Notes: a model not told the origin generated them from the letters alone. Positions 1-64,000 are shown, numbered from the stretch's first letter. The stretch is DNA of 64,000 nt from Spirochaetia bacterium (GCA_963666985.2 CAXXIA010000002.1:2592001-2656000), one strand, 5' to 3'. Numbers and translations are program-made.

Positions 1-2796
1 ATGACATTGGTGCTCAACGGCGACAGAAGCGAACGGGAGCTCGCCCGAATAGCGGAAGACCAAATAATCCCGTCGCTGGAAGCCCTGGAAGGCGTGGCCG
101 GAGTCGATCTGGAAGGAATCCGGGAAAGTATCGTGCGGGTGGACATCGATCAGCTTGCCCTGGAGTCTTACGGTTTATCAATGACCACCGTCGGTCAAAT
201 CCTTTCGGCTCAGAACCTGCAGCTCGGCGCCGGCTCCTTTGAAGAAGCGGATAAAGACATCATCATTCGGACCAGCGGCCGTTACGCGAACCTCGATGAA
301 ATCGGCGATACGGTTATCATGACGGTTCCCGATTCGGACGGAGAAGGGAGTATTCCCATACGCCTGAAGGATATGGGTACCGTGTCCTGGGGATACGCCG
401 ACGCCGAGAGCCTGGTGCGGATCAACGGAGAGAAGGGCATTACGCTTAACGTCCGCAAAAGTTCGGACGCCAACAGCGTTCAGGCGGCCGACCTTGTAAA
501 ATCCGAGCTTGAGACTCTGAACGGCAATCTTCCCGGAGGCGTGAGCATCGCTCTGCTCACCGACAGCACCGAAGATGTCCGCACCAACCTTTTTGAAGTG
601 GGCAAGGCGGCCGTTCTGGGCGTTTTGTTCGCCGTCATCGTCCTGCTCGTGTTCCTGCGGCAGGTTAAGAGCACCGTCATCGTAGGGCTGTCCATTCCCA
701 TCGCTCTGCTGATAACCGTCGCGGGTTTGGCGATTACGGGACGAACCTTGAACATCGTTACACTCGTGGGCTTGTCCATGGGAGTGGGACTTATCGTGGA
801 TTCCTCCATCGTTATCATCGAGAACATCTACAGGCTCAGGCAGAAAGGCGCTCCCATGGAGGTTTCCGCCCGCCGCGGCGCCGGAGAGATGATGGCGCCC
901 ATCGTGGCCTCCACGCTCACCACCGTCGCGGTGTTCCTGCCGCTCATCCTTTATAAGAACGACCTCGGATTCTTGGGCGGATTTTTCGGAGAACTGGCTT
1001 TCGTCATCATCCTGGCTCTTGTGTCGTCACTGGCCATCGCGGCCATCCTGGTGCCCGTTCTTTCTTCGCGGTTTCTTACCATTCATACCCGTGCGGAGAA
1101 ACCGATCGGAAACCGTTTCCTCCGCGGCATCGACGATGCCATGGAACGCGGCTTAACGTCCATGGAGAACGCTTTCGCCGGATTCCTTAAAAAAGCCATG
1201 AAGCATAAGGGACTGGTTATTGCCGTCGCTTTGGGATTGCTCGGCGGCTCGGTGCTCCTGTTTACCCGGATCAATGTTTCCATGATGCCCGACATGCCGG
1301 AAACTTCCATTTATCTGGAAGCGGACTTCCCGACGGGTACCGCCATCGGCGAGACAGAACGGATCTTGATGGATCTTCAGGAGAGAATCGCCGAAGAAGC
1401 CGTCGGAACCGATCGTATTGTCGTTACGGCGGAAAAATCCGAAGGAACCTTGGAAGTCACGTTTTCCGAAGATACGGACGCCTCCGCCGAAACGGCGCGT
1501 CTGAAAGCGGCGATCAGAACGTTCATCGACGATTATCCCGGCGTGGAATTCGTTTTCTCTTCCGGAGATATGGCCGCGCGCGCCTTGTCCTCTTCCGGCG
1601 TGGACGTGGCCGTTACCGGGAGCGACTGGGATGCGATTATGGATCTTGCCGATGAGATTTCCTTGTGTCTGAGCACTCTCGACGGCATCGAAGAGGTGGA
1701 GAACGACGCCGAGCGCGGTTTGCCCCAGGCGGAGATTATCTTCGACCGGAAGGCTTTGTATGCTCATGGTCTGAATGCCGCGAGCGTGGCCGCAGAAGTG
1801 CGCGCTCTGACGGCCGGTACAACGGCGACGACTTATATCGAGGACGGCGAAACCTACGACGTTGTTCTTCGGCTGGCCGAATCGGACCGCTCGAAAGAAA
1901 CCGATCTTGAGCGGCTTTTCGTAACCAACGCCTCCGGCGAGCGCGTGAGTCTGGCGCAGATTGCCGAGATTCGCCGTTCCTCGGGGCCGACAACCATAAC
2001 CCGCGAAGATCAGATTCGCACCGTGCATGTCGTCGGAACACCGGCCGAGGGAGCCGCCATCCGCGATATCACGGACGCCGCCGAATCTCTTTTGTCCGAA
2101 TCAATCGACGAGGTGCCGGGCGCCCATTGGAGCATCGGGGGCGAAATGGACGAATTCGCGGAAACCGGCGGCACCATGGGTTTCGTCATGATTATCGCGG
2201 CTCTTCTGGTGGTGGCGGTGATGGTGGCGCAGTTCGAATCTTTTAAAGATCCGCTGTTGATTTTCATGGCCATGCCCATGATGGTAATCGGTATCGCGGT
2301 TGTCTTCGCCGTTTCGGGAACGACGCTTTCCATGATCAGTATGATGGGTATCGTCATGCTGCTGGGAATCGTGGTGAACAACGGTATCGTGCTCGTGGAC
2401 CATACGCGCCTTTTACGCCGCCGCGGCATGGGCGTGGAGCAGGCGGCGGTTGAATCCGGCCGCTCTCGGCTGAAACCCGTACTGATGACCACGCTCACCA
2501 CAATCCTTGCCATGACGCCCATGGCGTTCTTCCCCGGCGAAGGGGGAGAAATGATGCAGCCCATGGGGCTTGCCATCGTCGGAGGCCTCACCACGAGCAC
2601 TCTGGGAACCTTGGTGCTCGTACCCCTCCTTTATGCGATTTTCCACAGACGCGAGAAAGACGACTTTACCGGCCGCCGGGAACGCCGGCGCGCAAAGAAA
2701 GCCGCCGAGGCCGACTCGGCGCACGGATTCGGTTCGGAAGCGTTCTTATCCGCGGAAGGTTCCGTTCTCGGCGCAAACCCGAAGGAGAGTGAATAA
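1..2796 (+). CDS. RND efflux permease (AcrB/AcrD/AcrF family), 5'-truncated by window edge
   Basis: 931-aa ORF open from base 1; TM4 GLIVDSSIVIIENI and C-terminal GIVVNNGIVLVD...RLKPVLMTTLTT motifs. Confidence 0.95.
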   Translation: MTLVLNGDRSERELARIAEDQIIPSLEALEGVAGVDLEGIRESIVRVDIDQLALESYGLSMTTVGQILSAQNLQLGAGSFEEADKDIIIRTSGRYANLDEIGDTVIMTVPDSDGEGSIPIRLKDMGTVSWGYADAESLVRINGEKGITLNVRKSSDANSVQAADLVKSELETLNGNLPGGVSIALLTDSTEDVRTNLFEVGKAAVLGVLFAVIVLLVFLRQVKSTVIVGLSIPIALLITVAGLAITGRTLNIVTLVGLSMGVGLIVDSSIVIIENIYRLRQKGAPMEVSARRGAGEMMAPIVASTLTTVAVFLPLILYKNDLGFLGGFFGELAFVIILALVSSLAIAAILVPVLSSRFLTIHTRAEKPIGNRFLRGIDDAMERGLTSMENAFAGFLKKAMKHKGLVIAVALGLLGGSVLLFTRINVSMMPDMPETSIYLEADFPTGTAIGETERILMDLQERIAEEAVGTDRIVVTAEKSEGTLEVTFSEDTDASAETARLKAAIRTFIDDYPGVEFVFSSGDMAARALSSSGVDVAVTGSDWDAIMDLADEISLCLSTLDGIEEVENDAERGLPQAEIIFDRKALYAHGLNAASVAAEVRALTAGTTATTYIEDGETYDVVLRLAESDRSKETDLERLFVTNASGERVSLAQIAEIRRSSGPTTITREDQIRTVHVVGTPAEGAAIRDITDAAESLLSESIDEVPGAHWSIGGEMDEFAETGGTMGFVMIIAALLVVAVMVAQFESFKDPLLIFMAMPMMVIGIAVVFAVSGTTLSMISMMGIVMLLGIVVNNGIVLVDHTRLLRRRGMGVEQAAVESGRSRLKPVLMTTLTTILAMTPMAFFPGEGGEMMQPMGLAIVGGLTTSTLGTLVLVPLLYAIFHRREKDDFTGRRERRRAKKAAEADSAHGFGSEAFLSAEGSVLGANPKESE

Positions 2797-3137
2797 TGAC
2801 TCGTGTTGAAATCATCGCGCACGAAGCGCTGGAAGCGCCTCTTATTGAAGAACTGATGCCGATTCCCGCGAATTCTCATGATTCCGAAGGGCGTTCGGGG
2901 AAACCGTTCACGCTGAGCCGCGGCGTCGCGGGTCGGGGAAGATCCGGATCGTGCTTCGGCGACGAGGTGTGGCCGGAAACGAACATCAGAATTGTTCTTT
3001 TTGTCGAGTCCGATGAGGAAACGCGTATTCGCGGCGCCCTCAAGCGTGTTCGGGAACGTTTCCCGAAACTCGGGCTGGCGGCGTTCGCCGCTTCGGACTA
3101 CGATGAGTGGTACGACGGTACGGAAGGCGATGATTGA
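2796..3137 (+). CDS. Small P-II-like transporter-associated protein (PG0541-type)
   Basis: TAATG coupling to the RND stop; MTRVEIIA...GVAGRG...VWPETN resembles the ORF at 10662-10946. Confidence 0.75.
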   Translation: MTRVEIIAHEALEAPLIEELMPIPANSHDSEGRSGKPFTLSRGVAGRGRSGSCFGDEVWPETNIRIVLFVESDEETRIRGALKRVRERFPKLGLAAFAASDYDEWYDGTEGDD

Positions 3138-3192
3138 CATTCAGGTTTTCGCCTTGGCTCCGTTGTTTTTTCCGGAGTGTACGGAGGAGCCT

Positions 3193-3960
3193 TTGCAAGC
3201 GACGGTTCTCATCATCGAAGACGACAAGGATATCGCGGATTTGATCGCCATGTACCTGGGCCGTGACGGTTTGGAAACCGTTCTTGCCGAGAGCGGCGAG
3301 AGCGGACTGGAAGCTTTTGAACGGGACCGGCCCGACTTGGTGGTGCTCGACATCAATTTGCCCGGAATGGACGGGTATGAAGTTCTTCAAAACCTGAAGA
3401 ACCGCGGGGATGTCCCCGTAATCATGGTAACCGCCAGGCAGGAAGACGAGGACGCCATTCTCGGTTTCGGGATGGGCGCGGACGATTATGTCTACAAGCC
3501 CTTCAGCCCGAAGGTTCTGGCCGCGAGAATCCGCACGCATTTAATGCGGGTTCGGAAGACCGCCGCCGCCCTTGAGGAGGCTTCCTTCCGATCCGGCGGG
3601 TTCTGCGGGGATTCGGGAAACCAAACGCCCTCGGACGAATCGTTTATGAGTTTCGGCTCCTATCATTTGGATGCGCGATCTTATGCGCTGCTCAAGGACG
3701 GAGAAAAAATTTCTTTAAGCCCGAGGGAAATCGATTTATTGATTCATCTGGTTCGAAACGCCGGACGGCCTCTCGACCAGAACGAACTTTACAGAGATGT
3801 TTGGAAGCGGGAGTACGGTGACATTTCCACCGTTGCCGTTCATATCCAGCGGCTTCGGAAGAAAATCGAGGACGATCCGGCGAATCCCCGGTGGCTTAAA
3901 ACCTCTCACGGCCGAGGCTATTTTTTCGATCCCGAGGGTGCCTCCGGCGAATCCTTATGA
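3193..3960 (+). CDS. OmpR/PhoB-family response regulator
   Basis: Receiver domain (LIIEDD, DLVVLDINLPGMDG, KPF) plus winged helix; start moved to the in-frame TTG at 3193, downstream of GGAGG. Confidence 0.93.
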   Translation: MQATVLIIEDDKDIADLIAMYLGRDGLETVLAESGESGLEAFERDRPDLVVLDINLPGMDGYEVLQNLKNRGDVPVIMVTARQEDEDAILGFGMGADDYVYKPFSPKVLAARIRTHLMRVRKTAAALEEASFRSGGFCGDSGNQTPSDESFMSFGSYHLDARSYALLKDGEKISLSPREIDLLIHLVRNAGRPLDQNELYRDVWKREYGDISTVAVHIQRLRKKIEDDPANPRWLKTSHGRGYFFDPEGASGESL

Positions 3961-5426
3961 AACTGGCCCGCAAGCTTCAGATAACCTATCTGCTTCTTTT
4001 GGTGGGGCCCGTCATGATTATCGGGCTTCTCTTTGTAGTCACCTATTTCATCGGGGGCCATATCATCGGGCCGTTTTCCGAGATCGACGGACCGGGTTTC
4101 ATCAAATCCGAACTCTCCCTCATTATGAAGAAAGACTGGGAGCGCTACTCGGATCTCCGGGAACATATTGTGATATTCATCCTCGCCGAGGACGGAACCA
4201 TGGTTTTTCCGGAAATCTCCGATAGGAACATTATTCCCGCGGACCATCCCCTCGCCGATCAGGTGAAAGGGCTCAATATCTTCCAGCCCGGTTCCATTTC
4301 TCCCGAACCTTCGGGTCTGTCCACTCCGATTTCCCTGATCGATGTTTTTGAAAAGTACGGAACGAAATGGTCTTACGGATTGTACATTACGCCGTTTACT
4401 GTGAACGGTGAACGCTACACCGCCGGGTGGCAGGAACCCATTATGGGTTTTCGGGGGTTCATCGCCCGAAAAGGCTGGTTTTTTCCGCTCTTTATCTTCA
4501 CGTTTATGATGATTATTCCCGTATTCGTTGAAACCAAGCTTCGTAAATCCATACAGCGCCTTCAGGAATCTGCGCTGCGCATCAGGGAAGGCGATTTCGA
4601 GCATCCCGTTCCGCTTGATAAACGCGATAATTTGGTCGATTTGGCCGAGTCCTTGGAAGATGTTCGGGTTAAGCTTAAGGACGGACGCGACCAGGGAATC
4701 CGATATCTGATGGCCGTTTCCCATGATTTGCGGACGCCTCTTACGTCCATCAAGGGATACATCGAAGCCTTAGGCGACGGTTTGGCCGAAACCCCGGAGG
4801 AGTACGCGCGTTATCTGGCGATACTGGCCGAAAAAGCGGCCCTTTTGGAAAATCGAATCGGTGAGCTGATTGATTTTTCCCGCGCCATGACCGGAGGCGT
4901 TATCGCCGCCAGAACCTTCATCGATGCCGCGGATTTCTTTTTCCGGCTCGACGCCGCTTTTCGGACGGAAGCGGGATTCTCCGGTAGAAAATACGTTTCC
5001 GAACTCTCTCTTTCCGGAGGGGTAATCGTGGAAGGAAACGCCGAAGCCCTTTACCGGGCCTGGGAGAATCTTTTCATTAATGCCGTACGCCACACGGAAG
5101 AAGGAAGCCGCATTTGTTTAAGGATCGGAATCGACGATTCCGGTACTTTGCCGGGATTGAAGGAAAAGGGGGCCTCCCGAAGAGTCGATGCCGTTCTCTT
5201 CGGTGAGATTGAGGATGACGGCGAAGGCGTCGACGAGGCGTTCGTACCGCTGCTCTTCGAACCGTTTTCCCGAGCGGACAAGGGACGAAACAGCGAAGGT
5301 CTCGGCCTCGGTCTCGCGGCCGCCAAGTTCGTCGCCAAGGTTCACGGAGGAGACGTTGATTATCGTCCTTCTCCCGGCGGCGGGGCGATTTTCCGGATTC
5401 GGATTCCCTGCCGGCTTCCGGAATAA
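3957..5426 (+). CDS. HAMP-domain sensor histidine kinase
   Basis: Two TM segments, HAMP, H-box SHDLRTPLT, N/G boxes; ATGA overlap with the regulator. Confidence 0.95.
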   Translation: MKLARKLQITYLLLLVGPVMIIGLLFVVTYFIGGHIIGPFSEIDGPGFIKSELSLIMKKDWERYSDLREHIVIFILAEDGTMVFPEISDRNIIPADHPLADQVKGLNIFQPGSISPEPSGLSTPISLIDVFEKYGTKWSYGLYITPFTVNGERYTAGWQEPIMGFRGFIARKGWFFPLFIFTFMMIIPVFVETKLRKSIQRLQESALRIREGDFEHPVPLDKRDNLVDLAESLEDVRVKLKDGRDQGIRYLMAVSHDLRTPLTSIKGYIEALGDGLAETPEEYARYLAILAEKAALLENRIGELIDFSRAMTGGVIAARTFIDAADFFFRLDAAFRTEAGFSGRKYVSELSLSGGVIVEGNAEALYRAWENLFINAVRHTEEGSRICLRIGIDDSGTLPGLKEKGASRRVDAVLFGEIEDDGEGVDEAFVPLLFEPFSRADKGRNSEGLGLGLAAAKFVAKVHGGDVDYRPSPGGGAIFRIRIPCRLPE

Positions 5427-5534
5427 CGTCCGTTCGGCGAACATTCCGCCGGCTGATGGAAGAATTCGTTTTTTTGGCGATCCGCAGGAAAACGAACCGG
5501 TTTTTTACCGAAGAAAAGCCGCCTGCAGGACTTG

Positions 5535-6104
5535 TTAGGGCAGGGGGGAACCCGCATTGCGCCAGCGTTCCAGCTCGTCAAGAAAGTTCGGCGTGAAGGA
5601 ACCGGCATCAGGACTCTCGGCCGCCGTGAAATCAATCTCTTTAACATCCCAGAACCGGCCTTCCGAGATTTCACTTTCCTGAAGAGCAAAAGGGCCGTTC
5701 CATCGGCATATCCAGGTATGGACGAATTCCGATTCGTATTCGTTGGCATGAATGTATGCGTGCAGAAAGATCAGTTTCGGCGCTTTTTCGCCTTTCTGAG
5801 GAATCCCGAGTTCTTCGGCCAGCTCCCTTAATGCGGCGGCTTTTCCATCCTCACCCGCATCAACGTGTCCGCCGACGGACGTGTCCCATTTTCCGGGCTG
5901 CACATCCTTGTCTTCGGCGCGTTTCTGAAGGAAAAGATCTCCTTCCCGATTGAATACAAGAACGTGGACCACTCGGTGGAGAAGCGCCGGATTTCCATGA
6001 ACCTCATTTCGGAAGGCGCGTCCTATGACATGGTTGTGAGTGTCCACGATATCGAGGAGTTCGCCGCCGGTTTTCGGGGTGCTTTTGGAGTTCCTTGTAC
6101 TCAC
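5535..6104 (-). CDS. NUDIX hydrolase (IDI-1/YfcD-like)
   Basis: Nudix box GGHVDAGEDGKAAALRELAEELGI; HRVVHVLVFN and LQKR motifs. Confidence 0.88.
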   Translation of the reverse strand: MSTRNSKSTPKTGGELLDIVDTHNHVIGRAFRNEVHGNPALLHRVVHVLVFNREGDLFLQKRAEDKDVQPGKWDTSVGGHVDAGEDGKAAALRELAEELGIPQKGEKAPKLIFLHAYIHANEYESEFVHTWICRWNGPFALQESEISEGRFWDVKEIDFTAAESPDAGSFTPNFLDELERWRNAGSPLP

Positions 6105-6709
6105 GGGGCAATCTCAAGACAGTTCAGAATCGCGTCCATGCGCCGACCCGCTCTGCCGCGATGGGATATGAGGTTTTTTTCATCCGAGGGGAGCTGCGCG
6201 ACCGTGCATCCGCGTTCGGGCAGATAGAAGATCGGGTCGTATCCGAATCCTCCGCATCCCGCGGCTGAGTCCGCGATTCGTCCGGAGAACGTTTCCTGGG
6301 CGGTGAAAACACGGTATTCGTCCGCGATGAAGACCATGCAGCAGACAAAAAAGGCGCGCCTCTCTTCGCCGCTCAAGTGAGCCATGTTGCGCAACAAAAG
6401 GCCGTTGCGTTCGGCAGCTTCCAGTTCCCGGCCCGCTTCATCGCCGCCGTACCGGGCCGAATAAATCCCGGGGGCTCCGCCGAGCGCCGGGACCGAAAGG
6501 CCCGAATCGTCGGCCAATACCGCGCGTCCGCCTGATTGAGCGAAAAGAACGCGGGCTTTAATAAGGGCATTTTCCAGATATGTCGCACCGGTTTCGTCGG
6601 CATCGAAATCAACGCCGATATCCGCCGGAAGCAGGATGGAATGATCCCTTAGAATGCGTTCGAGCTCTTCTTTTTTATGCCGATTTCCGGATGCAAGTAC
6701 GAATTCCAT
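6101..6709 (-). CDS. rdgB: Non-canonical purine NTP pyrophosphatase (RdgB/HAM1)
   Basis: ASGNRHK, ENALIKA, DDSGL, GFGYDPIF and SHRG motifs. Confidence 0.95.
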   Translation of the reverse strand: MEFVLASGNRHKKEELERILRDHSILLPADIGVDFDADETGATYLENALIKARVLFAQSGGRAVLADDSGLSVPALGGAPGIYSARYGGDEAGRELEAAERNGLLLRNMAHLSGEERRAFFVCCMVFIADEYRVFTAQETFSGRIADSAAGCGGFGYDPIFYLPERGCTVAQLPSDEKNLISHRGRAGRRMDAILNCLEIAP

Positions 6710-6977
6710 AACCGAATGTATCCTTATGAGTCCGCCCTCTTCAAGGGGACTTCGGATAGGTATCGGTCAGAGAGGGCAGAGTCTCTGCCGGAGCCGGGAA
6801 AGGCCTTGCGGGCAGGACCTTTTGCGGCCGCCCCGGGAACCCTCTGAGCGGGAACGACCGGCATAAGGTCGGCAAATTTTAAGTGCTCAGCCGCAATGAA
6901 TCGGCCGCGAAAAAGGCAAAATCCGCGATAACGATGCCGATTTCAACTTGGATGCTCAACCGCGGTATAAGTGCCGA

Positions 6978-7979
6978 TCAGTTCCCTGAGTGCACGTTCT
7001 CTTGAGGCTTCGGGACCGTTCTCTGCGGGCGAATCCGGTGAGTCGTCCGCTGTTCCTGAGCCGGGATGTTTCTTAAGCGGAGCTTTTGGGGAACGGGTAA
7101 GCCGGATTCCATGTCGTTCCAGATTTTTCTGACAAAGAACAATCCGGAGGAAACCGTACCCGGCGGAACATCCAGCAGCCGCCCGATTTCCTCATGAGAC
7201 GGCGATACGTTCAAATGCCGCAGATTCTCGCAGGCCGACTCGTAACGTTTTTCCCATGTGTGCATTCTTCTTTCCAATAAGGGTTTTGAATCGGGATTCC
7301 CATGGCCGTCCGAAGCGGCGAGCATCTTGGCGCCGTTCAGGTGGTACCAGCATTCATTGCGCCGCCGCTTCAGCTTTTCCCGTTTGTCTACCTTTGATGC
7401 AACCAAGCCGCGGGCCCGCTTTGTTTTCTCCTCAAGCCATTCGGGATCGACCCCGGTAAGTCCGGCCAATACGGGAATCCGATCCTCCGGTATATCGGCG
7501 GCTTTCAGCAGGATAACGAACAAAAGACGTCTTCTGAAGGCCCAGTCGCCCAAGCGGCCTTCACTGTCGAGTTCGAAAGGACATTCGTCTTCGAACGATC
7601 CGTCTTTAATCAGGGCCTCAAAATCACCGCCGAGTTCCGGGTTCTCCAACCAGGCCAGAGAAGTCTGCTGTTCGGATTCTTTAACCGACCAGGCGACATA
7701 CCGTTCATACGCGGATTTTTTTTCGATGAACGTCTTCATGTTCCATCTGATTGTGCAGCTCAGGTATGTCTCGAACGAATAGACAGGCTGGTATCGGCCA
7801 ACGATGCCCTTTAATTTCGGAAGGAAAAAAAGAAAGAAATCGCTGCACCGATCTTCGTCCCAGTTCGACCATTTCACCGGGTATTCATAGGAATAAAGAC
7901 AAATCCGTTCATAAAGTTCCCTCCAGCCTTTCCCTGAGTTTTTGTACGCCATTACGGCATGGGTCAATGTACCGTCCAT
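6978..7979 (-). CDS. Divergent sigma70-like protein (region 2-like N-terminus, region 4-like HTH)
   Basis: DEDRCSDFFLFF...RYQPVYSFETYLSCTIR resembles sigma region 2; PSHEEIGRLLDVPPGTVSS resembles region 4.2; GAGGAG RBS. Confidence 0.6.
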   Translation of the reverse strand: MDGTLTHAVMAYKNSGKGWRELYERICLYSYEYPVKWSNWDEDRCSDFFLFFLPKLKGIVGRYQPVYSFETYLSCTIRWNMKTFIEKKSAYERYVAWSVKESEQQTSLAWLENPELGGDFEALIKDGSFEDECPFELDSEGRLGDWAFRRRLLFVILLKAADIPEDRIPVLAGLTGVDPEWLEEKTKRARGLVASKVDKREKLKRRRNECWYHLNGAKMLAASDGHGNPDSKPLLERRMHTWEKRYESACENLRHLNVSPSHEEIGRLLDVPPGTVSSGLFFVRKIWNDMESGLPVPQKLRLRNIPAQEQRTTHRIRPQRTVPKPQENVHSGN

Positions 7980-8012
7980 ACGGTTCTCCTCATTTTGGGG
8001 TGTGCTTCATAA

Positions 8013-8028
8013 AGCAAGGAGTGTGCCC
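8013..8028 (-). promoter_or_regulatory. Putative sigma54 (-24/-12) promoter
   Basis: Minus strand GGGCACACTCCTTGCT has exact GG-N10-GC spacing with GGCAC and TTGC, ~35 bp upstream of the ATG at 7979. Confidence 0.65.
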
Positions 8029-8524
8029 GGATAAGGGACGTTTTAGGGGTATTCGGGTTGTGTATAGTAAACAAGGAGTTGAAAATCCGACAAAAGTGTC
8101 GTTTTTTTTATCTTGATGATCCCCGCCGGCGTTTCAGGAGGGCGGATTTTTGTATTCTACGGGAGATTTATCGAGCCGACAGCGGCGCCGAGCTGACCTA
8201 TTCAATTAAGGCGGTCAAAGCTTCACTGTAAGGAATCGTCGGGTTCGGCAGAACGGAGGGCCGCTTCGTTGGAAGCCGCTCTAACCGCCCGAATCGTGTA
8301 ACTGGGATGGTCACCTTCCTAAAAGGGCGTTCAACGTTTCGGCCCGATGCCGGCCCCTAAGCCACTTTTCGGATTTCACTGGATACAGGGCGGCCCGTTC
8401 GCTAAGGGCGCCGCCCCAATTCGGCATTAGGAGAGTCTCGTTCGCTGCGGACGCCGGTCCTGATTTGTTTAAGAAAGCGTTGATAAAGCGCAAATTTTGT
8501 CGTGATTCATACGAAAGATTTTGT

Positions 8525-9730
8525 TTAAGTCAGTTTTTCATCCATCCAATCAAATAAAAGCTGGCTCATCAAATGGATATTGGTTCCCACAGCGTGGGAA
8601 TCGGCCCCTTCGTCGGCGGGGGTTATTAGCAATGTGGAATCCTTAACGGCTTTTAAACAATGTTCTGCGGCGTTTTGTGTAGGAGGAAACTGAAAATATT
8701 CCTGTTCCGCTACAAGATTCAAAAGCGGGCATTTGATTTCTTCCGGGTTAAATTTCATAGGTTCACTGTTGATAAGCAACTCATCATTGTTTCGCGCCCC
8801 CCATCTCCATCGATAGGTTTCCACAAGATTGATGAACGACCTATAGGTATCGGGTTTCAGGAGTTTCATAATTTTCCCCGGCAGGGACTTATGGAGATTC
8901 AGCAGCTTGCGGGTCCAAAGAGTGTTTAAATCCAGGATGACACTGCAGGCGGCGACAGCTTTGATTCGCTTATCCTTCGATGCGGATCGTGGAGTCAGAT
9001 AACCTCCTCCGCTAATGCCGTAAAGACCTAGTTTCTCCGTATGAATGTCACCTCTTTTTTCCAATTCGTCAATTAAGACTCCGATGGAGGCCTCCGCTTC
9101 CACCGGGAAATACAGACCTTCCCACGGAAGGGGTCCTTGCCCCGGTAAGTCCACCATCACAAGCTGGTATCCTCTGCGAAAAGCCGAAGGACCGATATAG
9201 AAGTAAAGATCTTCCACGAAAGTGTCGCCGCCTCCAATCATTATCAAAGTTTTTCCCGCATCGAGACGGTCGTCGGGTTTGAATATATACCCCGGTAGAA
9301 GTCCTTCTTCGAACGGGATTTCTATGGTTTCGGCTTCCATTGAACGCAATTCGATTCCTCGGCGGAACCAATTTCGGGCGGCCTCGTAAGAAGCCTTGTA
9401 ACGTTTGTCAGTCCTTGGATTTAGAAACAAAGGTGCCGAACGAAAATAGATATAGCCTCTCAGAAAGGCATCCGAAGCACTTAGTTTATGGCCGTGCTTT
9501 TCGGAGTTTTCAGCCCTTGAGAGAACCCGATTGCCCATTGCCGTGAATTCACGGTACCAATCTTCTCCGTTTCCTTCCCTTATATGAGATGCAATGTACA
9601 TCGCTTCTCCGATTTCCGCTCCTCCGCCGGAGCAACTCCCCAAAATCCATTGGAACATGAAGTCGAAGGGCTTGGTTTTGAATCGGTAGGTAATTCGGGC
9701 ATCCCTGGGAAGTCCATCTTGTTTTTTCAT
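8525..9730 (-). CDS. Alpha/beta hydrolase (2,6-dihydropseudooxynicotine hydrolase/FrsA-like esterase)
   Basis: Nucleophile elbow GISGGG, C-terminal His (ADSHA); start at ATG 9730 downstream of GGAGG. Confidence 0.85.
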   Translation of the reverse strand: MKKQDGLPRDARITYRFKTKPFDFMFQWILGSCSGGGAEIGEAMYIASHIREGNGEDWYREFTAMGNRVLSRAENSEKHGHKLSASDAFLRGYIYFRSAPLFLNPRTDKRYKASYEAARNWFRRGIELRSMEAETIEIPFEEGLLPGYIFKPDDRLDAGKTLIMIGGGDTFVEDLYFYIGPSAFRRGYQLVMVDLPGQGPLPWEGLYFPVEAEASIGVLIDELEKRGDIHTEKLGLYGISGGGYLTPRSASKDKRIKAVAACSVILDLNTLWTRKLLNLHKSLPGKIMKLLKPDTYRSFINLVETYRWRWGARNNDELLINSEPMKFNPEEIKCPLLNLVAEQEYFQFPPTQNAAEHCLKAVKDSTLLITPADEGADSHAVGTNIHLMSQLLFDWMDEKLT

Positions 9731-9766
9731 TTCTTCCTCCTCGAGTTCTTGAAAAAAAGCTCGCAT

Positions 9767-9789
9767 CTATGCAACAATTTGTTGCATAG
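9767..9789. promoter_or_regulatory. Perfect 11-1-11 palindrome, probable TetR operator
   Basis: CTATGCAACAA-T-TTGTTGCATAG between the divergent hydrolase and TetR genes. Confidence 0.7.
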
Positions 9790-9902
9790 TAAAGATGCAT
9801 GGAATCCGGAAATCTCTCAAGTTTTTCTCTGCGGCAGAAACGGAACAGTGTGTTGAGAAAACGACAAAAAACCTGCTTTATGCTGCAAAAGACGAAGTAA
9901 GC

Positions 9903-10511
9903 ATGGAAAGAAAAAATGAGGACCCCCGCATTCTTAGATCTCGAGAGGCTCTTATGGGAGCTCTTGCCGAGGAACTGGAGAAGAAATCCTTTTCGTCGAT
10001 ATCCGTTTCCTCTCTGTGTCGAACCGCGGGAGTGGATCGAGCTACGTTTTATCGGCACTTCGAGGATAAGCAGGATTTGCTTGAGCGGGGTATAGCGCAA
10101 CTTCTGGACCGTATTATTCAAAGAACCGGCGCCGGTAGTCCCGATGATCCTCATTTTTTAAATCGGATTGAACACCTGTTTCAGGATTTGGAAAAACACA
10201 GAAATATGCTGCGTCCCTTCGTTTCTTCTTCCGCTTCGATATTCATTGAGGAGCGATTCAAAAAACTATTATTTGATTTTCTTTTGCACCAACGGATTCA
10301 AGAACTTTTTCCCAATTCTCAGAAAAGCTCATTTCTTCCGGAAATTCTGACGGTAATGACCGGATCGGCCCTCTATGGACTTATCAAAATGTGGCTGTCG
10401 GAGAAACCTGAATGGGACTCCACTGTTTTGGCGGAAGTTTATCGGTCCTACATAACAGGAGGGGTGGGGATTTTCATCAATAGTGAAATTCGATTTCAAG
10501 AACCCGTTTGA
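9903..10511 (+). CDS. TetR/AcrR-family regulator
   Basis: DPRILRSR...ISVSSLCRTAGVDRATFYRHF HTH; start moved to MERKNED. Confidence 0.92.
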   Translation: MERKNEDPRILRSREALMGALAEELEKKSFSSISVSSLCRTAGVDRATFYRHFEDKQDLLERGIAQLLDRIIQRTGAGSPDDPHFLNRIEHLFQDLEKHRNMLRPFVSSSASIFIEERFKKLLFDFLLHQRIQELFPNSQKSSFLPEILTVMTGSALYGLIKMWLSEKPEWDSTVLAEVYRSYITGGVGIFINSEIRFQEPV

Positions 10512-10615
10512 AAATGAGTCGCAATGAGTGCCGATTCGGCAAATCATTCGGCATCTGATGATGTACTTATCGGCGGCCGGGCGCGCGCTTGTTGAAGGAA
10601 GAGTCGGAACGGACG

Positions 10616-10653
10616 AAAAAAAGGGGCTGTCTCATAAGTTTTGAGACAGCCCC
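10616..10653 (-). terminator. Intrinsic terminator nearly identical to the IS1182 right-end hairpin
   Basis: Minus strand GGGGCTGTCTCAAAACTTATGAGACAGCCCC-T7, just downstream of the stop at 10662; matches 42183-42218. Confidence 0.85.
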
Positions 10654-10661
10654 GATCGGGA

Positions 10662-10946
10662 TCAGCCGGTGACGAAACAGCGGATTCCTTCGGTCGGAAA
10701 GCGCTCTTTTACTTCGGCGACGGCCGACTCCACGGCCGCCGCCAGATCATCATCCCCATAGATGATGAGAATGAAATTTTCTTCCGGCCAGATATGATCC
10801 CCCCTCTTGGGTTCCGTGTCTCCGCGTCCGTGAACGCTGGGGATTTTTGTATAGTGACTCGCCGCACCTCTGGATTGGAGAACATCCATAATATCCTGCT
10901 CCACCGAATGGTTGGCGATGATTTCAATGCGCTTCAGTCCTCTCAT
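10662..10946 (-). CDS. Small P-II-like transporter-associated protein (PG0541-type)
   Basis: KRIEIIANHSVE...VHGRG...GDHIWPEEN; ATGA overlap with the RND gene. Confidence 0.8.
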   Translation of the reverse strand: MRGLKRIEIIANHSVEQDIMDVLQSRGAASHYTKIPSVHGRGDTEPKRGDHIWPEENFILIIYGDDDLAAAVESAVAEVKERFPTEGIRCFVTG

Positions 10947-13900
10947 GCTTCTTCTCCTTGGGGCAGCAGGTGCCGGATTTCCTCAATATCGCAGTACGAA
11001 ACGCCGCCGGCCCGTCTTTTGTTTCTGTAGTAGTAAACGAAGAATACGATGGTCAGAACCAGAACGCCGATGAGAATCGGAACGCCGAGGGCAATGACGG
11101 ATTTCAGGATAAGACCCATCTCCTCGGGCATGGGAGCGACTGAAAGCAGCGTGAAAATCACGGCGGCCAATGCAATCAGCGGCAGGAAGAATCCCCCTGC
11201 ATGCCGCTTCAGGAATCCTCCGATGTATTCTGCGAACATATTGAAGTACACGTAAACCATGGGGACGAAAATCAGAGTTAAGAGAGTACTGGTAATCATG
11301 CCGCCGACGATGGTCTGCCCGATGGGCCGAACCAGTTCTGCTCCCTCGCCGGTGCCGAAGGCCAGAGGAACCATTCCCAAAATCGTCGTTAGGGAGGTCA
11401 TCAGAATCGGCCGGAGTCTGTTGCCGCCGGCTTCCACGGCCGCATTGCGGATTTTAATGTCGCGGCTGCGCAGCAGGTTGATGTAGTCGATCAGAACGAT
11501 ACCGTTGTTCACCGCGATTCCCACCAGCATCAGAAGTCCCACTGCCGAGAACATGGACAGAGGCGTTTTGTAGGCGAACACCGGCAGATTCATCAGTGAA
11601 TAAAGCAGGAGAATCCCCGGAGTAATCAGTGTTATCGATAGGAAGATAACGAAAGGATCGAGGAGAGACTCAAAGAGACTCGCCATGATTCCGTACACCA
11701 AAACCAGGGCCACGATCATTACCAGAGCGAACTTGCCGAGGTATTTCATCAGTTCGGCGAAGTCGCCTGAGTATTCCAGAACCACATCGTCGTCGATAAC
11801 GATTTTCTCTCCTATTGCTTTGCGGACCGCCGTTTCCGCGGCATTCAGGGAAACCCCCGGTTTCTGCCGCGCCGTAACATGCACCACCCGGGAGCGGTCT
11901 TCCCTGGCGATGGAAACAGGGCCGGTTGTCCGCTCTATTCGGGCGATGGAACTTACAGGGATTCGCTCTCCGGTGGCGCTGAGCGTGAAGATGCGGTTCA
12001 AATCCGGAATGTCCCTGCGGTCTTCTTCACGCAGGATTACCAGAATATCGATTTCATCACCGCCCGAACGGTACCGGCCGGCTGTCGCGCCGTTCACCGC
12101 GGTGCTGATTTCGTTGGCAACGGTATAGATATTCAGTCCCAATGCATAAGCTTTGTCGCGGTCGATAACGATGCTGGCTATGGGCAGACCTTCGGAGAGT
12201 GAAATCTGCGGTTCGATCACCTCGTCGACTTCGTTGTCCAGAAGATCCTTGATTGTATTGGCCAAGTTCCGGGCTTTGCTTAAATCATCCGTTCGAAGCA
12301 CGATATCGATGGGAGAGCTGCCGCTCATGAAATTTTGCTGTTCGTAATTGAAATCGGCCGAAGGAAATTCATCGGCATGAGAGCGGAGTTTCTCCAGCAT
12401 CACGTCATAGGAATCGATTTGCTGATTATAGGGAGGCAGGGTGATATAGAGGGCTCCCGCGTTGGAGGCGGCGCTGCCGAAGAAGCTTCCGTCGTTTCCG
12501 GCCAAAACAAAGATATCCTGATATCCCTGTATTTCGGTTCTGGCGATTTCGGCCAGCTGAAGGAGTGTGTCCTCGGTTGTTTCGTATCGGGTGCCGATGG
12601 GCATTTCAACGCTGAGCTGCACCATATCCTGCGCCTGGTCCGGAGCCAGTTCGAATCCGATGTTCCCTCCGAGAGGTTCCAGCGTAAAGAGGCTGATAAC
12701 GACGATGAGGATGATAATCAGCATCGTCGGGCCTTTATGGCTTAAAACGGCGCCCAGGAGTTTTTTGTATCCGTTATCCAGCCCCGTAAAGGCCTTTTCC
12801 ATAACGGCATCAATCTTCGCGAAAAACGCGGACTTGATCGGCCGCTGTTTTCGCGTGAAAACTTGAAGGTACTTGCTGGAAAGAACCGGCACCAGGGAAA
12901 CCGCGATCAGCAGTGAGGCCAAAAGAGCGATAACGATGGTCAGCGCCAGATCCTGGAAGAGAACACCGATCATGTCGAGTTCTTTCTTGAACATCAGCAG
13001 GGGAAGGAAGATTCCCACGGTGGTAAGGATGGATGCCGTAATGGCCGTAATCATTTCCTGGGAGCCCAGGAACGCGGCCGGGCCGGCTTTGGCGCCTTTT
13101 TCCCGGTATCGATAGATGTTCTCCAGAATAACGATGGAGGAGTCGACGATCATCCCGATGCCCAGCGTGAGTCCCGCCAGAGTCATGATGTTCAAAGTCA
13201 GTCCCGCGAAATACATCACCATGATGGTAATCAGGAGACTGATGGGGATGGACAGCCCGATGATGACCGTGCTCTTCATGCTTCTTAAAAAGACGAAAAG
13301 CACCACCATGGCCAGGACGGCTCCGAGAATCGCCGAAGAGGTTACGCTGTTCAGGGATTGGCGGATCATCTTCGTGGTGTCGTAGATAACCGTCAGTTCA
13401 ACACCTGAAGGGAGATAGGATTCAATGTCGCCCAGGGCGGCATAAATATTGTCCGCGACTTCAACCGAATTGGTTCCCGACTGCTTCTGCATTGAAATAT
13501 AGATGCCGGGCTTTCCGTTTACATAAGTCGTATTGGAAGCATCTTTGTAGGAGTCGCTCACATCGGCGAAATCTCGAAGACGGATGGGCTGCATGGAACC
13601 GAGCGAAGCTCCGGTCATCGGATTAACGCCGCCGCCCTTATACGTGATAACCGCGTTCTTAATATCTTCAATGCTGTCGAATTGACCTTCGGTCTGCACC
13701 AGGTATTTGAAGTTGCCTTCATAAACGCTGCCCGAGCCGATCTGGATATTCTGAGCGGCCAAGGCTTGAGTAACTTGAGAAAGTGTCAGGCCGTAGGCTT
13801 CCAGACGATTCTGAGACACCTCGACACGGACGGCCCGTTCCCGCCCTCCGTAGAGCGAAACCAGCGCGACGCCGTCAATCTGTTCCAGGCGGGGCTGGAT

Positions 13901-14377
13901 CTGGTCTTCGGCGATGGCATAGAGTTCGTCCGGGCTCCTGTTTCCTTCAACGGACATCTGGAAAATGGGAATCATGGAGGGGTCGAACTTGAAAATCTGC
14001 GGAGTTTCCGCGTCATCGGGAAGATATTCCTTAATCAGTTCCAGTTTATCCCGGACGTCGTTGGTGGCTTCCCCCAGATCGATACCCCAGCCCAGTTCCA
14101 GGATAATCATGCTCGTGCCTTCCGAGGAGGTTGAGGTTATCTCCTTCACATTGCTGACGTTGGTCAGAGCTCCTTCCATGGTTCTCGTAACCGACTGTTC
14201 CACTTCCTCGGGGCCCGCGCCCGGATAGGAGGTATACACCACCAGAATGGGCGGAGAAATATCGGGGAAGAGATCGATGGGAACCTGCGGGACGATGTAG
14301 AGCGCCAGTCCCACAAGCAGAACGTATATGATGAGGAAAGTCGTCGGTCTGTTGACGACTTGTTTTGCTATACTCAT
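10943..14377 (-). CDS. RND efflux permease (AcrB family) with hydrophobic C-terminal extension
   Basis: 1144 aa; PIDLFP, YPGAGPEEVE, GMIVDSSIVILEN and RLRPILMTSLTT motifs. Confidence 0.96.
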   Translation of the reverse strand: MSIAKQVVNRPTTFLIIYVLLVGLALYIVPQVPIDLFPDISPPILVVYTSYPGAGPEEVEQSVTRTMEGALTNVSNVKEITSTSSEGTSMIILELGWGIDLGEATNDVRDKLELIKEYLPDDAETPQIFKFDPSMIPIFQMSVEGNRSPDELYAIAEDQIQPRLEQIDGVALVSLYGGRERAVRVEVSQNRLEAYGLTLSQVTQALAAQNIQIGSGSVYEGNFKYLVQTEGQFDSIEDIKNAVITYKGGGVNPMTGASLGSMQPIRLRDFADVSDSYKDASNTTYVNGKPGIYISMQKQSGTNSVEVADNIYAALGDIESYLPSGVELTVIYDTTKMIRQSLNSVTSSAILGAVLAMVVLFVFLRSMKSTVIIGLSIPISLLITIMVMYFAGLTLNIMTLAGLTLGIGMIVDSSIVILENIYRYREKGAKAGPAAFLGSQEMITAITASILTTVGIFLPLLMFKKELDMIGVLFQDLALTIVIALLASLLIAVSLVPVLSSKYLQVFTRKQRPIKSAFFAKIDAVMEKAFTGLDNGYKKLLGAVLSHKGPTMLIIILIVVISLFTLEPLGGNIGFELAPDQAQDMVQLSVEMPIGTRYETTEDTLLQLAEIARTEIQGYQDIFVLAGNDGSFFGSAASNAGALYITLPPYNQQIDSYDVMLEKLRSHADEFPSADFNYEQQNFMSGSSPIDIVLRTDDLSKARNLANTIKDLLDNEVDEVIEPQISLSEGLPIASIVIDRDKAYALGLNIYTVANEISTAVNGATAGRYRSGGDEIDILVILREEDRRDIPDLNRIFTLSATGERIPVSSIARIERTTGPVSIAREDRSRVVHVTARQKPGVSLNAAETAVRKAIGEKIVIDDDVVLEYSGDFAELMKYLGKFALVMIVALVLVYGIMASLFESLLDPFVIFLSITLITPGILLLYSLMNLPVFAYKTPLSMFSAVGLLMLVGIAVNNGIVLIDYINLLRSRDIKIRNAAVEAGGNRLRPILMTSLTTILGMVPLAFGTGEGAELVRPIGQTIVGGMITSTLLTLIFVPMVYVYFNMFAEYIGGFLKRHAGGFFLPLIALAAVIFTLLSVAPMPEEMGLILKSVIALGVPILIGVLVLTIVFFVYYYRNKRRAGGVSYCDIEEIRHLLPQGEEA

Positions 14378-14387
14378 GACTCAACCT

Positions 14388-15386
14388 CTACTCGGCGTTC
14401 GAAACGAGGCCCTGAACTTCGCGAACAACGCGGACCTTCACGCCGTCTTCCAGCAGTGTCTGCCCCTGGTAGACGACTTTTTCTCCGGCTTCCAGACCCG
14501 AAACGATTTCCACGATGTCGCCGAGGACAATCCCCGGAACAACAAGGCGTTTCTCGGCTCTCTCTCCGTTGACGACGAATACAAATGTTTCGCCCAGGCG
14601 TCTGAGGACCGTATCGGCGGGAATCTTTACAACCCGGTCTTTTTCATCGGTAGTCAGGCGCACTTTGGCATACATGCCCGCCTTCGCCTTTCCTTCTCCC
14701 GCGGGAATGTCCATTTTAATTTCCAAAGTCCGGCTGGAGGCATCCACGACCGGATTTACCTCGTTTACCTTGAGCGGAATGCTTTGGCCAGGCCAGGCTT
14801 CCAGTTCGATTTCGGCATTCATTCCGAGACGAATTCGGGATATGAAGCGTTCGGGAATGGCGCAGACCACCTGAAGTTTGTTCAGGTCTCCGATGGTGGC
14901 CACCGGAACGGCGGGACTCACCGCGTCTCCGATATTCAAAGGTATGGATGTGATGGTTCCCGAAACCCGCGCTTTGACCGGACTCAGCGTATAATTCAGT
15001 CCGGGCCGCGAAGGATCGACTTCGGCGATAATCTGCCCTTTACGCACGAAATCACCCAAACCCACATACAGTCTGGCCAGGATTCCTTGAGTATCGGCGT
15101 AGATATCGACGGAACTGGCGGTAATCACCTCTCCGTTGGTTTCGAAGTAATCGGCGATGGGACCGAAGACGGATTCGGTTGTGTTCACCGCGAAAACGAC
15201 TTCCTGTTCCGCTGCGGTTTCGGCGGGAGCGCCGAAGAGTGCTCCCGAAGCCGCGCCGTTCTTTTTCCCGATGATGGTTTTCACGCCGAGAGCCGCGGCG
15301 GCCAGCAGGATAATCACCAGTATGATGATAACGATAAGGAATCCGCGGTTTCCTTTTTTCTTCCGGGATTTCTCTTCCTGATTCAT
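14388..15386 (-). CDS. RND periplasmic adaptor (membrane fusion protein)
   Basis: N-terminal TM anchor, lipoyl-like GDFVRKGQIIA, NPVVDASSRT; start at ATG 15386 downstream of GAGGAG. Confidence 0.92.
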   Translation of the reverse strand: MNQEEKSRKKKGNRGFLIVIIILVIILLAAAALGVKTIIGKKNGAASGALFGAPAETAAEQEVVFAVNTTESVFGPIADYFETNGEVITASSVDIYADTQGILARLYVGLGDFVRKGQIIAEVDPSRPGLNYTLSPVKARVSGTITSIPLNIGDAVSPAVPVATIGDLNKLQVVCAIPERFISRIRLGMNAEIELEAWPGQSIPLKVNEVNPVVDASSRTLEIKMDIPAGEGKAKAGMYAKVRLTTDEKDRVVKIPADTVLRRLGETFVFVVNGERAEKRLVVPGIVLGDIVEIVSGLEAGEKVVYQGQTLLEDGVKVRVVREVQGLVSNAE

Positions 15387-15513
15387 TGATATCTCTCCTC
15401 TTATCGGCGCCGAGGCGCCGTTTGAGGCGGCCGGTCGGCCGCCCCGAATTTTCAATCTTGGTTATTTCAGATGCCGCCGCAAGTCCAAAGGGAATCTCGG
15501 CGGTATCGATTCT

Positions 15514-16893
15514 TTATTTCAGGAACTCACTCCTGGGCGCATTCAACGCGTATTCCAAATCAAGCAGGCCGGCGATGTAGTCGTACTTGGCCATCAGAAG
15601 CTGCTGAGAGGCCTCAAGATAGTCGGTCTGCGCGGACTCGACATCAAGAAGTTCCCGTGTTCCCACTTTGTAGGCTTCCTCGGTGAGCTGATAATTCTTC
15701 CAGGCCAGCCCAACGCTGGAGCTTGTGGCTTCGATGGTTTTGCGGGCCGTGGCCAGAGATTTCACATAGTTGGTGATTTCCATTCCGGCGTTCTCATAGG
15801 CCATTTCCATGGCCAGGTTCATGGAGTCTATACCGTCTTGAATTTCCTTGAGTGTAACATCGGTGCTCGAGCCGGGAATGAATCCGTCGAATTTCCACTG
15901 CAGCTCAAGTTTCAGGGTTCCCTGGTCCACCCAGTCGGTCCAGGGAGAGATTTCGGAATATCCAAGAACCGGATTGCCGCCCATCCCTACATCGGTTATT
16001 CCCATAAGGTATTCCGCGTTGCTGCCGGAAATGCCCCATGTATAGCCGAGATTAAGAGTCGGGGTGTTGAAGTTCCGCGCCGTGGATTTCTTTGTAAGCT
16101 CCAAGGCCTGAATCTGCAGCTGCAGGCTTCGCAGATCCAATCGTCCGGACAGATAACTGTTGATGAGAGCCTGGGTTTCCAAATCGTAGAGTTCGGTCTC
16201 CAAATCGCCGACCAGCTCAATCTCCGTGTTCAGATCCACGCCGAGGAGGAATTTAAAGGCCAGGAACATCCGGTCGTACATGGCAACGACGGAATCGTAA
16301 ACCGGCTGGAGATTGGCCACCGTTACTTCGGCGGAAAGCACTTCCAATTCGGGCACCAGACCGTTTACGTAGTTGTTTCGGGCCTGTTCCAGCCGTTTGC
16401 GCGCCAAATTGATATTCGCTTCCTGAATACGGATATTCTCTTTATTGGCCAAAAGGCCGTAGAACTGTTTCTGAATATCCCGTTCCAGCTGTTTGCGGGC
16501 ATCTTCGTAATCCAAAAGTCCGGCCTGATAATCAACCTGGAGTTTCTTGATGCTTGATGAGAGTCCGATGTTGATGGGAAGGCTGAGGGCCAGCCCGGCC
16601 TGGATTCCGAAATTCCCCGCGTCGCCGAAGCCGGAACTCGAATAATAATCGTGGTCGAAGATGATATGGCTGTCGGATACGCCGGCCGAAGCGGCCATGG
16701 TCGGCAGGAAGGCGTTCCAGGCCGTATCTTTCGCCCGTTCGGCCGTTCGAAGCGTAATTCCGGCCTGCTTCAGGCTCAGATTCTGTGCGGCCGCCATTTC
16801 GACGGCTTCATCAACGGTTAATGTCAGAGTTTCCGCCCCGATGCTTCCGGCCGCGGCGGCCGCGATAAGGGTGATAGCGATTATTCTGTTCAT
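15514..16893 (-). CDS. TolC-family outer membrane efflux protein
   Basis: Signal peptide and repeated OEP motifs (GLVPELEVL, GTRELLDV); operonic with the adaptor and permease genes. Confidence 0.9.
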   Translation of the reverse strand: MNRIIAITLIAAAAAGSIGAETLTLTVDEAVEMAAAQNLSLKQAGITLRTAERAKDTAWNAFLPTMAASAGVSDSHIIFDHDYYSSSGFGDAGNFGIQAGLALSLPINIGLSSSIKKLQVDYQAGLLDYEDARKQLERDIQKQFYGLLANKENIRIQEANINLARKRLEQARNNYVNGLVPELEVLSAEVTVANLQPVYDSVVAMYDRMFLAFKFLLGVDLNTEIELVGDLETELYDLETQALINSYLSGRLDLRSLQLQIQALELTKKSTARNFNTPTLNLGYTWGISGSNAEYLMGITDVGMGGNPVLGYSEISPWTDWVDQGTLKLELQWKFDGFIPGSSTDVTLKEIQDGIDSMNLAMEMAYENAGMEITNYVKSLATARKTIEATSSSVGLAWKNYQLTEEAYKVGTRELLDVESAQTDYLEASQQLLMAKYDYIAGLLDLEYALNAPRSEFLK

Positions 16894-18068
16894 CAGATTG
16901 TTCTCCTAAGAGCTGAAATCCCGCCTGAAATGAGACGGTAGAGATCCTTCAGTCCCTGTTCAATTTGAATTCTGACCGAGTCCTCGGTCAAATTATGTTT
17001 AATTTCTATAACGCATGCGAGATTTACCAAGCCGAGGAATTCCTTGGCCGAATATCCCCTAAGGTTTATAAGACCGTCATCCAAGATGGGTTTTATGGTT
17101 TGGATGAAGTATTCCTCCAGAAGGCTTTTTTGTTTCGGGATTTTGATTCCGTAAGACATAAACCGCTGCAGGTAATTGATGATTTCCGGAGAACGCCGAA
17201 GGAAGGATCCTGCAAAGGCTATATAGGAGAAAAGCCGATCGGCGGGATCGGAATATTTTTCGGAAAATTCGATATAGAGATCGCAGAACAAGGCGATTTG
17301 ACGTTCAAGCACATCGGCGAGCATCGCGTCTTTGCCGGGCCAGTAATTATAGAGGCTGCTTTTCGTCAGTCCGGCTTTCTTGGCCACCCTTCCGAGGGAA
17401 ATCTCATATCCGGCTTCTTCCATAACGGTTTCAAACACCGCGTTCATCAGCGGATCGGCTTTGAAAATGCCGTAATCGATTGTCGAAGCATCTTTTAAAA
17501 GCCGATCGAAATCGGGTAAGCGGTCGACGGCTTCGGTTGCGAATCCCCTCGTCCAAACGGTTTCCCAATTTTCATGGCCGGATGTTCCGGTGATTTTCTT
17601 TCTGATTACGAGCATCACCAGAGCATCCAAATAGCGCATTCCCACGGAGGGAATTCCCGCGTTGTTCCAAGCAATGCTGTAAAAGGAATCCCTGTGCTTT
17701 CTCATTATCGGCGGTTCGTTCGGTTGGTTGCGGTATCGATAGGAGAGGAAGCCGAGATATTTGCCGTATGTGCCGATGAGCGTGAGATTGTCGCCGATGT
17801 AGATTCGGGCGAACTCGTCGCCTTGACACTTCGACAGGCGTTCAAGCTGATCAACGGTATGGGTATCGAAGATTTGCAGGGCCTTCTCTTCCATGGCCTG
17901 TTCCAGTTTTTCTTTCTTTGAGAAATAGCGGTACAGGGCCTGTTTGGTAATATCGAGAGAGGCGGCAATCTCGGAAAGCGAGGTATTCCGGTATCGGCCT
18001 GCGCTCCAGATGTCGAAAGCCGTTTCGAGGATTTCCCGTTTTTTTTCTTCGTGTTTATCGCGTTTCAT
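16893..18068 (-). CDS. TetR-family regulator with two TetR HTH modules
   Basis: HTH1 TSLSEIAASLDITKQALYRYF; HTH2 ISLGRVAKKAGLTKSSLYNYW; 391 aa. Confidence 0.85.
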   Translation of the reverse strand: MKRDKHEEKKREILETAFDIWSAGRYRNTSLSEIAASLDITKQALYRYFSKKEKLEQAMEEKALQIFDTHTVDQLERLSKCQGDEFARIYIGDNLTLIGTYGKYLGFLSYRYRNQPNEPPIMRKHRDSFYSIAWNNAGIPSVGMRYLDALVMLVIRKKITGTSGHENWETVWTRGFATEAVDRLPDFDRLLKDASTIDYGIFKADPLMNAVFETVMEEAGYEISLGRVAKKAGLTKSSLYNYWPGKDAMLADVLERQIALFCDLYIEFSEKYSDPADRLFSYIAFAGSFLRRSPEIINYLQRFMSYGIKIPKQKSLLEEYFIQTIKPILDDGLINLRGYSAKEFLGLVNLACVIEIKHNLTEDSVRIQIEQGLKDLYRLISGGISALRRTI

Positions 18069-18076
18069 TTAGTTGA

Positions 18077-18121
18077 CGACCGTTCGTGAAGAAAGTTACC
18101 GACCGTTCGTTAAAAAATCAA
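18077..18121 (-). promoter_or_regulatory. Sigma70 promoter TTGATT-N17-TAACTT overlapped by two operator-like repeats
   Basis: -35 at 18121-18116, -10 at 18098-18093; CGACCGTTCGT at 18077-18087 and 18100-18110. Confidence 0.65.
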
Positions 18122-18211
18122 GGCGGCGAAGACTCTTTTTCATTAAATTTTCATGAACGGCCGGTGCCGGGAATGAAGTGGAAGAATGATAAGACGGCGA
18201 AAAGCCGGTTT

Positions 18212-19186
18212 TCAGTCCAGCCGGTCCGCGAAAATCTGCATGAGATGTTCGGTTACATCGAAACGGTCGCCGGGAATGGTGCATCCCGCGGCCTTTTTAT
18301 GACCGCCGCCGCCGAAGAAGCGGGCGATATCGGAGACGTCGAGATCTGAAATCGCCCGCAAACCGACGACGCAGTTGCCGTCGTTTTGTTCTCTGATAAC
18401 GGCGGCGGCCTCAATTCCGGAGATACTCATCAACAGCTGATAGAGCATATCCGAATCCCGTTCGCTCCCCAGCTCGCGCCAGTCCTTCCATGTTTCCCAC
18501 GCGATAACGAGACGGCCTCCGAAATAGAGTTCCGCGCGTTCCAGAACCCGTCCGAGAAGTTTCCGTGAACCGAGAGTTCGCCCCCCCGCAAGGAGCCGGA
18601 ACGTCTCCGACGGCGAGGCTCCCGCCGCGACGAGTCTTGAAACGAATTCCAGCGGTTCGGATCGGCCCGGTTCTATATGCCGGAAATATCCCGTATCCGT
18701 GCAGAATCCAAGGAACAGAAGTTCGGCTTCTTCCCGGGTAGGTTTATCGCCCGCGGCTTCAATAAGTTCTTGAATAAGAAGCGTGGTTGAGGGACTTAAG
18801 GCGTCGACAAAGCGGATATCTCCGTAATCGCTGCCGGCCGCATGATGATCGATAACCAAAACCGGAGCTTTCGGGAGAACTTTTTCGGGGAAACCGGTTC
18901 TGTCGAACGATGAACAGTCCAGGATTACCGTCAGCGGTGAAGCTCCGTCCGGAACTTCCGGGATTCTGTCTTTGAAGAAAGGCTGCCAATCGGCGATTTC
19001 GGGCCGTCCCCAGGGACCGACCGAACAAAGATGCACCGTTTTACCCCGGCGCTCAAGCCAGCTGCCGAGAGCTCGCTGTGAGCCGAGGCAGTCGGCATCC
19101 GGATCTTCATGACCCAGGATAAAGAACACATCATGACTTTCCAGTGCGTTGAGAACTGCTGAGAGGGCCGCCTTTTCCCGTTTCAA
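18212..19186 (-). CDS. nrnA: DHH/DHHA1 phosphoesterase (oligoribonuclease/pAp phosphatase)
   Basis: GHEDPDADCLGS, IDHH, DTGYF and GGGGHKKAAG motifs. Confidence 0.9.
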   Translation of the reverse strand: MKREKAALSAVLNALESHDVFFILGHEDPDADCLGSQRALGSWLERRGKTVHLCSVGPWGRPEIADWQPFFKDRIPEVPDGASPLTVILDCSSFDRTGFPEKVLPKAPVLVIDHHAAGSDYGDIRFVDALSPSTTLLIQELIEAAGDKPTREEAELLFLGFCTDTGYFRHIEPGRSEPLEFVSRLVAAGASPSETFRLLAGGRTLGSRKLLGRVLERAELYFGGRLVIAWETWKDWRELGSERDSDMLYQLLMSISGIEAAAVIREQNDGNCVVGLRAISDLDVSDIARFFGGGGHKKAAGCTIPGDRFDVTEHLMQIFADRLD

Positions 19187-19197
19187 GGACGAATGAA

Positions 19198-19611
19198 TTA
19201 ATACGTAATGACCGGTTTGGAGTCCGGAGAGGGGAATTCTCCGGAGTAATCTACGCCCGGATCCAGAGAACCCCAGCTTTCATGTGCCGGGTTTTCCATG
19301 AGATACAGGTGAAAATGATCGATTTCTCCATCCTTGTAATAGAACGTTACATACGGATATGCTTTGCCTTCTCCCATGGTAATGGTGCCGATATTGGCGG
19401 TGCCTTGAAACCATTCGATGGGCGCCCAGAGAACTCCCATGGTGTAATTCTGGCGGATGTAGTCGATTCTGTAGCCTTTGGTATGAGGATAGATGTATTT
19501 AATCTGAAGCGACTTGGGATAAAGTACGGATTCGTTTTCGTATTCGTCGGCGAAAAGACCCGCAGCACCGACGAGGAGTGCCAGGATAACGAACAGAGTC
19601 TTGCGTTTCAC
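19198..19611 (-). CDS. Secreted hypothetical protein
   Basis: GTG start downstream of GGAGG; KRK plus hydrophobic signal peptide. Confidence 0.7.
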   Translation of the reverse strand: MKRKTLFVILALLVGAAGLFADEYENESVLYPKSLQIKYIYPHTKGYRIDYIRQNYTMGVLWAPIEWFQGTANIGTITMGEGKAYPYVTFYYKDGEIDHFHLYLMENPAHESWGSLDPGVDYSGEFPSPDSKPVITY

Positions 19612-19754
19612 GGTTTTGCCTCCCTGCGTTACCAAAGTATGCCTTATCTGCATTATCGAATTCAAGCGTTATTTCAGGTTAAAACGGGCTGATAAAAATA
19701 TTGCGGCGTTTTGGGGCAATGATTTACGTCTCTTGCGCGTTCTTGAAAGGGCTT

Positions 19755-22238
19755 CTACGAATCGGCCTTGGTTTTTCCGGCGGTTCGCCTGCGGGAAAAG
19801 GTTCCCTTGGGAAAGAGATCGGTCAGCGCGCCGCCGAGGCTTTCATGAAAGAGAAAGGTCATTTCGTCTTTGACTTCCGGCGGAAGTTCATCGGCGTCGC
19901 GTTTATTGTCTTTCGGCATAACGACGATACCGAAGCCCCGGCGTCTGGCGGCGAGTGATTTCTCCTTAACGCCTCCAATGGGCAGAACCCTGTCGGTGAG
20001 GGTGATTTCTCCGGTCATGGCGATTCCGGTTTTTAAGGGGATTTCCAATGCGGCCGAGAGAAGGGCCGCGGTAAGGGCGATGCCCGCGGAGGGACCGTCT
20101 ACGGGAATCGCTCCCTGGGGAACATGGATGTGGATGTCTTTCTTTTTATCGAAGTCGGCTTTCAGGCCGAATCGGTCTTTGTTGGCTTTCAGGTAGGAGA
20201 GGGCGATCTGGGCGCTTTCCTTCATAACTTCGCCGAGCTGCCCCGTTAGGAGAAGCTTGCCGGTTCCGTCGAAAATACGAGCTTCGATGGGAAGAACGCC
20301 TCCTCCGCCTCCGTCATAATAGAGGCCGGGCGCGAGTCCCGGCCGTCCCGCGGTTCCCAAATCGTCTTCAAGGCGTTCTTTTCCCAAGAAATCGCGGATC
20401 ATATCCGGTTTGATGTCCAGTTTATAGCCTTTCAGATCGGGCAGATCGTTTGACGGTTTTTCACAAATCGCGGCCAATCCCTGATTTTTATGCAGCGCGG
20501 CGCTGTTGATTAACCAGCGGCCGGGCCGGGTTTGTTCATCATGCAGGAGTTTTCGGGTGACTTTCCTCATGACTTGGCTGATGGACCGTTCCATATTTCG
20601 AACGCCCGCTTCGAGGGTGTAGCCGCGAATAAGTAAGTCCAGGGAATCATCTCCAATTCGGATTCCTGCGTCTTCCAAGCCGTTTTCCATTTTTTGCTTG
20701 GGAATGATGAACTGACGGGCGATGTTCTTTTTTTCAACCATGGTGTATCCGGGAATGCGGATGACTTCCATTCGGTCCAGCAGAGGGTGGGGAATATTTT
20801 CCAGACTGTTGGCGGTTGTGATGAACATCACTTCCGAAAGGTCGAAGGGGACTTCGAGGTAATGATCGGTAAAGGTATCGTTCTGTTCCGGATCGAGCAC
20901 TTCCAGGAGCGCCGAAGAAGGATCGCCCCGATAATCGTTGGCCATTTTATCGATTTCATCCAGCAGAAAGACCGGATTCATGGAACCGGCCCGTTTGAGG
21001 GCTTGGATAATTTTTCCGGGCAGGGCGCCGACATAGGTTTTTCGATGGCCACGTATTTCCGCCTCATCCCGGACGCCTCCGAGGGAAATTCGGACGAACT
21101 TACGGTCAAGAGAACGGGCGACCGAACGTCCCAGGGATGTTTTTCCGGTTCCGGGGGGGCCGACGAAGCAGAGAATAGGGCTTTTAACTTTCGATTTGAG
21201 CTGGCGGACGGCAATGAAATCCAGAATACGTTCTTTCGGTTTGTCGAGTCCGAAATGGTCCGCGTTCAGGATTCGGGCCGCTTCGGCGATGTCGTGTCTG
21301 TCGGTGGTCCGAACGTTCCAGGGAAGGTCGATGATCCATTCAAGATAGGTGCGGAGCACTCCGGATTCGGGGCTCATGGGCTGGAGTCTTGCCAGGCGTT
21401 TGACTTCCACCAAAGCCTTTTCCTTTGTTTCTTCCGGAAGATCCATTTCAAACAGCTTCCGTTCGAGTTCCTGAGCGCCCGTGGGATCGGCTTCTTCGCC
21501 GCCCAGCTCCTTGTGGATTTCTTTGAGCTGTTCGTTAAGAAAGAATTCCCTTTGCGAACGTTCCATTCGCTTCTTCACGCGTCCGCTGATGTCGTTCCTG
21601 AGTCCCTGGAATTCGTTCTCCATCCGCAGCATCATGGAGAGTTCTTCCAGCCTCTTGCGGGAATCAATTTCCAGCAGGAAGGGAATTTTCTTCTCCGGCG
21701 GAACTTCCAAGACCGAGCAGATATGTCCAACCAGCTTTTCGGGTGTATCGGCTTTGGCGATGTTTGTCAGGGTTTCTCTGGGAAGTTTCTTTTTGCGAAT
21801 TTTGGCGTAAGCGTCGAAATCGTCTTTGACGGCTTTCATCAGAACGTCCAGACCGTCCGCAGAAGAATCCTCAAGGATGCGGTACTGACCCCAAGTAACA
21901 TCTTTCTTTTGCTTGACGCGCTTCAAAGCTGCCCGGCTTCGGCCTTCAACGAGAATTCTCATATTCCCGTCGGGAAGCTTGAGCACTTGTATAATCCGGG
22001 CGATTGTGCCGATGGGATGAATATCGTCGACCGTGGGATCTTCGGATGATGATTTCTGAAAGGTCAGGAAAATTTCCCTGCCCATGGAGGTTGCCGTATT
22101 CAGTGCTTTAAGCGATGCCGCGCGTCCGACGAAAAAAGGAACGACGTTAAAGGGAAAAACAACCAGTTCCCTTAACGGGATGAGGGGAAGTTCTCCCCTT
22201 TCGCTAAGCACCGATTCGTTTGACTTCATCCGGTTCAT
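19755..22238 (-). CDS. lon: ATP-dependent Lon protease (LonA)
   Basis: LON N-domain, Walker [19 protein letters not shown], catalytic DGPSAG and GGVKEK; start may be 22229. Confidence 0.97.
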
Positions 22239-23493
22239 CGCCGCTTTCTTCCGGCAATTCCCCGAGATCGATTATCTCGGGTTGAACCCCATCTTCGATA
22301 ACATCCTTGTTCACGATGACTTTTTTCCGGCCCTTCATGGACGGAAGTTCGTACATAATGTCGATCATCGCCGATTCGACGATGGAACGGATTCCGCGCG
22401 CTCCCGTTTTCTGCTTCAGAGCTTTCGCGGCTACGGCGCCGATGGCTTCTTTCTTGAATTCAAGTTCCACTCCGTCCATTTCCATGGAGACCGTATACTG
22501 CTTCACCACCGAGTTTTTCGGTTCGGTAACGATGCGGACGAGTTCGTCTTCGGATAGATCGTCCAGAGCCACCTGTATGGGAAGACGGCCGATAAACTCC
22601 GGAATCAGACCGAATTTAATCAGATCGTCGGGGTGCAGCTTGCTGAAGAGTTCCGAAAGGCTGCGGTCTCCGCTTTTGCGAATGTCGGCGCCGAATCCAA
22701 GCGGATGCTCGGCAACCCTGGATTCGATAATCTTGTCCAATCCGACGAACGCGCCGCCGCAGATAACCAGAATGTTTGAGGTGTCGATTTTAAGCATTTC
22801 CTGATTCGGATGCTTTCTGCCTCCCTGAGGCGGAACGGAGGCCGTTGTTCCTTCAATGATTTTGAGCAGAGCCTGCTGTACGCCTTCGCCTGAAACGTCC
22901 CGGGTAATGGAGACGTTCTCACCTTTTCGGGCGATTTTATCAATTTCATCGATATAGATGATGCCCCGTTCGGCCGCGGCGATGTTGTTGCCGGCCGCCT
23001 GGATGAGTTTGAGCAGAATGTTTTCAACGTCTTCACCCACATAACCGGCTTCGGTAAGGGTGGTGGCGTCGGCAATGGCGAAGGGAACTTTCAGTTTCTG
23101 CGCCAAGGTTTTCGCCAGCAGGGTTTTCCCCGAACCGGTCGGACCGATTAAGAGAACATTGGACTTTTCAAGTTCAACCTCTCCGTTGGAGATTTGACCT
23201 TTATGCTTAATTCGCTTGTAGTGGTTGTATACCGCTACCGAGAGAACCCTTTTGGCCAGTTCCTGTCCGATGACATACTGATCCAGGTATCCTTTGATTT
23301 CCTTGGGAACGGGGAGATCTTCGGTGAATTCGGCGGTGATGTTTTCACTTTCTTCGGCAAGAATACGGTTGCAGACCGCGACGCATTCGTCACAGATATA
23401 AACGCCCGGTCCGGCAATGAGTTTTTTGGCCATTTCCGAGGTTTTGCCGCAGAACGAGCAAACCTTGACTTCCTTGCCTTTAACCCTTGCCAT
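22204..23493 (-). CDS. clpX: Clp protease ATP-binding subunit ClpX
   Basis: CSFCGK zinc finger, [24 protein letters not shown] loop. Confidence 0.98.
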
Positions 23494-24088
23494 TTTCTTC
23501 CCTCAACAAGATACGGTCGACGATGCCGTATTCCATCGCTTCCGAGGCCGACATGAAGAAATCGCGTTCCAGATCGATCGCGATGGTCTTCTCATCCTTG
23601 CCGGAATTCTGGGCGAGGTAATTGATCAGCATGCGCTTGAGTCTTACGATTTCCCTGGCCTGGATGCCGATATCGACGGCTTGTCCCTGGACGCCTCCCC
23701 AGGGCTGATGAATAAGGATTCGCGAGGAAGGCAGCGCCATCCTCTTTCCCTTGGTTCCGCCGGCGAGCAGGATGGCCCCCATCGAGGCCGCCTGTCCCAT
23801 GCAGATGGTCTGTACGTCGGCATTGATATAGCGCATCGTATCGTAGATGGCCAAACCGGCCGTAACCGATCCGCCCGGGCTGTTGATGTAAAAGCTGATG
23901 TCTTTTTCGGGATCCTGAGAATCAAGATACAGCATCTGGGCGACGATATGATCGGCGTCGATATCCCGAATCTCTCCGCCGAGGAAAATAATTCTCTCTT
24001 GGAGGAGTTTCGACCAGATGTCGTATCGCGTTTCTCCGATACCGGTCTTTTCGACGACGAAAGGATTATATGCGGCTCTGGTTTCCAT
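23480..24088 (-). CDS. clpP: Clp protease proteolytic subunit
   Basis: [20 protein letters not shown] and ERD motifs. Confidence 0.98.
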
Positions 24089-24113
24089 ATATTAACTCCG
24101 GGGCGAAGGCCTC

Positions 24114-25451
24114 CTAGGCGTTCATCAAGTCAGTATAGTCTATCTTCTCGCCTTTTTTGACGGAAGCGGCATCAATGAGGAAGTCAAAGAGCTTCTTCTG
24201 CACCAACTCATTCCTAAGATACTCTCGGAATTGGGCTCCGCCAAACATTTTTTCCAGTTCTTCGGCGGGCATGTTGAACTCTTCGGCCCTCTTCGCAAGT
24301 TCGGCCGTTATATCGTCATCGCCGGCTTCAATTTTTTCATTTTCGACGATTTTGCCGTAAATAAGGCGTGTTTTAATGGATTTGGTTGCATCGTCGCGCC
24401 ACTGCTCCAGAATCTCGGCCTTGCTTTTGTCTCCCTCTTCGAGAGCTTTCATCAGCACGTCCTCGGAAACACCGGACTGGCGGACGTAATCCTGCCATGT
24501 GTGTTCCAAATCCGATGCGACCATGGACTGCGGAACGGCAATCTCGGAGACATCCACGATTTTATCGGTCAGGTCGTTGATGAGCGAGGAGCGAACCTTT
24601 GAATCGGCCTGGAGCTTCAGGTCGTCTTTGATTTTCTTCTTTAAATCGTCGAGGGTTTTCAAGTCTTCCGAGACATCCTGGGCCAGTTCGTCGTCCAAGT
24701 CCGGAAGCTGACGTTCTTTTACGGCGACGATGGTTACGCCGAGCTTGACCGTCCGTCCGGCAACGACGGGATTCGCGTCCTCGCCGTATGTTTTTTCAAC
24801 GGTCTTCGAGTCGCCGGCTTTCATGCCGTCTATTTCGGATTCGATACCGTATGGATGGGAATCTTTACCGACGGTGAAAACGAATCCCTTGCGGCGGGTT
24901 CCTTCAAGAGGAGCCTCATCCTCACCGAGTTCCACATAGTCCATGGTAACCACCGCGGAATCGGCTACAAGGCCGTCCTTCTTGTCCACCACCACGGAAT
25001 TTCGTTCGCGGATGGCTTCAAGAGCCTCGGCTTCATGTTTCTTAAGGATCTGGACCTGCTGTTCTTTTACTTCAATGCCTTTGTATTCGCCGAGTTTAAT
25101 CTCGGGAAAGATATCGTAGGTAACCGTGAATTCGTACGGTTTCCCCAGCTCAATGGAAGGGAGATCTTCCAGAACGGGCTGCGAGATGGGATTCTCTTCG
25201 ATATCTTCGAAGGCCGCTTTCAGGGCCTCGTCCACCAAATCGGCGGCGGCTTCTTGCTTAATTCCTTCGCCGAATTTGCGAACCAAAACTTCCTTCGGAA
25301 CCTTGCCTTTGCGAAATCCGGGAATCTGAACCTGTTTGCCGTATTTGGCAAGCAAATCATTATAAGACTTTTCAGCGCCGTCGGCGGACACTTTCACGGT
25401 CAGCTTCACGGCGGAGTTCTCGAGTTTTTCGAACGTTTTATCGTCGATCAT
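24114..25451 (-). CDS. tig: Trigger factor
   Basis: Ribosome-binding IPGFRKGKVP signature; position upstream of clpP-clpX-lon. Confidence 0.97.
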   Translation of the reverse strand: MIDDKTFEKLENSAVKLTVKVSADGAEKSYNDLLAKYGKQVQIPGFRKGKVPKEVLVRKFGEGIKQEAAADLVDEALKAAFEDIEENPISQPVLEDLPSIELGKPYEFTVTYDIFPEIKLGEYKGIEVKEQQVQILKKHEAEALEAIRERNSVVVDKKDGLVADSAVVTMDYVELGEDEAPLEGTRRKGFVFTVGKDSHPYGIESEIDGMKAGDSKTVEKTYGEDANPVVAGRTVKLGVTIVAVKERQLPDLDDELAQDVSEDLKTLDDLKKKIKDDLKLQADSKVRSSLINDLTDKIVDVSEIAVPQSMVASDLEHTWQDYVRQSGVSEDVLMKALEEGDKSKAEILEQWRDDATKSIKTRLIYGKIVENEKIEAGDDDITAELAKRAEEFNMPAEELEKMFGGAQFREYLRNELVQKKLFDFLIDAASVKKGEKIDYTDLMNA

Positions 25452-25558
25452 ATTCCTACCTCAATCGGGCAATAATAAAAAAAAGATCCGGCGGTCCGGA
25501 TCGCTGCGTTTCTTCCGGTCGCAATAAAGCGTCGGTCATCCTCGCGGCCTAAAAGAAA

Positions 25559-25638
25559 TGCGAGAGAAGGGACTTGAACCCTTACGCCGAAGCACTAGAT
25601 CCTAAATCTAGCGTGTCTACCAATTCCACCACTCTCGC
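25559..25638 (-). tRNA. tRNA-Leu(TAG)
   Basis: GCGAGAG acceptor stem, anticodon arm CTAGA-TT-TAG-GA-TCTAG, variable arm, GGTTCAAGTCC; CCA not encoded. Confidence 0.96.
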
Positions 25639-25733
25639 CTGGTTCGCCAAGTTCCTTATTTCCGTACCTGCGGACGGAAGGAAAGCCGGGGCCGTCCCTG
25701 AAAACTTTCCGGCGCCGTCCGGGAGTGTATAAA

Positions 25734-25762
25734 GAAAACGGGCGGCCTAGCCACCCGTTTTC
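25734..25762. terminator. Hairpin downstream of tRNA-Lys
   Basis: GAAAACGGG...CCCGTTTTC inverted repeat. Confidence 0.55.
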
Positions 25763-25765
25763 GCA

Positions 25766-25838
25766 TGAGCCGTCAAGGGATCGAACCTTGGACCCGCAGA
25801 TTAAGAGTCTGCTGCTCTGCCAGCTGAGCTAACGGCCC
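25766..25838 (-). tRNA. tRNA-Lys(CTT)
   Basis: GGGCCGT acceptor, GCAGA-CT-CTT-AA-TCTGC anticodon arm, GGTTCGATCC. Confidence 0.96.
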
Positions 25839-25857
25839 TCGTTTTTCGTGCCAGAGC

Positions 25858-25886
25858 AATTTACTGATTTTTCACTTTCCTGTCTA
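25858..25886 (-). promoter_or_regulatory. Sigma70 promoter of tRNA-Lys (TAGACA-N17-TAAATT)
   Basis: 17-bp spacing; the -35 box begins with the GH51 stop codon. Confidence 0.55.
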
Positions 25887-27407
25887 GTGCGTTTCGGTTG
25901 CGATTGAGCCGGATAGAGGGATGCTTATCATGTTCCAAGACGCCGGTTCCAAGGTGAATGCGACGCTTTCGCTTCCCGCTGTTATCTCTTCGGCGGCGCA
26001 CGGCCGAACCGGTGCGTGCTTCGCCGTGTTTGTCGCATTCGGGGAAGATGTCAGTTTTATATGCTCTCCTTTGCCCTTCGCCCGAAGACCCGCGAGAACG
26101 GCGGTGCAGTTCGCCGTCTTTTTAAGGTCTTTGTTGATAAGGAAGAGGTTCAGTTCGTTTCTTTCTTCGTTCAGGACTGCTGCACAGTCGATGCTCGGAA
26201 TATGCGGGCCGATTTTACAGCCGTAAGTCGGGCATTCAAGACCGACGCGCAAAGCTTTTCCTCGTCCGCGCAGAGATGTATATAAAAAAGGGTAATAGAT
26301 GGTTTGGAGCCAGCTTGTGCCGCCGGGTTCCGTCATGATCGGAGCGATAACGTTCACCAACTGTGCCAGGCAGGCGATTTTTACCGTATCGGCGTTATTG
26401 ATAAGCGTCGTCAGCATGCCTCCTACCAGCAGCGCGTCCGTGAAGTCGTATGCTTCTTCTTCGATCGGCCTGGGGCAAATCCATTTTTCCGGGTATATTC
26501 CGGCTTCCTGAAAGTGGTACCACACATTCCATTCATCGAAGGAAAGCTTAACGTCGTGATCGGACTTTCTGCGTGATTTTTCTTCCGCGCATATCGAGGC
26601 CACCTCTTTGATGAAGGAATCCATTTCGGTGCTTCGGGCCAGAAACGCGGGGATATCGCCGTCGCTATTCCTGTAGTACTGATGCAGAGACAGGTAATCC
26701 ACATGTTCCCAGCAATGGGAAAGAACCGTGCGTTCCCAAGAACCGAAGGTCGGCATATCGCGGAAGGAACTGCCGCAGGCCACCAGCTCTATGGAAGGAT
26801 CCGTCCATTTCATCATTTTGGCGGTTTCGCGGGCAATGCGTCCGTATTCTTCCGCGGTTTTTGCGCAGATTTGCCAGGGGCCGTCCATTTCGTTTCCCAG
26901 GCACCACAGTTTGATGCCGTGGGGTTCTTCATAGCCGTGTGATCGGCGCAGATCGCTGTAGTACGATCCTTTTTCTATATTGCAGTATTCCAGCAGATTG
27001 GCCGCATCCTGCGGTCCCCGTGTGCCGAGGTTGACTCCGATCATGGGTTCGATTCCGTTTCTTCGGCAGTACGAGACAAACTCGTTTATGCCGATCAGGT
27101 TCGGTTCGAGGGCGAACCAGGCAAGTTCTCTTCGAACCGGCCGGGATGAGCGGTCGCCCACACCGTCTTCCCATCGGTAGCCGGAGAGAAAATTCCCTCC
27201 CGGATAGCGAATGTGGGATATGCGCAGCGCCCGGATGTGTTCTTCCACGTCTCGGCGAAAACCTTCCGAATCCGCTTCGGGATGATCGGGTTCGAAAATC
27301 CCCGTATAAACGGCGCGCCCCATATGTTCGATAAAGGAGCTGTAGAGACGTTCATCGACGGTGGAAATAATTTCTTGTCCGTTCAGACGGATAACGGCGT
27401 TCATCAT
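25884..27407 (-). CDS. abfA: Alpha-L-arabinofuranosidase (GH51)
   Basis: FIEHMGRAVY, RYPGGNF, WCLGNEMDGPWQ and FDEWNVW motifs; no signal peptide. Confidence 0.95.
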   Translation of the reverse strand: MMNAVIRLNGQEIISTVDERLYSSFIEHMGRAVYTGIFEPDHPEADSEGFRRDVEEHIRALRISHIRYPGGNFLSGYRWEDGVGDRSSRPVRRELAWFALEPNLIGINEFVSYCRRNGIEPMIGVNLGTRGPQDAANLLEYCNIEKGSYYSDLRRSHGYEEPHGIKLWCLGNEMDGPWQICAKTAEEYGRIARETAKMMKWTDPSIELVACGSSFRDMPTFGSWERTVLSHCWEHVDYLSLHQYYRNSDGDIPAFLARSTEMDSFIKEVASICAEEKSRRKSDHDVKLSFDEWNVWYHFQEAGIYPEKWICPRPIEEEAYDFTDALLVGGMLTTLINNADTVKIACLAQLVNVIAPIMTEPGGTSWLQTIYYPFLYTSLRGRGKALRVGLECPTYGCKIGPHIPSIDCAAVLNEERNELNLFLINKDLKKTANCTAVLAGLRAKGKGEHIKLTSSPNATNTAKHAPVRPCAAEEITAGSESVAFTLEPASWNMISIPLSGSIATETH

Positions 27408-28447
27408 TTTCCTTCTATCCCTCCGGCGGTTGATTCGCGTTCCACGATGCTGCAGCCGAGTAAAAACTCATGTTTTTCCGGCTTTTGATTGTCTTTAATA
27501 ATGTCCATCATGACTGTTGCCGCGGTATGACCGATATCGAACAGCGGCAGCGCGACCGTAGAAAGAGTCGGACGGCAAACGGAAGAGATTTCCCGATCGT
27601 CGAAGCCGATTAACGCCAAGTCCTTTCCGATTTCGATTCCTTTTTGATTGCAGTAATCGATGACTCCGATCGCCATAAGGTCGTTATGCGCGAAGATGGC
27701 CGTAACGCCGGCTGCGATCAGATCCGATGCGTATTCGTATCCTTGATCGCGTTCCCATGCGCCGTAACAGGTTAAGCGCGGGTTGTAGGGAATGTTGTGA
27801 TCGAAAAGGGCCTCTTGGAATCCGAGAAGACGGTTGTTTGTATGATAAGAGTCTTTGGCTCCGGCGATAATCCCGATTTCCCGGTGTCCTTTGGAAATCA
27901 GCAGTTCGGCAACTTTGCGGGCGGCTTCACGGTCATCGTAAATAACATCGGGAATATCCGGATCTTCGCTGTAGCAGTAAACACAGACGAATCGAGTTTC
28001 TTTTTGCTTTTGGAGAGGAGCGACGATATGGCTGTGACAGCCGATGTAGATAATGCCGTCCACCTGCTTGGAGAGCATTTCGTCCAGCATATCCGTCAGC
28101 ATGTCGGATTTTCGCCGGCCGTAATTCGGATCGTGGCCGAAAAGTTTGTTGAAACGAAGATTTCCCAGGATGTAATGATAGTTTCGCTGTTCGCAGCAAA
28201 CTCCGATTCCGTCGACAATGCCGGGTGTGTTGAAGACCGTTAAGTCTTCGGCGATGATGCCGAGAGTCCGGCTCATACCCGTTTTCAGATGACGGGCGTT
28301 GAGGTTCGGGCGATAGTTCAGTTTTTTCGCGGCGGCCAGAACGGATTTCTGAGTTTCGCTGCTTACGCCCGGCTGGTCGTTCAGAACCTTTGAAACGGTT
28401 GCAATGGAAACCCCCGTGCATTCGGAGATTTCTTTAATCGTCGCCAC
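27404..28447 (-). CDS. LacI-family regulator
   Basis: TIKEISECTGVSIATVSKVLN HTH, YRPN hinge, IGFDD. Confidence 0.95.
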   Translation of the reverse strand: MATIKEISECTGVSIATVSKVLNDQPGVSSETQKSVLAAAKKLNYRPNLNARHLKTGMSRTLGIIAEDLTVFNTPGIVDGIGVCCEQRNYHYILGNLRFNKLFGHDPNYGRRKSDMLTDMLDEMLSKQVDGIIYIGCHSHIVAPLQKQKETRFVCVYCYSEDPDIPDVIYDDREAARKVAELLISKGHREIGIIAGAKDSYHTNNRLLGFQEALFDHNIPYNPRLTCYGAWERDQGYEYASDLIAAGVTAIFAHNDLMAIGVIDYCNQKGIEIGKDLALIGFDDREISSVCRPTLSTVALPLFDIGHTAATVMMDIIKDNQKPEKHEFLLGCSIVERESTAGGIEGK

Positions 28448-28565
28448 GTCTGTAAACTCCGCTTTTTTCGGACCAAGTATGTCCCATACGCACTATAAAC
28501 GAAAGCGGCCCTTGCTTGGGATCGGCTTTGTTCTCCGGTTTTTAACGAACCGATTTAGTTGTTGG

Positions 28566-28772
28566 GAAAACGTTTAACATGGCTATTTTACCGACCATTT
28601 AGCGGGAGATGCAAGTTTTTTCTGCTTTTTTCGATGAATATTGCTTTCTTTTTCCTTTACAGGAGATAAGAACGGGGATAATGTGTAAAAACATAGTAAA
28701 CGTTTAACTTAATATTATTAAGAACGCTTTGGAAATATTTATATTTCGAAATATGTTAAACGTTTAATATAT
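28566..28772. promoter_or_regulatory. Three LacI-type operators with core AAACGTTTAA
   Basis: GAAAACGTTTAAC 28566-28578, GTAAACGTTTAAC 28696-28708, ATATGTTAAACGTTTAATATAT 28751-28772, all in the divergent intergenic region. Confidence 0.75.
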
Positions 28773-28774
28773 CT

Positions 28775-30706
28775 ATGAAAGGGTATGATAAGGTGTATCG
28801 CTCGATCAGCAACAGGCATATTCAAATTCACGATTCGTTCTTCGATCATTATGTCGATATGATTGCGGATACGGTTTTGCCGTATCAATGGGATATTCTC
28901 AACGATCGTGTCGCGGGCGCCGAACGATCTCATTGCCTTGAAAATTTTCGCATCGCGGCCGGAGAGAAACAAGGCGAATTCTACGGAGCGGTGTTTCAAG
29001 ATACTGACGTCTATAAATGGCTGGAGGCCGTATCGTACTGCATTGAGAGCGGGAAGGGCGCGAAATTTATTGAACTTGCCGATGAGGTGATCGACTTGAT
29101 TACCCGAGCTCAGCAGCCGGATGGTTACCTGAATACCTATTACACGATAGCGGAACCTGAAGGCCGCTGGACCAATCTGCTGGAAGGACATGAGCTTTAT
29201 AGTGCGGGTTATCTTATTGAAGCGGCCGTGGCCTATTTCAATGCGACCGGGAAAAAAAATCTGCTGATAACAGCCGTTCGATTCGCGGATTTGATTACGA
29301 AAACCTTTGGTCCGGGAGAAAATCAAAAGAAAGGATATCCGGGCCATCAGGAAATCGAACTGGCGCTGGTAAAACTTTTTCGGCTGACAAATGAAAAACG
29401 ATATCTGGAAACCGCCCGCTTTTTTATCGATGAACGCGGCAGGATTCCCAGTTATTTTCTTTCGGAGATTGAAGAGCGCGGTGGCCGGTGTATTTTTCCG
29501 GAATTTCAAAATTACGATTTGAAATATTCCCAGTCCCATATGCCGCCCGCGGAGCAGCGCAGTATTGAAGGACATGCGGTTCGTGCCGTCTATATGTGTG
29601 CCGCCATGGCGGATTTGGCCGGCGAATACGATGATGAGAAGCTGAAAGAGGCCTGCCTGGCCTTATGGCGGAATCTGACGGAACAACGCATGTTTATTAC
29701 CGGCGGAATCGGTTCGTCGGGGCATCTTGAACGTTTTACCACAGATTACGATCTTCCCAACGACAGAACTTACTGTGAAACCTGCGCCTCCGTAGGGCTG
29801 ATGATGTTCGGGCAGAGGATGGCCTCCCTTACCGGAGAGGCCCGTTTTTACGACGCGGTGGAACGGGCTCTTTACAACACGGTTCTCGCGGGAATCAGCG
29901 CGGACGGTTTGCGGTATTTTTACGTTAATCCGCTTGAAGTGTGGCCCGCAGGATGTCTTCCTTCAACTTCTATGGCCCATGTTAAGCCGGTACGGCAGCA
30001 ATGGTTCAGCGTGGCCTGCTGCCCAACTAATGTGGCACGGACACTTGCCTCGCTGGGGCAATACATTTATGCCCAAGATGATCAAGCTCTGTATATCCAT
30101 CAGTTCATTTCTTCTTCCATTGAAACCGAAGTGAACGGTGCGCCTCTTTCATTGTCCATGGAGGCGGATCTTGTTCGGGATTCGGCGGTGAGGATTCACG
30201 CCGAAGGGACTTTCCGGCTGAACCTTCGGATTCCTCATTATGCCGACCGGCCGGATTTTACAGTGAACGGAAAGCCCCATGTACCGAGTGTTGAGAATGG
30301 GTATGCATGTTTCGATGTGGATAGAGAGGCGGAGATTGTCCTGGATCCGCATGCCGCTCCCCGCTGGATCGCGGCGAACGATGAAGTTCCGGCGGATGCG
30401 GGGAAAACGGCTTTGACATTGGGACCTTATGTCTATTGCCTGGAAGAAAGCGACAACGGCGCGAATCTGGCGGGCGTGTCTTTGCCGCCGGGAGCGAATG
30501 CTGAAACGATTGAACTTTTAAAGGATTTGCCGGGAAATCTGCCCGGAATTGAATATCCCGGATATAGGATTTCCAGCGGCGTGAATTCGCTGTATGGAAC
30601 ACCGGATTACGATGTTCGCTCCGTCCGGCTGACCGCCGTTCCTTATTGCTTATGGTGCAACAGACGGCCCGGTGAAATGCTTGTTTGGCAAAAGGTGCGT
30701 TTCTGA
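28775..30706 (+). CDS. Beta-L-arabinofuranosidase (GH127, HypBA1-like)
   Basis: FQDTDVYKWLEA, HELY, GHQEIE, GHAVR, YCETCAS and ACCP motifs. Confidence 0.93.
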   Translation: MKGYDKVYRSISNRHIQIHDSFFDHYVDMIADTVLPYQWDILNDRVAGAERSHCLENFRIAAGEKQGEFYGAVFQDTDVYKWLEAVSYCIESGKGAKFIELADEVIDLITRAQQPDGYLNTYYTIAEPEGRWTNLLEGHELYSAGYLIEAAVAYFNATGKKNLLITAVRFADLITKTFGPGENQKKGYPGHQEIELALVKLFRLTNEKRYLETARFFIDERGRIPSYFLSEIEERGGRCIFPEFQNYDLKYSQSHMPPAEQRSIEGHAVRAVYMCAAMADLAGEYDDEKLKEACLALWRNLTEQRMFITGGIGSSGHLERFTTDYDLPNDRTYCETCASVGLMMFGQRMASLTGEARFYDAVERALYNTVLAGISADGLRYFYVNPLEVWPAGCLPSTSMAHVKPVRQQWFSVACCPTNVARTLASLGQYIYAQDDQALYIHQFISSSIETEVNGAPLSLSMEADLVRDSAVRIHAEGTFRLNLRIPHYADRPDFTVNGKPHVPSVENGYACFDVDREAEIVLDPHAAPRWIAANDEVPADAGKTALTLGPYVYCLEESDNGANLAGVSLPPGANAETIELLKDLPGNLPGIEYPGYRISSGVNSLYGTPDYDVRSVRLTAVPYCLWCNRRPGEMLVWQKVRF

Positions 30707-30762
30707 AGAAATACATACCTCGCAGGGGGTTTTGTATAAAACCGAAAGGGAAGGAGAAAGAG

Positions 30763-32109
30763 ATGAAAAAAAGATTTTTAGTTTTGTTTCTTTGCGTTGC
30801 GGCTGTTGGAAATCTGATGGCCGGAGGCGGTTCGGAAGCCGATAAGGCCGGCGACGGAAGGGTGAAGGTGATCTATTCATACTGGGGAACACCCGATGAA
30901 GCGAAAACCGTTCAGGTTGTCGCGGATAAATTTAATTCCACACAAGACCGGATTGCAGTTGAAATCATGGCCATACCGCATGAATCGTATGTGACAAAAC
31001 TGAACACCATGGCTACGGCGAAGGAACTGCCCGACTGCGGCATAATGAGTGAAGCGGGAGTTCTGCAGTTTGCCGAGAATGGACTTCTTGCCGATATCTC
31101 CGGCATGTACGGCAAGGGCGATTCCAGACCTCTGGAGAGTTTGGCTTTTAAGTATAAAGGTGCTCCCGTGGCCTATTCCGTGGCGAATGAAGTTCTGCTG
31201 CTTTACTACAATAAGGATATGTTTGACGCGGCCGGAGTTCCTTATCCGCCCGCGAATGCGGAAAACGCCTGGAACTGGGATGAGTTTGTCAATGCGGCAA
31301 AACTCCTGACTCTTGATGCGAACGGAAACAACGCGAAATCTTCCCAATTTAATTCAAACAACATTGTTCAATACGGCTGTATGGTGGACAACCTGACATG
31401 GCAGCTTGAAGTCTGGTGCCTTAGCAACGGCAGCGGTTTCTATAGTGAAGACGGATCGGAAGTCACCATTAATGAGCCTGCGGCGATTGACGCATTGCAG
31501 AATATTGCCGATTTGCATCTGGTTCATCATGTGGCTCCGCTTTCAACGGGCGTCTTGGACGACGGTATGCAGCGCTCCCTTATCGCCGGAACCTGCGCCA
31601 TGGCCACCGGCGGGGCTTGGAACGTCGGCACATGCCTTGGAACGGCTCGGGAGGAAGGACTGAATTACGGCGTCGCCGTTTTGCCTTATATGAAGAAAAA
31701 GGTGACCATCTGTACGGGCGGTCCCAATGTCGTTTTCAGTCAGACGAAGAATGCGGCCGAGGCTATGGAATGGATTAAGTGGTATGCTCAAGAGGAAAAC
31801 AGCTGGTCTTTGATTGAAAGCGGTATCTGGATGCCCATTTTGGAGAAATGGTACACGGATGAAAAACTCACTCATAAGTGGGTGGATAATCCGAATTTTC
31901 CGCCGTATGAGGAATACAAAAGCGCCGTTGTCGATTACGCCATGGGCTATGCAAAGTCCACTTCCTGGTACTATGTCAACAATACCGTGGATTTCAACGC
32001 GCTTCTCCGTTCCGTTCTGGGTGAAGTTTGGACCGGGAATCAAAGTGTGAAAGAAGCCGTGGAAGACGGTTATGACGCACTGGTGGCCGCTTACAAAGGG
32101 AACGGCTGA
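30763..32109 (+). CDS. Carbohydrate ABC transporter solute-binding protein (CUT1)
   Basis: Signal MKKRFL...AGGGSE, LYYNKDMFDAAG motif; start downstream of AAGGAG. Confidence 0.92.
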   Translation: MKKRFLVLFLCVAAVGNLMAGGGSEADKAGDGRVKVIYSYWGTPDEAKTVQVVADKFNSTQDRIAVEIMAIPHESYVTKLNTMATAKELPDCGIMSEAGVLQFAENGLLADISGMYGKGDSRPLESLAFKYKGAPVAYSVANEVLLLYYNKDMFDAAGVPYPPANAENAWNWDEFVNAAKLLTLDANGNNAKSSQFNSNNIVQYGCMVDNLTWQLEVWCLSNGSGFYSEDGSEVTINEPAAIDALQNIADLHLVHHVAPLSTGVLDDGMQRSLIAGTCAMATGGAWNVGTCLGTAREEGLNYGVAVLPYMKKKVTICTGGPNVVFSQTKNAAEAMEWIKWYAQEENSWSLIESGIWMPILEKWYTDEKLTHKWVDNPNFPPYEEYKSAVVDYAMGYAKSTSWYYVNNTVDFNALLRSVLGEVWTGNQSVKEAVEDGYDALVAAYKGNG

Positions 32110-32165
32110 TTTGAAACCGGCGGAGGCCGCCGTAACTCTTTAAATCGGCCGACTCCGACAGTAAA

Positions 32166-32194
32166 GGAAAGCGTCCGTAATCGGGGCGCTTTCC
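32166..32194 (+). terminator. Stem-loop after the SBP gene (attenuating or stabilising)
   Basis: GGAAAGCGTCCG-TAAT-CGGGGCGCTTTCC followed by a T-rich tract. Confidence 0.55.
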
Positions 32195-32228
32195 CATTTT
32201 TGTTTTAAATCGGAAGGATTGATTCTTT

Positions 32229-33152
32229 ATGCAGCCATCACCCCAAAGAGAAAAACGTAAAAACCCGATGCTGAAAACGGAAGCGCGCGCCGCCTATATC
32301 TGTTTGATCCCATCGATTATCGGTTTGATTTTCATTACGTATTTGCCGCTGATCAGCGTGTTTATTCTGGGATTTTTCAAGCTGGGCAAGGGGGCGCCCA
32401 CCCCTGTGTTCATCGGATTGGATAATTACATCCGGCTTTTTACCGCCGATCCGTATTTCATGGATTCGGTGAAAGCCACCATCTATTTTTCCATAATCGC
32501 CGTTATCGGCAGTATGATTTATTCCTTGTGCATCGCGATGCTTTTAAATCGGAGAATCCCCGCCCGCGGTTTTTTTCGTGCCGTATTCTATTTGCCTTAT
32601 GTTCTGCCGGCCATGGCCGTCTACATCGGATGGTCGTGGCTTTATGAATCGAACTTCGGCCTTTTTAATTTTATTCTCTCCGGGCTCGGTCTGCACAAGG
32701 TTCGCTTCATCGCCGATTCCAAGCTGGTTATTCCTTCTCTGGCCGTTATAGCGGTATGGCTCTCGGGAAATCTCATCGTGATTTTTCTTGCGGGTTTGCA
32801 GAACGTTCCCAAGGTTTATCATGACGCGGCGCAGATTGACGGCGCGAACGGCTGGCAGCGTTTTTGTCATGTAACCATTCCCTGCATGACTCCCATCATT
32901 TTTTACAATTTGTTAATGGCCCTGATTACCAATATGCAGGTTGTAACGCCCGCCCTGGCTCTGACCAGCGGCGGTCCGGGGAATTCCTCCTGTTTTCTCA
33001 CCTATCTGATGTACCGGTATGCGTTTGAAAGCAATCAATTGGGATACGCCGGCGCGATTTCATTTGTGTTCTTTATCATCATCGCCATTTTTACGGCGAT
33101 TCTTTTTGCGACAAGCAAGAGCTGGATTTTTTATGAAGGGGACGATGCCTGA
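32229..33152 (+). CDS. Carbohydrate ABC transporter permease
   Basis: EAA-type loop DAAQIDGA; multiple TM segments. Confidence 0.94.
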   Translation: MQPSPQREKRKNPMLKTEARAAYICLIPSIIGLIFITYLPLISVFILGFFKLGKGAPTPVFIGLDNYIRLFTADPYFMDSVKATIYFSIIAVIGSMIYSLCIAMLLNRRIPARGFFRAVFYLPYVLPAMAVYIGWSWLYESNFGLFNFILSGLGLHKVRFIADSKLVIPSLAVIAVWLSGNLIVIFLAGLQNVPKVYHDAAQIDGANGWQRFCHVTIPCMTPIIFYNLLMALITNMQVVTPALALTSGGPGNSSCFLTYLMYRYAFESNQLGYAGAISFVFFIIIAIFTAILFATSKSWIFYEGDDA

Positions 33153-34027
33153 TGTCGATAAAACACTCTCCGCGTAATGTCTTTCAAAGTTCCCGCCGGC
33201 GGGAAATCATCGGGAATTCCATCGCCTTGGCCGTTCTTGTTTTTCTCAGTGCTTTGGTGCTGCTGCCCATCTGGTGGATGTTTCGTTCCAGCCTGATGAC
33301 CAACGCGGAGCTCTATGCCTATCCGCCGGCGCTTTTCCCGAGCCGATGGCTGTTTAAGAATTATTCGGCAACGATGGATTACTTTCCCTTCTGGAAATAT
33401 CTTAAGAACACCATGACGATTATTGTTCCGTCCGTTTTGGGAGGAACGATTACGGCCACCATGGGCGGCTATGCTTTCGCCCGGCTGCGTTTTCGGGGGA
33501 AAAATTTTCTGTTTGTTCTCTGTATCGGTTCCATGCTGCTGCCCTTCATGGTCATGCTGGTTCCCTTGTACATCATGTGGACTCGAGGATTGCATGTTAT
33601 CGATTCGTATCTGCCGCTGATCGTTCCGCATTTCTGCGGAGGAGGGGCGTTTAATATTTTTCTGATACGGCAGTTCATCAAAACAATCCCCCGTGAGCTG
33701 GATGAAGCGGCCACAATCGACGGAGCGGGGCCCTTTCGTATTCTGATCAGCATTATAGTCCCCGCCATCAAAGCCGCCATGATTGTTATTGCCCTGCTTT
33801 TATTTATTTGGCTGTGGAACGATTTGCTTCAGCAGATCGTCTATATCAATTCGGTGGATAAATTTACAATTGCCTTGGGGCTCTCGCAGTTCAAAGGATC
33901 TCTCGGTTCCGATTGGTCAAAAATCATGTGCGCCACTTGTATGTCCTTCGTGCCCGGAATCATTTTTTATCTGATCGGTCAGAAATACTTCATCGAAGGC
34001 ATTGTAATGACCGGATTAAAGAATTAG
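33152..34027 (+). CDS. Carbohydrate ABC transporter permease
   Basis: ELDEAATIDGA loop; TGATG coupling. Confidence 0.94.
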   Translation: MSIKHSPRNVFQSSRRREIIGNSIALAVLVFLSALVLLPIWWMFRSSLMTNAELYAYPPALFPSRWLFKNYSATMDYFPFWKYLKNTMTIIVPSVLGGTITATMGGYAFARLRFRGKNFLFVLCIGSMLLPFMVMLVPLYIMWTRGLHVIDSYLPLIVPHFCGGGAFNIFLIRQFIKTIPRELDEAATIDGAGPFRILISIIVPAIKAAMIVIALLLFIWLWNDLLQQIVYINSVDKFTIALGLSQFKGSLGSDWSKIMCATCMSFVPGIIFYLIGQKYFIEGIVMTGLKN

Positions 34028-34192
34028 TCATATGAGGCTTATATCCGACGGCCGAACCCCTCCGAACTTGTTTGGAAGGACGTTGTTTCAAAAGTCATTG
34101 ATTTTTGAGATTTCCTCACAGAATTGAAAATAGGAAAATGTAACGGATTTTCTTGTTCGCTTTTGGGAGGTCATTTATAATAGTCCTTCTTA

Positions 34193-35542
34193 ATGAAGGG
34201 CTATACGCGGAATAAAAATCGATTTCAGGAACTGAGACGGAAAAAACACAGAATCCCGGAGACTTCCATCGTTAAACGATATGGGTGGGAACTGGTTTAT
34301 TTCTATATCTCCTTTATCGTCATCACATATGTTTTGACGTTCTTCGGAGCCGGTTCCATTGTTGATGAATCTTCGCCGTCCGCCATTTTGGAGCAAACCT
34401 TTCCGATCTTTTTTACAATATCGCTTCTTCTCAGCGCGCTGCTGTTTTTCTCCAAGTCGAATTTTACCACACTCATACTCATTCTGTTCCGATTCTATTT
34501 AATCGCCATTCAAGGCTACGGAGTGGGAAGTTTTTTCTTTCTGAAACTTCTACTGGGGCTGGGCCTGCTGTTCGAGGCCGTTTTCTTTTTTCAAAGTCCT
34601 TATAATTTCATTTCCGCGTTTCCTCTTATCGCGGGGCTTTTGGCCGTACAAATCTATAATCCTTTTCTCGGCCATTATGCTCAAGAATCTCGTGAGATTT
34701 TTGCTTCATGGCACGAATTGACCGTTTTGGCCTTTGTTTGGGTTTTTTGCGCCGTTCTTCTGGGATTTGTAACGGAAATGGCGCAGAACAGTGAAGAATA
34801 CAAGCGGCATTTTTCCATTCAGAACAAAGGCATGCAGCTCTTAACGGACCTGAACATCGATCTTCAATCTTACGCCCGGAAGATCGATCATGAATCCTCC
34901 GAACGGGAGAGAAACAGGATAAGCCGGGAGCTTCATGATATCTCGGGTTATATTTTCACCAACCTTATCGTCATGCTTGATGCCGCCTGCAGCATTCCTC
35001 CGGAGAATTTCAACGAATTGTCCGATCTTCTCATCGCGGCTCGAAAGGAAGCCCGGCAGGGCTTGAAAGAAACCAGATCGGCCCTGCAAAAGATTCGAGC
35101 GGTTCAATTTCCGGAAGACGAGGGCTTGAGAGCCATAAATAAGATTATTGCGAATTTTCAGAATGTAACGGGTATCGGGGTGGATGTTTCTTGGGGAAAC
35201 GCGCCCTCCACGTTTTCTCCGGAGATTAATTTTATTCTTTACAGGACCGTACAGGAGGCGCTGACGAATTCCTTCAAGCATGGATTGGCCACGGAAGTTT
35301 CCATCCATTTTCTTATCCGCGAGGGGACTCTGAGGGTCAGTATTTCGGATAACGGGAAAGGTGCGAATCAAATCGTCAAGGGAATCGGTTTAACGGGAAT
35401 GGATGAAAGGATCGGTGCCTTGGGAGGGAGCGTACAGGCTTTCGCCGATTCCGGTAAGGGCTTCACTCTTTTGGCGCAAATTCCCCTTGAGCGAAAAGAA
35501 AGTCCGCCTTCGGACGCGAAAGCCGGTATACTGAAAGCATGA
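34193..35542 (+). CDS. Membrane sensor histidine kinase (HisKA_3, NarX/DesK-like)
   Basis: ERNRISRELHD, QEALTNSFKH, DNGKG, GIGLTGMDER. Confidence 0.93.
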   Translation: MKGYTRNKNRFQELRRKKHRIPETSIVKRYGWELVYFYISFIVITYVLTFFGAGSIVDESSPSAILEQTFPIFFTISLLLSALLFFSKSNFTTLILILFRFYLIAIQGYGVGSFFFLKLLLGLGLLFEAVFFFQSPYNFISAFPLIAGLLAVQIYNPFLGHYAQESREIFASWHELTVLAFVWVFCAVLLGFVTEMAQNSEEYKRHFSIQNKGMQLLTDLNIDLQSYARKIDHESSERERNRISRELHDISGYIFTNLIVMLDAACSIPPENFNELSDLLIAARKEARQGLKETRSALQKIRAVQFPEDEGLRAINKIIANFQNVTGIGVDVSWGNAPSTFSPEINFILYRTVQEALTNSFKHGLATEVSIHFLIREGTLRVSISDNGKGANQIVKGIGLTGMDERIGALGGSVQAFADSGKGFTLLAQIPLERKESPPSDAKAGILKA

Positions 35543-36204
35543 ACGGGATTTCCGTCCTTATCGTTGACGATCAGAATCTGTTCGCCGAAAGCCTTAAGAT
35601 GTCGATTCATAATTATACGAACGATATCAAAGTCGTCGGTATCGCTTCCCACGGCCGGGAAGCGCTGGAACTGCACTCTTCCCTGAAGCCTTCGGTGATT
35701 CTCATGGATGTCCGCATGCCGGTTATGGATGGAGTGGAGGCCGTCAGACTTTTAAAGAGTGAGGATTCTTCTGTAAGAATTATCATGCTTTCAACCTATG
35801 ATGAAGACGGCTATGTACGGGAAGCTTTATCGTACGGAGCGGACGGCTATCTGCTGAAAGACATCTCTCCGACGGAATTGATTGCCAGCATCCGGGCTTT
35901 GAACAGCGGGATAACTCAAATTTCCCCCAAGATCATCAATAAACTGATTACGAATCTTCATGAAGATGAAAAACCCGTTTTCTCCCAACTGAGCGAAAAA
36001 TTGGAATGGATGGAGAAATTGACAAAAAGAGAACGGGAGATTTTTACACTGATTGCGACCGGATGCGACAACGACCAAATCGCCCGGGAACTCTGTATTT
36101 CCGAAGGTACGGTTCGAAACCATGTGAGCATGATTTATTCAAAACTGAACGTTGAAAACAGGCTTCAGATTATCCGTTTGGCCAATCAGATCCGTTATCA
36201 TTGA
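35539..36204 (+). CDS. NarL/LuxR-family response regulator
   Basis: Receiver domain (VDD, LMDVRMP) plus LTKREREI...TVRNHVS HTH. Confidence 0.95.
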   Translation: MNGISVLIVDDQNLFAESLKMSIHNYTNDIKVVGIASHGREALELHSSLKPSVILMDVRMPVMDGVEAVRLLKSEDSSVRIIMLSTYDEDGYVREALSYGADGYLLKDISPTELIASIRALNSGITQISPKIINKLITNLHEDEKPVFSQLSEKLEWMEKLTKREREIFTLIATGCDNDQIARELCISEGTVRNHVSMIYSKLNVENRLQIIRLANQIRYH

Positions 36205-36211
36205 ACAACCA

Positions 36212-36225
36212 GTGACAAATGTCAC
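36212..36225. promoter_or_regulatory. Palindrome GTGACA-AA-TGTCAC, candidate response-regulator site
   Basis: Perfect 6-2-6 inverted repeat ~140 bp upstream of the SBP start. Confidence 0.5.
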
Positions 36226-36362
36226 GCATCCCAAACGCCAATCGTGATTTTTGTTTGTTTCGTTCGATACCCGCCGAAGTCATACTTCCATACATAAGTA
36301 TTAGCAAAGGTTCCCCCGCCGAAGGAAACGGTCGGCCGGAGGACCGAATGAAGGAGAGTCTT

Positions 36363-37679
36363 ATGAAAAAAGGATTGGTTGTATTGTCCTTGGTTTTGGC
36401 GGTCCTTATGGTCTTTACCGTAGGCTGTAAGAAAGAAGCCGCTGAGAAAGCCGAGGCTCCGGGAAAGGGCGGGAAACTGACCGTTTGGTGCTGGGACCCG
36501 AACTTCAACGGTTATTCCATGAAAGAAGCGGCTAAGGCATACGCGGAAGTCAATCCCGATGCCGTTGTCGAAGTCGTGGACATTCCGGAAAACATCGAAG
36601 GCAAAATCGAAGCCGGTCTGCAGGCCGGGGGAGCCGGACTGCCGGATATCGCGCTGTTCCAGGACTATGTTATCGAAAGATTCCTGCAGAACTATCCCGG
36701 TTCTTTCGTTGATTTAAAGGCGGAAGGAATCGATTTCAACCAATTCGCCCAGTATAAAGTCGGCCCGATGAGTCAGAACGGCAAGGTTTTCGGCATCCCG
36801 TTCGATACGGGTTCCACAGGTCTTTTCCTCAGAACCGACATTTTGCAGGAAGCCGGAATTAATCCTGATGATTACAATAAGGCCATGACCTGGAGCGAAG
36901 TTATCGCTTTGGGTGATAAAGTCAAAGCCGCGACGGGCAAGGCTCTTATCGTATACGACAATACCAGTTTCGATTTTCTCAGGATCATGGTTCAATCCAC
37001 AGGCTCTCAATTCTTCGCTCCGAATGGAGATATTCAGTACAATACTCCCGCTACAAAGAAATCCATCGAATACCTGAAGAAAATGAATGATAAGGGCCTT
37101 CTGTACATGACCGAAGGCTGGAACAACTGGCTCGCGGGTTTCAACGGCGGGGAAGGCGGCGGAATGCTCACCGCCATCTGGATTATCGGAACAGTGAAAT
37201 CAAAGCCGGAGAATGCCGGGAAGTGGATGGTCGTTCCCACGCCTTTAGTTGAAGGCGTCGACGGAGCCCGTAATGCGGGAAATAACGGCGGATCGTCCTG
37301 GTACGTTTTCTCCTCGAGCAAGAATAAAGATCTGGCGGTTGATTTCCTTAAAAATACATGGGCAAGCGACTCTCCGAGGGCCATCGAATTCTACAACACC
37401 ATCCTCAAAGGAGCCGGCGCCATGGGAACCTTCCTTCCCTGCCGGAGCGGATCCAATTACACCGCCAATGACGATTTCTTCTACAAGAACCAGGCCGTGT
37501 ACAAGGATTTTGCCAAGTGGATGGAAGATGTCCCCACTCTTCTGTATACACCGAATTACATGACCATGCGGCAGGCGCTGAATAATGCGCTTCAAGGCAT
37601 GTATGCCGGCAAATATAACTCGGCCGATCAAGTTATTGCCGCCGCGGAAGCGGAGTACAAGCAGCTTCGAGGCGAATAA
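36363..37679 (+). CDS. Carbohydrate ABC solute-binding lipoprotein (lactose/galactoside-type)
   Basis: Lipobox TVGC, TVWCWDPNFN, PFDTG, NNGGSSW; start downstream of AAGGAG. Confidence 0.92.
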   Translation: MKKGLVVLSLVLAVLMVFTVGCKKEAAEKAEAPGKGGKLTVWCWDPNFNGYSMKEAAKAYAEVNPDAVVEVVDIPENIEGKIEAGLQAGGAGLPDIALFQDYVIERFLQNYPGSFVDLKAEGIDFNQFAQYKVGPMSQNGKVFGIPFDTGSTGLFLRTDILQEAGINPDDYNKAMTWSEVIALGDKVKAATGKALIVYDNTSFDFLRIMVQSTGSQFFAPNGDIQYNTPATKKSIEYLKKMNDKGLLYMTEGWNNWLAGFNGGEGGGMLTAIWIIGTVKSKPENAGKWMVVPTPLVEGVDGARNAGNNGGSSWYVFSSSKNKDLAVDFLKNTWASDSPRAIEFYNTILKGAGAMGTFLPCRSGSNYTANDDFFYKNQAVYKDFAKWMEDVPTLLYTPNYMTMRQALNNALQGMYAGKYNSADQVIAAAEAEYKQLRGE

Positions 37680-37692
37680 GCATTACATAATC

Positions 37693-37733
37693 CCGGGCTT
37701 CTTCATTATGAATAAAAGAAGCCCGGTCTTTTT
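37693..37733 (+). terminator. Stem-loop after the SBP gene
   Basis: CCGGGCTTCTT...AAGAAGCCCGG followed by TCTTTTT. Confidence 0.6.
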
Positions 37734-37783
37734 ATTATCCCCGAGCCTCATTTCTCGGGGAAATTATACACAGGGGCTGATTC

Positions 37784-38671
37784 ATGACGAGATTGAATTC
37801 CTATCATCGGTATCTCAATAAGATAGGATGGATTTATATTCTTCCCGCGCTACTTTTTTTCTTGGTCTTCATGGTATATCCCGTCCTCTCATCTCTTTTA
37901 CTGGTAACGCAGAAATGGCAGGGCTTAAGCCGGCAGTTCGTCGGTCTGGGGAATTTCGTGAGGATGTGGCACGATAAGATTTTCTGGAAGGCCCTGGGGC
38001 ATAATTTCCTTTTCATGATTATTCAAATCCCCATTATGATTGCCTTGGCCATGGTTCTCGCGGTGATTCTGAATCAGGGAATTACGCGAATGCGGAGCGT
38101 TTTCAGAACCATCTATTTTCTTCCCTGCGTTACCTCCCTGGTGGCCTATTCGGTCCTTTTTCGGATTCTTTTGCAGTCCAGCGGCCTTTTGAATAATTTC
38201 ATGATTTCTTCGCATGTTATTTCGCAGGCCATTGGATGGCTGAACGATCCCTTCTGGGCGAAAATGACAATTATCATCGCCCTCACTTGGAGATGGACGG
38301 GATACAACATGGTTTTTTTCCTGGTGGGACTCCAAAATATCGATCCGCAGATTTTTGAAGCGGCCGAAGTGGACGGGGCTTCCAGGGTGCGGCAGTTTTT
38401 CAGGATTACCCTGCCTCTGCTGGTTCCCGTTATTCTGTTTTCTCTGGTTACGTCCACCAACGGCACCATGCAGCTTTTTGATGAACCGAATGTGCTGACT
38501 TGGGAGGGCGGACCTTCCAACGGCACGATGACGGTGGCTTTGTACGTTTACCGTCAGGCTTTCGTGCTGAATTCCGATTTCGGATACGCCGCCGCCATTT
38601 CCTATGTCATGGTTATGATTACCGGACTTTTGGCGTATCTGCAGATTAAATTCGTTAGGGAGCGTTCCTGA
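37784..38671 (+). CDS. Carbohydrate ABC transporter permease
   Basis: TWRWTGYNM and EAAEVDGA motifs. Confidence 0.94.
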   Translation: MTRLNSYHRYLNKIGWIYILPALLFFLVFMVYPVLSSLLLVTQKWQGLSRQFVGLGNFVRMWHDKIFWKALGHNFLFMIIQIPIMIALAMVLAVILNQGITRMRSVFRTIYFLPCVTSLVAYSVLFRILLQSSGLLNNFMISSHVISQAIGWLNDPFWAKMTIIIALTWRWTGYNMVFFLVGLQNIDPQIFEAAEVDGASRVRQFFRITLPLLVPVILFSLVTSTNGTMQLFDEPNVLTWEGGPSNGTMTVALYVYRQAFVLNSDFGYAAAISYVMVMITGLLAYLQIKFVRERS

Positions 38672-39495
38672 TGGGCACCGTAAGAAAAAAAATCACGCCG
38701 GGACGTATCCTTATCGTTGTTTTTCTGCTTCTGGGCGCCGCTATTTCGGTTTTCCCTTTTATATGGATGCTTATCGGAACAACGCAAAATCCCAATGATG
38801 TGGTAACCGGACGTCTTGTGCCCGGAAAAGAGTTCGCCCTTAACTGGGAGAAAATGACGACGACGTACGACATCCTCCGTTTCTTCTTCAACTCCGTGAA
38901 GATTGCCCTCGGAACGGTGTTTCTGGGGCTCCTGATAAACAGTCTGGCCGCGTTCGGCTTCGAGAAGTACCCCTCGAAAGCCCGGAACAGGATTTTCGGA
39001 ATTATGATGCTGGCGCTGATTATGCCGCAGATGGCCATTGTTATTCCGCTTTTTAAGCAGATCGCCTTTATGCGGCTTCTGGATCGGCATATAGCCATTA
39101 TTCTTCCCATGGTGATGTCGATATTCATCATCTTTTTTCTTCGCCAGAATTTTAAAATGTTCCCAACCGAGATTATGGAAGCCGCCCGGGTCGACGGTGC
39201 CGGAGAAGGCCGAATTTTCTTCAGTATCGTCGTTCCTTCCATGAAGGCAACTTTCGCATCCGCGAGTATTTATATGTTTCTGCAGCAATGGAACAGCTAC
39301 CTCTGGCCCCTGATGACCATTCTCAGCGAGGAGAAGAAAACTTTGCCCATCGCCATGTCGTCCATGATGAGGGCTTATACCATTGAATACGGAGGATTGA
39401 TGCTGTTGGTCTGTATTTCAACCTTCCCCGTTCTTTTCCTCTTTTTGGCCATGCAGCGTCAGTTCGTCCAGGGTCTTACGGGTTCGATTAAGTAA
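38671..39495 (+). CDS. Carbohydrate ABC transporter permease
   Basis: EAARVDGA and WNSYLWP motifs. Confidence 0.94.
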   Translation: MGTVRKKITPGRILIVVFLLLGAAISVFPFIWMLIGTTQNPNDVVTGRLVPGKEFALNWEKMTTTYDILRFFFNSVKIALGTVFLGLLINSLAAFGFEKYPSKARNRIFGIMMLALIMPQMAIVIPLFKQIAFMRLLDRHIAIILPMVMSIFIIFFLRQNFKMFPTEIMEAARVDGAGEGRIFFSIVVPSMKATFASASIYMFLQQWNSYLWPLMTILSEEKKTLPIAMSSMMRAYTIEYGGLMLLVCISTFPVLFLFLAMQRQFVQGLTGSIK

Positions 39496-39509
39496 CGCAG
39501 GGAGAAAAA

Positions 39510-41618
39510 ATGAAAAAGAGTATCGATTTTATTCGTAACGGATTTTTATACGGCGGAGATTACAATCCCGATCAATGGCTGGACCGGCCTGATGTGTTAA
39601 AGGAAGATCTCCGGCTGATGAAGAAGTCCGGCGTGAATGTCGTCTCTTTGGGGATTTTCGCCTGGTCCGCTCTGGAGCCCGAAGAAGGCGTGTTCCGATT
39701 CGAATGGCTGGACCGTGTTTTTGATGACTTGAACCGGAGCGGCATTCGCGTGTTTCTGGCTACGCCTTCGGGCGCCAGACCCGGATGGATGGCCGCGAAA
39801 TATCCGGAGGTTCTTCGCGTCGGTTCCGATGGAAAGCGGAATCTGTTCGGCATCCGGCATAATCATTGTTTCTCTTCTCCCGTGTATCGCGAGAAAACCG
39901 CGGAGATCAATGGGAAGCTGGCCGAACGCTATGCATCGCATCCCGCGGTAATTCTCTGGCATATTTCCAATGAATACAGCGGAGGATGTCATTGTGAACT
40001 TTGTCAGGAAAACTTCCGGAACTGGCTGAAAAATCGGTACGGGGATTTGGATTCCCTGAATAAGGCTTGGTGGAACGCTTTCTGGTCTCATACCGTTACC
40101 GATTGGAATCATATTCATTCGCCGGTTCCCCACGGAGAGCCGATGCTGCATGGTTTGAATCTTGATTGGAAGCGGTTCGTTACGGATATGACCGTGGATT
40201 TCATGGAAGCGGAAATTGCCGCCGTGCATACGGTTCGTCCGGATCTTCCGGTAACGACGAATCTCATGGCCGGTGTTGAGAACTCCGAGCACGATCCCGG
40301 ACTGGATTACTGGAAGTTCCGGGATAAATTCGATTTTGCTTCCTGGGATTCTTACCCCGGCTGGCATCTTCCGGGATACCAGGCCTTTTCTTTGGACATT
40401 CCGGAATCTCCGGTTGACGATTACCGAAGAGCTTCGGAAGTTGCCTTTCAGCATGATCTTTTCAGGTCTCTAACCGGAGGTCCTTTTCTGCTTATGGAAA
40501 GCACTCCCTCCGCGGTGAACTGGAGGCCTCTTTCCAAGCCGAAAAAACCGGGATTGAATATTCTTTCCGGCCTGCAGGCGGTCGCTCACGGGGCGAATTC
40601 CGTTCAGTATTTCCAGTGGCGTAAAAGCCGCGGCGGTTTTGAAAAATACCATGGCGCCGTCGTGGGGCATGACGGAACGGAGAATACCCGAATTTTCCGG
40701 GAAGCCGCGGAGCTGGGAAGCCTTTTGGATAAAATGCGGCCCATAGCCGATACCGATTATCCGGCCCGTACGGCACTGGTTTATAACTGGGAGAATCGCT
40801 GGGTGTTCGAAGACAGCCGAGGCGCTCTCAACGGTCCCAGGAAAGCTTACCTGGAGACTGTGAGAAAGCATTACTTCTGCCTTTGGGACAGCGGTGTTCC
40901 GATGGATATTATTTCGGGAGAGGAAGATCTTTCCGGATACGACTTGGTCGTCGCTCCGATGCTGCATATGGTTGGAAAAACATGTGAAAAACGCATCAGG
41001 GAATTCGTTGAAGCCGGCGGATTGTTTTTTACGACCTACCAATCGGGATATGTCGATGAGTCGGACCTTTGTTTCGAGGGGGCCGTACCCGGTCCTTTGC
41101 GGGATATTTTGGGGATTACCTGTGAGGAACTTGATGTTCTCAATCCTCGGGAACAGGCCGAGATACTGCCGAGTGTTGAAATGGAGTCTTTTTTTCCGAA
41201 CGGAACGGGAATCGCGACCGATTTCTGTGAAGTGGTTCAGGTTCAGTCCGCTCGATCTTTAGCCCGATTCCGGGGAAGTCTGGCCGACGGCGCGCCTGCC
41301 TTGACCGTTAATGACTTCGGGAAGGGGAGTGCCTGGTATCTTGCGGGACGACTGGACGCGGATTCCCTTAAGGGACTGTACAGGCATCTTATCAAGAGAG
41401 CCGGCACGGCGTCCGTCCATGATCGGCTTGCCGCCCGGGATGAAACCGTGAGCGTCCAGGTCCGAAGTTCCGGGGATAAAAAATACCTTTTCTTGATGAA
41501 TTTTGCACCGAAGGAAGCGGTGGTGAGGACCGTTAAATCTTATATGGATTTTTTGAATCCCGGAGAGCCGAAAAGCGAATGGATTCTTCCCGGCTGGGGT
41601 GTCGCGATACTCGAATAA
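39510..41618 (+). CDS. Beta-galactosidase (GH42)
   Basis: YGGDYNPDQW, WHISNEY, CHCELC, LMESTP, QYFQWR and EKYHG motifs. Confidence 0.95.
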   Translation: MKKSIDFIRNGFLYGGDYNPDQWLDRPDVLKEDLRLMKKSGVNVVSLGIFAWSALEPEEGVFRFEWLDRVFDDLNRSGIRVFLATPSGARPGWMAAKYPEVLRVGSDGKRNLFGIRHNHCFSSPVYREKTAEINGKLAERYASHPAVILWHISNEYSGGCHCELCQENFRNWLKNRYGDLDSLNKAWWNAFWSHTVTDWNHIHSPVPHGEPMLHGLNLDWKRFVTDMTVDFMEAEIAAVHTVRPDLPVTTNLMAGVENSEHDPGLDYWKFRDKFDFASWDSYPGWHLPGYQAFSLDIPESPVDDYRRASEVAFQHDLFRSLTGGPFLLMESTPSAVNWRPLSKPKKPGLNILSGLQAVAHGANSVQYFQWRKSRGGFEKYHGAVVGHDGTENTRIFREAAELGSLLDKMRPIADTDYPARTALVYNWENRWVFEDSRGALNGPRKAYLETVRKHYFCLWDSGVPMDIISGEEDLSGYDLVVAPMLHMVGKTCEKRIREFVEAGGLFFTTYQSGYVDESDLCFEGAVPGPLRDILGITCEELDVLNPREQAEILPSVEMESFFPNGTGIATDFCEVVQVQSARSLARFRGSLADGAPALTVNDFGKGSAWYLAGRLDADSLKGLYRHLIKRAGTASVHDRLAARDETVSVQVRSSGDKKYLFLMNFAPKEAVVRTVKSYMDFLNPGEPKSEWILPGWGVAILE

Positions 41619-41740
41619 AGAGAAAGGCCGCTTCCCGGGCCTTATTCGGTTTCTTGTCTTATCCTACTGTCTTGGGCGATCGCCATGGTCCTTGCTTTGC
41701 TTTGGTCCATTGCTGTTTGCGTTCTTCGGCTTCGCTTTTA

Positions 41741-42189
41741 TATCGCTCGGCGATGAGTACCCTTCGAGTCCTTTGAACTTCCTGAAGCTAAAAAAGCCCC
41801 CCGATGGGGAGCTTTTTTAGTTCGCGTCCTGCAGGACTCTCCCTCCATTCGCCGCCGTCCTGGCGGCTTACTTCGGGCCGTCTCCGCCGGCTTCCGCACA
41901 CATCGTGTGTGCTCTTCGCTCCTATTGTCGCGCGCCGACTTCGCTTCGAGCCTGCAGGAACAATAAAACCGCCTTTATTGGTTCAGGCGGCCCTTCCTGC
42001 AATCATGGGGATTATTATCCGGTAAATATGAATCGCGTCCTGCAGGACTCGCCCTTCGGGCGTCGGCATCGTGCCTCCTTCCTCCGGGCCGCTGGTACCG
42101 TCTTCCAGCAACATCCTGTTGCCTCAACCTCGCTATCGCTCGGCGACGAGTACCCTTCGAGTCCTTTGAACTTCCTTAAACTAAAAAAG
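41741..42189 (-). repeat. tRNA-Arg-linked array of structured repeat units
   Basis: tRNA 3'-end copies TCGCGTCCTGCAGGACTC at 41822-41839 and 42033-42050 (original at 43921-43938); 56-bp block 41741-41796 vs 42134-42189 is 53/56 identical. Confidence 0.85.
41788..41820. terminator. Bidirectional terminator hairpin in the distal repeat unit
   Basis: CTAAAAAAGC-CCCCCGATGGGGA-GCTTTTTTAG. Confidence 0.75.
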
Positions 42190-43911
42190 GGGCTGTCTCA
42201 TTAGTTTGAGACAGCCCCTTTTAAAATTTGGTTGACCTCCGAAGACGGGAGGTTCCCTCCCATCCCCTTATCGTTTCTGTAGCTTCCTCATGTTATGAGC
42301 CATACTCAACAGTCCCCATTCAGTACTGACCATCTTCAATCCCCTGGTTCGGAATCTCCGAAATCCCATATTCGTCTTGATATCTCCGAATACAGATTCG
42401 ACTTCAATCGGCCTGAGAGAGCGCATTCTCAGTCCTTCCTCTGAAGTCAGCAACTTGCGCACTTCAGACTTATGCCGTTCCAGGTTTGGACGAACCGTCA
42501 GGATGCGCTCTTTGCCTCCGTATTTGCAGCACCGGATTCGGAGAGAACACCTTTGGCATCCAGGGCCTGTATACCTTTTTTCAGTGGTCGGAAATCCTGA
42601 ACCTGTTTTCGAGATTCTGGTCTCCTCGTGTTTGAATCGGCGACCCTTGGGGCACCGGTATGTATCATCAGAGGCACGATAGTCCCAGTTCTCTTTCATA
42701 TGAATCTGCTTCTTGAACTTCCGTTTCCGCTCCCTGTGGAAGTAGCTGAACTTGATGTACTTCTCGACACCATGATCCTCACACCACTGGTAGTTCTCTT
42801 CACTACCATATCCTGAATCAGCAATGATTCTTTTCGGATAGCGTTTCAGATTCTTTTTCAGTTTCTCCATATGTAGCGGCAATGTCAGGGAGTCACCGGG
42901 ACTCTGGTGGATGCTATATCCGAGGATGAACTGGTTCTCAGTACCCATTTGGATGTTGTACCCGGGCTTGAGCTGACCATTTTTCATATAGTCTTCTTTC
43001 ATCCGCATGAAAGTCGCATCATAGTCTGTTTTCGAGTAACTATTTCGGTCGCCGAGGATTCTCTTCTGCTGCTCATACTTTTTGGCACGAGGGAGATAGT
43101 CCTTGCTAGCGGTATTCAATCTCCGTTGAATCTCCTTCTTTTCTCGCTCCTCCCGATCCTTGCGCAGCTCTTCATTGAGCTTGGATACCGCATCTTCGAG
43201 AATCTCCGACATCGGCCTGCCTTGAGGATCCACATGGGGAAGGTCATGGTCGCCGTACTTCTCATCCTCTTCTTCATTGATGCGGTCGATGTATTCGAAA
43301 AGCTCATCCATATTGCCGGCCAGGCGCTTCTGGAACTTGTCTGTCGCCCGGCCCCATACCCATGTGTATTTGTTAGCTGCTGATTCGATTTTTGTGCCGT
43401 CGAGAAAGTAGTTCTCCATCTGGACATGTCCGCTCTCGATGAGGCTGTTGGCCATTGAGGCAAAGATTTTCTCGATGCTCTTCTTCAATGGACCGTTACG
43501 AAATCTGTTTATCGTGTGGAAATCAGGACGGTTATTACCACTGATCCACATGAAGCATATCTGCTCACGAAGAGCGTCTGCGATTTGACGACAGGAATAC
43601 AGCTGTTTCGAGTAGGCCAACACCAGAACCTTCAGCATCATCACCGGGTGGTAGCTGCTGGCACCGCCTCCCGGATAGGCGTTGAAGAGCTCACTGGTAT
43701 CCATCGTGTCGATGAAGTTGTTGATTGTGCGGGATATATGGTTTGCGGGAAGCAGTTCATCGAGACTTGGAGGCAGGAGCATCTGTTGGCTGATTTCGTA
43801 ATCTTTGAATGTAGCCTTCTTTTTAGTGTCCATGAAGAATTCTACCACCCTTGAATTCAGAAGGGAATTCTTCCAGACATGAAAAAGGGCCGCCTCTTAT
43901 GAGACAGCCCC
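42189..43911 (-). mobile_element. IS1182-family insertion sequence
   Basis: Terminal inverted repeats GGGGCTGTCTCAT (42189-42201) and ATGAGACAGCCCC (43899-43911) around a single transposase; exact ends uncertain by a few bases. Confidence 0.9.
42268..43833 (-). CDS. IS1182-family DDE transposase
   Basis: YHPVMMLKVLV, PDFHTINRFR, DGTKIESAANKY, SKTDYDATFMRMK, ADSGYGSEEN, VESVFGDIK. Confidence 0.95.
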   Translation of the reverse strand: MDTKKKATFKDYEISQQMLLPPSLDELLPANHISRTINNFIDTMDTSELFNAYPGGGASSYHPVMMLKVLVLAYSKQLYSCRQIADALREQICFMWISGNNRPDFHTINRFRNGPLKKSIEKIFASMANSLIESGHVQMENYFLDGTKIESAANKYTWVWGRATDKFQKRLAGNMDELFEYIDRINEEEDEKYGDHDLPHVDPQGRPMSEILEDAVSKLNEELRKDREEREKKEIQRRLNTASKDYLPRAKKYEQQKRILGDRNSYSKTDYDATFMRMKEDYMKNGQLKPGYNIQMGTENQFILGYSIHQSPGDSLTLPLHMEKLKKNLKRYPKRIIADSGYGSEENYQWCEDHGVEKYIKFSYFHRERKRKFKKQIHMKENWDYRASDDTYRCPKGRRFKHEETRISKTGSGFPTTEKRYTGPGCQRCSLRIRCCKYGGKERILTVRPNLERHKSEVRKLLTSEEGLRMRSLRPIEVESVFGDIKTNMGFRRFRTRGLKMVSTEWGLLSMAHNMRKLQKR

Positions 43912-43921
43912 TTTTTTAATT

Positions 43922-43995
43922 CGCGTCCTGCAGGACTCGAACCTGCGACCTACGGGTTCGAAGCCCGGTACTCTATCCATCTGAGCTAAGGACGC
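43922..43995 (-). tRNA. tRNA-Arg(TCG)
   Basis: GCGTCCT/AGGACGC acceptor, anticodon loop CT-TCG-AA, GGTTCGAGTCC. Confidence 0.95.
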
Positions 43996-44016
43996 ATACC
44001 GCCCCTTCGGGGCGAG

Positions 44017-44090
44017 GGTGGATGACGGGACTTGAACCCGCGACAACCAGAACCACAATCTGGCGCTCTACCAACTGAACTACATCCACC
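44017..44090 (-). tRNA. tRNA-His(GTG), including encoded G-1
   Basis: G-GTGGATG/CATCCAC-C acceptor, CCAGA-TT-GTG-GT-TCTGG anticodon arm. Confidence 0.96.
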
Positions 44091-44209
44091 ATGTCGTGAC
44101 GGCAATGGCCACGGGCACTTTTTTTACCCCTTTGGGCCTCCTCATGTCAATACAAGGGTGGACGCTTTATTATTGAAGAGCTATTCTGCGTCGGCTGTAG
44201 AGGTATGAT

Positions 44210-44509
44210 ATGGAACTTACGAAGACACAGCGCCGATGGCTGGCATCAAAGGCGCAGAAGATCAAACCGACCGTGATGATAGGCAAAGAAGGGCTTTCGG
44301 AAGGCGTGACGAAGCAGACCGACGCGGAACTGGAGGCTCATGAGCTGATTAAGGTCCGCTTTGTCGGCCACAAGGAGTTTCTTGAGGAAATCGCGCCGAT
44401 GCTGGCTTCGAATACCGGTGCGGAGCTGGTTCGGACAATTGGTCATGTGGCTGTTCTCTATCGGCCTCGGGAAGAGGAAGAGAAACGGGAGATTATTCTT
44501 CCGTGCTAA
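44210..44509 (+). CDS. yhbY: YhbY/CRM-domain RNA-binding protein
   Basis: IGKEG, HELIKV and IGHVAVLYR motifs. Confidence 0.92.
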   Translation: MELTKTQRRWLASKAQKIKPTVMIGKEGLSEGVTKQTDAELEAHELIKVRFVGHKEFLEEIAPMLASNTGAELVRTIGHVAVLYRPREEEEKREIILPC

Positions 44510-44565
44510 ACGTCTGCTGATTTCCAAGTGATAATAATCGGGACGGATATAACGTCTTTTTCCGA

Positions 44566-45477
44566 TTAGGTGACGTTTTCCTTGTTTTTGTTAAAGGGAA
44601 AGCGTTCGTAGAAGAAATCCAGAAAAACCTTGAATGCCGGATTGGTATTATTCCGATTCCAGAAAAGAACTGTGAAAAACGTTGTGTCCAATCCTTCAAG
44701 ATCAAGCATGGCGCATCCTTGTATATTTTCCCGGGCAACAGGAGCGGGAATAATGGATCCTACCGTTCCCGATCGGACATTGAGAAGGATGGTATCAATT
44801 GAATCAGGAGACTGGATCTGACCGTCTTCAACCGCATCGGTGAGATCAAGACTTTCCCAGAGATGCCGAATAAAGGGAAACTGATTATACCCAAGGAAAA
44901 TGAATTTCTCATTTTGCAGCATGTCGATCGAAATCTTTTCAAATCGAGCCAGAGGGTGGGTATCCGATAAGATGACACAAAAGCGTTCTTTGAAAAGAGG
45001 AACAATCTCGAATGTCTCTTCATCTTCAATTTCAAAAGAAAAACAAATTCCGAAATCACCCCTGCCGATGGCGACCGAATCCCGGATTAAACCTGTTGGT
45101 CTGTTTTGTGCCGTAAAGCGAACATTGGGATAGGTTTTGCAAAAGTCACGGTAAAGCTGTATCAATTCGGGATAGTAGACCTGCAAACTTTCATAAACAA
45201 TTCTTCCGTATGTACCATTTGAAAACATGCGCATTCTTTCAAGAAGTTTTTCCCGCCTGAGGAGCAATTCATTACATTCCTCCAGAAATACGGCTCCGGC
45301 GGAAGAAAGGTGCATGGATTTATTATCTCGGATAAAGAGTTTGACTTGAAATTCATCTTCCAGTAATAAGATCTGACGGCTGAGAGTCGGCTGGCTGACA
45401 TGAATGATTTCTGATGTTTTTGTAAAATTTAAGTTTTTTGCCAGGGCGGAAAAGGATAGCAATTGTTCAAAGGTCAT
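44566..45477 (-). CDS. LysR-family regulator
   Basis: LNFTKTSEIIHVSQPTLSRQILLLE HTH plus substrate-binding domain. Confidence 0.95.
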   Translation of the reverse strand: MTFEQLLSFSALAKNLNFTKTSEIIHVSQPTLSRQILLLEDEFQVKLFIRDNKSMHLSSAGAVFLEECNELLLRREKLLERMRMFSNGTYGRIVYESLQVYYPELIQLYRDFCKTYPNVRFTAQNRPTGLIRDSVAIGRGDFGICFSFEIEDEETFEIVPLFKERFCVILSDTHPLARFEKISIDMLQNEKFIFLGYNQFPFIRHLWESLDLTDAVEDGQIQSPDSIDTILLNVRSGTVGSIIPAPVARENIQGCAMLDLEGLDTTFFTVLFWNRNNTNPAFKVFLDFFYERFPFNKNKENVT

Positions 45478-45675
45478 TTATATTTTCCTCCCCCTCCCTC
45501 TATGAGGCTATAAAATTACTCTATATATAGTGGGCTTTTACTGACTGATCTTACTATGACGGGGTGGACAGTTCAATATGAAATGTCCGCTCTGCCGGTT
45601 CTTGTATCATAACTCAGGAGATATCGATCAAGAAGGATTAGTTCTCTTTATAAACGATATCTTTGATGACTCCGT

Positions 45676-45741
45676 TATTCGAAATCCGAATACACTTAGT
45701 CGAAATTTCAATTTTACTCCTGAAAAAACCCTCCCTATAAT
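45676..45741 (+). promoter_or_regulatory. LysR box TATTCG-N5-CGAATA and promoter TTTACT-N17-TATAAT
   Basis: Palindrome 45676-45692 contains T-N11-A and is centred about -64 from the inferred start; -35 at 45713-45718, -10 at 45736-45741. Confidence 0.65.
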
Positions 45742-45805
45742 CGGGACTCGCGGATACGGATAAGTCTGTTCCATATCCGGATAAAACATGTAGGAGAAAT
45801 TCATC

Positions 45806-47758
45806 TTGAGTCAACAACAAAAAAAATACGCAAACCTTTTATCCCCGTTCAGAATTGGAAATATTGTTCTGAAAAACAGAATGATTTCATCTCCAAGTCG
45901 CCCGCATTTTGCACAAGGCGGAGAACCTTATCCTACGGATACATGGATTTCCCATTTTGAAAAGAAGGCAAGAAATGGTGCCGCCATTGTTACCTGCAGC
46001 GGTGCCGGAGGTGAGAATCTTGATCCGTCTCACGGATTATTATTCGATATTTTCCAAGGCCATAACCAGCATTATCTTTCTCAGTTGACGGAATCTTGTC
46101 ACTTTTATGGAACACGTGTTCATATGGCTCTTTATCCGATTCATGACAGGAAATGGGATGTCAGCAGTGATGTTCCTTCAATCTTTGTTATGGGTGACGG
46201 CAGTGAGATAACTTACGGCAAGGAAATCCCCGAAGAGGAAATCTTAAGAATTACCGAGCATATGGCCCATCAGGCTCTGGTACTGAAAAGAGACTGCGGT
46301 TTTGATGGTGTTTTTCTTCATATGTGCTATCGGGCAACCCTGCTGGCCAGAAGTCTATCTCCCTTGACGAATATCCGAACCGACAAGTACGGAGGCAGTC
46401 TTGAAAACCGCTGCCGCTGGCCTTTAATGGTCTGTAAAGCCATTAAGGAAAAATGCGGAAATGATTTTCTCATTGAGGCCTGTATTACCGGAGAGGATAT
46501 GGAAGAGGGCGGATGGACTCTCGAAGATTCAATAGAATTCGCCAAAATGGGCAAGGGCTATTTTGATATGCTTCAGCTCAGGAGCCCCGCTATTGATCCG
46601 AATCATCCCACCAGCTTCAACCCTAAAGCAACCCCCTGGCTCTATATGGCCGAAACGGTAAAAAAGGCCGGAGTGGATATGCCTATTGTCGCCATATCCG
46701 GATTCAGTCATCCGGATCTTGGGGAAGCCGCGCTTGCATCCGGGAAAGCCGATTTGGTATCCATGGCAAGAGCGTTTATCTCCAATCCGGAATGGGGAAA
46801 GCTTGTTGAAGAAGGCCGCGGAGAAGATATTGTTCCCTGCCTTCGATGCAATAAATGCCACAAGAGCAGCATGGCCGATCCTTGGGCCAGCGTTTGTTCG
46901 GTCAATCCGGTTTTCGGGCTGGAATACAAGATTGAACGGATGATTCCTCCGGAAGGTCCGTCCAAATCCGTCGCGGTTATCGGCGGCGGACCGGCGGGGA
47001 TGCAGGCGGCACTAAACGCGCTGGGCCGCGGACATAACGTAACCCTTTATGAAAAGAGTGACAAACTCGGCGGACTTTTAAAATGTGCCGATAAAGTGAA
47101 ATTTAAATGGACAATTCTGGCCTATAAGAATTTTCTGATCCGCCGGATAGAAAAATCAAAAGTCCGACTGTTTTTAAATACCGAGGCCACTCCTCAAATA
47201 ATCAATAACGAACATTACGATGTGGTGATTGCCGCGGTCGGTTCGGAGCCGCTTTTTCCGCCGATCCCCGGCATTGATCGGGAAAATGTTGTTTTCGCTG
47301 TTGATGTTTATGGAGGAGCGTATTCCGTTCCAACCGATACGGTCGTTGTAATCGGCGGAGGTGAGATAGGAGTTGAGACCGGAATGCTTCTGGCTCAGCA
47401 GGGCAAAAAGGTTACGCTCCTCGAAATGAGGGAGCGATTGGCTATGGATGCTACTCCTGTTCATTATTACAGCATGTTCATGGAAGCTTGGCAAAAAGAG
47501 TCAAATCTAACACCGATAGTTCGGGCAACGTGTACGGGCATCGGCAAGGATTGTGTAACGTACAGGGATGCTGACGGTGCGGAACGGACGGTGAAAGCCG
47601 GAACGGTCGTGATTGCCGCCGGAATGAAGCCGAAAACGGATGAAGCGCTGAAATTCGCCGCATCGGGAAGTCTTTTCAAGATGATAGGTGACTGTAATCA
47701 AGTTGGGAATGTTCAGAAATGCACTCGGAGTGCTTTTGGGATAGTGAGTTCTCTTTAA
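45806..47758 (+). CDS. NADH:flavin oxidoreductase (OYE barrel + 4Fe-4S + FAD/NAD domains; 2,4-dienoyl-CoA reductase/BaiCD-like)
   Basis: LKNR, RTDKYGGSLENR, CLRCNKC...C, GGGPAG, GGGEIG; TTG start downstream of AGGAG. Confidence 0.92.
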   Translation: MSQQQKKYANLLSPFRIGNIVLKNRMISSPSRPHFAQGGEPYPTDTWISHFEKKARNGAAIVTCSGAGGENLDPSHGLLFDIFQGHNQHYLSQLTESCHFYGTRVHMALYPIHDRKWDVSSDVPSIFVMGDGSEITYGKEIPEEEILRITEHMAHQALVLKRDCGFDGVFLHMCYRATLLARSLSPLTNIRTDKYGGSLENRCRWPLMVCKAIKEKCGNDFLIEACITGEDMEEGGWTLEDSIEFAKMGKGYFDMLQLRSPAIDPNHPTSFNPKATPWLYMAETVKKAGVDMPIVAISGFSHPDLGEAALASGKADLVSMARAFISNPEWGKLVEEGRGEDIVPCLRCNKCHKSSMADPWASVCSVNPVFGLEYKIERMIPPEGPSKSVAVIGGGPAGMQAALNALGRGHNVTLYEKSDKLGGLLKCADKVKFKWTILAYKNFLIRRIEKSKVRLFLNTEATPQIINNEHYDVVIAAVGSEPLFPPIPGIDRENVVFAVDVYGGAYSVPTDTVVVIGGGEIGVETGMLLAQQGKKVTLLEMRERLAMDATPVHYYSMFMEAWQKESNLTPIVRATCTGIGKDCVTYRDADGAERTVKAGTVVIAAGMKPKTDEALKFAASGSLFKMIGDCNQVGNVQKCTRSAFGIVSSL

Positions 47759-47775
47759 ATCGGTAAATGAACTGC

Positions 47776-47841
47776 AATTCGAAATGTGGATAGTGCAATA
47801 CGGAATTCCAATTGGGAAATGGGAAATTCCTGTGTTAAGGT
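47776..47841 (+). promoter_or_regulatory. Second putative LysR box with extended -10
   Basis: AATTCGAAATGTGGATA (13/17 to the first box) at the same distance from TGnTAAGGT (47833-47841). Confidence 0.4.
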
Positions 47842-47929
47842 CGAGATCCGGGGAATCGAAATGAAGGCAAAGTTTATCTTAACCAGATGTCCGATTAACC
47901 GGTGTTAATAATCAAATCGGGGAGAAGTT

Positions 47930-48967
47930 ATGAAAAAGAATTACACATGTACGGTTATCTTGGCTTTGATGATGATCCTATCATTGTTTTTTTCCTGTTC
48001 CAAAACGGAGCAAGCTTCTAAAACGGGAACGGCCGGTGAAGCGGGAGGCGAAGCGGGAGGCGAAGTCTCATCTTCGGTGGAAAAGATGAAGGCCGCCATA
48101 ATTGTCCCCATGCTGACGGTCGAAGCCCTTCAGGCAATTTGTGAATCCTTTGAAGCGAACTGTGCCAAGTATGGTATTGAAGCGGATTCGGCGTCGGCGG
48201 ATGTATCGATTCCCAGGTATATTGAGTTGATTCAAAATTACGTTGCGGATGAATACGATATTCTTGTTATCATTCCTTTGGATGCGACCGGTTTGGAAGA
48301 TGTTGTTGTTTCGGCTCGCAAAGCCGGTACGAAAATTGTGATGCTTTCAACATATCCCTCCTATGAAGTTGACGGAGGAATGATTTGTGATTATGAAACC
48401 ACCGGTTATGCCGTTGCCAAAATGGCCGTAGCCTGGTTGGATCAGGTTTATTCCGGTGCCGCGGCCGACAGTGTCGGATTCGGGGTGGTTGCATCGGAAA
48501 CGCCCGAAGAATATCTGCTCTGCAAGAAAGCCATGATCAGCACCATTAACGCAAGCAAAGCGGGCTATGTGGCTTACGTTAGCGGTGAAGAAGTCGGCGG
48601 CAGTGTTGACGCCGGATATAATTTTGCCCAGGAAGCGATGACGGCCGATCCGAACATCAGGATTTTCGTTTGTAACGAACCGGATTCCGCAAAGGGCGTG
48701 AATAACTATCTTATGTCCGTCGGAGATTTAAAGCGTAAGGACTACGCGATTTTCTCCATCAACACGGATGAAACGGCGATGAAGCTTGTTGCTCAGTCCT
48801 CGTCCGATGAGTCTTTATTGCGGGGACTCATTCCTTATGGGAATCCCGATGTCGGCGGGGTGGCCGCCGGTATTGTCAACAGTATCCTTGCGGGTGAAAA
48901 AACTCCTTACTGGGTTTATGACGAAATCTTTACCCATAATTCTTTCGGTTGGGAATACACGAAATAG
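47930..48967 (+). CDS. RbsB-like (CUT2) ABC solute-binding lipoprotein, divergent
   Basis: Lipobox FFSC; periplasmic binding protein type 1 pattern; adjacent to RbsA/RbsC homologs. Confidence 0.82.
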   Translation: MKKNYTCTVILALMMILSLFFSCSKTEQASKTGTAGEAGGEAGGEVSSSVEKMKAAIIVPMLTVEALQAICESFEANCAKYGIEADSASADVSIPRYIELIQNYVADEYDILVIIPLDATGLEDVVVSARKAGTKIVMLSTYPSYEVDGGMICDYETTGYAVAKMAVAWLDQVYSGAAADSVGFGVVASETPEEYLLCKKAMISTINASKAGYVAYVSGEEVGGSVDAGYNFAQEAMTADPNIRIFVCNEPDSAKGVNNYLMSVGDLKRKDYAIFSINTDETAMKLVAQSSSDESLLRGLIPYGNPDVGGVAAGIVNSILAGEKTPYWVYDEIFTHNSFGWEYTK

Positions 48968-49039
48968 CACAATCTTAAAAAGTAATATCCATTCATGAGG
49001 CGCTTTTGAAGCGCCTCTCTTCCGCAACGAGGAATTATT

Positions 49040-50539
49040 TTGAATACGACGAAAGAAGATGTTTTTCTTTCCTTAAGAAATATTACAAAAGTCTATCCCG
49101 GTGTTTTGGCTCTTAATGATGTTTCCGTAGATTTTCTTCAGGGTGAAGTTCATGCAATCGTCGGCGAGAACGGAGCCGGGAAATCCACGCTTATAAAAAC
49201 CATTACCGGAAGTGTTCAGCCCGAAAGGGGCTCAATCATTCTGAAGGGAAAGGAATATCAGGGTATACGGCCGAACGAGGCCAGAAATTTTGGAATTGAA
49301 GCCATCTATCAGGAATTGAATCTTATTGACTGTCTGACTGCCGCGGAGAATATCTGCCTTGGGCGAAAATACGGCCGGCTGATCAATCAAAAGGCTATGA
49401 ATCATACGGCTCAGGAGCTTTTTGACCGGTTTAAAATTGATATCAACCCCAAAACGCCCGTTCGTGAATTAAGCAATGCCAAACGGCAGATTGTTGAAAT
49501 TGCCAAAGCCGTATCAAAGGGTGCGCGGCTTCTGATTATGGATGAACCGACGGCTCCGCTGACAAATGCCGAGATATCCATTTTGATGGATATTATCCGT
49601 CAATTGAAAGCTGAAGGCGTTACCGTCATTTACATCTCTCACAGACTGGATGAGATTTTTCAGATTTCCGACAGAGTCAGTGTTTTCCGGGACGGGAAAT
49701 ACATCGTTACAAAGAAGACTGCCGATACCGATCGCGGTGAATTGATCAGTCTTATGGTGGGACGTGAATTGTCGGAAACCTATCCTGAAAGAAAAACCGA
49801 AGAGGGTGAGGAAGTTTTCAGGATTGAAAATCTTACCGGCAACGGCGTGAAAAACATTTCATTGAATCTGCATCGCGGGACAATTCTCGGATTAGCCGGA
49901 TTGGTTGGGAGCGGGCGCAGTGAAATTATGAAAGTTGTCTTCGGCCTGAAAAAAAAGCAATGGGGAAGAATCTTTATAAAAGGAACTGAAGTTGATATTA
50001 AAAATCCCCGGGAAGCAATTCGCTGCGGGCTCGGCATTGTACCGGAAGATAGGAAACGCGAAGGCTGTCTTATCATGTACAGTGTTGAACAAAATCTCGG
50101 CTTCAACTGTATTGAATCAATATCCAGAGGACCGGTATTCAGCCGATCGAAACTTCAGGAAATCGGAAACAAATTTATCAAGATTCTGAACATAAAAACT
50201 CCTTCCCCCGGACAGAAAGTTTTCACTTTGTCGGGAGGAAATCAGCAAAAAGTTGTTATCGGAAAAACCCTGGCCGCGGAAGCGGATATCATTATTTTCG
50301 ATGAACCGACCCGCGGTATCGACGTAGGCGCCAAGCATGAAATCTATACATTGATGAATCAGCTATGCGCCGACGGGAAGGCAATTATTATGATTACTTC
50401 CGACATGGAGGAACTGCTTGGAATGTCGGACCGAATCATCGTTTTTCATGAACAGGAAATGGCCGGGGAAGTACCTCCGGACAAATTCAATCAGGAATAT
50501 ATCCTTAATCTCGCTTCCGGCGGAAAAGAATCAGCATGA
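49040..50539 (+). CDS. Monosaccharide-type ABC ATPase (RbsA/MglA-like, two NBDs)
   Basis: GENGAGKST, DEPT, LSGGNQQK, DEPTRGIDVGAK. Confidence 0.96.
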   Translation: MNTTKEDVFLSLRNITKVYPGVLALNDVSVDFLQGEVHAIVGENGAGKSTLIKTITGSVQPERGSIILKGKEYQGIRPNEARNFGIEAIYQELNLIDCLTAAENICLGRKYGRLINQKAMNHTAQELFDRFKIDINPKTPVRELSNAKRQIVEIAKAVSKGARLLIMDEPTAPLTNAEISILMDIIRQLKAEGVTVIYISHRLDEIFQISDRVSVFRDGKYIVTKKTADTDRGELISLMVGRELSETYPERKTEEGEEVFRIENLTGNGVKNISLNLHRGTILGLAGLVGSGRSEIMKVVFGLKKKQWGRIFIKGTEVDIKNPREAIRCGLGIVPEDRKREGCLIMYSVEQNLGFNCIESISRGPVFSRSKLQEIGNKFIKILNIKTPSPGQKVFTLSGGNQQKVVIGKTLAAEADIIIFDEPTRGIDVGAKHEIYTLMNQLCADGKAIIMITSDMEELLGMSDRIIVFHEQEMAGEVPPDKFNQEYILNLASGGKESA

Positions 50540-51582
50540 ATAAACAAGGCGGATTAATTATGAATAGTGAAAGAGAGAATTTTATATCAGCCGTTCTTCT
50601 ATGGATGAAAACGCACATTATGTATCTGGTACTTATAATTCTTCTTGTTTTTTTTGCTACCCAGAAACCGAATTTTCTTTCCTGGAGAAATCTTCGGAAT
50701 ATCCTGGATCAGTCATCCTACATTATCGTTGTCGGCGTTGGCGTCGGATTGGTGATGCTTGCCGGCGGAATCGATCTTTCCGTGGGATTTCAGATGTCGC
50801 TGAACGGCGTTATTCTCGGACTGCTCCTAACCCGGACTCCCATTCCCTGGTATGTATCAATTGTTATTTGTCTGGTTTTGGGGTCGCTTTTGTCGCTGGT
50901 AAACGGGATTCTCTATGTGAAGATGAAGGTTTTTCCCTTCATCATCACCCTGGCCACCCAATACTGCTACCAGGGTCTTTCCTACATGATTTCAGGGTCT
51001 AAAACGATCGGAAGTCTTCCGGCCGCCTTCAAGGTTATCGGACAGAAATCTTTATGCGGTTTGCCGATTTCCATCATCATCATGATTGTTATTGTTTTAA
51101 TAGGTTCGTTTATTTTGAATCGAACCTATTTCGGGCATTTCTATATTTACGGTCTCGGCGGCAATCCCGAAGCCGTTGCCCTCTCCGGTGTGAACACGAA
51201 AAGAACCTATCTCCTTGTCTATGGTTTGGCCGGTCTGTTTATCGGACTGGGAACTGTGATGCTTGTTTCCAGAACCGGATCGGCCGCTTCCTCCATGGGA
51301 CCGGGAACGGAATTTACCATCATAGCCGGCGGCATGCTGGGCGGCATCAAGCTCGGCGGCGGGGGCGGAAAGATATCCAGTATTGTGATCGGAGTATTAA
51401 TTTTGAGTGTTTTATCCAACGGAATGCAGCTGATGCAGCTGGGAAATTATCCGCAGTACCTCGCCAAGGGATTGGTGCTGATCTCAGCCATCGGTTTCGA
51501 TGCTTATCAATCGAGTTCGGTTATCAGGAAGGCTGAGATCGTCTTCGGCAAAGAACCTCGAAAGGAGGAACATCATGTGTAA
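50536..51582 (+). CDS. RbsC-like ABC permease
   Basis: GGIDLSVG, PFIITLAT and GGNPEAVALSG motifs. Confidence 0.94.
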   Translation: MNKQGGLIMNSERENFISAVLLWMKTHIMYLVLIILLVFFATQKPNFLSWRNLRNILDQSSYIIVVGVGVGLVMLAGGIDLSVGFQMSLNGVILGLLLTRTPIPWYVSIVICLVLGSLLSLVNGILYVKMKVFPFIITLATQYCYQGLSYMISGSKTIGSLPAAFKVIGQKSLCGLPISIIIMIVIVLIGSFILNRTYFGHFYIYGLGGNPEAVALSGVNTKRTYLLVYGLAGLFIGLGTVMLVSRTGSAASSMGPGTEFTIIAGGMLGGIKLGGGGGKISSIVIGVLILSVLSNGMQLMQLGNYPQYLAKGLVLISAIGFDAYQSSSVIRKAEIVFGKEPRKEEHHV

Positions 51583-52021
51583 CGGCAGCAAAGAATCTTC
51601 GGGAGATTCGCAGCGGGAATACCGTTTGTTCGTACCGGGAATTGTTAAGAAAACCGAAGAGGGCGCGGTTCTGACCGGGAGTCTCTGCAGAATATGCGGC
51701 AAGAAAACTTTTCCTCCGACCGAGTTCTGCCCCAATTGTCTTTCCGAAGATCTGGAGGAATGGGAACTCTCGGGAACCGGAACGCTTTACACCTATACGA
51801 TTACCCGACTGGACGGGGAACATTTCCCCGCGCCGTATCCTCACGGCATTATCCGGATTCCGGAAGATGAAGTGTCTTTGGTGGCGCCCCTTATTGTCGA
51901 TGAAGGTTCGGAACCTCGAATCGGAGACACAATGGAACCTGTATTTGAACGACTCTGGACCGATGAGGATGGTACGGAGATTTACGGGTACAAATACAGA
52001 AAATGCGGAGATGCGACATGA
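51575..52021 (+). CDS. Zn-ribbon/OB-fold protein (DUF35, BbsA/ChsH2-like)
   Basis: CRICG...FPP...CPNC zinc ribbon and GTLYTYT OB fold; start downstream of AGGAGG. Confidence 0.9.
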   Translation: MCNGSKESSGDSQREYRLFVPGIVKKTEEGAVLTGSLCRICGKKTFPPTEFCPNCLSEDLEEWELSGTGTLYTYTITRLDGEHFPAPYPHGIIRIPEDEVSLVAPLIVDEGSEPRIGDTMEPVFERLWTDEDGTEIYGYKYRKCGDAT

Positions 52022-53169
52022 GGGAAGTTTTTGTTCTGGGAATAGGTCAAACGGTATTCGGGAAATTCCCTGAGAAATCGGCCATACAGCTGGGTGCACA
52101 AGCGGCAAGAGCCGCGGTACTCGATTCGGAAATCGATCCGCGGATTCTCCAGGTGGTTTACGGCGGCCGCTCTCTGGATGATACGCAAACGGCGGAAAAT
52201 ATTATGGGACGCCTGGGAGTTCACGGCATTCCCATGTTCAATACGGAGAACGCCTGCACAACAGGCGCGACGGCCGTGCATCAGCTTTATAAAGATATTG
52301 CCTACGGCGTTCATGACATCGGTATGGCCGTTACCTGTGAAGCCATGACGACCAGCAGCAAATCGGGCAAGAAAATGGTCGGCGCCGCCGAAGGGGATTT
52401 AAACGGTACTTTGGGAGTAACTATGCCTTCCCATTTCGCGATGATTGCCCAAAGGCTGATTCATGAAAGGGGCGCCACGCCGGAAGATATTGCTTACCCC
52501 TCCGTGAAAAATCATAAGAATGCCTGCATGAATCCCTATTCCATGTATAAGAAAGCGCTCACAACGGAAGAGATTTTGGCATCCCGGATGGTCAGTGATC
52601 CCCTGACGGTTCTCGAATGCTGCCCCATTACCGACGGCGGCGCGGCCGTTATTCTCTGTACGGAGAAGATGGCCCGGAAATATACAACCACGCTCATTAA
52701 AGTGGCGGCGTCCGTTATCCTGAGCGCTACCGAAGAGAAGTGGGACGACGACATCCTGTCGAATCCCTGCATCCGTGAAACGGCCCGCCTTGCTTATCAG
52801 GCCGCCGGAATCGGACCGGAAGATCTGGATTTGATTGAGCTTCACGACGCTTTTTCATCGGAGGAAATATACACGGCCACATGCCTGGGACTCTGCAAGC
52901 CGGGCGAGGAAGTGTCCATGATCCGTTCCGGAGCGTATGAAATCGATGGAAAATATCCGATTAATCCCAGCGGCGGTCTTTTATCGCTCGGGCATCCTCT
53001 TGGGGCATCCGGAGCACGGGTTGTTTGCGAGGTTGTTCAGCACCTAAGGGAGAGCGCGGGCGGACGGCAGGTTCAAGGGGCCAAAGTCGGCATGGCCGAA
53101 ATGCTCGGGGGGTATCTGACGAGGTTCGGTTCCCCGTCCGTTACGGGCATCAATATTCTAACCCGTTAA
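52018..53169 (+). CDS. Thiolase-family protein (SCP2/BbsB-like)
   Basis: ENACTTG, ELHDAF and NPSGGLLSLGHPLGASG motifs; ATGA overlap with the DUF35 gene. Confidence 0.92.
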   Translation: MREVFVLGIGQTVFGKFPEKSAIQLGAQAARAAVLDSEIDPRILQVVYGGRSLDDTQTAENIMGRLGVHGIPMFNTENACTTGATAVHQLYKDIAYGVHDIGMAVTCEAMTTSSKSGKKMVGAAEGDLNGTLGVTMPSHFAMIAQRLIHERGATPEDIAYPSVKNHKNACMNPYSMYKKALTTEEILASRMVSDPLTVLECCPITDGGAAVILCTEKMARKYTTTLIKVAASVILSATEEKWDDDILSNPCIRETARLAYQAAGIGPEDLDLIELHDAFSSEEIYTATCLGLCKPGEEVSMIRSGAYEIDGKYPINPSGGLLSLGHPLGASGARVVCEVVQHLRESAGGRQVQGAKVGMAEMLGGYLTRFGSPSVTGINILTR

Positions 53170-53186
53170 AAGTAGGATTGTTGTTC

Positions 53187-53591
53187 ATGATCGACGGAAT
53201 CAATCACATAGGCATCGTGACCGGAAATATTGAAGAGACTCTTACCAAGTGGAAAACCTATATGGAATTGGAGGTTGTCGGCTCGGCCAATTATCCGGAG
53301 AGGGGGCAGATGTCCACCATGGTGAAAATTGGAGAGAGCAGTTATATCGAGCTGATGCAGCCGTTGGGAGAAAGCGGAGTCATTGCGGATTTCCTCAAAA
53401 AACACGGCGAGGGCATTCATCATATTTCCCTCCACACGAACGGCCTTTCAGGCGACTGTAACCTTTTGGGAGAAAACGGAATCAAAGTGCTCGGCAATCC
53501 GGGAGATGCCGTCCGGTTTACTCATCCGAAGACGACGAACGGCGTGCTCTTTGAGGTTACCGAGAGTCGGAACGAAAAGGTGGAGTATTAG
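53187..53591 (+). CDS. VOC-family protein, methylmalonyl-CoA epimerase-like
   Basis: Metal ligands in INHIGI, IELMQP, GIHHISL and LFEV. Confidence 0.85.
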   Translation: MIDGINHIGIVTGNIEETLTKWKTYMELEVVGSANYPERGQMSTMVKIGESSYIELMQPLGESGVIADFLKKHGEGIHHISLHTNGLSGDCNLLGENGIKVLGNPGDAVRFTHPKTTNGVLFEVTESRNEKVEY

Positions 53592-53643
53592 GACCCATTC
53601 CGGAAACGACATCAGGAAATAATAATCTTTTGGAGGAATAGAC

Positions 53644-54651
53644 ATGAGTAAAGCATGGCAGGAATATCTGCCGGAGAACTTTAAAGAAACTTACGATTAC
53701 TCGAATCGCATGTGGAGAAGCGGTTTATACCAATTCCCGCCGCTTATCGTTACCTGCGCCATCACCGGCGGAAACGCCGGAAAAGAGATAAACCCGAATC
53801 TCCCCGAGTCCCTGGAAGAACAGGTGGAACAGACGAGTGCCGCCTACCAGGCCGGAGCCGGCATGGTTCACATCCATCGCCGGAAGCCGGATAACCCCTG
53901 CGCGGTCACCGAAGATCCGGAACTCTATCGGGAAGTGAATCGGGAAATTAGAAAACGGTGCCCCGATCTGATTATCAACAATACGGCCATCGGCGGACGC
54001 TTTAAGATTTCCGACACGGAACTTTCCGAGCAATGCTGGACTTCCATCTACGCGGAGCCCGAAATAGCCAGTCTGGACATCTCGAATTACTGTTCCTTGC
54101 TGACTCTGCCCAAACGTGAGCCGCCTCTGTTCGGCCGGGATGAACCGGTTACACGGGAATGGGGATACAGTATTACCCAAACCGAAGTGTTCCGGACTCT
54201 GGAACTTATGAAAAAACATAACGTGAAGCCCGAGTTCGAGTGCTTTCAGATGTCCGATATCATGTACACCAAAAAGGTTCTTGATGCCGGATATGAAGAT
54301 CAGCTTGGAGGCCCCCACCTGATCCAGTTTGTTTTTACGCCCGGCGGCAGCAATTGGCCGACCATGGATTTTTTTACCGCTATGAAAAATGCCGTGCCTC
54401 GAGGCTGTCATCTGGGTGTGATCGCCGCCGGCGCTCAGCAGTTTCCCCTGCTGGCCATGGCTATCTGCCAGGGACTCCATGTTCGGGTGGGCATGGAAGA
54501 CAACGTTTACCTGGAAAAAGGCAAACTGGCCGAAAGCAATGCCCAGCTGGTTGAGAAAATTGTTCAAATCGCCGGTTTACTCGGCAGGAAGGTTGCTACT
54601 CCATCGGAAGCTCGAATGATGCTCGGTTTGGGTGAACCGCGGAACTGGTAA
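53644..54651 (+). CDS. Beta-keto acid cleavage enzyme (BKACE/DUF849, Kce-like)
   Basis: IVTCAITG, AGAGMVHIH, KPEFECF and GLHVRVGMEDN motifs. Confidence 0.92.
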   Translation: MSKAWQEYLPENFKETYDYSNRMWRSGLYQFPPLIVTCAITGGNAGKEINPNLPESLEEQVEQTSAAYQAGAGMVHIHRRKPDNPCAVTEDPELYREVNREIRKRCPDLIINNTAIGGRFKISDTELSEQCWTSIYAEPEIASLDISNYCSLLTLPKREPPLFGRDEPVTREWGYSITQTEVFRTLELMKKHNVKPEFECFQMSDIMYTKKVLDAGYEDQLGGPHLIQFVFTPGGSNWPTMDFFTAMKNAVPRGCHLGVIAAGAQQFPLLAMAICQGLHVRVGMEDNVYLEKGKLAESNAQLVEKIVQIAGLLGRKVATPSEARMMLGLGEPRNW

Positions 54652-54721
54652 CCCGGTACAAAATCTTCCGGAATTCAATTTTCGGCCACGGTAAGAAACG
54701 GTGCTGCGGCCGGGAATCCGT

Positions 54722-55426
54722 TTATTCGCATACCAGGTTCTCATCCCATTCGAAGATTCGCGCCGCTTCGATAAAGCGTGGATCGGGCGGGGCGGTTAGG
54801 GAGATTCTTTCACCGGTAACAGGATGCAGAAAGGAGAGCCGGTGGGCCCTGAGCATCAGGCCGTCCAGGCCGGTTTGTTCCCGCCAGATTCGGTTTCGGG
54901 GGTTATCGCCGTGGGGGATGTCGCCCAGGATGGGATGACTGACTCTGGAAAGGTGCCGCCTGATTTGATGATAGCGGCCGGTGATGAGATTGCATTCGAC
55001 AAGACTGTATCGGCTGGAAGGAAAATTACCGTCGGACCAGGGAGCTTCGGCCGCTGCCAGGCTCCGCCATTTCGTGGCCGCTTCCCGTTCGGGTTTCTCC
55101 GGGGCCTGCTTCATCGGCGAATCAATAACGCCCATGCCTTCCATCCGGCCTCTCACCACACACAGATATTTCTTCTCAATTCCATCACGGCCGCGAAGGG
55201 CCGTGCCGAGCGTTGAGGCGACTTCACTGCTTTTTGCGATGAGCAGGACGCCGCCCACGGGACGGTCGAGGCGGTGCGCCGGATAGAGGCGGTATCCGAG
55301 GCTTTCTTCCAGAAGTGACTGGACGCTCATCTCTCCTCGGGACATTTTCGTGGGGTGGACATGAATATCCCGAGGCTTGTCCACCGCCAGGATGTGTTCG
55401 TCTTCGTAAAGGATGGGGATGATCAT
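54722..55426 (-). CDS. RluA/TruC-family pseudouridine synthase
   Basis: VDKP, HRLDRPVGG, TGRYHQIRRH, HPILGD; start at 55426 (ATGA overlap with rarA). Confidence 0.93.
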   Translation of the reverse strand: MIIPILYEDEHILAVDKPRDIHVHPTKMSRGEMSVQSLLEESLGYRLYPAHRLDRPVGGVLLIAKSSEVASTLGTALRGRDGIEKKYLCVVRGRMEGMGVIDSPMKQAPEKPEREAATKWRSLAAAEAPWSDGNFPSSRYSLVECNLITGRYHQIRRHLSRVSHPILGDIPHGDNPRNRIWREQTGLDGLMLRAHRLSFLHPVTGERISLTAPPDPRFIEAARIFEWDENLVCE

Positions 55427-57705
55427 GAGGACTTGCGGGCCGTAACGATGAAAAGGCCGGTGCGCCATCGGACCGTTTTGCCGCTGAGCAGGGCTTTGAC
55501 GGATCCGGCATAATCGGCCCACTCGGTTCGGCCCAAGCGGGAAGACATGCGTTCGCCGTAGCCTCCGGGATTCGCCGCAGTGAGCCAGCGCTCCAGGATG
55601 CCTTCCGAGAGGAGCCGGTCTTCCACCGCCTCCTGTTCGGCAACGGCCGCAGCGTTCCAGCCCGATTCTTCAATCAGCTTTAATAAAGCATCGGCATCCC
55701 CACTCGTCTCATCATTGCCTCCGGCGAGGTTCGCCATCACCGCGGCCTCGGCTTCGCGGAAGGCCTTCATTCGGCCTTCATCCCAAACGCCTTTGGGAAT
55801 GAGATCGCCCAGGAGGGTTCCCTCACCGGGGCGCGCCTCGGCCAGATACAGGGCGCCCTGTGGGGCGGCGAGGCTCAGGGCGGCGGTCAGCCGCTCGTGT
55901 CTTTCTGTGTTGCCGCTTGAGGTGATCAGCCAGTTGCGGCCGAGAACGGCGTCGAAGAGGGCACCGCTTTTGGAAAGAGAGAGAAGGGGATTCGGATTGT
56001 TTTCGCCTGGGGCCAGAAAGAGAGGGCGTTCGGTTTCGGGAAGCCCTCCGGCCAGCCAGGAAAGGGCATCATAGGCACGAGTGCCGGAGCACAGAGCGGT
56101 AACGCCGCCTTCGGGTACGCGGCGATGGGCTTCCCAGACCAGAACGCCCGAAGGATCGGAGACGATAAGGACGCGGTCGTGCCGTTTGGCCCGCCATGTG
56201 TCGAAGAGAATGTTTCGGACGGCGACGGCGAGAGTTTCCTGGGCGGACTCGGTTCGGCGGACCCAGCGCTCTCTCTCGTCGTCGCCCGGAGAATAGGTGA
56301 GAACCTCCGGGCTTCGGGAGGACAGGGTCGTACCGCAGTGAAGCGAGGAACGATCCCGGCAGTCATCCTCATCAAGCATCGATGCGACTTGAGCTTCCCT
56401 TCGGGCCAGGACGGAGTTTCTGACATCGCCTTCGTATCCGAGTTCTCCGGGGCGGTAGAAGATGCGGCCGGTTAAGCCGTCGGGGAGGTATTGCTGGGCG
56501 GTCCAGTGGTCGCGCCAGGCGTGCGGGTACTTGTAGCCTTCGCCGTGGCCGAAGGCGTGTTTATCGCGGCTGGAATCTTTGAGGTGATTCGGGACGTCCC
56601 GGTTCGTTTCCGCGTCCACGATTTTCAGGGCGTCGAAGTAGCCCAGGGCTGAGTTGGATTTCGGGCAGGTGGCCAGATACAGACAGGCATGGGTGAGATG
56701 GTACTGACCCTCGGGAAGCCCGACGCGGTCGAAGGCGGCGGCGCATGATTGGACGACTCCCAGGGCTTCGGGCGCGGCCAGGCCCACGTCTTCGCAGGCG
56801 GAAATCAGCATGCGGCGGAAGATGAATCGGGGGTCTTCTCCGGCGCGGATCATCAGGGCCATCCAGTAGAGGGCGGCATCGGGGTCTGATCCGCGGAGGG
56901 ATTTGATGAAGGCGCTGATGGTGTCGAAGTGGTAGTCGCCTTCCTTGTCGTAAAGAACCGCTTTGCGCTGGATGCTTTCTTCGGCGGCCGCCAGGGTGAC
57001 GCTGATGGATGTTCCCTCGGGCGGCGGGAATGTTTCGGGAGTGGTTTCCACGGCGAGCTGGAGGGCGTTCAGCAGACTGCGGGCGTCGCCTGAGGCGATG
57101 TTGACCAGGTGCTCCAGGGCGCCGGATTCGAAGGTGACCTTCCATCGTCCGTAGCCCCGCTCCTTATCCGAGAGGGCTTGGCGGGCGACGTTCATCAAAT
57201 CCCCTTCATCCAGAGAGGTCAGCTGGAAAACGCGGCTTCGGCTGACCAGAGCTTTGTTCACTTCGAAATAGGGATTTTCGGTGGTGGCTCCGATGAGGAT
57301 GACGGTGCCGTTTTCCACCCAGGGCAAGAGGGCGTCCTGCTGGGATTTGTTCCATCGGTGCACTTCGTCCACAAAGAGGATGGTGCGGCTGCCGTGGAGG
57401 CTGCGGGCGTCTTTGGCCGCATCGATTTCCCGGCGGATGTCGGCGACGCCGGTGAGGACGGCGTTCAGGGTGACAAAGCGGCTTTTGGTGCTTCCGGCGA
57501 TAACGCGGGCCAGAGTGGTTTTTCCGGTTCCGGGAGGGCCGTAGAAGATGAGGCTGGAGAGCTGGTCGGCGTCGATGGCTCGGCGCAAAAGGCGGCCCGG
57601 ACCGACGATGTGGTCCTGGCCGATGAATTCCTCAAGGGTGCGGGGGCGCATGCGCGCGGCGAGCGGTTCGCCGGTTTTGGGCGCGGAGGCTTCAAAGAGA
57701 TCCAA
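55423..57705 (-). CDS. rarA: Replication-associated recombination ATPase RarA/MgsA with long C-terminal extension
   Basis: [58 protein letters not shown]. Confidence 0.93.
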   Translation of the reverse strand: MDLFEASAPKTGEPLAARMRPRTLEEFIGQDHIVGPGRLLRRAIDADQLSSLIFYGPPGTGKTTLARVIAGSTKSRFVTLNAVLTGVADIRREIDAAKDARSLHGSRTILFVDEVHRWNKSQQDALLPWVENGTVILIGATTENPYFEVNKALVSRSRVFQLTSLDEGDLMNVARQALSDKERGYGRWKVTFESGALEHLVNIASGDARSLLNALQLAVETTPETFPPPEGTSISVTLAAAEESIQRKAVLYDKEGDYHFDTISAFIKSLRGSDPDAALYWMALMIRAGEDPRFIFRRMLISACEDVGLAAPEALGVVQSCAAAFDRVGLPEGQYHLTHACLYLATCPKSNSALGYFDALKIVDAETNRDVPNHLKDSSRDKHAFGHGEGYKYPHAWRDHWTAQQYLPDGLTGRIFYRPGELGYEGDVRNSVLARREAQVASMLDEDDCRDRSSLHCGTTLSSRSPEVLTYSPGDDERERWVRRTESAQETLAVAVRNILFDTWRAKRHDRVLIVSDPSGVLVWEAHRRVPEGGVTALCSGTRAYDALSWLAGGLPETERPLFLAPGENNPNPLLSLSKSGALFDAVLGRNWLITSSGNTERHERLTAALSLAAPQGALYLAEARPGEGTLLGDLIPKGVWDEGRMKAFREAEAAVMANLAGGNDETSGDADALLKLIEESGWNAAAVAEQEAVEDRLLSEGILERWLTAANPGGYGERMSSRLGRTEWADYAGSVKALLSGKTVRWRTGLFIVTARKSS

Positions 57706-57843
57706 GGAATCCTCCCGGGCGATTGACGGTGCCGGCTTTGGGGATAGAAACGTCTGCGATGGGTGAGTGGGTGCTGTTAACTCTGCCGCCGCTCAATATC
57801 CGGCGTGTCGGGAGGGGATTTTTACGAATGTCTCGGGCGGCCC

Positions 57844-58443
57844 TCATCCGACGAGTTTACGGATTTCGGCCTTTCCCTGGGTAAGAACTTCGGCGTACTG
57901 CTCGTCCAGCCGGGAGAATTCTTCCGAGAGGATTTTACCGAACTCAGGGTCCTGTTCCGGGGTGAGTTGAACGGCTCGTCCGGTTTGCTGCCTGAGCTGC
58001 TGCTCTTTTTGCCTCAGCCGGGGTTCCCACTGGGTTCGTAAGTGTTCCTCGATTTGCTTCAGATTATCCAGGTATTGCTTGAAGAGGTCGGAAAATTGAT
58101 TCATCAGATAGTCGAGGGTTTTCGCGTCCGGTCCTTTCTTCGGGCCGATGCTTTTAACGGCGTCGGAGATAATAGGGAATTTCGAGATGTCGGTTTCATA
58201 GCGGGGGAGGGTGAGGTTGGCCAGGAGGGCCTCCAGGAGTCCTTCCCGGGCCCATTTGGCTTCGTCGTCTTTCAGTGAGTCCAGTTCTTTTTCCAGGGAG
58301 ACGGCGCTCGGATCCGCGATGTAGCGTCCGGCAATGGTTTTTCCCTTCTTTATCGATTCGTCCCGGTGAACCGCTTCTTTATCGATAACGACGTTGGCCG
58401 TTCGTTCCAAGGCCAGTTCCAGGGCTGATTTGATTTTGCTCAT
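57844..58443 (-). CDS. Conserved helical hypothetical protein (DUF6657-like)
   Basis: MSKIKSALELALERT N-terminus, coiled-coil composition, AAGGAG RBS. Confidence 0.7.
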   Translation of the reverse strand: MSKIKSALELALERTANVVIDKEAVHRDESIKKGKTIAGRYIADPSAVSLEKELDSLKDDEAKWAREGLLEALLANLTLPRYETDISKFPIISDAVKSIGPKKGPDAKTLDYLMNQFSDLFKQYLDNLKQIEEHLRTQWEPRLRQKEQQLRQQTGRAVQLTPEQDPEFGKILSEEFSRLDEQYAEVLTQGKAEIRKLVG

Positions 58444-58634
58444 GTCGTCTCCTTTGTTGAACTAAGATAAGCCTGATAAGCCGGGTCGGCAAGATTGTTG
58501 ATGCTTCTCTTCTCCGAGGCAATTTCATAATTCATGAAATTGCTTGGAACCGACGGCTGAAATCCCTTTAGAATCAATTATAAAGGTTTTATTTCAGAAA
58601 TCGCCGATTTTTGGAATCGCCTCCTCATGTTATA

Positions 58635-59279
58635 TCATGTGTCGCGAGTGTCGGAAATGAAGATGATCTCCAAATCGGTTACCATTCCGTCGAGGCATTC
58701 ATCATGCGCATCCATGGGGACGCTTTCCATGATCTGTTCGGCATAGCCGTATCCGATGCGGAGCGGGGCTGTTTTATCGGCGGCGGCCGCCTCTTGGCGA
58801 ACCCGTGAAAGGAAGCGGTCGTAATATCCGCCTCCGCGTCCCAGCCGGCCGCCGCGTTTGTCGAAGGCCAGTCCCGGCACGATGATGAGGCTTGGGCCGG
58901 CAGCGGAGAGAAAATCCCAGAGAGGCGCCGAGGCCTGAGGCTGCCGGATGCCGAAAGGGCCTGTTTCAAAGGGACCGTTACAATCGTTGAGACGCCGAAA
59001 CTCCATGTTTTTATCTGTGATTCTCGGGGCATAGACTTTCTTGTTCTCTTTAAGCGCGGCTTTGATAAGAGGATCGGCGTTCAGTTCGCTTCCGAACGCC
59101 AGATAGAGCAGTACGCATTGCGCGTTTTGCCATGCCTCTGTTGCTTTGAGCAGAGCGCAGGCTCGGTCCGCGGCCGATTTTCGCTTGTCCTTGGGTATTC
59201 CGGCAAGGATGTGTTTCGCCGCGGTTCCGGCCGCGTTTTTTTGTTTCCGGATGTTTGCTTGTGTTTCGCCGCTGTTCAT
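58635..59279 (-). CDS. 5-formyltetrahydrofolate cyclo-ligase (YgfA/Fau family)
   Basis: VPGLAFD...RLGRGGGYYDRFL signature. Confidence 0.95.
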   Translation of the reverse strand: MNSGETQANIRKQKNAAGTAAKHILAGIPKDKRKSAADRACALLKATEAWQNAQCVLLYLAFGSELNADPLIKAALKENKKVYAPRITDKNMEFRRLNDCNGPFETGPFGIRQPQASAPLWDFLSAAGPSLIIVPGLAFDKRGGRLGRGGGYYDRFLSRVRQEAAAADKTAPLRIGYGYAEQIMESVPMDAHDECLDGMVTDLEIIFISDTRDT

Positions 59280-59513
59280 GCCGCCTCTTGAGTCTCAAGG
59301 ATGGACCGGGAAGGCGTATGGATCAAGATGGCGTGGGGGGCGCAACTTGATATGGCCGGATGAGGCGGCGAATGAGCCGCGGCTTAATGGAAGGGGGGCG
59401 GCGAAGGGTTTTGCCTCAAACGGCGCGGCATCCGGGTATCGGGAGAACGGCCTGAGCGGGAGATGAAAGAGCGATTATCGGATGGGCTTGGACCCGGCTT
59501 GGCCGGGGTCAGC

Positions 59514-59560
59514 AAAAAAAACCCGCATCGGCCGCAGTGGTGGTATGGCGAACGCGGGTT
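59514..59560 (-). terminator. Intrinsic terminator
   Basis: Minus strand AACCCGC...GCGGG followed by a T8 tract, downstream of the stop at 59598. Confidence 0.6.
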
Positions 59561-59597
59561 CTTTGTAATTCACGCCCGGGGCAACGGCGCTCTATTG

Positions 59598-60245
59598 TTA
59601 AAGCTTGACGTCTTGGGATGCGAAGCTGACGGCCATGCCGTTGGTTCGAACGGCGACAAAATCGGCCTTGGCTCCGCTCGCGCCGGGAAGATCCACGTAC
59701 CAGCCCGCGGTTTGGCCGCTGGGATCGGCGATGAGCAGACGTCCGCGCTCGGAGAGGAAGGTCAGCTTAACGGGGATGTCGGCGTAAAGATTCGCCAGCA
59801 GCAGGGGTTCGGCGTACTTGAGGGAGACCGAGTCGACGATTTCCATTTTGGAATTACTGTCGCTTTTATACACTTGAGCGCTCAGCCCGGTGGGGATGCT
59901 TTTGGAAGAGGGATTCTCGTCGTAGTTCAGCCACAGAAGCCAGGAATCGCTCATGCCCCAGGATTTGCCCTTGGGAGCCGTGTCGGAAAGAATGTGAATG
60001 CCGACGCCGCCGTGACCGTCTTCACCGCCGCCTTCGTAGCGCATGGTGAATTCATAGACCATCGATCCGTTTTGAGGGACCGAAAGCCATGCCTTGGCGC
60101 GCGGTGCTTTCACATCGTTCTGATAGAGTCGATTTCCTCTGAAGTTCCACTGTCCTTCCGGTGTGCCGTAACGGCCGTAACCGTCGGCGAAGACCATTCC
60201 CCCCGCCGTGACGACGACGAGGAAGAGAGCGAGTAACTTTTTCAT
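59598..60245 (-). CDS. Secreted hypothetical protein (beta-rich)
   Basis: MKKLLALFL...VFA signal peptide; GGAGG RBS. Confidence 0.75.
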   Translation of the reverse strand: MKKLLALFLVVVTAGGMVFADGYGRYGTPEGQWNFRGNRLYQNDVKAPRAKAWLSVPQNGSMVYEFTMRYEGGGEDGHGGVGIHILSDTAPKGKSWGMSDSWLLWLNYDENPSSKSIPTGLSAQVYKSDSNSKMEIVDSVSLKYAEPLLLANLYADIPVKLTFLSERGRLLIADPSGQTAGWYVDLPGASGAKADFVAVRTNGMAVSFASQDVKL

Positions 60246-60445
60246 GTTGCCTCCTGGTGTTCCGGTTTTTCCCCGGTAATGGTTAATGGCAATAAATTAT
60301 ATGCCTGTGTATTAATAAAAGGGTGAAAAAGGTGCTTCAGTTACGTGAAATCTTAATGAAAATATGCCGCGGCCATTGAATCCCGGGAAGAAATGCATTA
60401 ACGGCGGCATCGGATGTTAACGGAGCTTTCCTTTTCCGGTATTCG

Positions 60446-62185
60446 GTGCGATTGTCCACCCCTTCTTCCCGTGGTAATCTTTCATCCGTGAATACCTCAC
60501 GTGCATCCGTTCGTTTCGCCGTTAATGTCTGTCTGCTGCTCCTGGGAGCTTTGCTTTTTGCCCTGGGATTTCCGAATTTCATCGCCGATTGGGGATGGGC
60601 GCCGTTTGCCTGGATCAGTTTGATTCCCGTGGTTCTTTTGGTTCGCCGCGTTCCTTTGTGGGCCTCTCCGCTCTGGGGCGCCGCCTATGGGTATGCGACC
60701 TATGCCTTGTTCAATTTCTGGCTGGCGACGTTTAATCCGGTGAGCTTCGTTCTCGTGCCGACGATTTACGCCGGTTGGTTTTTTCTGCTCTTCCCCCTTC
60801 TGTCTCTAGTCGACAGAGCTTTCCCCCGATGGGGATGGGCCGCGCAGCTGCTCACCTGGGGAGCTTTCGAGGTGGTGAGGACGAAGGGGTTCATCGGATA
60901 TTCCTACGGGATTATCGGATACAGTCAGTACGGCTGGAGAAGCCTGATTTCCATTGCGGATATCTTCGGCGTGATGGGCGTGAGCATGCTGGTGGCCTTT
61001 CCGTCTTTCCTGATCGGAGGATGGCTTCTCGATTCGGGCTTTCTCGCCGTTTCCGGGAATGGTGTTTCCGGGGACATGGAATCGGCCGGGAGTTGGAATC
61101 GGCCCGATCGCCGATGGACGATTCCGGCGGCGGTGTGGGGCGTGCTGATGATCGCGGCCAATATCTACGGGGCGGCATCGAAAGTCGATTATTCGGAGGC
61201 TCCGATTTGGCGGCCCGCTTTGGTGCAGCACAACGTCAACACTTGGCTGACCGGCATCGAGGCCTGGCGTTTGGCCCTTGATGTTCTTCTGGAAGAGAGC
61301 GAGGCGGCCCTGGAGGGAAATCCGGATGCGATTATTTGGTCGGAAACGGCGTTCGTACCGTCGATTGAATGGCACGAGAAGTATCGCCGCGACCGGGATA
61401 GGGTGGAGCTTATCCACAAGCTGAAGGGTTTTCTCGTGAAGCAGGACATTCCGGTGATTCTCGGGAATAACGATTCGGTCCGGGACGGAGGGAAGAAAAC
61501 GGATTACAATGCCGTTCTTCTTTTCGACGGGGCGGATATCGTCGGGAAATATCGCAAAGTACACCTGGTGCCGTTCAGTGAGCATTTCCCGTATGCCGAC
61601 ATTTTTCCCCGGCTCATGGAATACATTCAATCTCAGGGAACGCCGCTGTACGGGAAGGGAACCGAATACACGGTTTTCGATTTGGAAAAATGGAACGGGC
61701 CCAAGGTGAGTCCGCTTATCTGTTTTGAAGATACGTTTGGCGACTTGGCGCGGAATTTCGTCGGAGAAGGGGCCGAGGTTCTGGTGAATATTACAAATGA
61801 TTCCTGGAGTCCTGAACCGGCTTGTGCCATTCAGCATCAGAACATGGCGATTTTTCGGTCCGTGGAGAACCGGCGGAGCATGGTTCGCGCCACCAATGCG
61901 GGTTTAACCTGTGTTATCGATCCCAACGGCAAGGTGCTGGAGAAGCTGGATCCTTTTACAAAGGGTTATTTGCAGGCGGAGGTGCCGGTTTATGCCGAAC
62001 GGACCACGCTTTATAATCGATGGGGCGATTGGTTTGAAAAGGTTTTGATTATTCTGGCCGTTCCGGTTTGGGCGGCGGGATTGGTTCTGGTGATGATGAG
62101 GCGCCGTATGTTTCGGCGTGAAAAGCCGGCGGACGCCGGGTTAATGGGGAAAGCCGGGACGGCGAAGAGCGGCCGCGGGAAATAA
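60446..62185 (+). CDS. lnt: Apolipoprotein N-acyltransferase
   Basis: N-terminal TMs and nitrilase triad motifs WSETA, KVHLVPFSE, ICFED; NDSW, RSVEN; start codon uncertain. Confidence 0.95.
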   Translation: MRLSTPSSRGNLSSVNTSRASVRFAVNVCLLLLGALLFALGFPNFIADWGWAPFAWISLIPVVLLVRRVPLWASPLWGAAYGYATYALFNFWLATFNPVSFVLVPTIYAGWFFLLFPLLSLVDRAFPRWGWAAQLLTWGAFEVVRTKGFIGYSYGIIGYSQYGWRSLISIADIFGVMGVSMLVAFPSFLIGGWLLDSGFLAVSGNGVSGDMESAGSWNRPDRRWTIPAAVWGVLMIAANIYGAASKVDYSEAPIWRPALVQHNVNTWLTGIEAWRLALDVLLEESEAALEGNPDAIIWSETAFVPSIEWHEKYRRDRDRVELIHKLKGFLVKQDIPVILGNNDSVRDGGKKTDYNAVLLFDGADIVGKYRKVHLVPFSEHFPYADIFPRLMEYIQSQGTPLYGKGTEYTVFDLEKWNGPKVSPLICFEDTFGDLARNFVGEGAEVLVNITNDSWSPEPACAIQHQNMAIFRSVENRRSMVRATNAGLTCVIDPNGKVLEKLDPFTKGYLQAEVPVYAERTTLYNRWGDWFEKVLIILAVPVWAAGLVLVMMRRRMFRREKPADAGLMGKAGTAKSGRGK

Positions 62186-62321
62186 CGGCCGTGGGAAGAA
62201 CCGCCGGCCGATAAACGCCGCATACGGTGAGAATGAGGTTTGTTAAGGCGGTTTTTCGCTGCGGAGTAACCGTCTGCTGCCGGAAGGCCCGCCTTTTGGA
62301 CCATAACCGGCGTGCACTATT

Positions 62322-62468
62322 GCGGCGGATTGTTGCCATGGCGGCGGCCGGATTACCGCGGCGGACGACAGCGGCCTGTTCTGGTGGGTTTTTGTGGTGG
62401 GTTGTTGCCATGGCGGCTGACGACAGCGGCCTGTGGCGGCGGATTGTTGCCATGGCGGCGGCGGATTA
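62322..62468. repeat. Degenerate short GC-rich direct repeats
   Basis: TTGTTGCCATGGCGGC at 62330, 62402 and 62444; GACGACAGCGGCCTGT at 62364 and 62419. Confidence 0.75.
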
Positions 62469-62554
62469 TGACCGCGGATCCCCGCTGCCGAGGCGGTTAT
62501 CCGGGAGAAAACCCGGAAGAAAAAATCCGGAACAAAGAGAAAAAGGAGCGGTAT

Positions 62555-64000
62555 ATGACCGATCAATCGATAGAACGGGTCCTCTCCATAATGGATGAGA
62601 TCAATCAAGTTCCCCGGCAGTCTCTCCATTTGGAAAAGATTCATCCCTGGCTCATGGAATGGGGACGTTCTCATGGATTTGAGACAACCACCGATGGGGT
62701 TCTGAATATCTTGATGCGCGTTCCCGCCACACCGGGATTCGAGAAGGCGCCGACGATTGTGCTCCAGGGGCACATGGATATGGTCTGCGAGAAGCGGCCC
62801 GACACGGAGCATGATTTTCAGAACGATCCGATTGTTTCCTACCGCGACGGGGAATGGCTGAGAGCCCGCGGAACCAGTCTCGGAGCCGATAATGCCATAG
62901 CCCTGGCGCTGTTTTTTGATCTGATCACCGACCCGGAAGCTCGGCATCCGGCGCTTGAAATTCTGATTACCTCCGATGAAGAAACCGGACTGGTGGGCGC
63001 ACAGGAACTGAGTCCCGATTTTCTCAAAGGGAAGGTTTTGCTGAACGTCGACTCGGAGGATGAGGGTGTTTTTACCATCGGATGCGCCGGAGGCATGGAT
63101 ACGAATCTTACCTTTCCCGTGGAATACGGGAGCGTTCCGGAAGATTTTCTCAGTTTTTCTCTGGAAGTCGGAGGCCTCGAAGGCGGACACTCGGGTGATG
63201 AAATCAATGAAGGCAGGGCCAATTCCAATGTCCTTATAGCCCGTGTTCTGCGGAACGTGCTCGATGCTCTTCCCGAAGCGCGGATAGGAAAAATAAGCGG
63301 CGGCAGCGCCCATAATGCCATTCCCAGAGAAGCCCGGGCCGTTATTGCCGTTCCGTCCGGCTCGGAGGCGGCCCTTAAGAGTCTTATCGCCGATCTGGAA
63401 GCCGTACTGAAGTCGGAAAATGCCGCTGTTGAGAAGAATCTGTTTTTAAAACTCGGAGAGGCGGTTCTCCCTCCCGAAGGACTTTTTGAACCGGCGGCGG
63501 CTTCCCGACTGATTGACGCACTGCGGCTGATTCCTCACGGTGTGAGGCGCATGTCGGCCGAACTCGAAGGAGTTGTGGATACCAGCATGAACTTCGCCGT
63601 TATGAAAACCGAGGGCGGGGCTGTGAAGGTTTTAACCAACCGCCGGAGTTCGGTGATGAGCTACGGAAATGATTTTTCGGCGACCATGTTCGGTCTGGCG
63701 CGGCTCTGCGGAGGCACCTATGAGACCGGGAACTATTACCCTCCTTGGGAACCCGCGGCTTCTTCCGATGTTCTCGAGAGATGCAAGAGTATTTGGAAAG
63801 GCCTTTTCGGTGAGGAACCTCTTGTGGAAGTGACCCATGCCGGACTCGAATGCGGCGCCATCGGCGCGAAATATCCCCAAATGGATTTGATTTCCTTCGG
63901 TCCGACGATTCGGCAGCCTCATTCTCCCGATGAGAGACTGTTCATTCCTTCGGTCGGTCGTCTGCGGACCTTCTTCAGGGAGCTCTTAATCAGTTACGGA
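62555..64000 (+). CDS. pepD: Aminoacyl-histidine dipeptidase (M20C), runs off the window end
   Basis: ATG downstream of AAGGAG; reads LQGHMDMVCEK, GTSLGADN, SDEETG, NVDSEDEG, GGHSG, HAGLECG; absent from the ORF track because no stop lies in the window. Confidence 0.93.
   Translation, partial: MTDQSIERVLSIMDEINQVPRQSLHLEKIHPWLMEWGRSHGFETTTDGVLNILMRVPATPGFEKAPTIVLQGHMDMVCEKRPDTEHDFQNDPIVSYRDGEWLRARGTSLGADNAIALALFFDLITDPEARHPALEILITSDEETGLVGAQELSPDFLKGKVLLNVDSEDEGVFTIGCAGGMDTNLTFPVEYGSVPEDFLSFSLEVGGLEGGHSGDEINEGRANSNVLIARVLRNVLDALPEARIGKISGGSAHNAIPREARAVIAVPSGSEAALKSLIADLEAVLKSENAAVEKNLFLKLGEAVLPPEGLFEPAAASRLIDALRLIPHGVRRMSAELEGVVDTSMNFAVMKTEGGAVKVLTNRRSSVMSYGNDFSATMFGLARLCGGTYETGNYYPPWEPAASSDVLERCKSIWKGLFGEEPLVEVTHAGLECGAIGAKYPQMDLISFGPTIRQPHSPDERLFIPSVGRLRTFFRELLISYG

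What the first reader, a model, noticed from the sequence alone, without database searches (positions are those of the whole stretch)
44566..54651. Catabolic cluster of unknown substrate: ene-reductase, sugar-type ABC importer, DUF35/thiolase, epimerase and BKACE
Seen: a co-oriented, more AT-rich block under a divergent LysR, with no glycosidase, sugar kinase, CoA ligase or CoA transferase despite the RbsABC-like importer. Known: BKACEs convert a beta-keto acid plus acetyl-CoA into an acyl-CoA plus acetoacetate; DUF35-thiolase pairs (BbsAB, PhlBC, ChsH2-Ltp2) perform C-C cleavage or acyl transfer; MCE-like enzymes invert C2 of acyl-CoAs. Inference: an anaerobic route for a small non-sugar enone, diketone or keto acid, in which BKACE supplies the CoA ester. 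I do not recognise this gene combination as a described pathway.
Basis: partly seen in the sequence, partly recalled or inferred. Interest (0 to 1): 0.7.

Follow-up and report, generated by a model that had tools for sequence, protein, structure and literature searches.

The report
Anaerobic polyphenol ring-opening gene module
These genes most likely import a plant polyphenol fragment and cut its ring apart without oxygen, using a ring-opening enzyme encoded elsewhere in the genome, and a related gene set in the gut bacterium Flavonifractor plautii is a testable candidate for the still unknown step that makes tea and cocoa flavanol metabolites.

Summary
The nine genes are real and intact. Only the LysR-OYE-ABC half is AT-rich (45.5% GC; 3' half 52.4%; genome 51%). 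The DUF35-thiolase-VOC-BKACE core recurs in Bacillota, usually beside a 6-oxocamphor-hydrolase (OCH)-type beta-diketone hydrolase. The host has no such gene here but three elsewhere. In a 401-genome Oscillospiraceae sample, 9 genomes carry this BKACE clade. All 9 have the matching hydrolase (0 of 151 others searched), 8 have the thiolase, and all 9 have phloretin-hydrolase-family genes (94 of 401 overall); the 9 include close kin. Best reading (about 0.5): a retro-Claisen cascade on a C-substituted phloroglucinol-type ring. Hydrolase gives a 3,5-dioxo acid; BKACE gives 3-oxoacyl-CoA plus acetoacetate; epimerase and BbsAB-like thiolase release the side chain as an acyl-CoA. It works like the PGR-DPGC-TfD-TAL phloroglucinol pathway but fails that membership, and those of bbsAB, lysine KCE and MCE. 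The substrate is not shown. F. plautii lacks this clade but carries a sister OCH/BKACE/thiolase set, a candidate for flavan-3-ol A-ring fission, which an April 2026 review calls unidentified. New variant; interest 0.62.

The parts
44566..45477 (-). LysR regulator, 303 aa, divergent; probable activator of the operon (inferred)
   Evidence: PF00126+PF03466; best hit among fetched loci is the LysR beside VOC-OCH-BKACE in L001, 44%
45713..45741 (+). sigma70-like promoter candidate (10 of 12) in the LysR-OYE spacer
   Evidence: the region as a whole has no more promoter-like sites than shuffles (8 vs 12.9), so weak
45806..47758 (+). Long OYE flavoenzyme (FMN barrel, 4Fe-4S, FAD/NAD domains), 650 aa, of a subfamily with H-x-x-Y-[RK] at the active-site strand; probable entry reductase (inferred)
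   Evidence: CxxCxxC-x12-C at 345-364, motif and 41-51% orthologues; subfamily distribution
47930..48967 (+). Substrate-binding lipoprotein, Peripla_BP_4 fold, of a non-sugar-looking subfamily expanded in carriers
   Evidence: PF13407 63.7 bits; no PDB match E<=0.001; 21 and 14 copies in G149 and G121
49040..50539 (+). RbsA-type two-domain ABC ATPase, 499 aa
   Evidence: 64-65% paralogues beside amidohydrolases and OYEs in the host
50536..51582 (+). RbsC-type permease
   Evidence: PF02653
51575..52021 (+). DUF35 Zn-ribbon/OB-fold partner of the thiolase, 148 aa, C-x2-C-x10-C-x2-C intact
   Evidence: PF12172+PF01796; BbsA model 58.7 bits vs cut-off 250; C4 pattern as given in PMC12329534
52018..53169 (+). 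SCP2/BbsB-like thiolase, 383 aa; C85, HDAF(281), GHP(331) invariant in 120 of 120 homologues; E366 where BbsB has its His (numbering from the 52003 ORF)
   Evidence: AF2 model pLDDT 92.6; VIA Z 60.0, rmsd 1.5 over 380 residues to BbsB 7pyt
53187..53591 (+). VOC protein of the methylmalonyl-CoA-epimerase type, 134 aa; H7, E55, H79, E123 and the [HS]PK motif conserved; probable acyl-CoA C2 epimerase (inferred)
   Evidence: TIGR03081 84 bits vs cut-off 115
53644..54651 (+). BKACE, 335 aa, of an N-terminally extended clade; H76, H78, E199, R281, E285, D286 invariant; N44 at the specificity position
   Evidence: AF2 pLDDT 93.8; VIA Z 35.0 to 3e02/3lot; tree

Best explanation
The operon is the uptake/entry and lower half of an anaerobic C-C cleavage cascade for a C-substituted phloroglucinol-type (1,3,5-oxygenated) ring from a plant polyphenol. 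Step 1 (inferred): the ABC system imports the compound and the OYE reduces it, for example opening a flavonoid heterocycle or dearomatising. Step 2 (inferred; enzyme family and catalytic residues shown): an OCH-type hydrolase encoded elsewhere in the host (G000:C2 about 2261388-2262413 or 2285888-2286883) opens the ring 1,3-diketone by retro-Claisen hydrolysis to a substituted 3,5-dioxohexanoate. Step 3 (family chemistry; substrate inferred): BKACE plus acetyl-CoA gives acetoacetate and a substituted 3-oxoacyl-CoA, so no ligase is needed. Step 4 (inferred): the VOC protein sets the C2 stereocentre. Step 5 (inferred): the DUF35-thiolase, like BbsAB with a bulky 2-substituted 3-oxoacyl-CoA, releases acetyl-CoA and the side chain as X-CH2-CO-CoA. 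Butyrate-kinase-like enzymes or CoA transferases then free the acid, and acetoacetate is recycled. For a ring-opened flavan-3-ol the product would be 4-hydroxy-5-arylvaleryl-CoA. Shown: gene identities, intact active sites, co-inheritance. Not shown: any substrate or reaction. About 0.8 that it is a hydrolase-BKACE-epimerase-thiolase cascade; about 0.5 that the ring is a substituted phloroglucinol from a polyphenol.
For: Neighbourhood: of 19 other loci in the window's BKACE clade (20 rows, SH-aLRT 99, quick tree), 12 hold the VOC, 11 an OCH-type hydrolase and 8 the DUF35-thiolase (L024/L029 are duplicates, several are kin). The hydrolase's best solved match is 6-oxocamphor hydrolase (E 3.5e-31); the W40/H45/H122/H145/D154 equivalents are invariant in 17 of 17. 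Genome-level co-inheritance in 160 of 401 sampled genomes: strong OCH clade in 9 of 9 carriers and 0 of 151 others; thiolase clade in 8 of 9 (one broken) and 1 of 151; OYE subfamily in 10 of 12 carriers, 9 of 42 other PF18089-positive and 0 of 12 PF18089-negative genomes. Polyphenol link: PF18089 in 9 of 9 carriers vs 94 of 401; G149 also has an SDR-3HCDH-cyclase-BKACE cluster with the DPGC W20/Y22 and TAL Trp signatures of PMC10470551; the host has a pyrogallol-transhydroxylase homologue (E 1e-228) and a TAL-type BKACE (78% to G149's). Lactonase-family genes (PTE in L002, L005; SGL and MBL in L105), CoA transferases and butyrate-kinase-like genes recur nearby. A sister OCH/BKACE/thiolase set is in F. 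plautii, the only genus reported to do A-ring fission (PMC13674436).
Against: No substrate evidence of any kind. The window operon itself has no hydrolase; the host's three OCH-type genes are over 300 kb away and are not the subtype found beside the window's nearest BKACEs (35-36% to L001's); no convincing shared operator was found. The host lacks PF18089 and has only a 27% cyclase paralogue of the DPGC-type gene. No PGR- or TfD-like gene is a fixed member, so the ring would have to be hydrolysed unreduced or use enzymes in trans. The two halves differ in GC, and the OYE-ABC half adjoins the core nowhere else. The thiolase lacks both the BbsB His and the SCP2 HDCF Cys, so its second catalytic residue is unknown. 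The nine carriers include close kin (G079/G195/G267; G063/G169), and profile A3 was built partly from five of them, so the Fisher p-values overstate. The largest 90% clusters of the window's BKACE and thiolase clades have 28 and 90 members, against hundreds for F. plautii proteins, and F. plautii's sister BKACE is 28% identical: this is not the F. plautii set itself.
Confidence: 0.5

Rival explanations
1. Same cascade, non-aromatic precursor: a polyketide lactone (4-hydroxy-2-pyrone, styrylpyrone), an open-chain beta-diketone (curcuminoid, gingerdione), a hop-type triketone or a terpenoid enone. The OYE reduces an enone and a lactonase or OCH supplies the 3-oxo acid. Closest to the first reader's idea.
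For: Lactonase-family genes beside the core in L002, L005 and L105; L105 has no OCH in its locus. OCH's known substrate is a non-aromatic terpenoid diketone (recalled). Long OYEs are commonly ene-reductases. No ring reductase/dehydrogenase pair is fixed in the module.
Against: PF18089 in 9 of 9 carriers vs 23% base rate. The OYE subfamily was absent from 12 of 12 PF18089-negative genomes tested. Sister OCH clusters carry SDR and 3-hydroxyacyl dehydrogenase genes, as the phloroglucinol pathway does.
Confidence: 0.2
2. Hydrolase-independent or mosaic: the host operon imports an already open-chain 3-oxo acid (cross-fed), or the AT-rich LysR-OYE-ABC half and the core are independent insertions serving different substrates.
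For: GC 45.5% vs 52.4%. No hydrolase in the operon, with only 52 bp between VOC and BKACE. Six of 19 clade loci have a stand-alone BKACE. The wider 40-45% BKACE group sits with CoA transferases, SCFA transporters and dehydratases and has no strong OCH.
Against: The LysR's closest relative is the LysR beside the closest BKACE (L001: 44% and 83%), tying the halves. Permease and DUF35 overlap. The host does carry two strong-clade OCH genes. Stand-alone BKACE genomes still hold the other members elsewhere.
Confidence: 0.15
3. Substituted resorcinol route: the OYE is a resorcinol-type ring reductase giving a cyclohexane-1,3-dione, OCH gives a 5-oxo acid, and beta-oxidation in trans leads to the epimerase, thiolase and BKACE.
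For: Reductive resorcinol ring opening is known (PMC10470551 discussion). Amidohydrolase-2 genes, which include resorcylate decarboxylases (recalled), flank this SBP subfamily. One host OCH lies beside an OYE, an SDR and a beta-oxidation-like cluster.
Against: A 5-oxo acid is not a BKACE substrate. No acyl-CoA dehydrogenase, hydratase or ligase travels with the module.
Confidence: 0.1
4. An already described pathway: benzylsuccinate (bbs) beta-oxidation, lysine fermentation (KCE), canonical phloroglucinol degradation (TAL) or propionate metabolism (MCE).
For: Best solved matches are BbsB and BbsA-type; public sources auto-name homologues 'BbsB' and '3-keto-5-aminohexanoate cleavage'.
Against: All curated cut-offs missed (BbsB 291/750, BbsA 59/250, KCE 200/382, MCE 84/115). 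Asn replaces KCE Glu14 and TAL Trp16. No bss, bbsCDEFGH, kam/kdd/kal or mutase genes in any clade locus.
Confidence: 0.05

Closest known systems
Anaerobic phloroglucinol pathway PGR-DPGC-TfD-TAL of Clostridium scatologenes (PMC10470551; parts 1-2 of 7 and passages read)
   Same: Retro-Claisen ring hydrolysis followed by a BKACE that turns a 3,5-dioxo acid plus acetyl-CoA into 3-oxoacyl-CoA and acetoacetate; occurs in the same kind of genomes (G149 has both).
   Different: Ring hydrolase is crotonase/OCH-fold, not cyclase-family; BKACE has Asn, not Trp16; no fixed PGR or TfD; adds VOC epimerase, DUF35-thiolase, long OYE and ABC importer, which fit a ring carrying a substituent.
BbsAB benzoylsuccinyl-CoA thiolase (PDB 7pxp, 7pyt)
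   Same: DUF35 plus SCP2-type thiolase, nucleophilic Cys, HDAF and GHP motifs; 38% identity, Z 60.
   Different: BbsB's His near the C-terminus (called acid/base His369 from recall) is Gln/Glu in 112 of 120 clade members; no bss/bbs context.
6-oxocamphor hydrolase and Anabaena beta-diketone hydrolase (PDB 1o8u, 2j5g)
   Same: Fold and catalytic His/Asp set in the trans-encoded partner.
   Different: Longer (325-385 aa), in strict anaerobes, coupled to BKACE; no such coupling was found in print (two papers mention the enzyme).
Methylmalonyl-CoA epimerase (PDB 6wf6, 3rmu)
   Same: VOC fold, H/E/H/E site of the human/Bacillus type, HPK motif.
   Different: Below the TIGR03081 cut-off; no mutase nearby; conserved GQxS in place of the actinobacterial Glu43 segment.
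Flavan-3-ol A-ring fission to phenyl-gamma-valerolactones by Flavonifractor plautii (PMC13674436; passages read)
   Same: The product expected from this cascade on a ring-opened flavan-3-ol is 4-hydroxy-5-arylvaleryl-CoA (my inference); F. plautii has an OCH-like/BKACE/thiolase set.
   Different: F. plautii's set is a sister system (hydrolase 30-34% and BKACE 28% to this clade; canonical thiolase; no VOC in L156); several carriers have both systems, so substrates probably differ.

Membership tests
BKACE (PF05853) | Profile score over cut-off and TIM-barrel fold | tested here: met
   243 vs 24.8 bits; VIA Z 35.0, rmsd 2.5-2.6 over about 294 residues
BKACE (PF05853) | Zn ligands (His, His, Glu) and catalytic Glu/Arg/Asp | tested here: met
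   H76, H78, E285, E199, R281, D286 in 44 of 44, aligned to KCE 2y7d; roles of Glu and Arg from PMC11961710; KCE numbering recalled
Lysine-fermentation KCE | Glu14 binding the 5-amino group; NF052387 cut-off | tested here: not met
   N44 in 44 of 44; 200 vs 382 bits; Glu14 role from PMC10470551
Triacetate acetoacetate-lyase / canonical phloroglucinol pathway | Trp16 in BKACE; PGR, cyclase-family DPGC and TfD in the cluster | tested here: not met
   N44; none of the three in the operon; the host's Trp-type BKACE is another gene (C1:735049-735888)
3-oxoadipate or 3,5-dioxohexanoate:acetyl-CoA transferase equivalogs | NF053568 and NF053538 cut-offs | tested here: not met
   169 vs 350 and 163.5 vs 430 bits
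BbsAB | NF053628/NF053627 cut-offs, C-terminal catalytic His, bss/bbs neighbours | tested here: not met
   291/750 and 59/250; E366, Q80/E32/H5 of 120; role of the His recalled
DUF35-associated thiolase fold (broad) | Nucleophilic Cys, HDxF, GHP, adjacent C4 DUF35 | tested here: met
SCP2-thiolase sensu stricto | HDCF motif | tested here: not met
   HDAF, A283 in 120 of 120; motif from PMC12329534
Ltp2/Sal aldolases | YDHF or YDCY motif with catalytic Tyr; DUF35 fused to a hydratase | tested here: not met
   HDAF; free-standing DUF35
PhlABC acyltransferase | Third subunit PhlA beside PhlB/PhlC | tested here: not met
   no such gene in the operon or clade loci; 22-23% identity to PhlC
Methylmalonyl-CoA epimerase | Metal site H/E(Q)/H/E and HPK motif | tested here: met
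Methylmalonyl-CoA epimerase | TIGR03081 equivalog cut-off and mutase context | tested here: not met
   84 vs 115 bits; no mutase in clade loci
Long (FadH/BaiCD-type) OYE | FMN barrel, CxxCxxC-x11/12-C cluster motif, FAD/NAD domains | tested here: met
BilR, BaiCD, mycofactocin OYE | NCBIfam cut-offs | tested here: not met
   299/750, 295/825, 292/793 bits
Flavonoid C-ring or benzyl-ether reductases (Fcr, Cber, Ber, daidzein reductase) | Orthology to the characterised enzymes | not testable with these tools
Sugar (CUT2) ABC importers | Architecture: Peripla_BP_4, two-domain ATPase, BPD_transp_2 | tested here: met
Sugar (CUT2) ABC importers | Assignment to a known sugar specificity | tested here: not met
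   SBP 20-22 bits vs cut-offs 390-504; ATPase and permease below all sugar equivalogs; no PDB match
OCH-type beta-diketone hydrolase (partner in trans) | Trp40, His45, His122, His145, Asp154 (and Glu244) | tested here: met
   mapped, invariant in 17 of 17 including three host genes; Glu244 number recalled; sister subfamily keeps all but Trp40
Any of the above | Enzyme activity on the family's substrate | not testable with these tools
   needs assays

The most novel reading that the evidence does not exclude
OCH-type hydrolase plus BKACE systems are the missing machinery for anaerobic A-ring fission of C-substituted phloroglucinols. The sister set in F. plautii (SDR/3HCDH, OCH, BKACE, thiolase, CoA transferase, PTE lactonase in L156-type loci) makes phenyl-gamma-valerolactones from ring-opened flavan-3-ols (about 0.4 on its own). 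The window's version, with an added epimerase and a BbsAB-like thiolase, handles rings with a branch or two substituents, such as proanthocyanidin-linked or C-alkyl/prenyl A rings. Small-genome gut specialists have multiplied it (G149, 1.8 Mb: 9 hydrolases, 5 thiolases, 21 SBPs, 14 long OYEs) to live on tannin fragments.
Probability: 0.3. Interest if true: 0.85.

Novelty: new variant of a known kind. Interest (0 to 1): 0.62.

Why it matters
How anaerobes break the substituted A ring of flavan-3-ols and condensed tannins is open: an April 2026 review says the A-ring fission enzymes 'remain completely unidentified' (PMC13674436). Their products, phenyl-valerolactones, are the main circulating metabolites of tea and cocoa flavanols and differ between people. 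This finding defines a co-inherited five-family module with a coherent chemistry, adds the member the window lacks, and names concrete candidate genes in a culturable organism. It also offers a BKACE clade, a thiolase with an unexplained second catalytic residue, and a 'sugar-type' SBP family that probably binds phenolics. If the substrate proves to be something else, it is still an undescribed C-C cleavage cascade.

Tried and rejected
Relatives of the host: the BKACE clade was not found in 60 of 60 searched at E<=1e-70; donor and direction of transfer were not tested (the tree is the quick one, no test_one_clade). Thiolase clade: 0 of 400 in a class-wide sample (one genome not scored; no positive control in that call); none on plasmids. 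Genus search of G061 returned only itself. More distant SCP2 thiolases in G150, G158 and G307 lie in unrelated Mo-hydroxylase-like clusters: rejected as orthologues. Glycyl-radical genes near three clade loci are not orthologous to each other in full (31-43%), and none passes a named family cut-off: no fumarate-addition route. First idea that this clade is the F. plautii step: rejected. First labelling of host locus L020 as the canonical phloroglucinol cluster: withdrawn; its BKACE lacks the Trp and its cyclase is 27% to the DPGC-type gene, and its SDR had no phloroglucinol-reductase match listed at E<=1e-45. Shared-operator search: one 10-mer shared with the region upstream of one host OCH, not convincing. 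Promoter and terminator scans at chance level. Thiolase-VOC complex prediction: no verdict. Atlas search on BKACE gave only BKACE clusters; the SBP was not searched there. Earlier findings of this scan: none. Literature, 10 searches: no listed paper describes this gene set; valerolactone+Flavonifractor+thiolase gave 0 papers. The library lacks most subscription journals, PMC3149333 was not held, and no supplements were read; CAMPER's closed supplements could list some of these genes.
Full report
Observation. The window is G000:C2:2592001-2656000. Between yhbY (44210-44509) and a convergent pseudouridine synthase (54722-55522) lie a LysR gene on the minus strand and eight intact plus-strand ORFs. 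Pfam and NCBIfam identify a long OYE, a Peripla_BP_4 lipoprotein, a two-domain ABC ATPase, a permease, DUF35, an SCP2-type thiolase, an MCE-like VOC protein and a BKACE; none reaches a specific curated cut-off. There is no glycosidase, kinase, ligase or CoA transferase in the block. The block is 47.6% GC, the 12th percentile of 10-kb windows; the bias lies in the first five genes (45.5%), while DUF35 to BKACE is 52.4%, like the genome. DUF35, thiolase and VOC are single-copy in the host; the OYE has about ten paralogues and the BKACE six distant ones.

Active sites. BKACE keeps the metal and catalytic residues in 44 of 44 aligned homologues and has Asn44 where KCE has Glu14 and TAL has Trp16 (roles from PMC10470551). 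Its model (pLDDT 93.8) matches solved BKACEs at Z 35. The thiolase keeps Cys85, HDAF and GHP in 120 of 120 homologues, and its model is closest to BbsB (Z 60.0, rmsd 1.5). It has Gln or Glu (112 of 120) where BbsB has its C-terminal His, and no HDCF Cys, so its acid/base residue is unexplained. The VOC protein has a full H/E/H/E site and the HPK motif of MCEs. The OYE belongs to a subfamily with H-x-x-Y-[RK] at the active-site strand. The SBP has no solved relative at E<=0.001.

The conserved module and its missing member. A genome scan with the BKACE gave five Bacillota loci at 53-83% identity; all five carry the VOC and a crotonase-fold protein whose best solved match is 6-oxocamphor hydrolase. 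Metagenome and genome searches extended this. In a quick tree of 111 BKACEs the window's protein groups with L001 and L002 (100) inside a 20-row clade (99). Of the 19 other loci of that clade, 12 hold the VOC, 11 the hydrolase, 8 the DUF35-thiolase pair and 6 none of them; L024/L029 are duplicates and several are kin. The order DUF35-thiolase-VOC-(hydrolase)-BKACE is kept in L003, L004, L106, L112, L026 and L105. Independently, 21 contig lengths are shared between the top BKACE and thiolase homologue lists (shift control 0.45). The window's operon has no hydrolase, but the host encodes three, two of them in the strong clade, with the OCH catalytic set invariant.

Genome-level test. In 401 genomes of the family of G063, 15 match the BKACE profile at E<=1e-90 and 9 belong to the tight clade. 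I searched 160 of the 401 (all 94 PF18089-positive, 66 negative). The strong hydrolase clade (E<1e-100) is in those 9 and in 0 of 151 others; 29 of the 151 have only a weaker sister type. The thiolase clade is in 8 of 9 (one broken; not found in the G061 assembly) and 1 of 151. Phloretin-hydrolase-family genes are in 9 of 9 against 94 of 401, and in 2 of the 6 genomes with only the looser BKACE. The OYE subfamily is in 10 of 12 carriers, 9 of 42 other PF18089-positive and 0 of 12 negative genomes, often beside an SBP of the window's type. Kinship and the use of five carriers in the hydrolase profile inflate these contrasts. Some carriers have multiplied the module: G149 (1.8 Mb) has 9 hydrolases, 5 thiolases, 21 SBPs, 14 long OYEs and several butyrate-kinase-like genes. 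The BKACE clade was not found in 60 relatives of the host, nor the thiolase clade in 400 class-wide genomes: the module is rare and patchy, and probably acquired by the host (inference).

Mechanism. A BKACE needs a 3-oxo acid. A beta-diketone hydrolase yields one only from a 1,3,5-tricarbonyl, that is a phloroglucinol-type ring or an equivalent polyketide. An MCE-type epimerase and a BbsB-type thiolase both point to a 2-substituted 3-oxoacyl-CoA. Together this gives: import and reduction; ring hydrolysis in trans to a substituted 3,5-dioxohexanoate; BKACE to 3-oxoacyl-CoA and acetoacetate; epimerisation; thiolysis to acetyl-CoA and X-CH2-CO-CoA. All steps are inferred from family chemistry. 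The known phloroglucinol pathway has the same logic with other parts (PMC10470551). Context fits polyphenols: G149 has a cluster with the DPGC and TAL signatures, and the host has a pyrogallol-transhydroxylase homologue and a TAL-type BKACE. Against: the host lacks PF18089 and a close DPGC; no ring reductase/dehydrogenase pair is fixed in the module; the hydrolases are distant and of another subtype than those beside the nearest BKACEs; and the GC split allows a mosaic, although the LysR's nearest relative lies beside the nearest BKACE. I put 0.5 on a substituted phloroglucinol-type ring, 0.2 on a non-aromatic diketone or lactone, 0.15 on a hydrolase-independent or mosaic operon, 0.1 on a resorcinol route and 0.05 on a described pathway.

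Sister system. The weaker hydrolase type lies in clusters with an SDR and/or 3-hydroxyacyl dehydrogenase, another BKACE, a canonical thiolase, CoA transferase and, in L156, a PTE-family lactonase. Its 90% clusters contain proteins named Flavonifractor plautii (93-95% to the L156 hydrolase), as do the clusters of the L156 BKACE and thiolase; synteny in F. plautii itself was not seen, and the thiolase cluster is a mixed one. [quoted passage not shown] The cascade above, run on that substrate, gives 4-hydroxy-5-arylvaleryl-CoA, the precursor of the valerolactone (my inference). The window's module is not that set: its BKACE is 28% identical to F. plautii's, its clusters are small, and several carriers hold both systems.

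What is known. Ten searches found no paper on this gene set; coverage of subscription journals is poor and no supplements were read. Seen: PMC10470551 parts 1-2 of 7 plus passages; passages of PMC11780191, PMC13674436, PMC12329534, PMC11961710, PMC8398226 and bioRxiv 10.1101/2023.09.24.559193; other papers as listings only. The role of BbsB His369, OCH Glu244 and KCE numbering, and OCH's natural substrate are recalled.

Verdict. A real, rare, co-inherited catabolic module. It works like the phloroglucinol pathway extended by BbsAB-like thiolysis, but is a member of neither. New variant of a known kind; substrate unproven; interest 0.62, mainly because it makes the A-ring fission question directly testable.

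Noticed in passing
L156 (G450:C1:65000-84999) 174-13141; also L149, L155, L157: Sister cluster LysR, MFS, DUF362, 3-hydroxyacyl dehydrogenase, MFS, CoA transferase A/B, thiolase, two OCH-like hydrolases, BKACE, PTE lactonase; hydrolase, BKACE and thiolase have 90% cluster members named F. plautii. Candidate for phenyl-valerolactone formation.
   Followed up: partly
G149, G121, G063, G061 whole genomes (L127-L146, L158-L166): Small genomes (1.8-2.2 Mb) with 14-32 long OYEs; G149 has four tandem OCH-type genes, three tandem DUF35-thiolase pairs and 21 stand-alone SBPs of one subfamily, many beside LysR and OYE genes.
   Followed up: partly
L105 (G063:C82) 135-7499: DUF35-thiolase-VOC-BKACE followed by a glycyl-radical enzyme whose best solved match is a hydroxyphenylacetate decarboxylase (7e7l, E 4e-176), and preceded by SGL-lactonase and MBL genes; may make and decarboxylate an arylacetate.
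   Followed up: partly
L011 (G000:C2:520000-539999) 2325-10532: Host cluster: HpaB/4-hydroxybutyryl-CoA-dehydratase-fold gene, pyridoxamine-pyruvate-aminotransferase-like gene (433 bits vs 600), ECF transporter, MIF-family tautomerase, convergent with an OCH-type hydrolase and LysR; possibly anaerobic vitamin B6 handling.
   Followed up: no
L020 (G000:C2:2690000-2709999): Two pyrogallol-transhydroxylase-like Mo enzymes with SDR, BKACE, thiolase, cyclase-family protein, 3-hydroxyacyl dehydrogenase and CoA transferase; the cyclase is 78-89% identical to genes in G079, G121 and G061 but 27% to the DPGC type: a second hydroxybenzene pathway.
   Followed up: partly
many genomes (e.g. G281:C26, G235:C8, G146:C24, G301:C1): PF18089 phloretin/DAPG-hydrolase domains lie inside open frames of about 816-928 aa, often as tandem pairs, suggesting a fusion protein family.
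   Followed up: no
window 42179-43921: IS1182-family element with terminal inverted repeats, 14 near-identical copies in the host genome; it sits between short repeated elements at 41741-42229 and 43896-43942 and is not part of the cluster.
   Followed up: partly
L152 (G101:C19) 7731-12546: CoA-transferase III, DUF35, thiolase of this clade (49%), a different VOC (26%) and an SCFA transporter, in a genome without the strong OCH clade: the thiolase pair can serve another route.
   Followed up: no
L114-L125: The wider 40-45% BKACE group lies with CoA transferases, SCFA or GPH transporters and 2-hydroxyacyl-CoA-dehydratase-like operons; a separate set of unassigned catabolic clusters.
   Followed up: no
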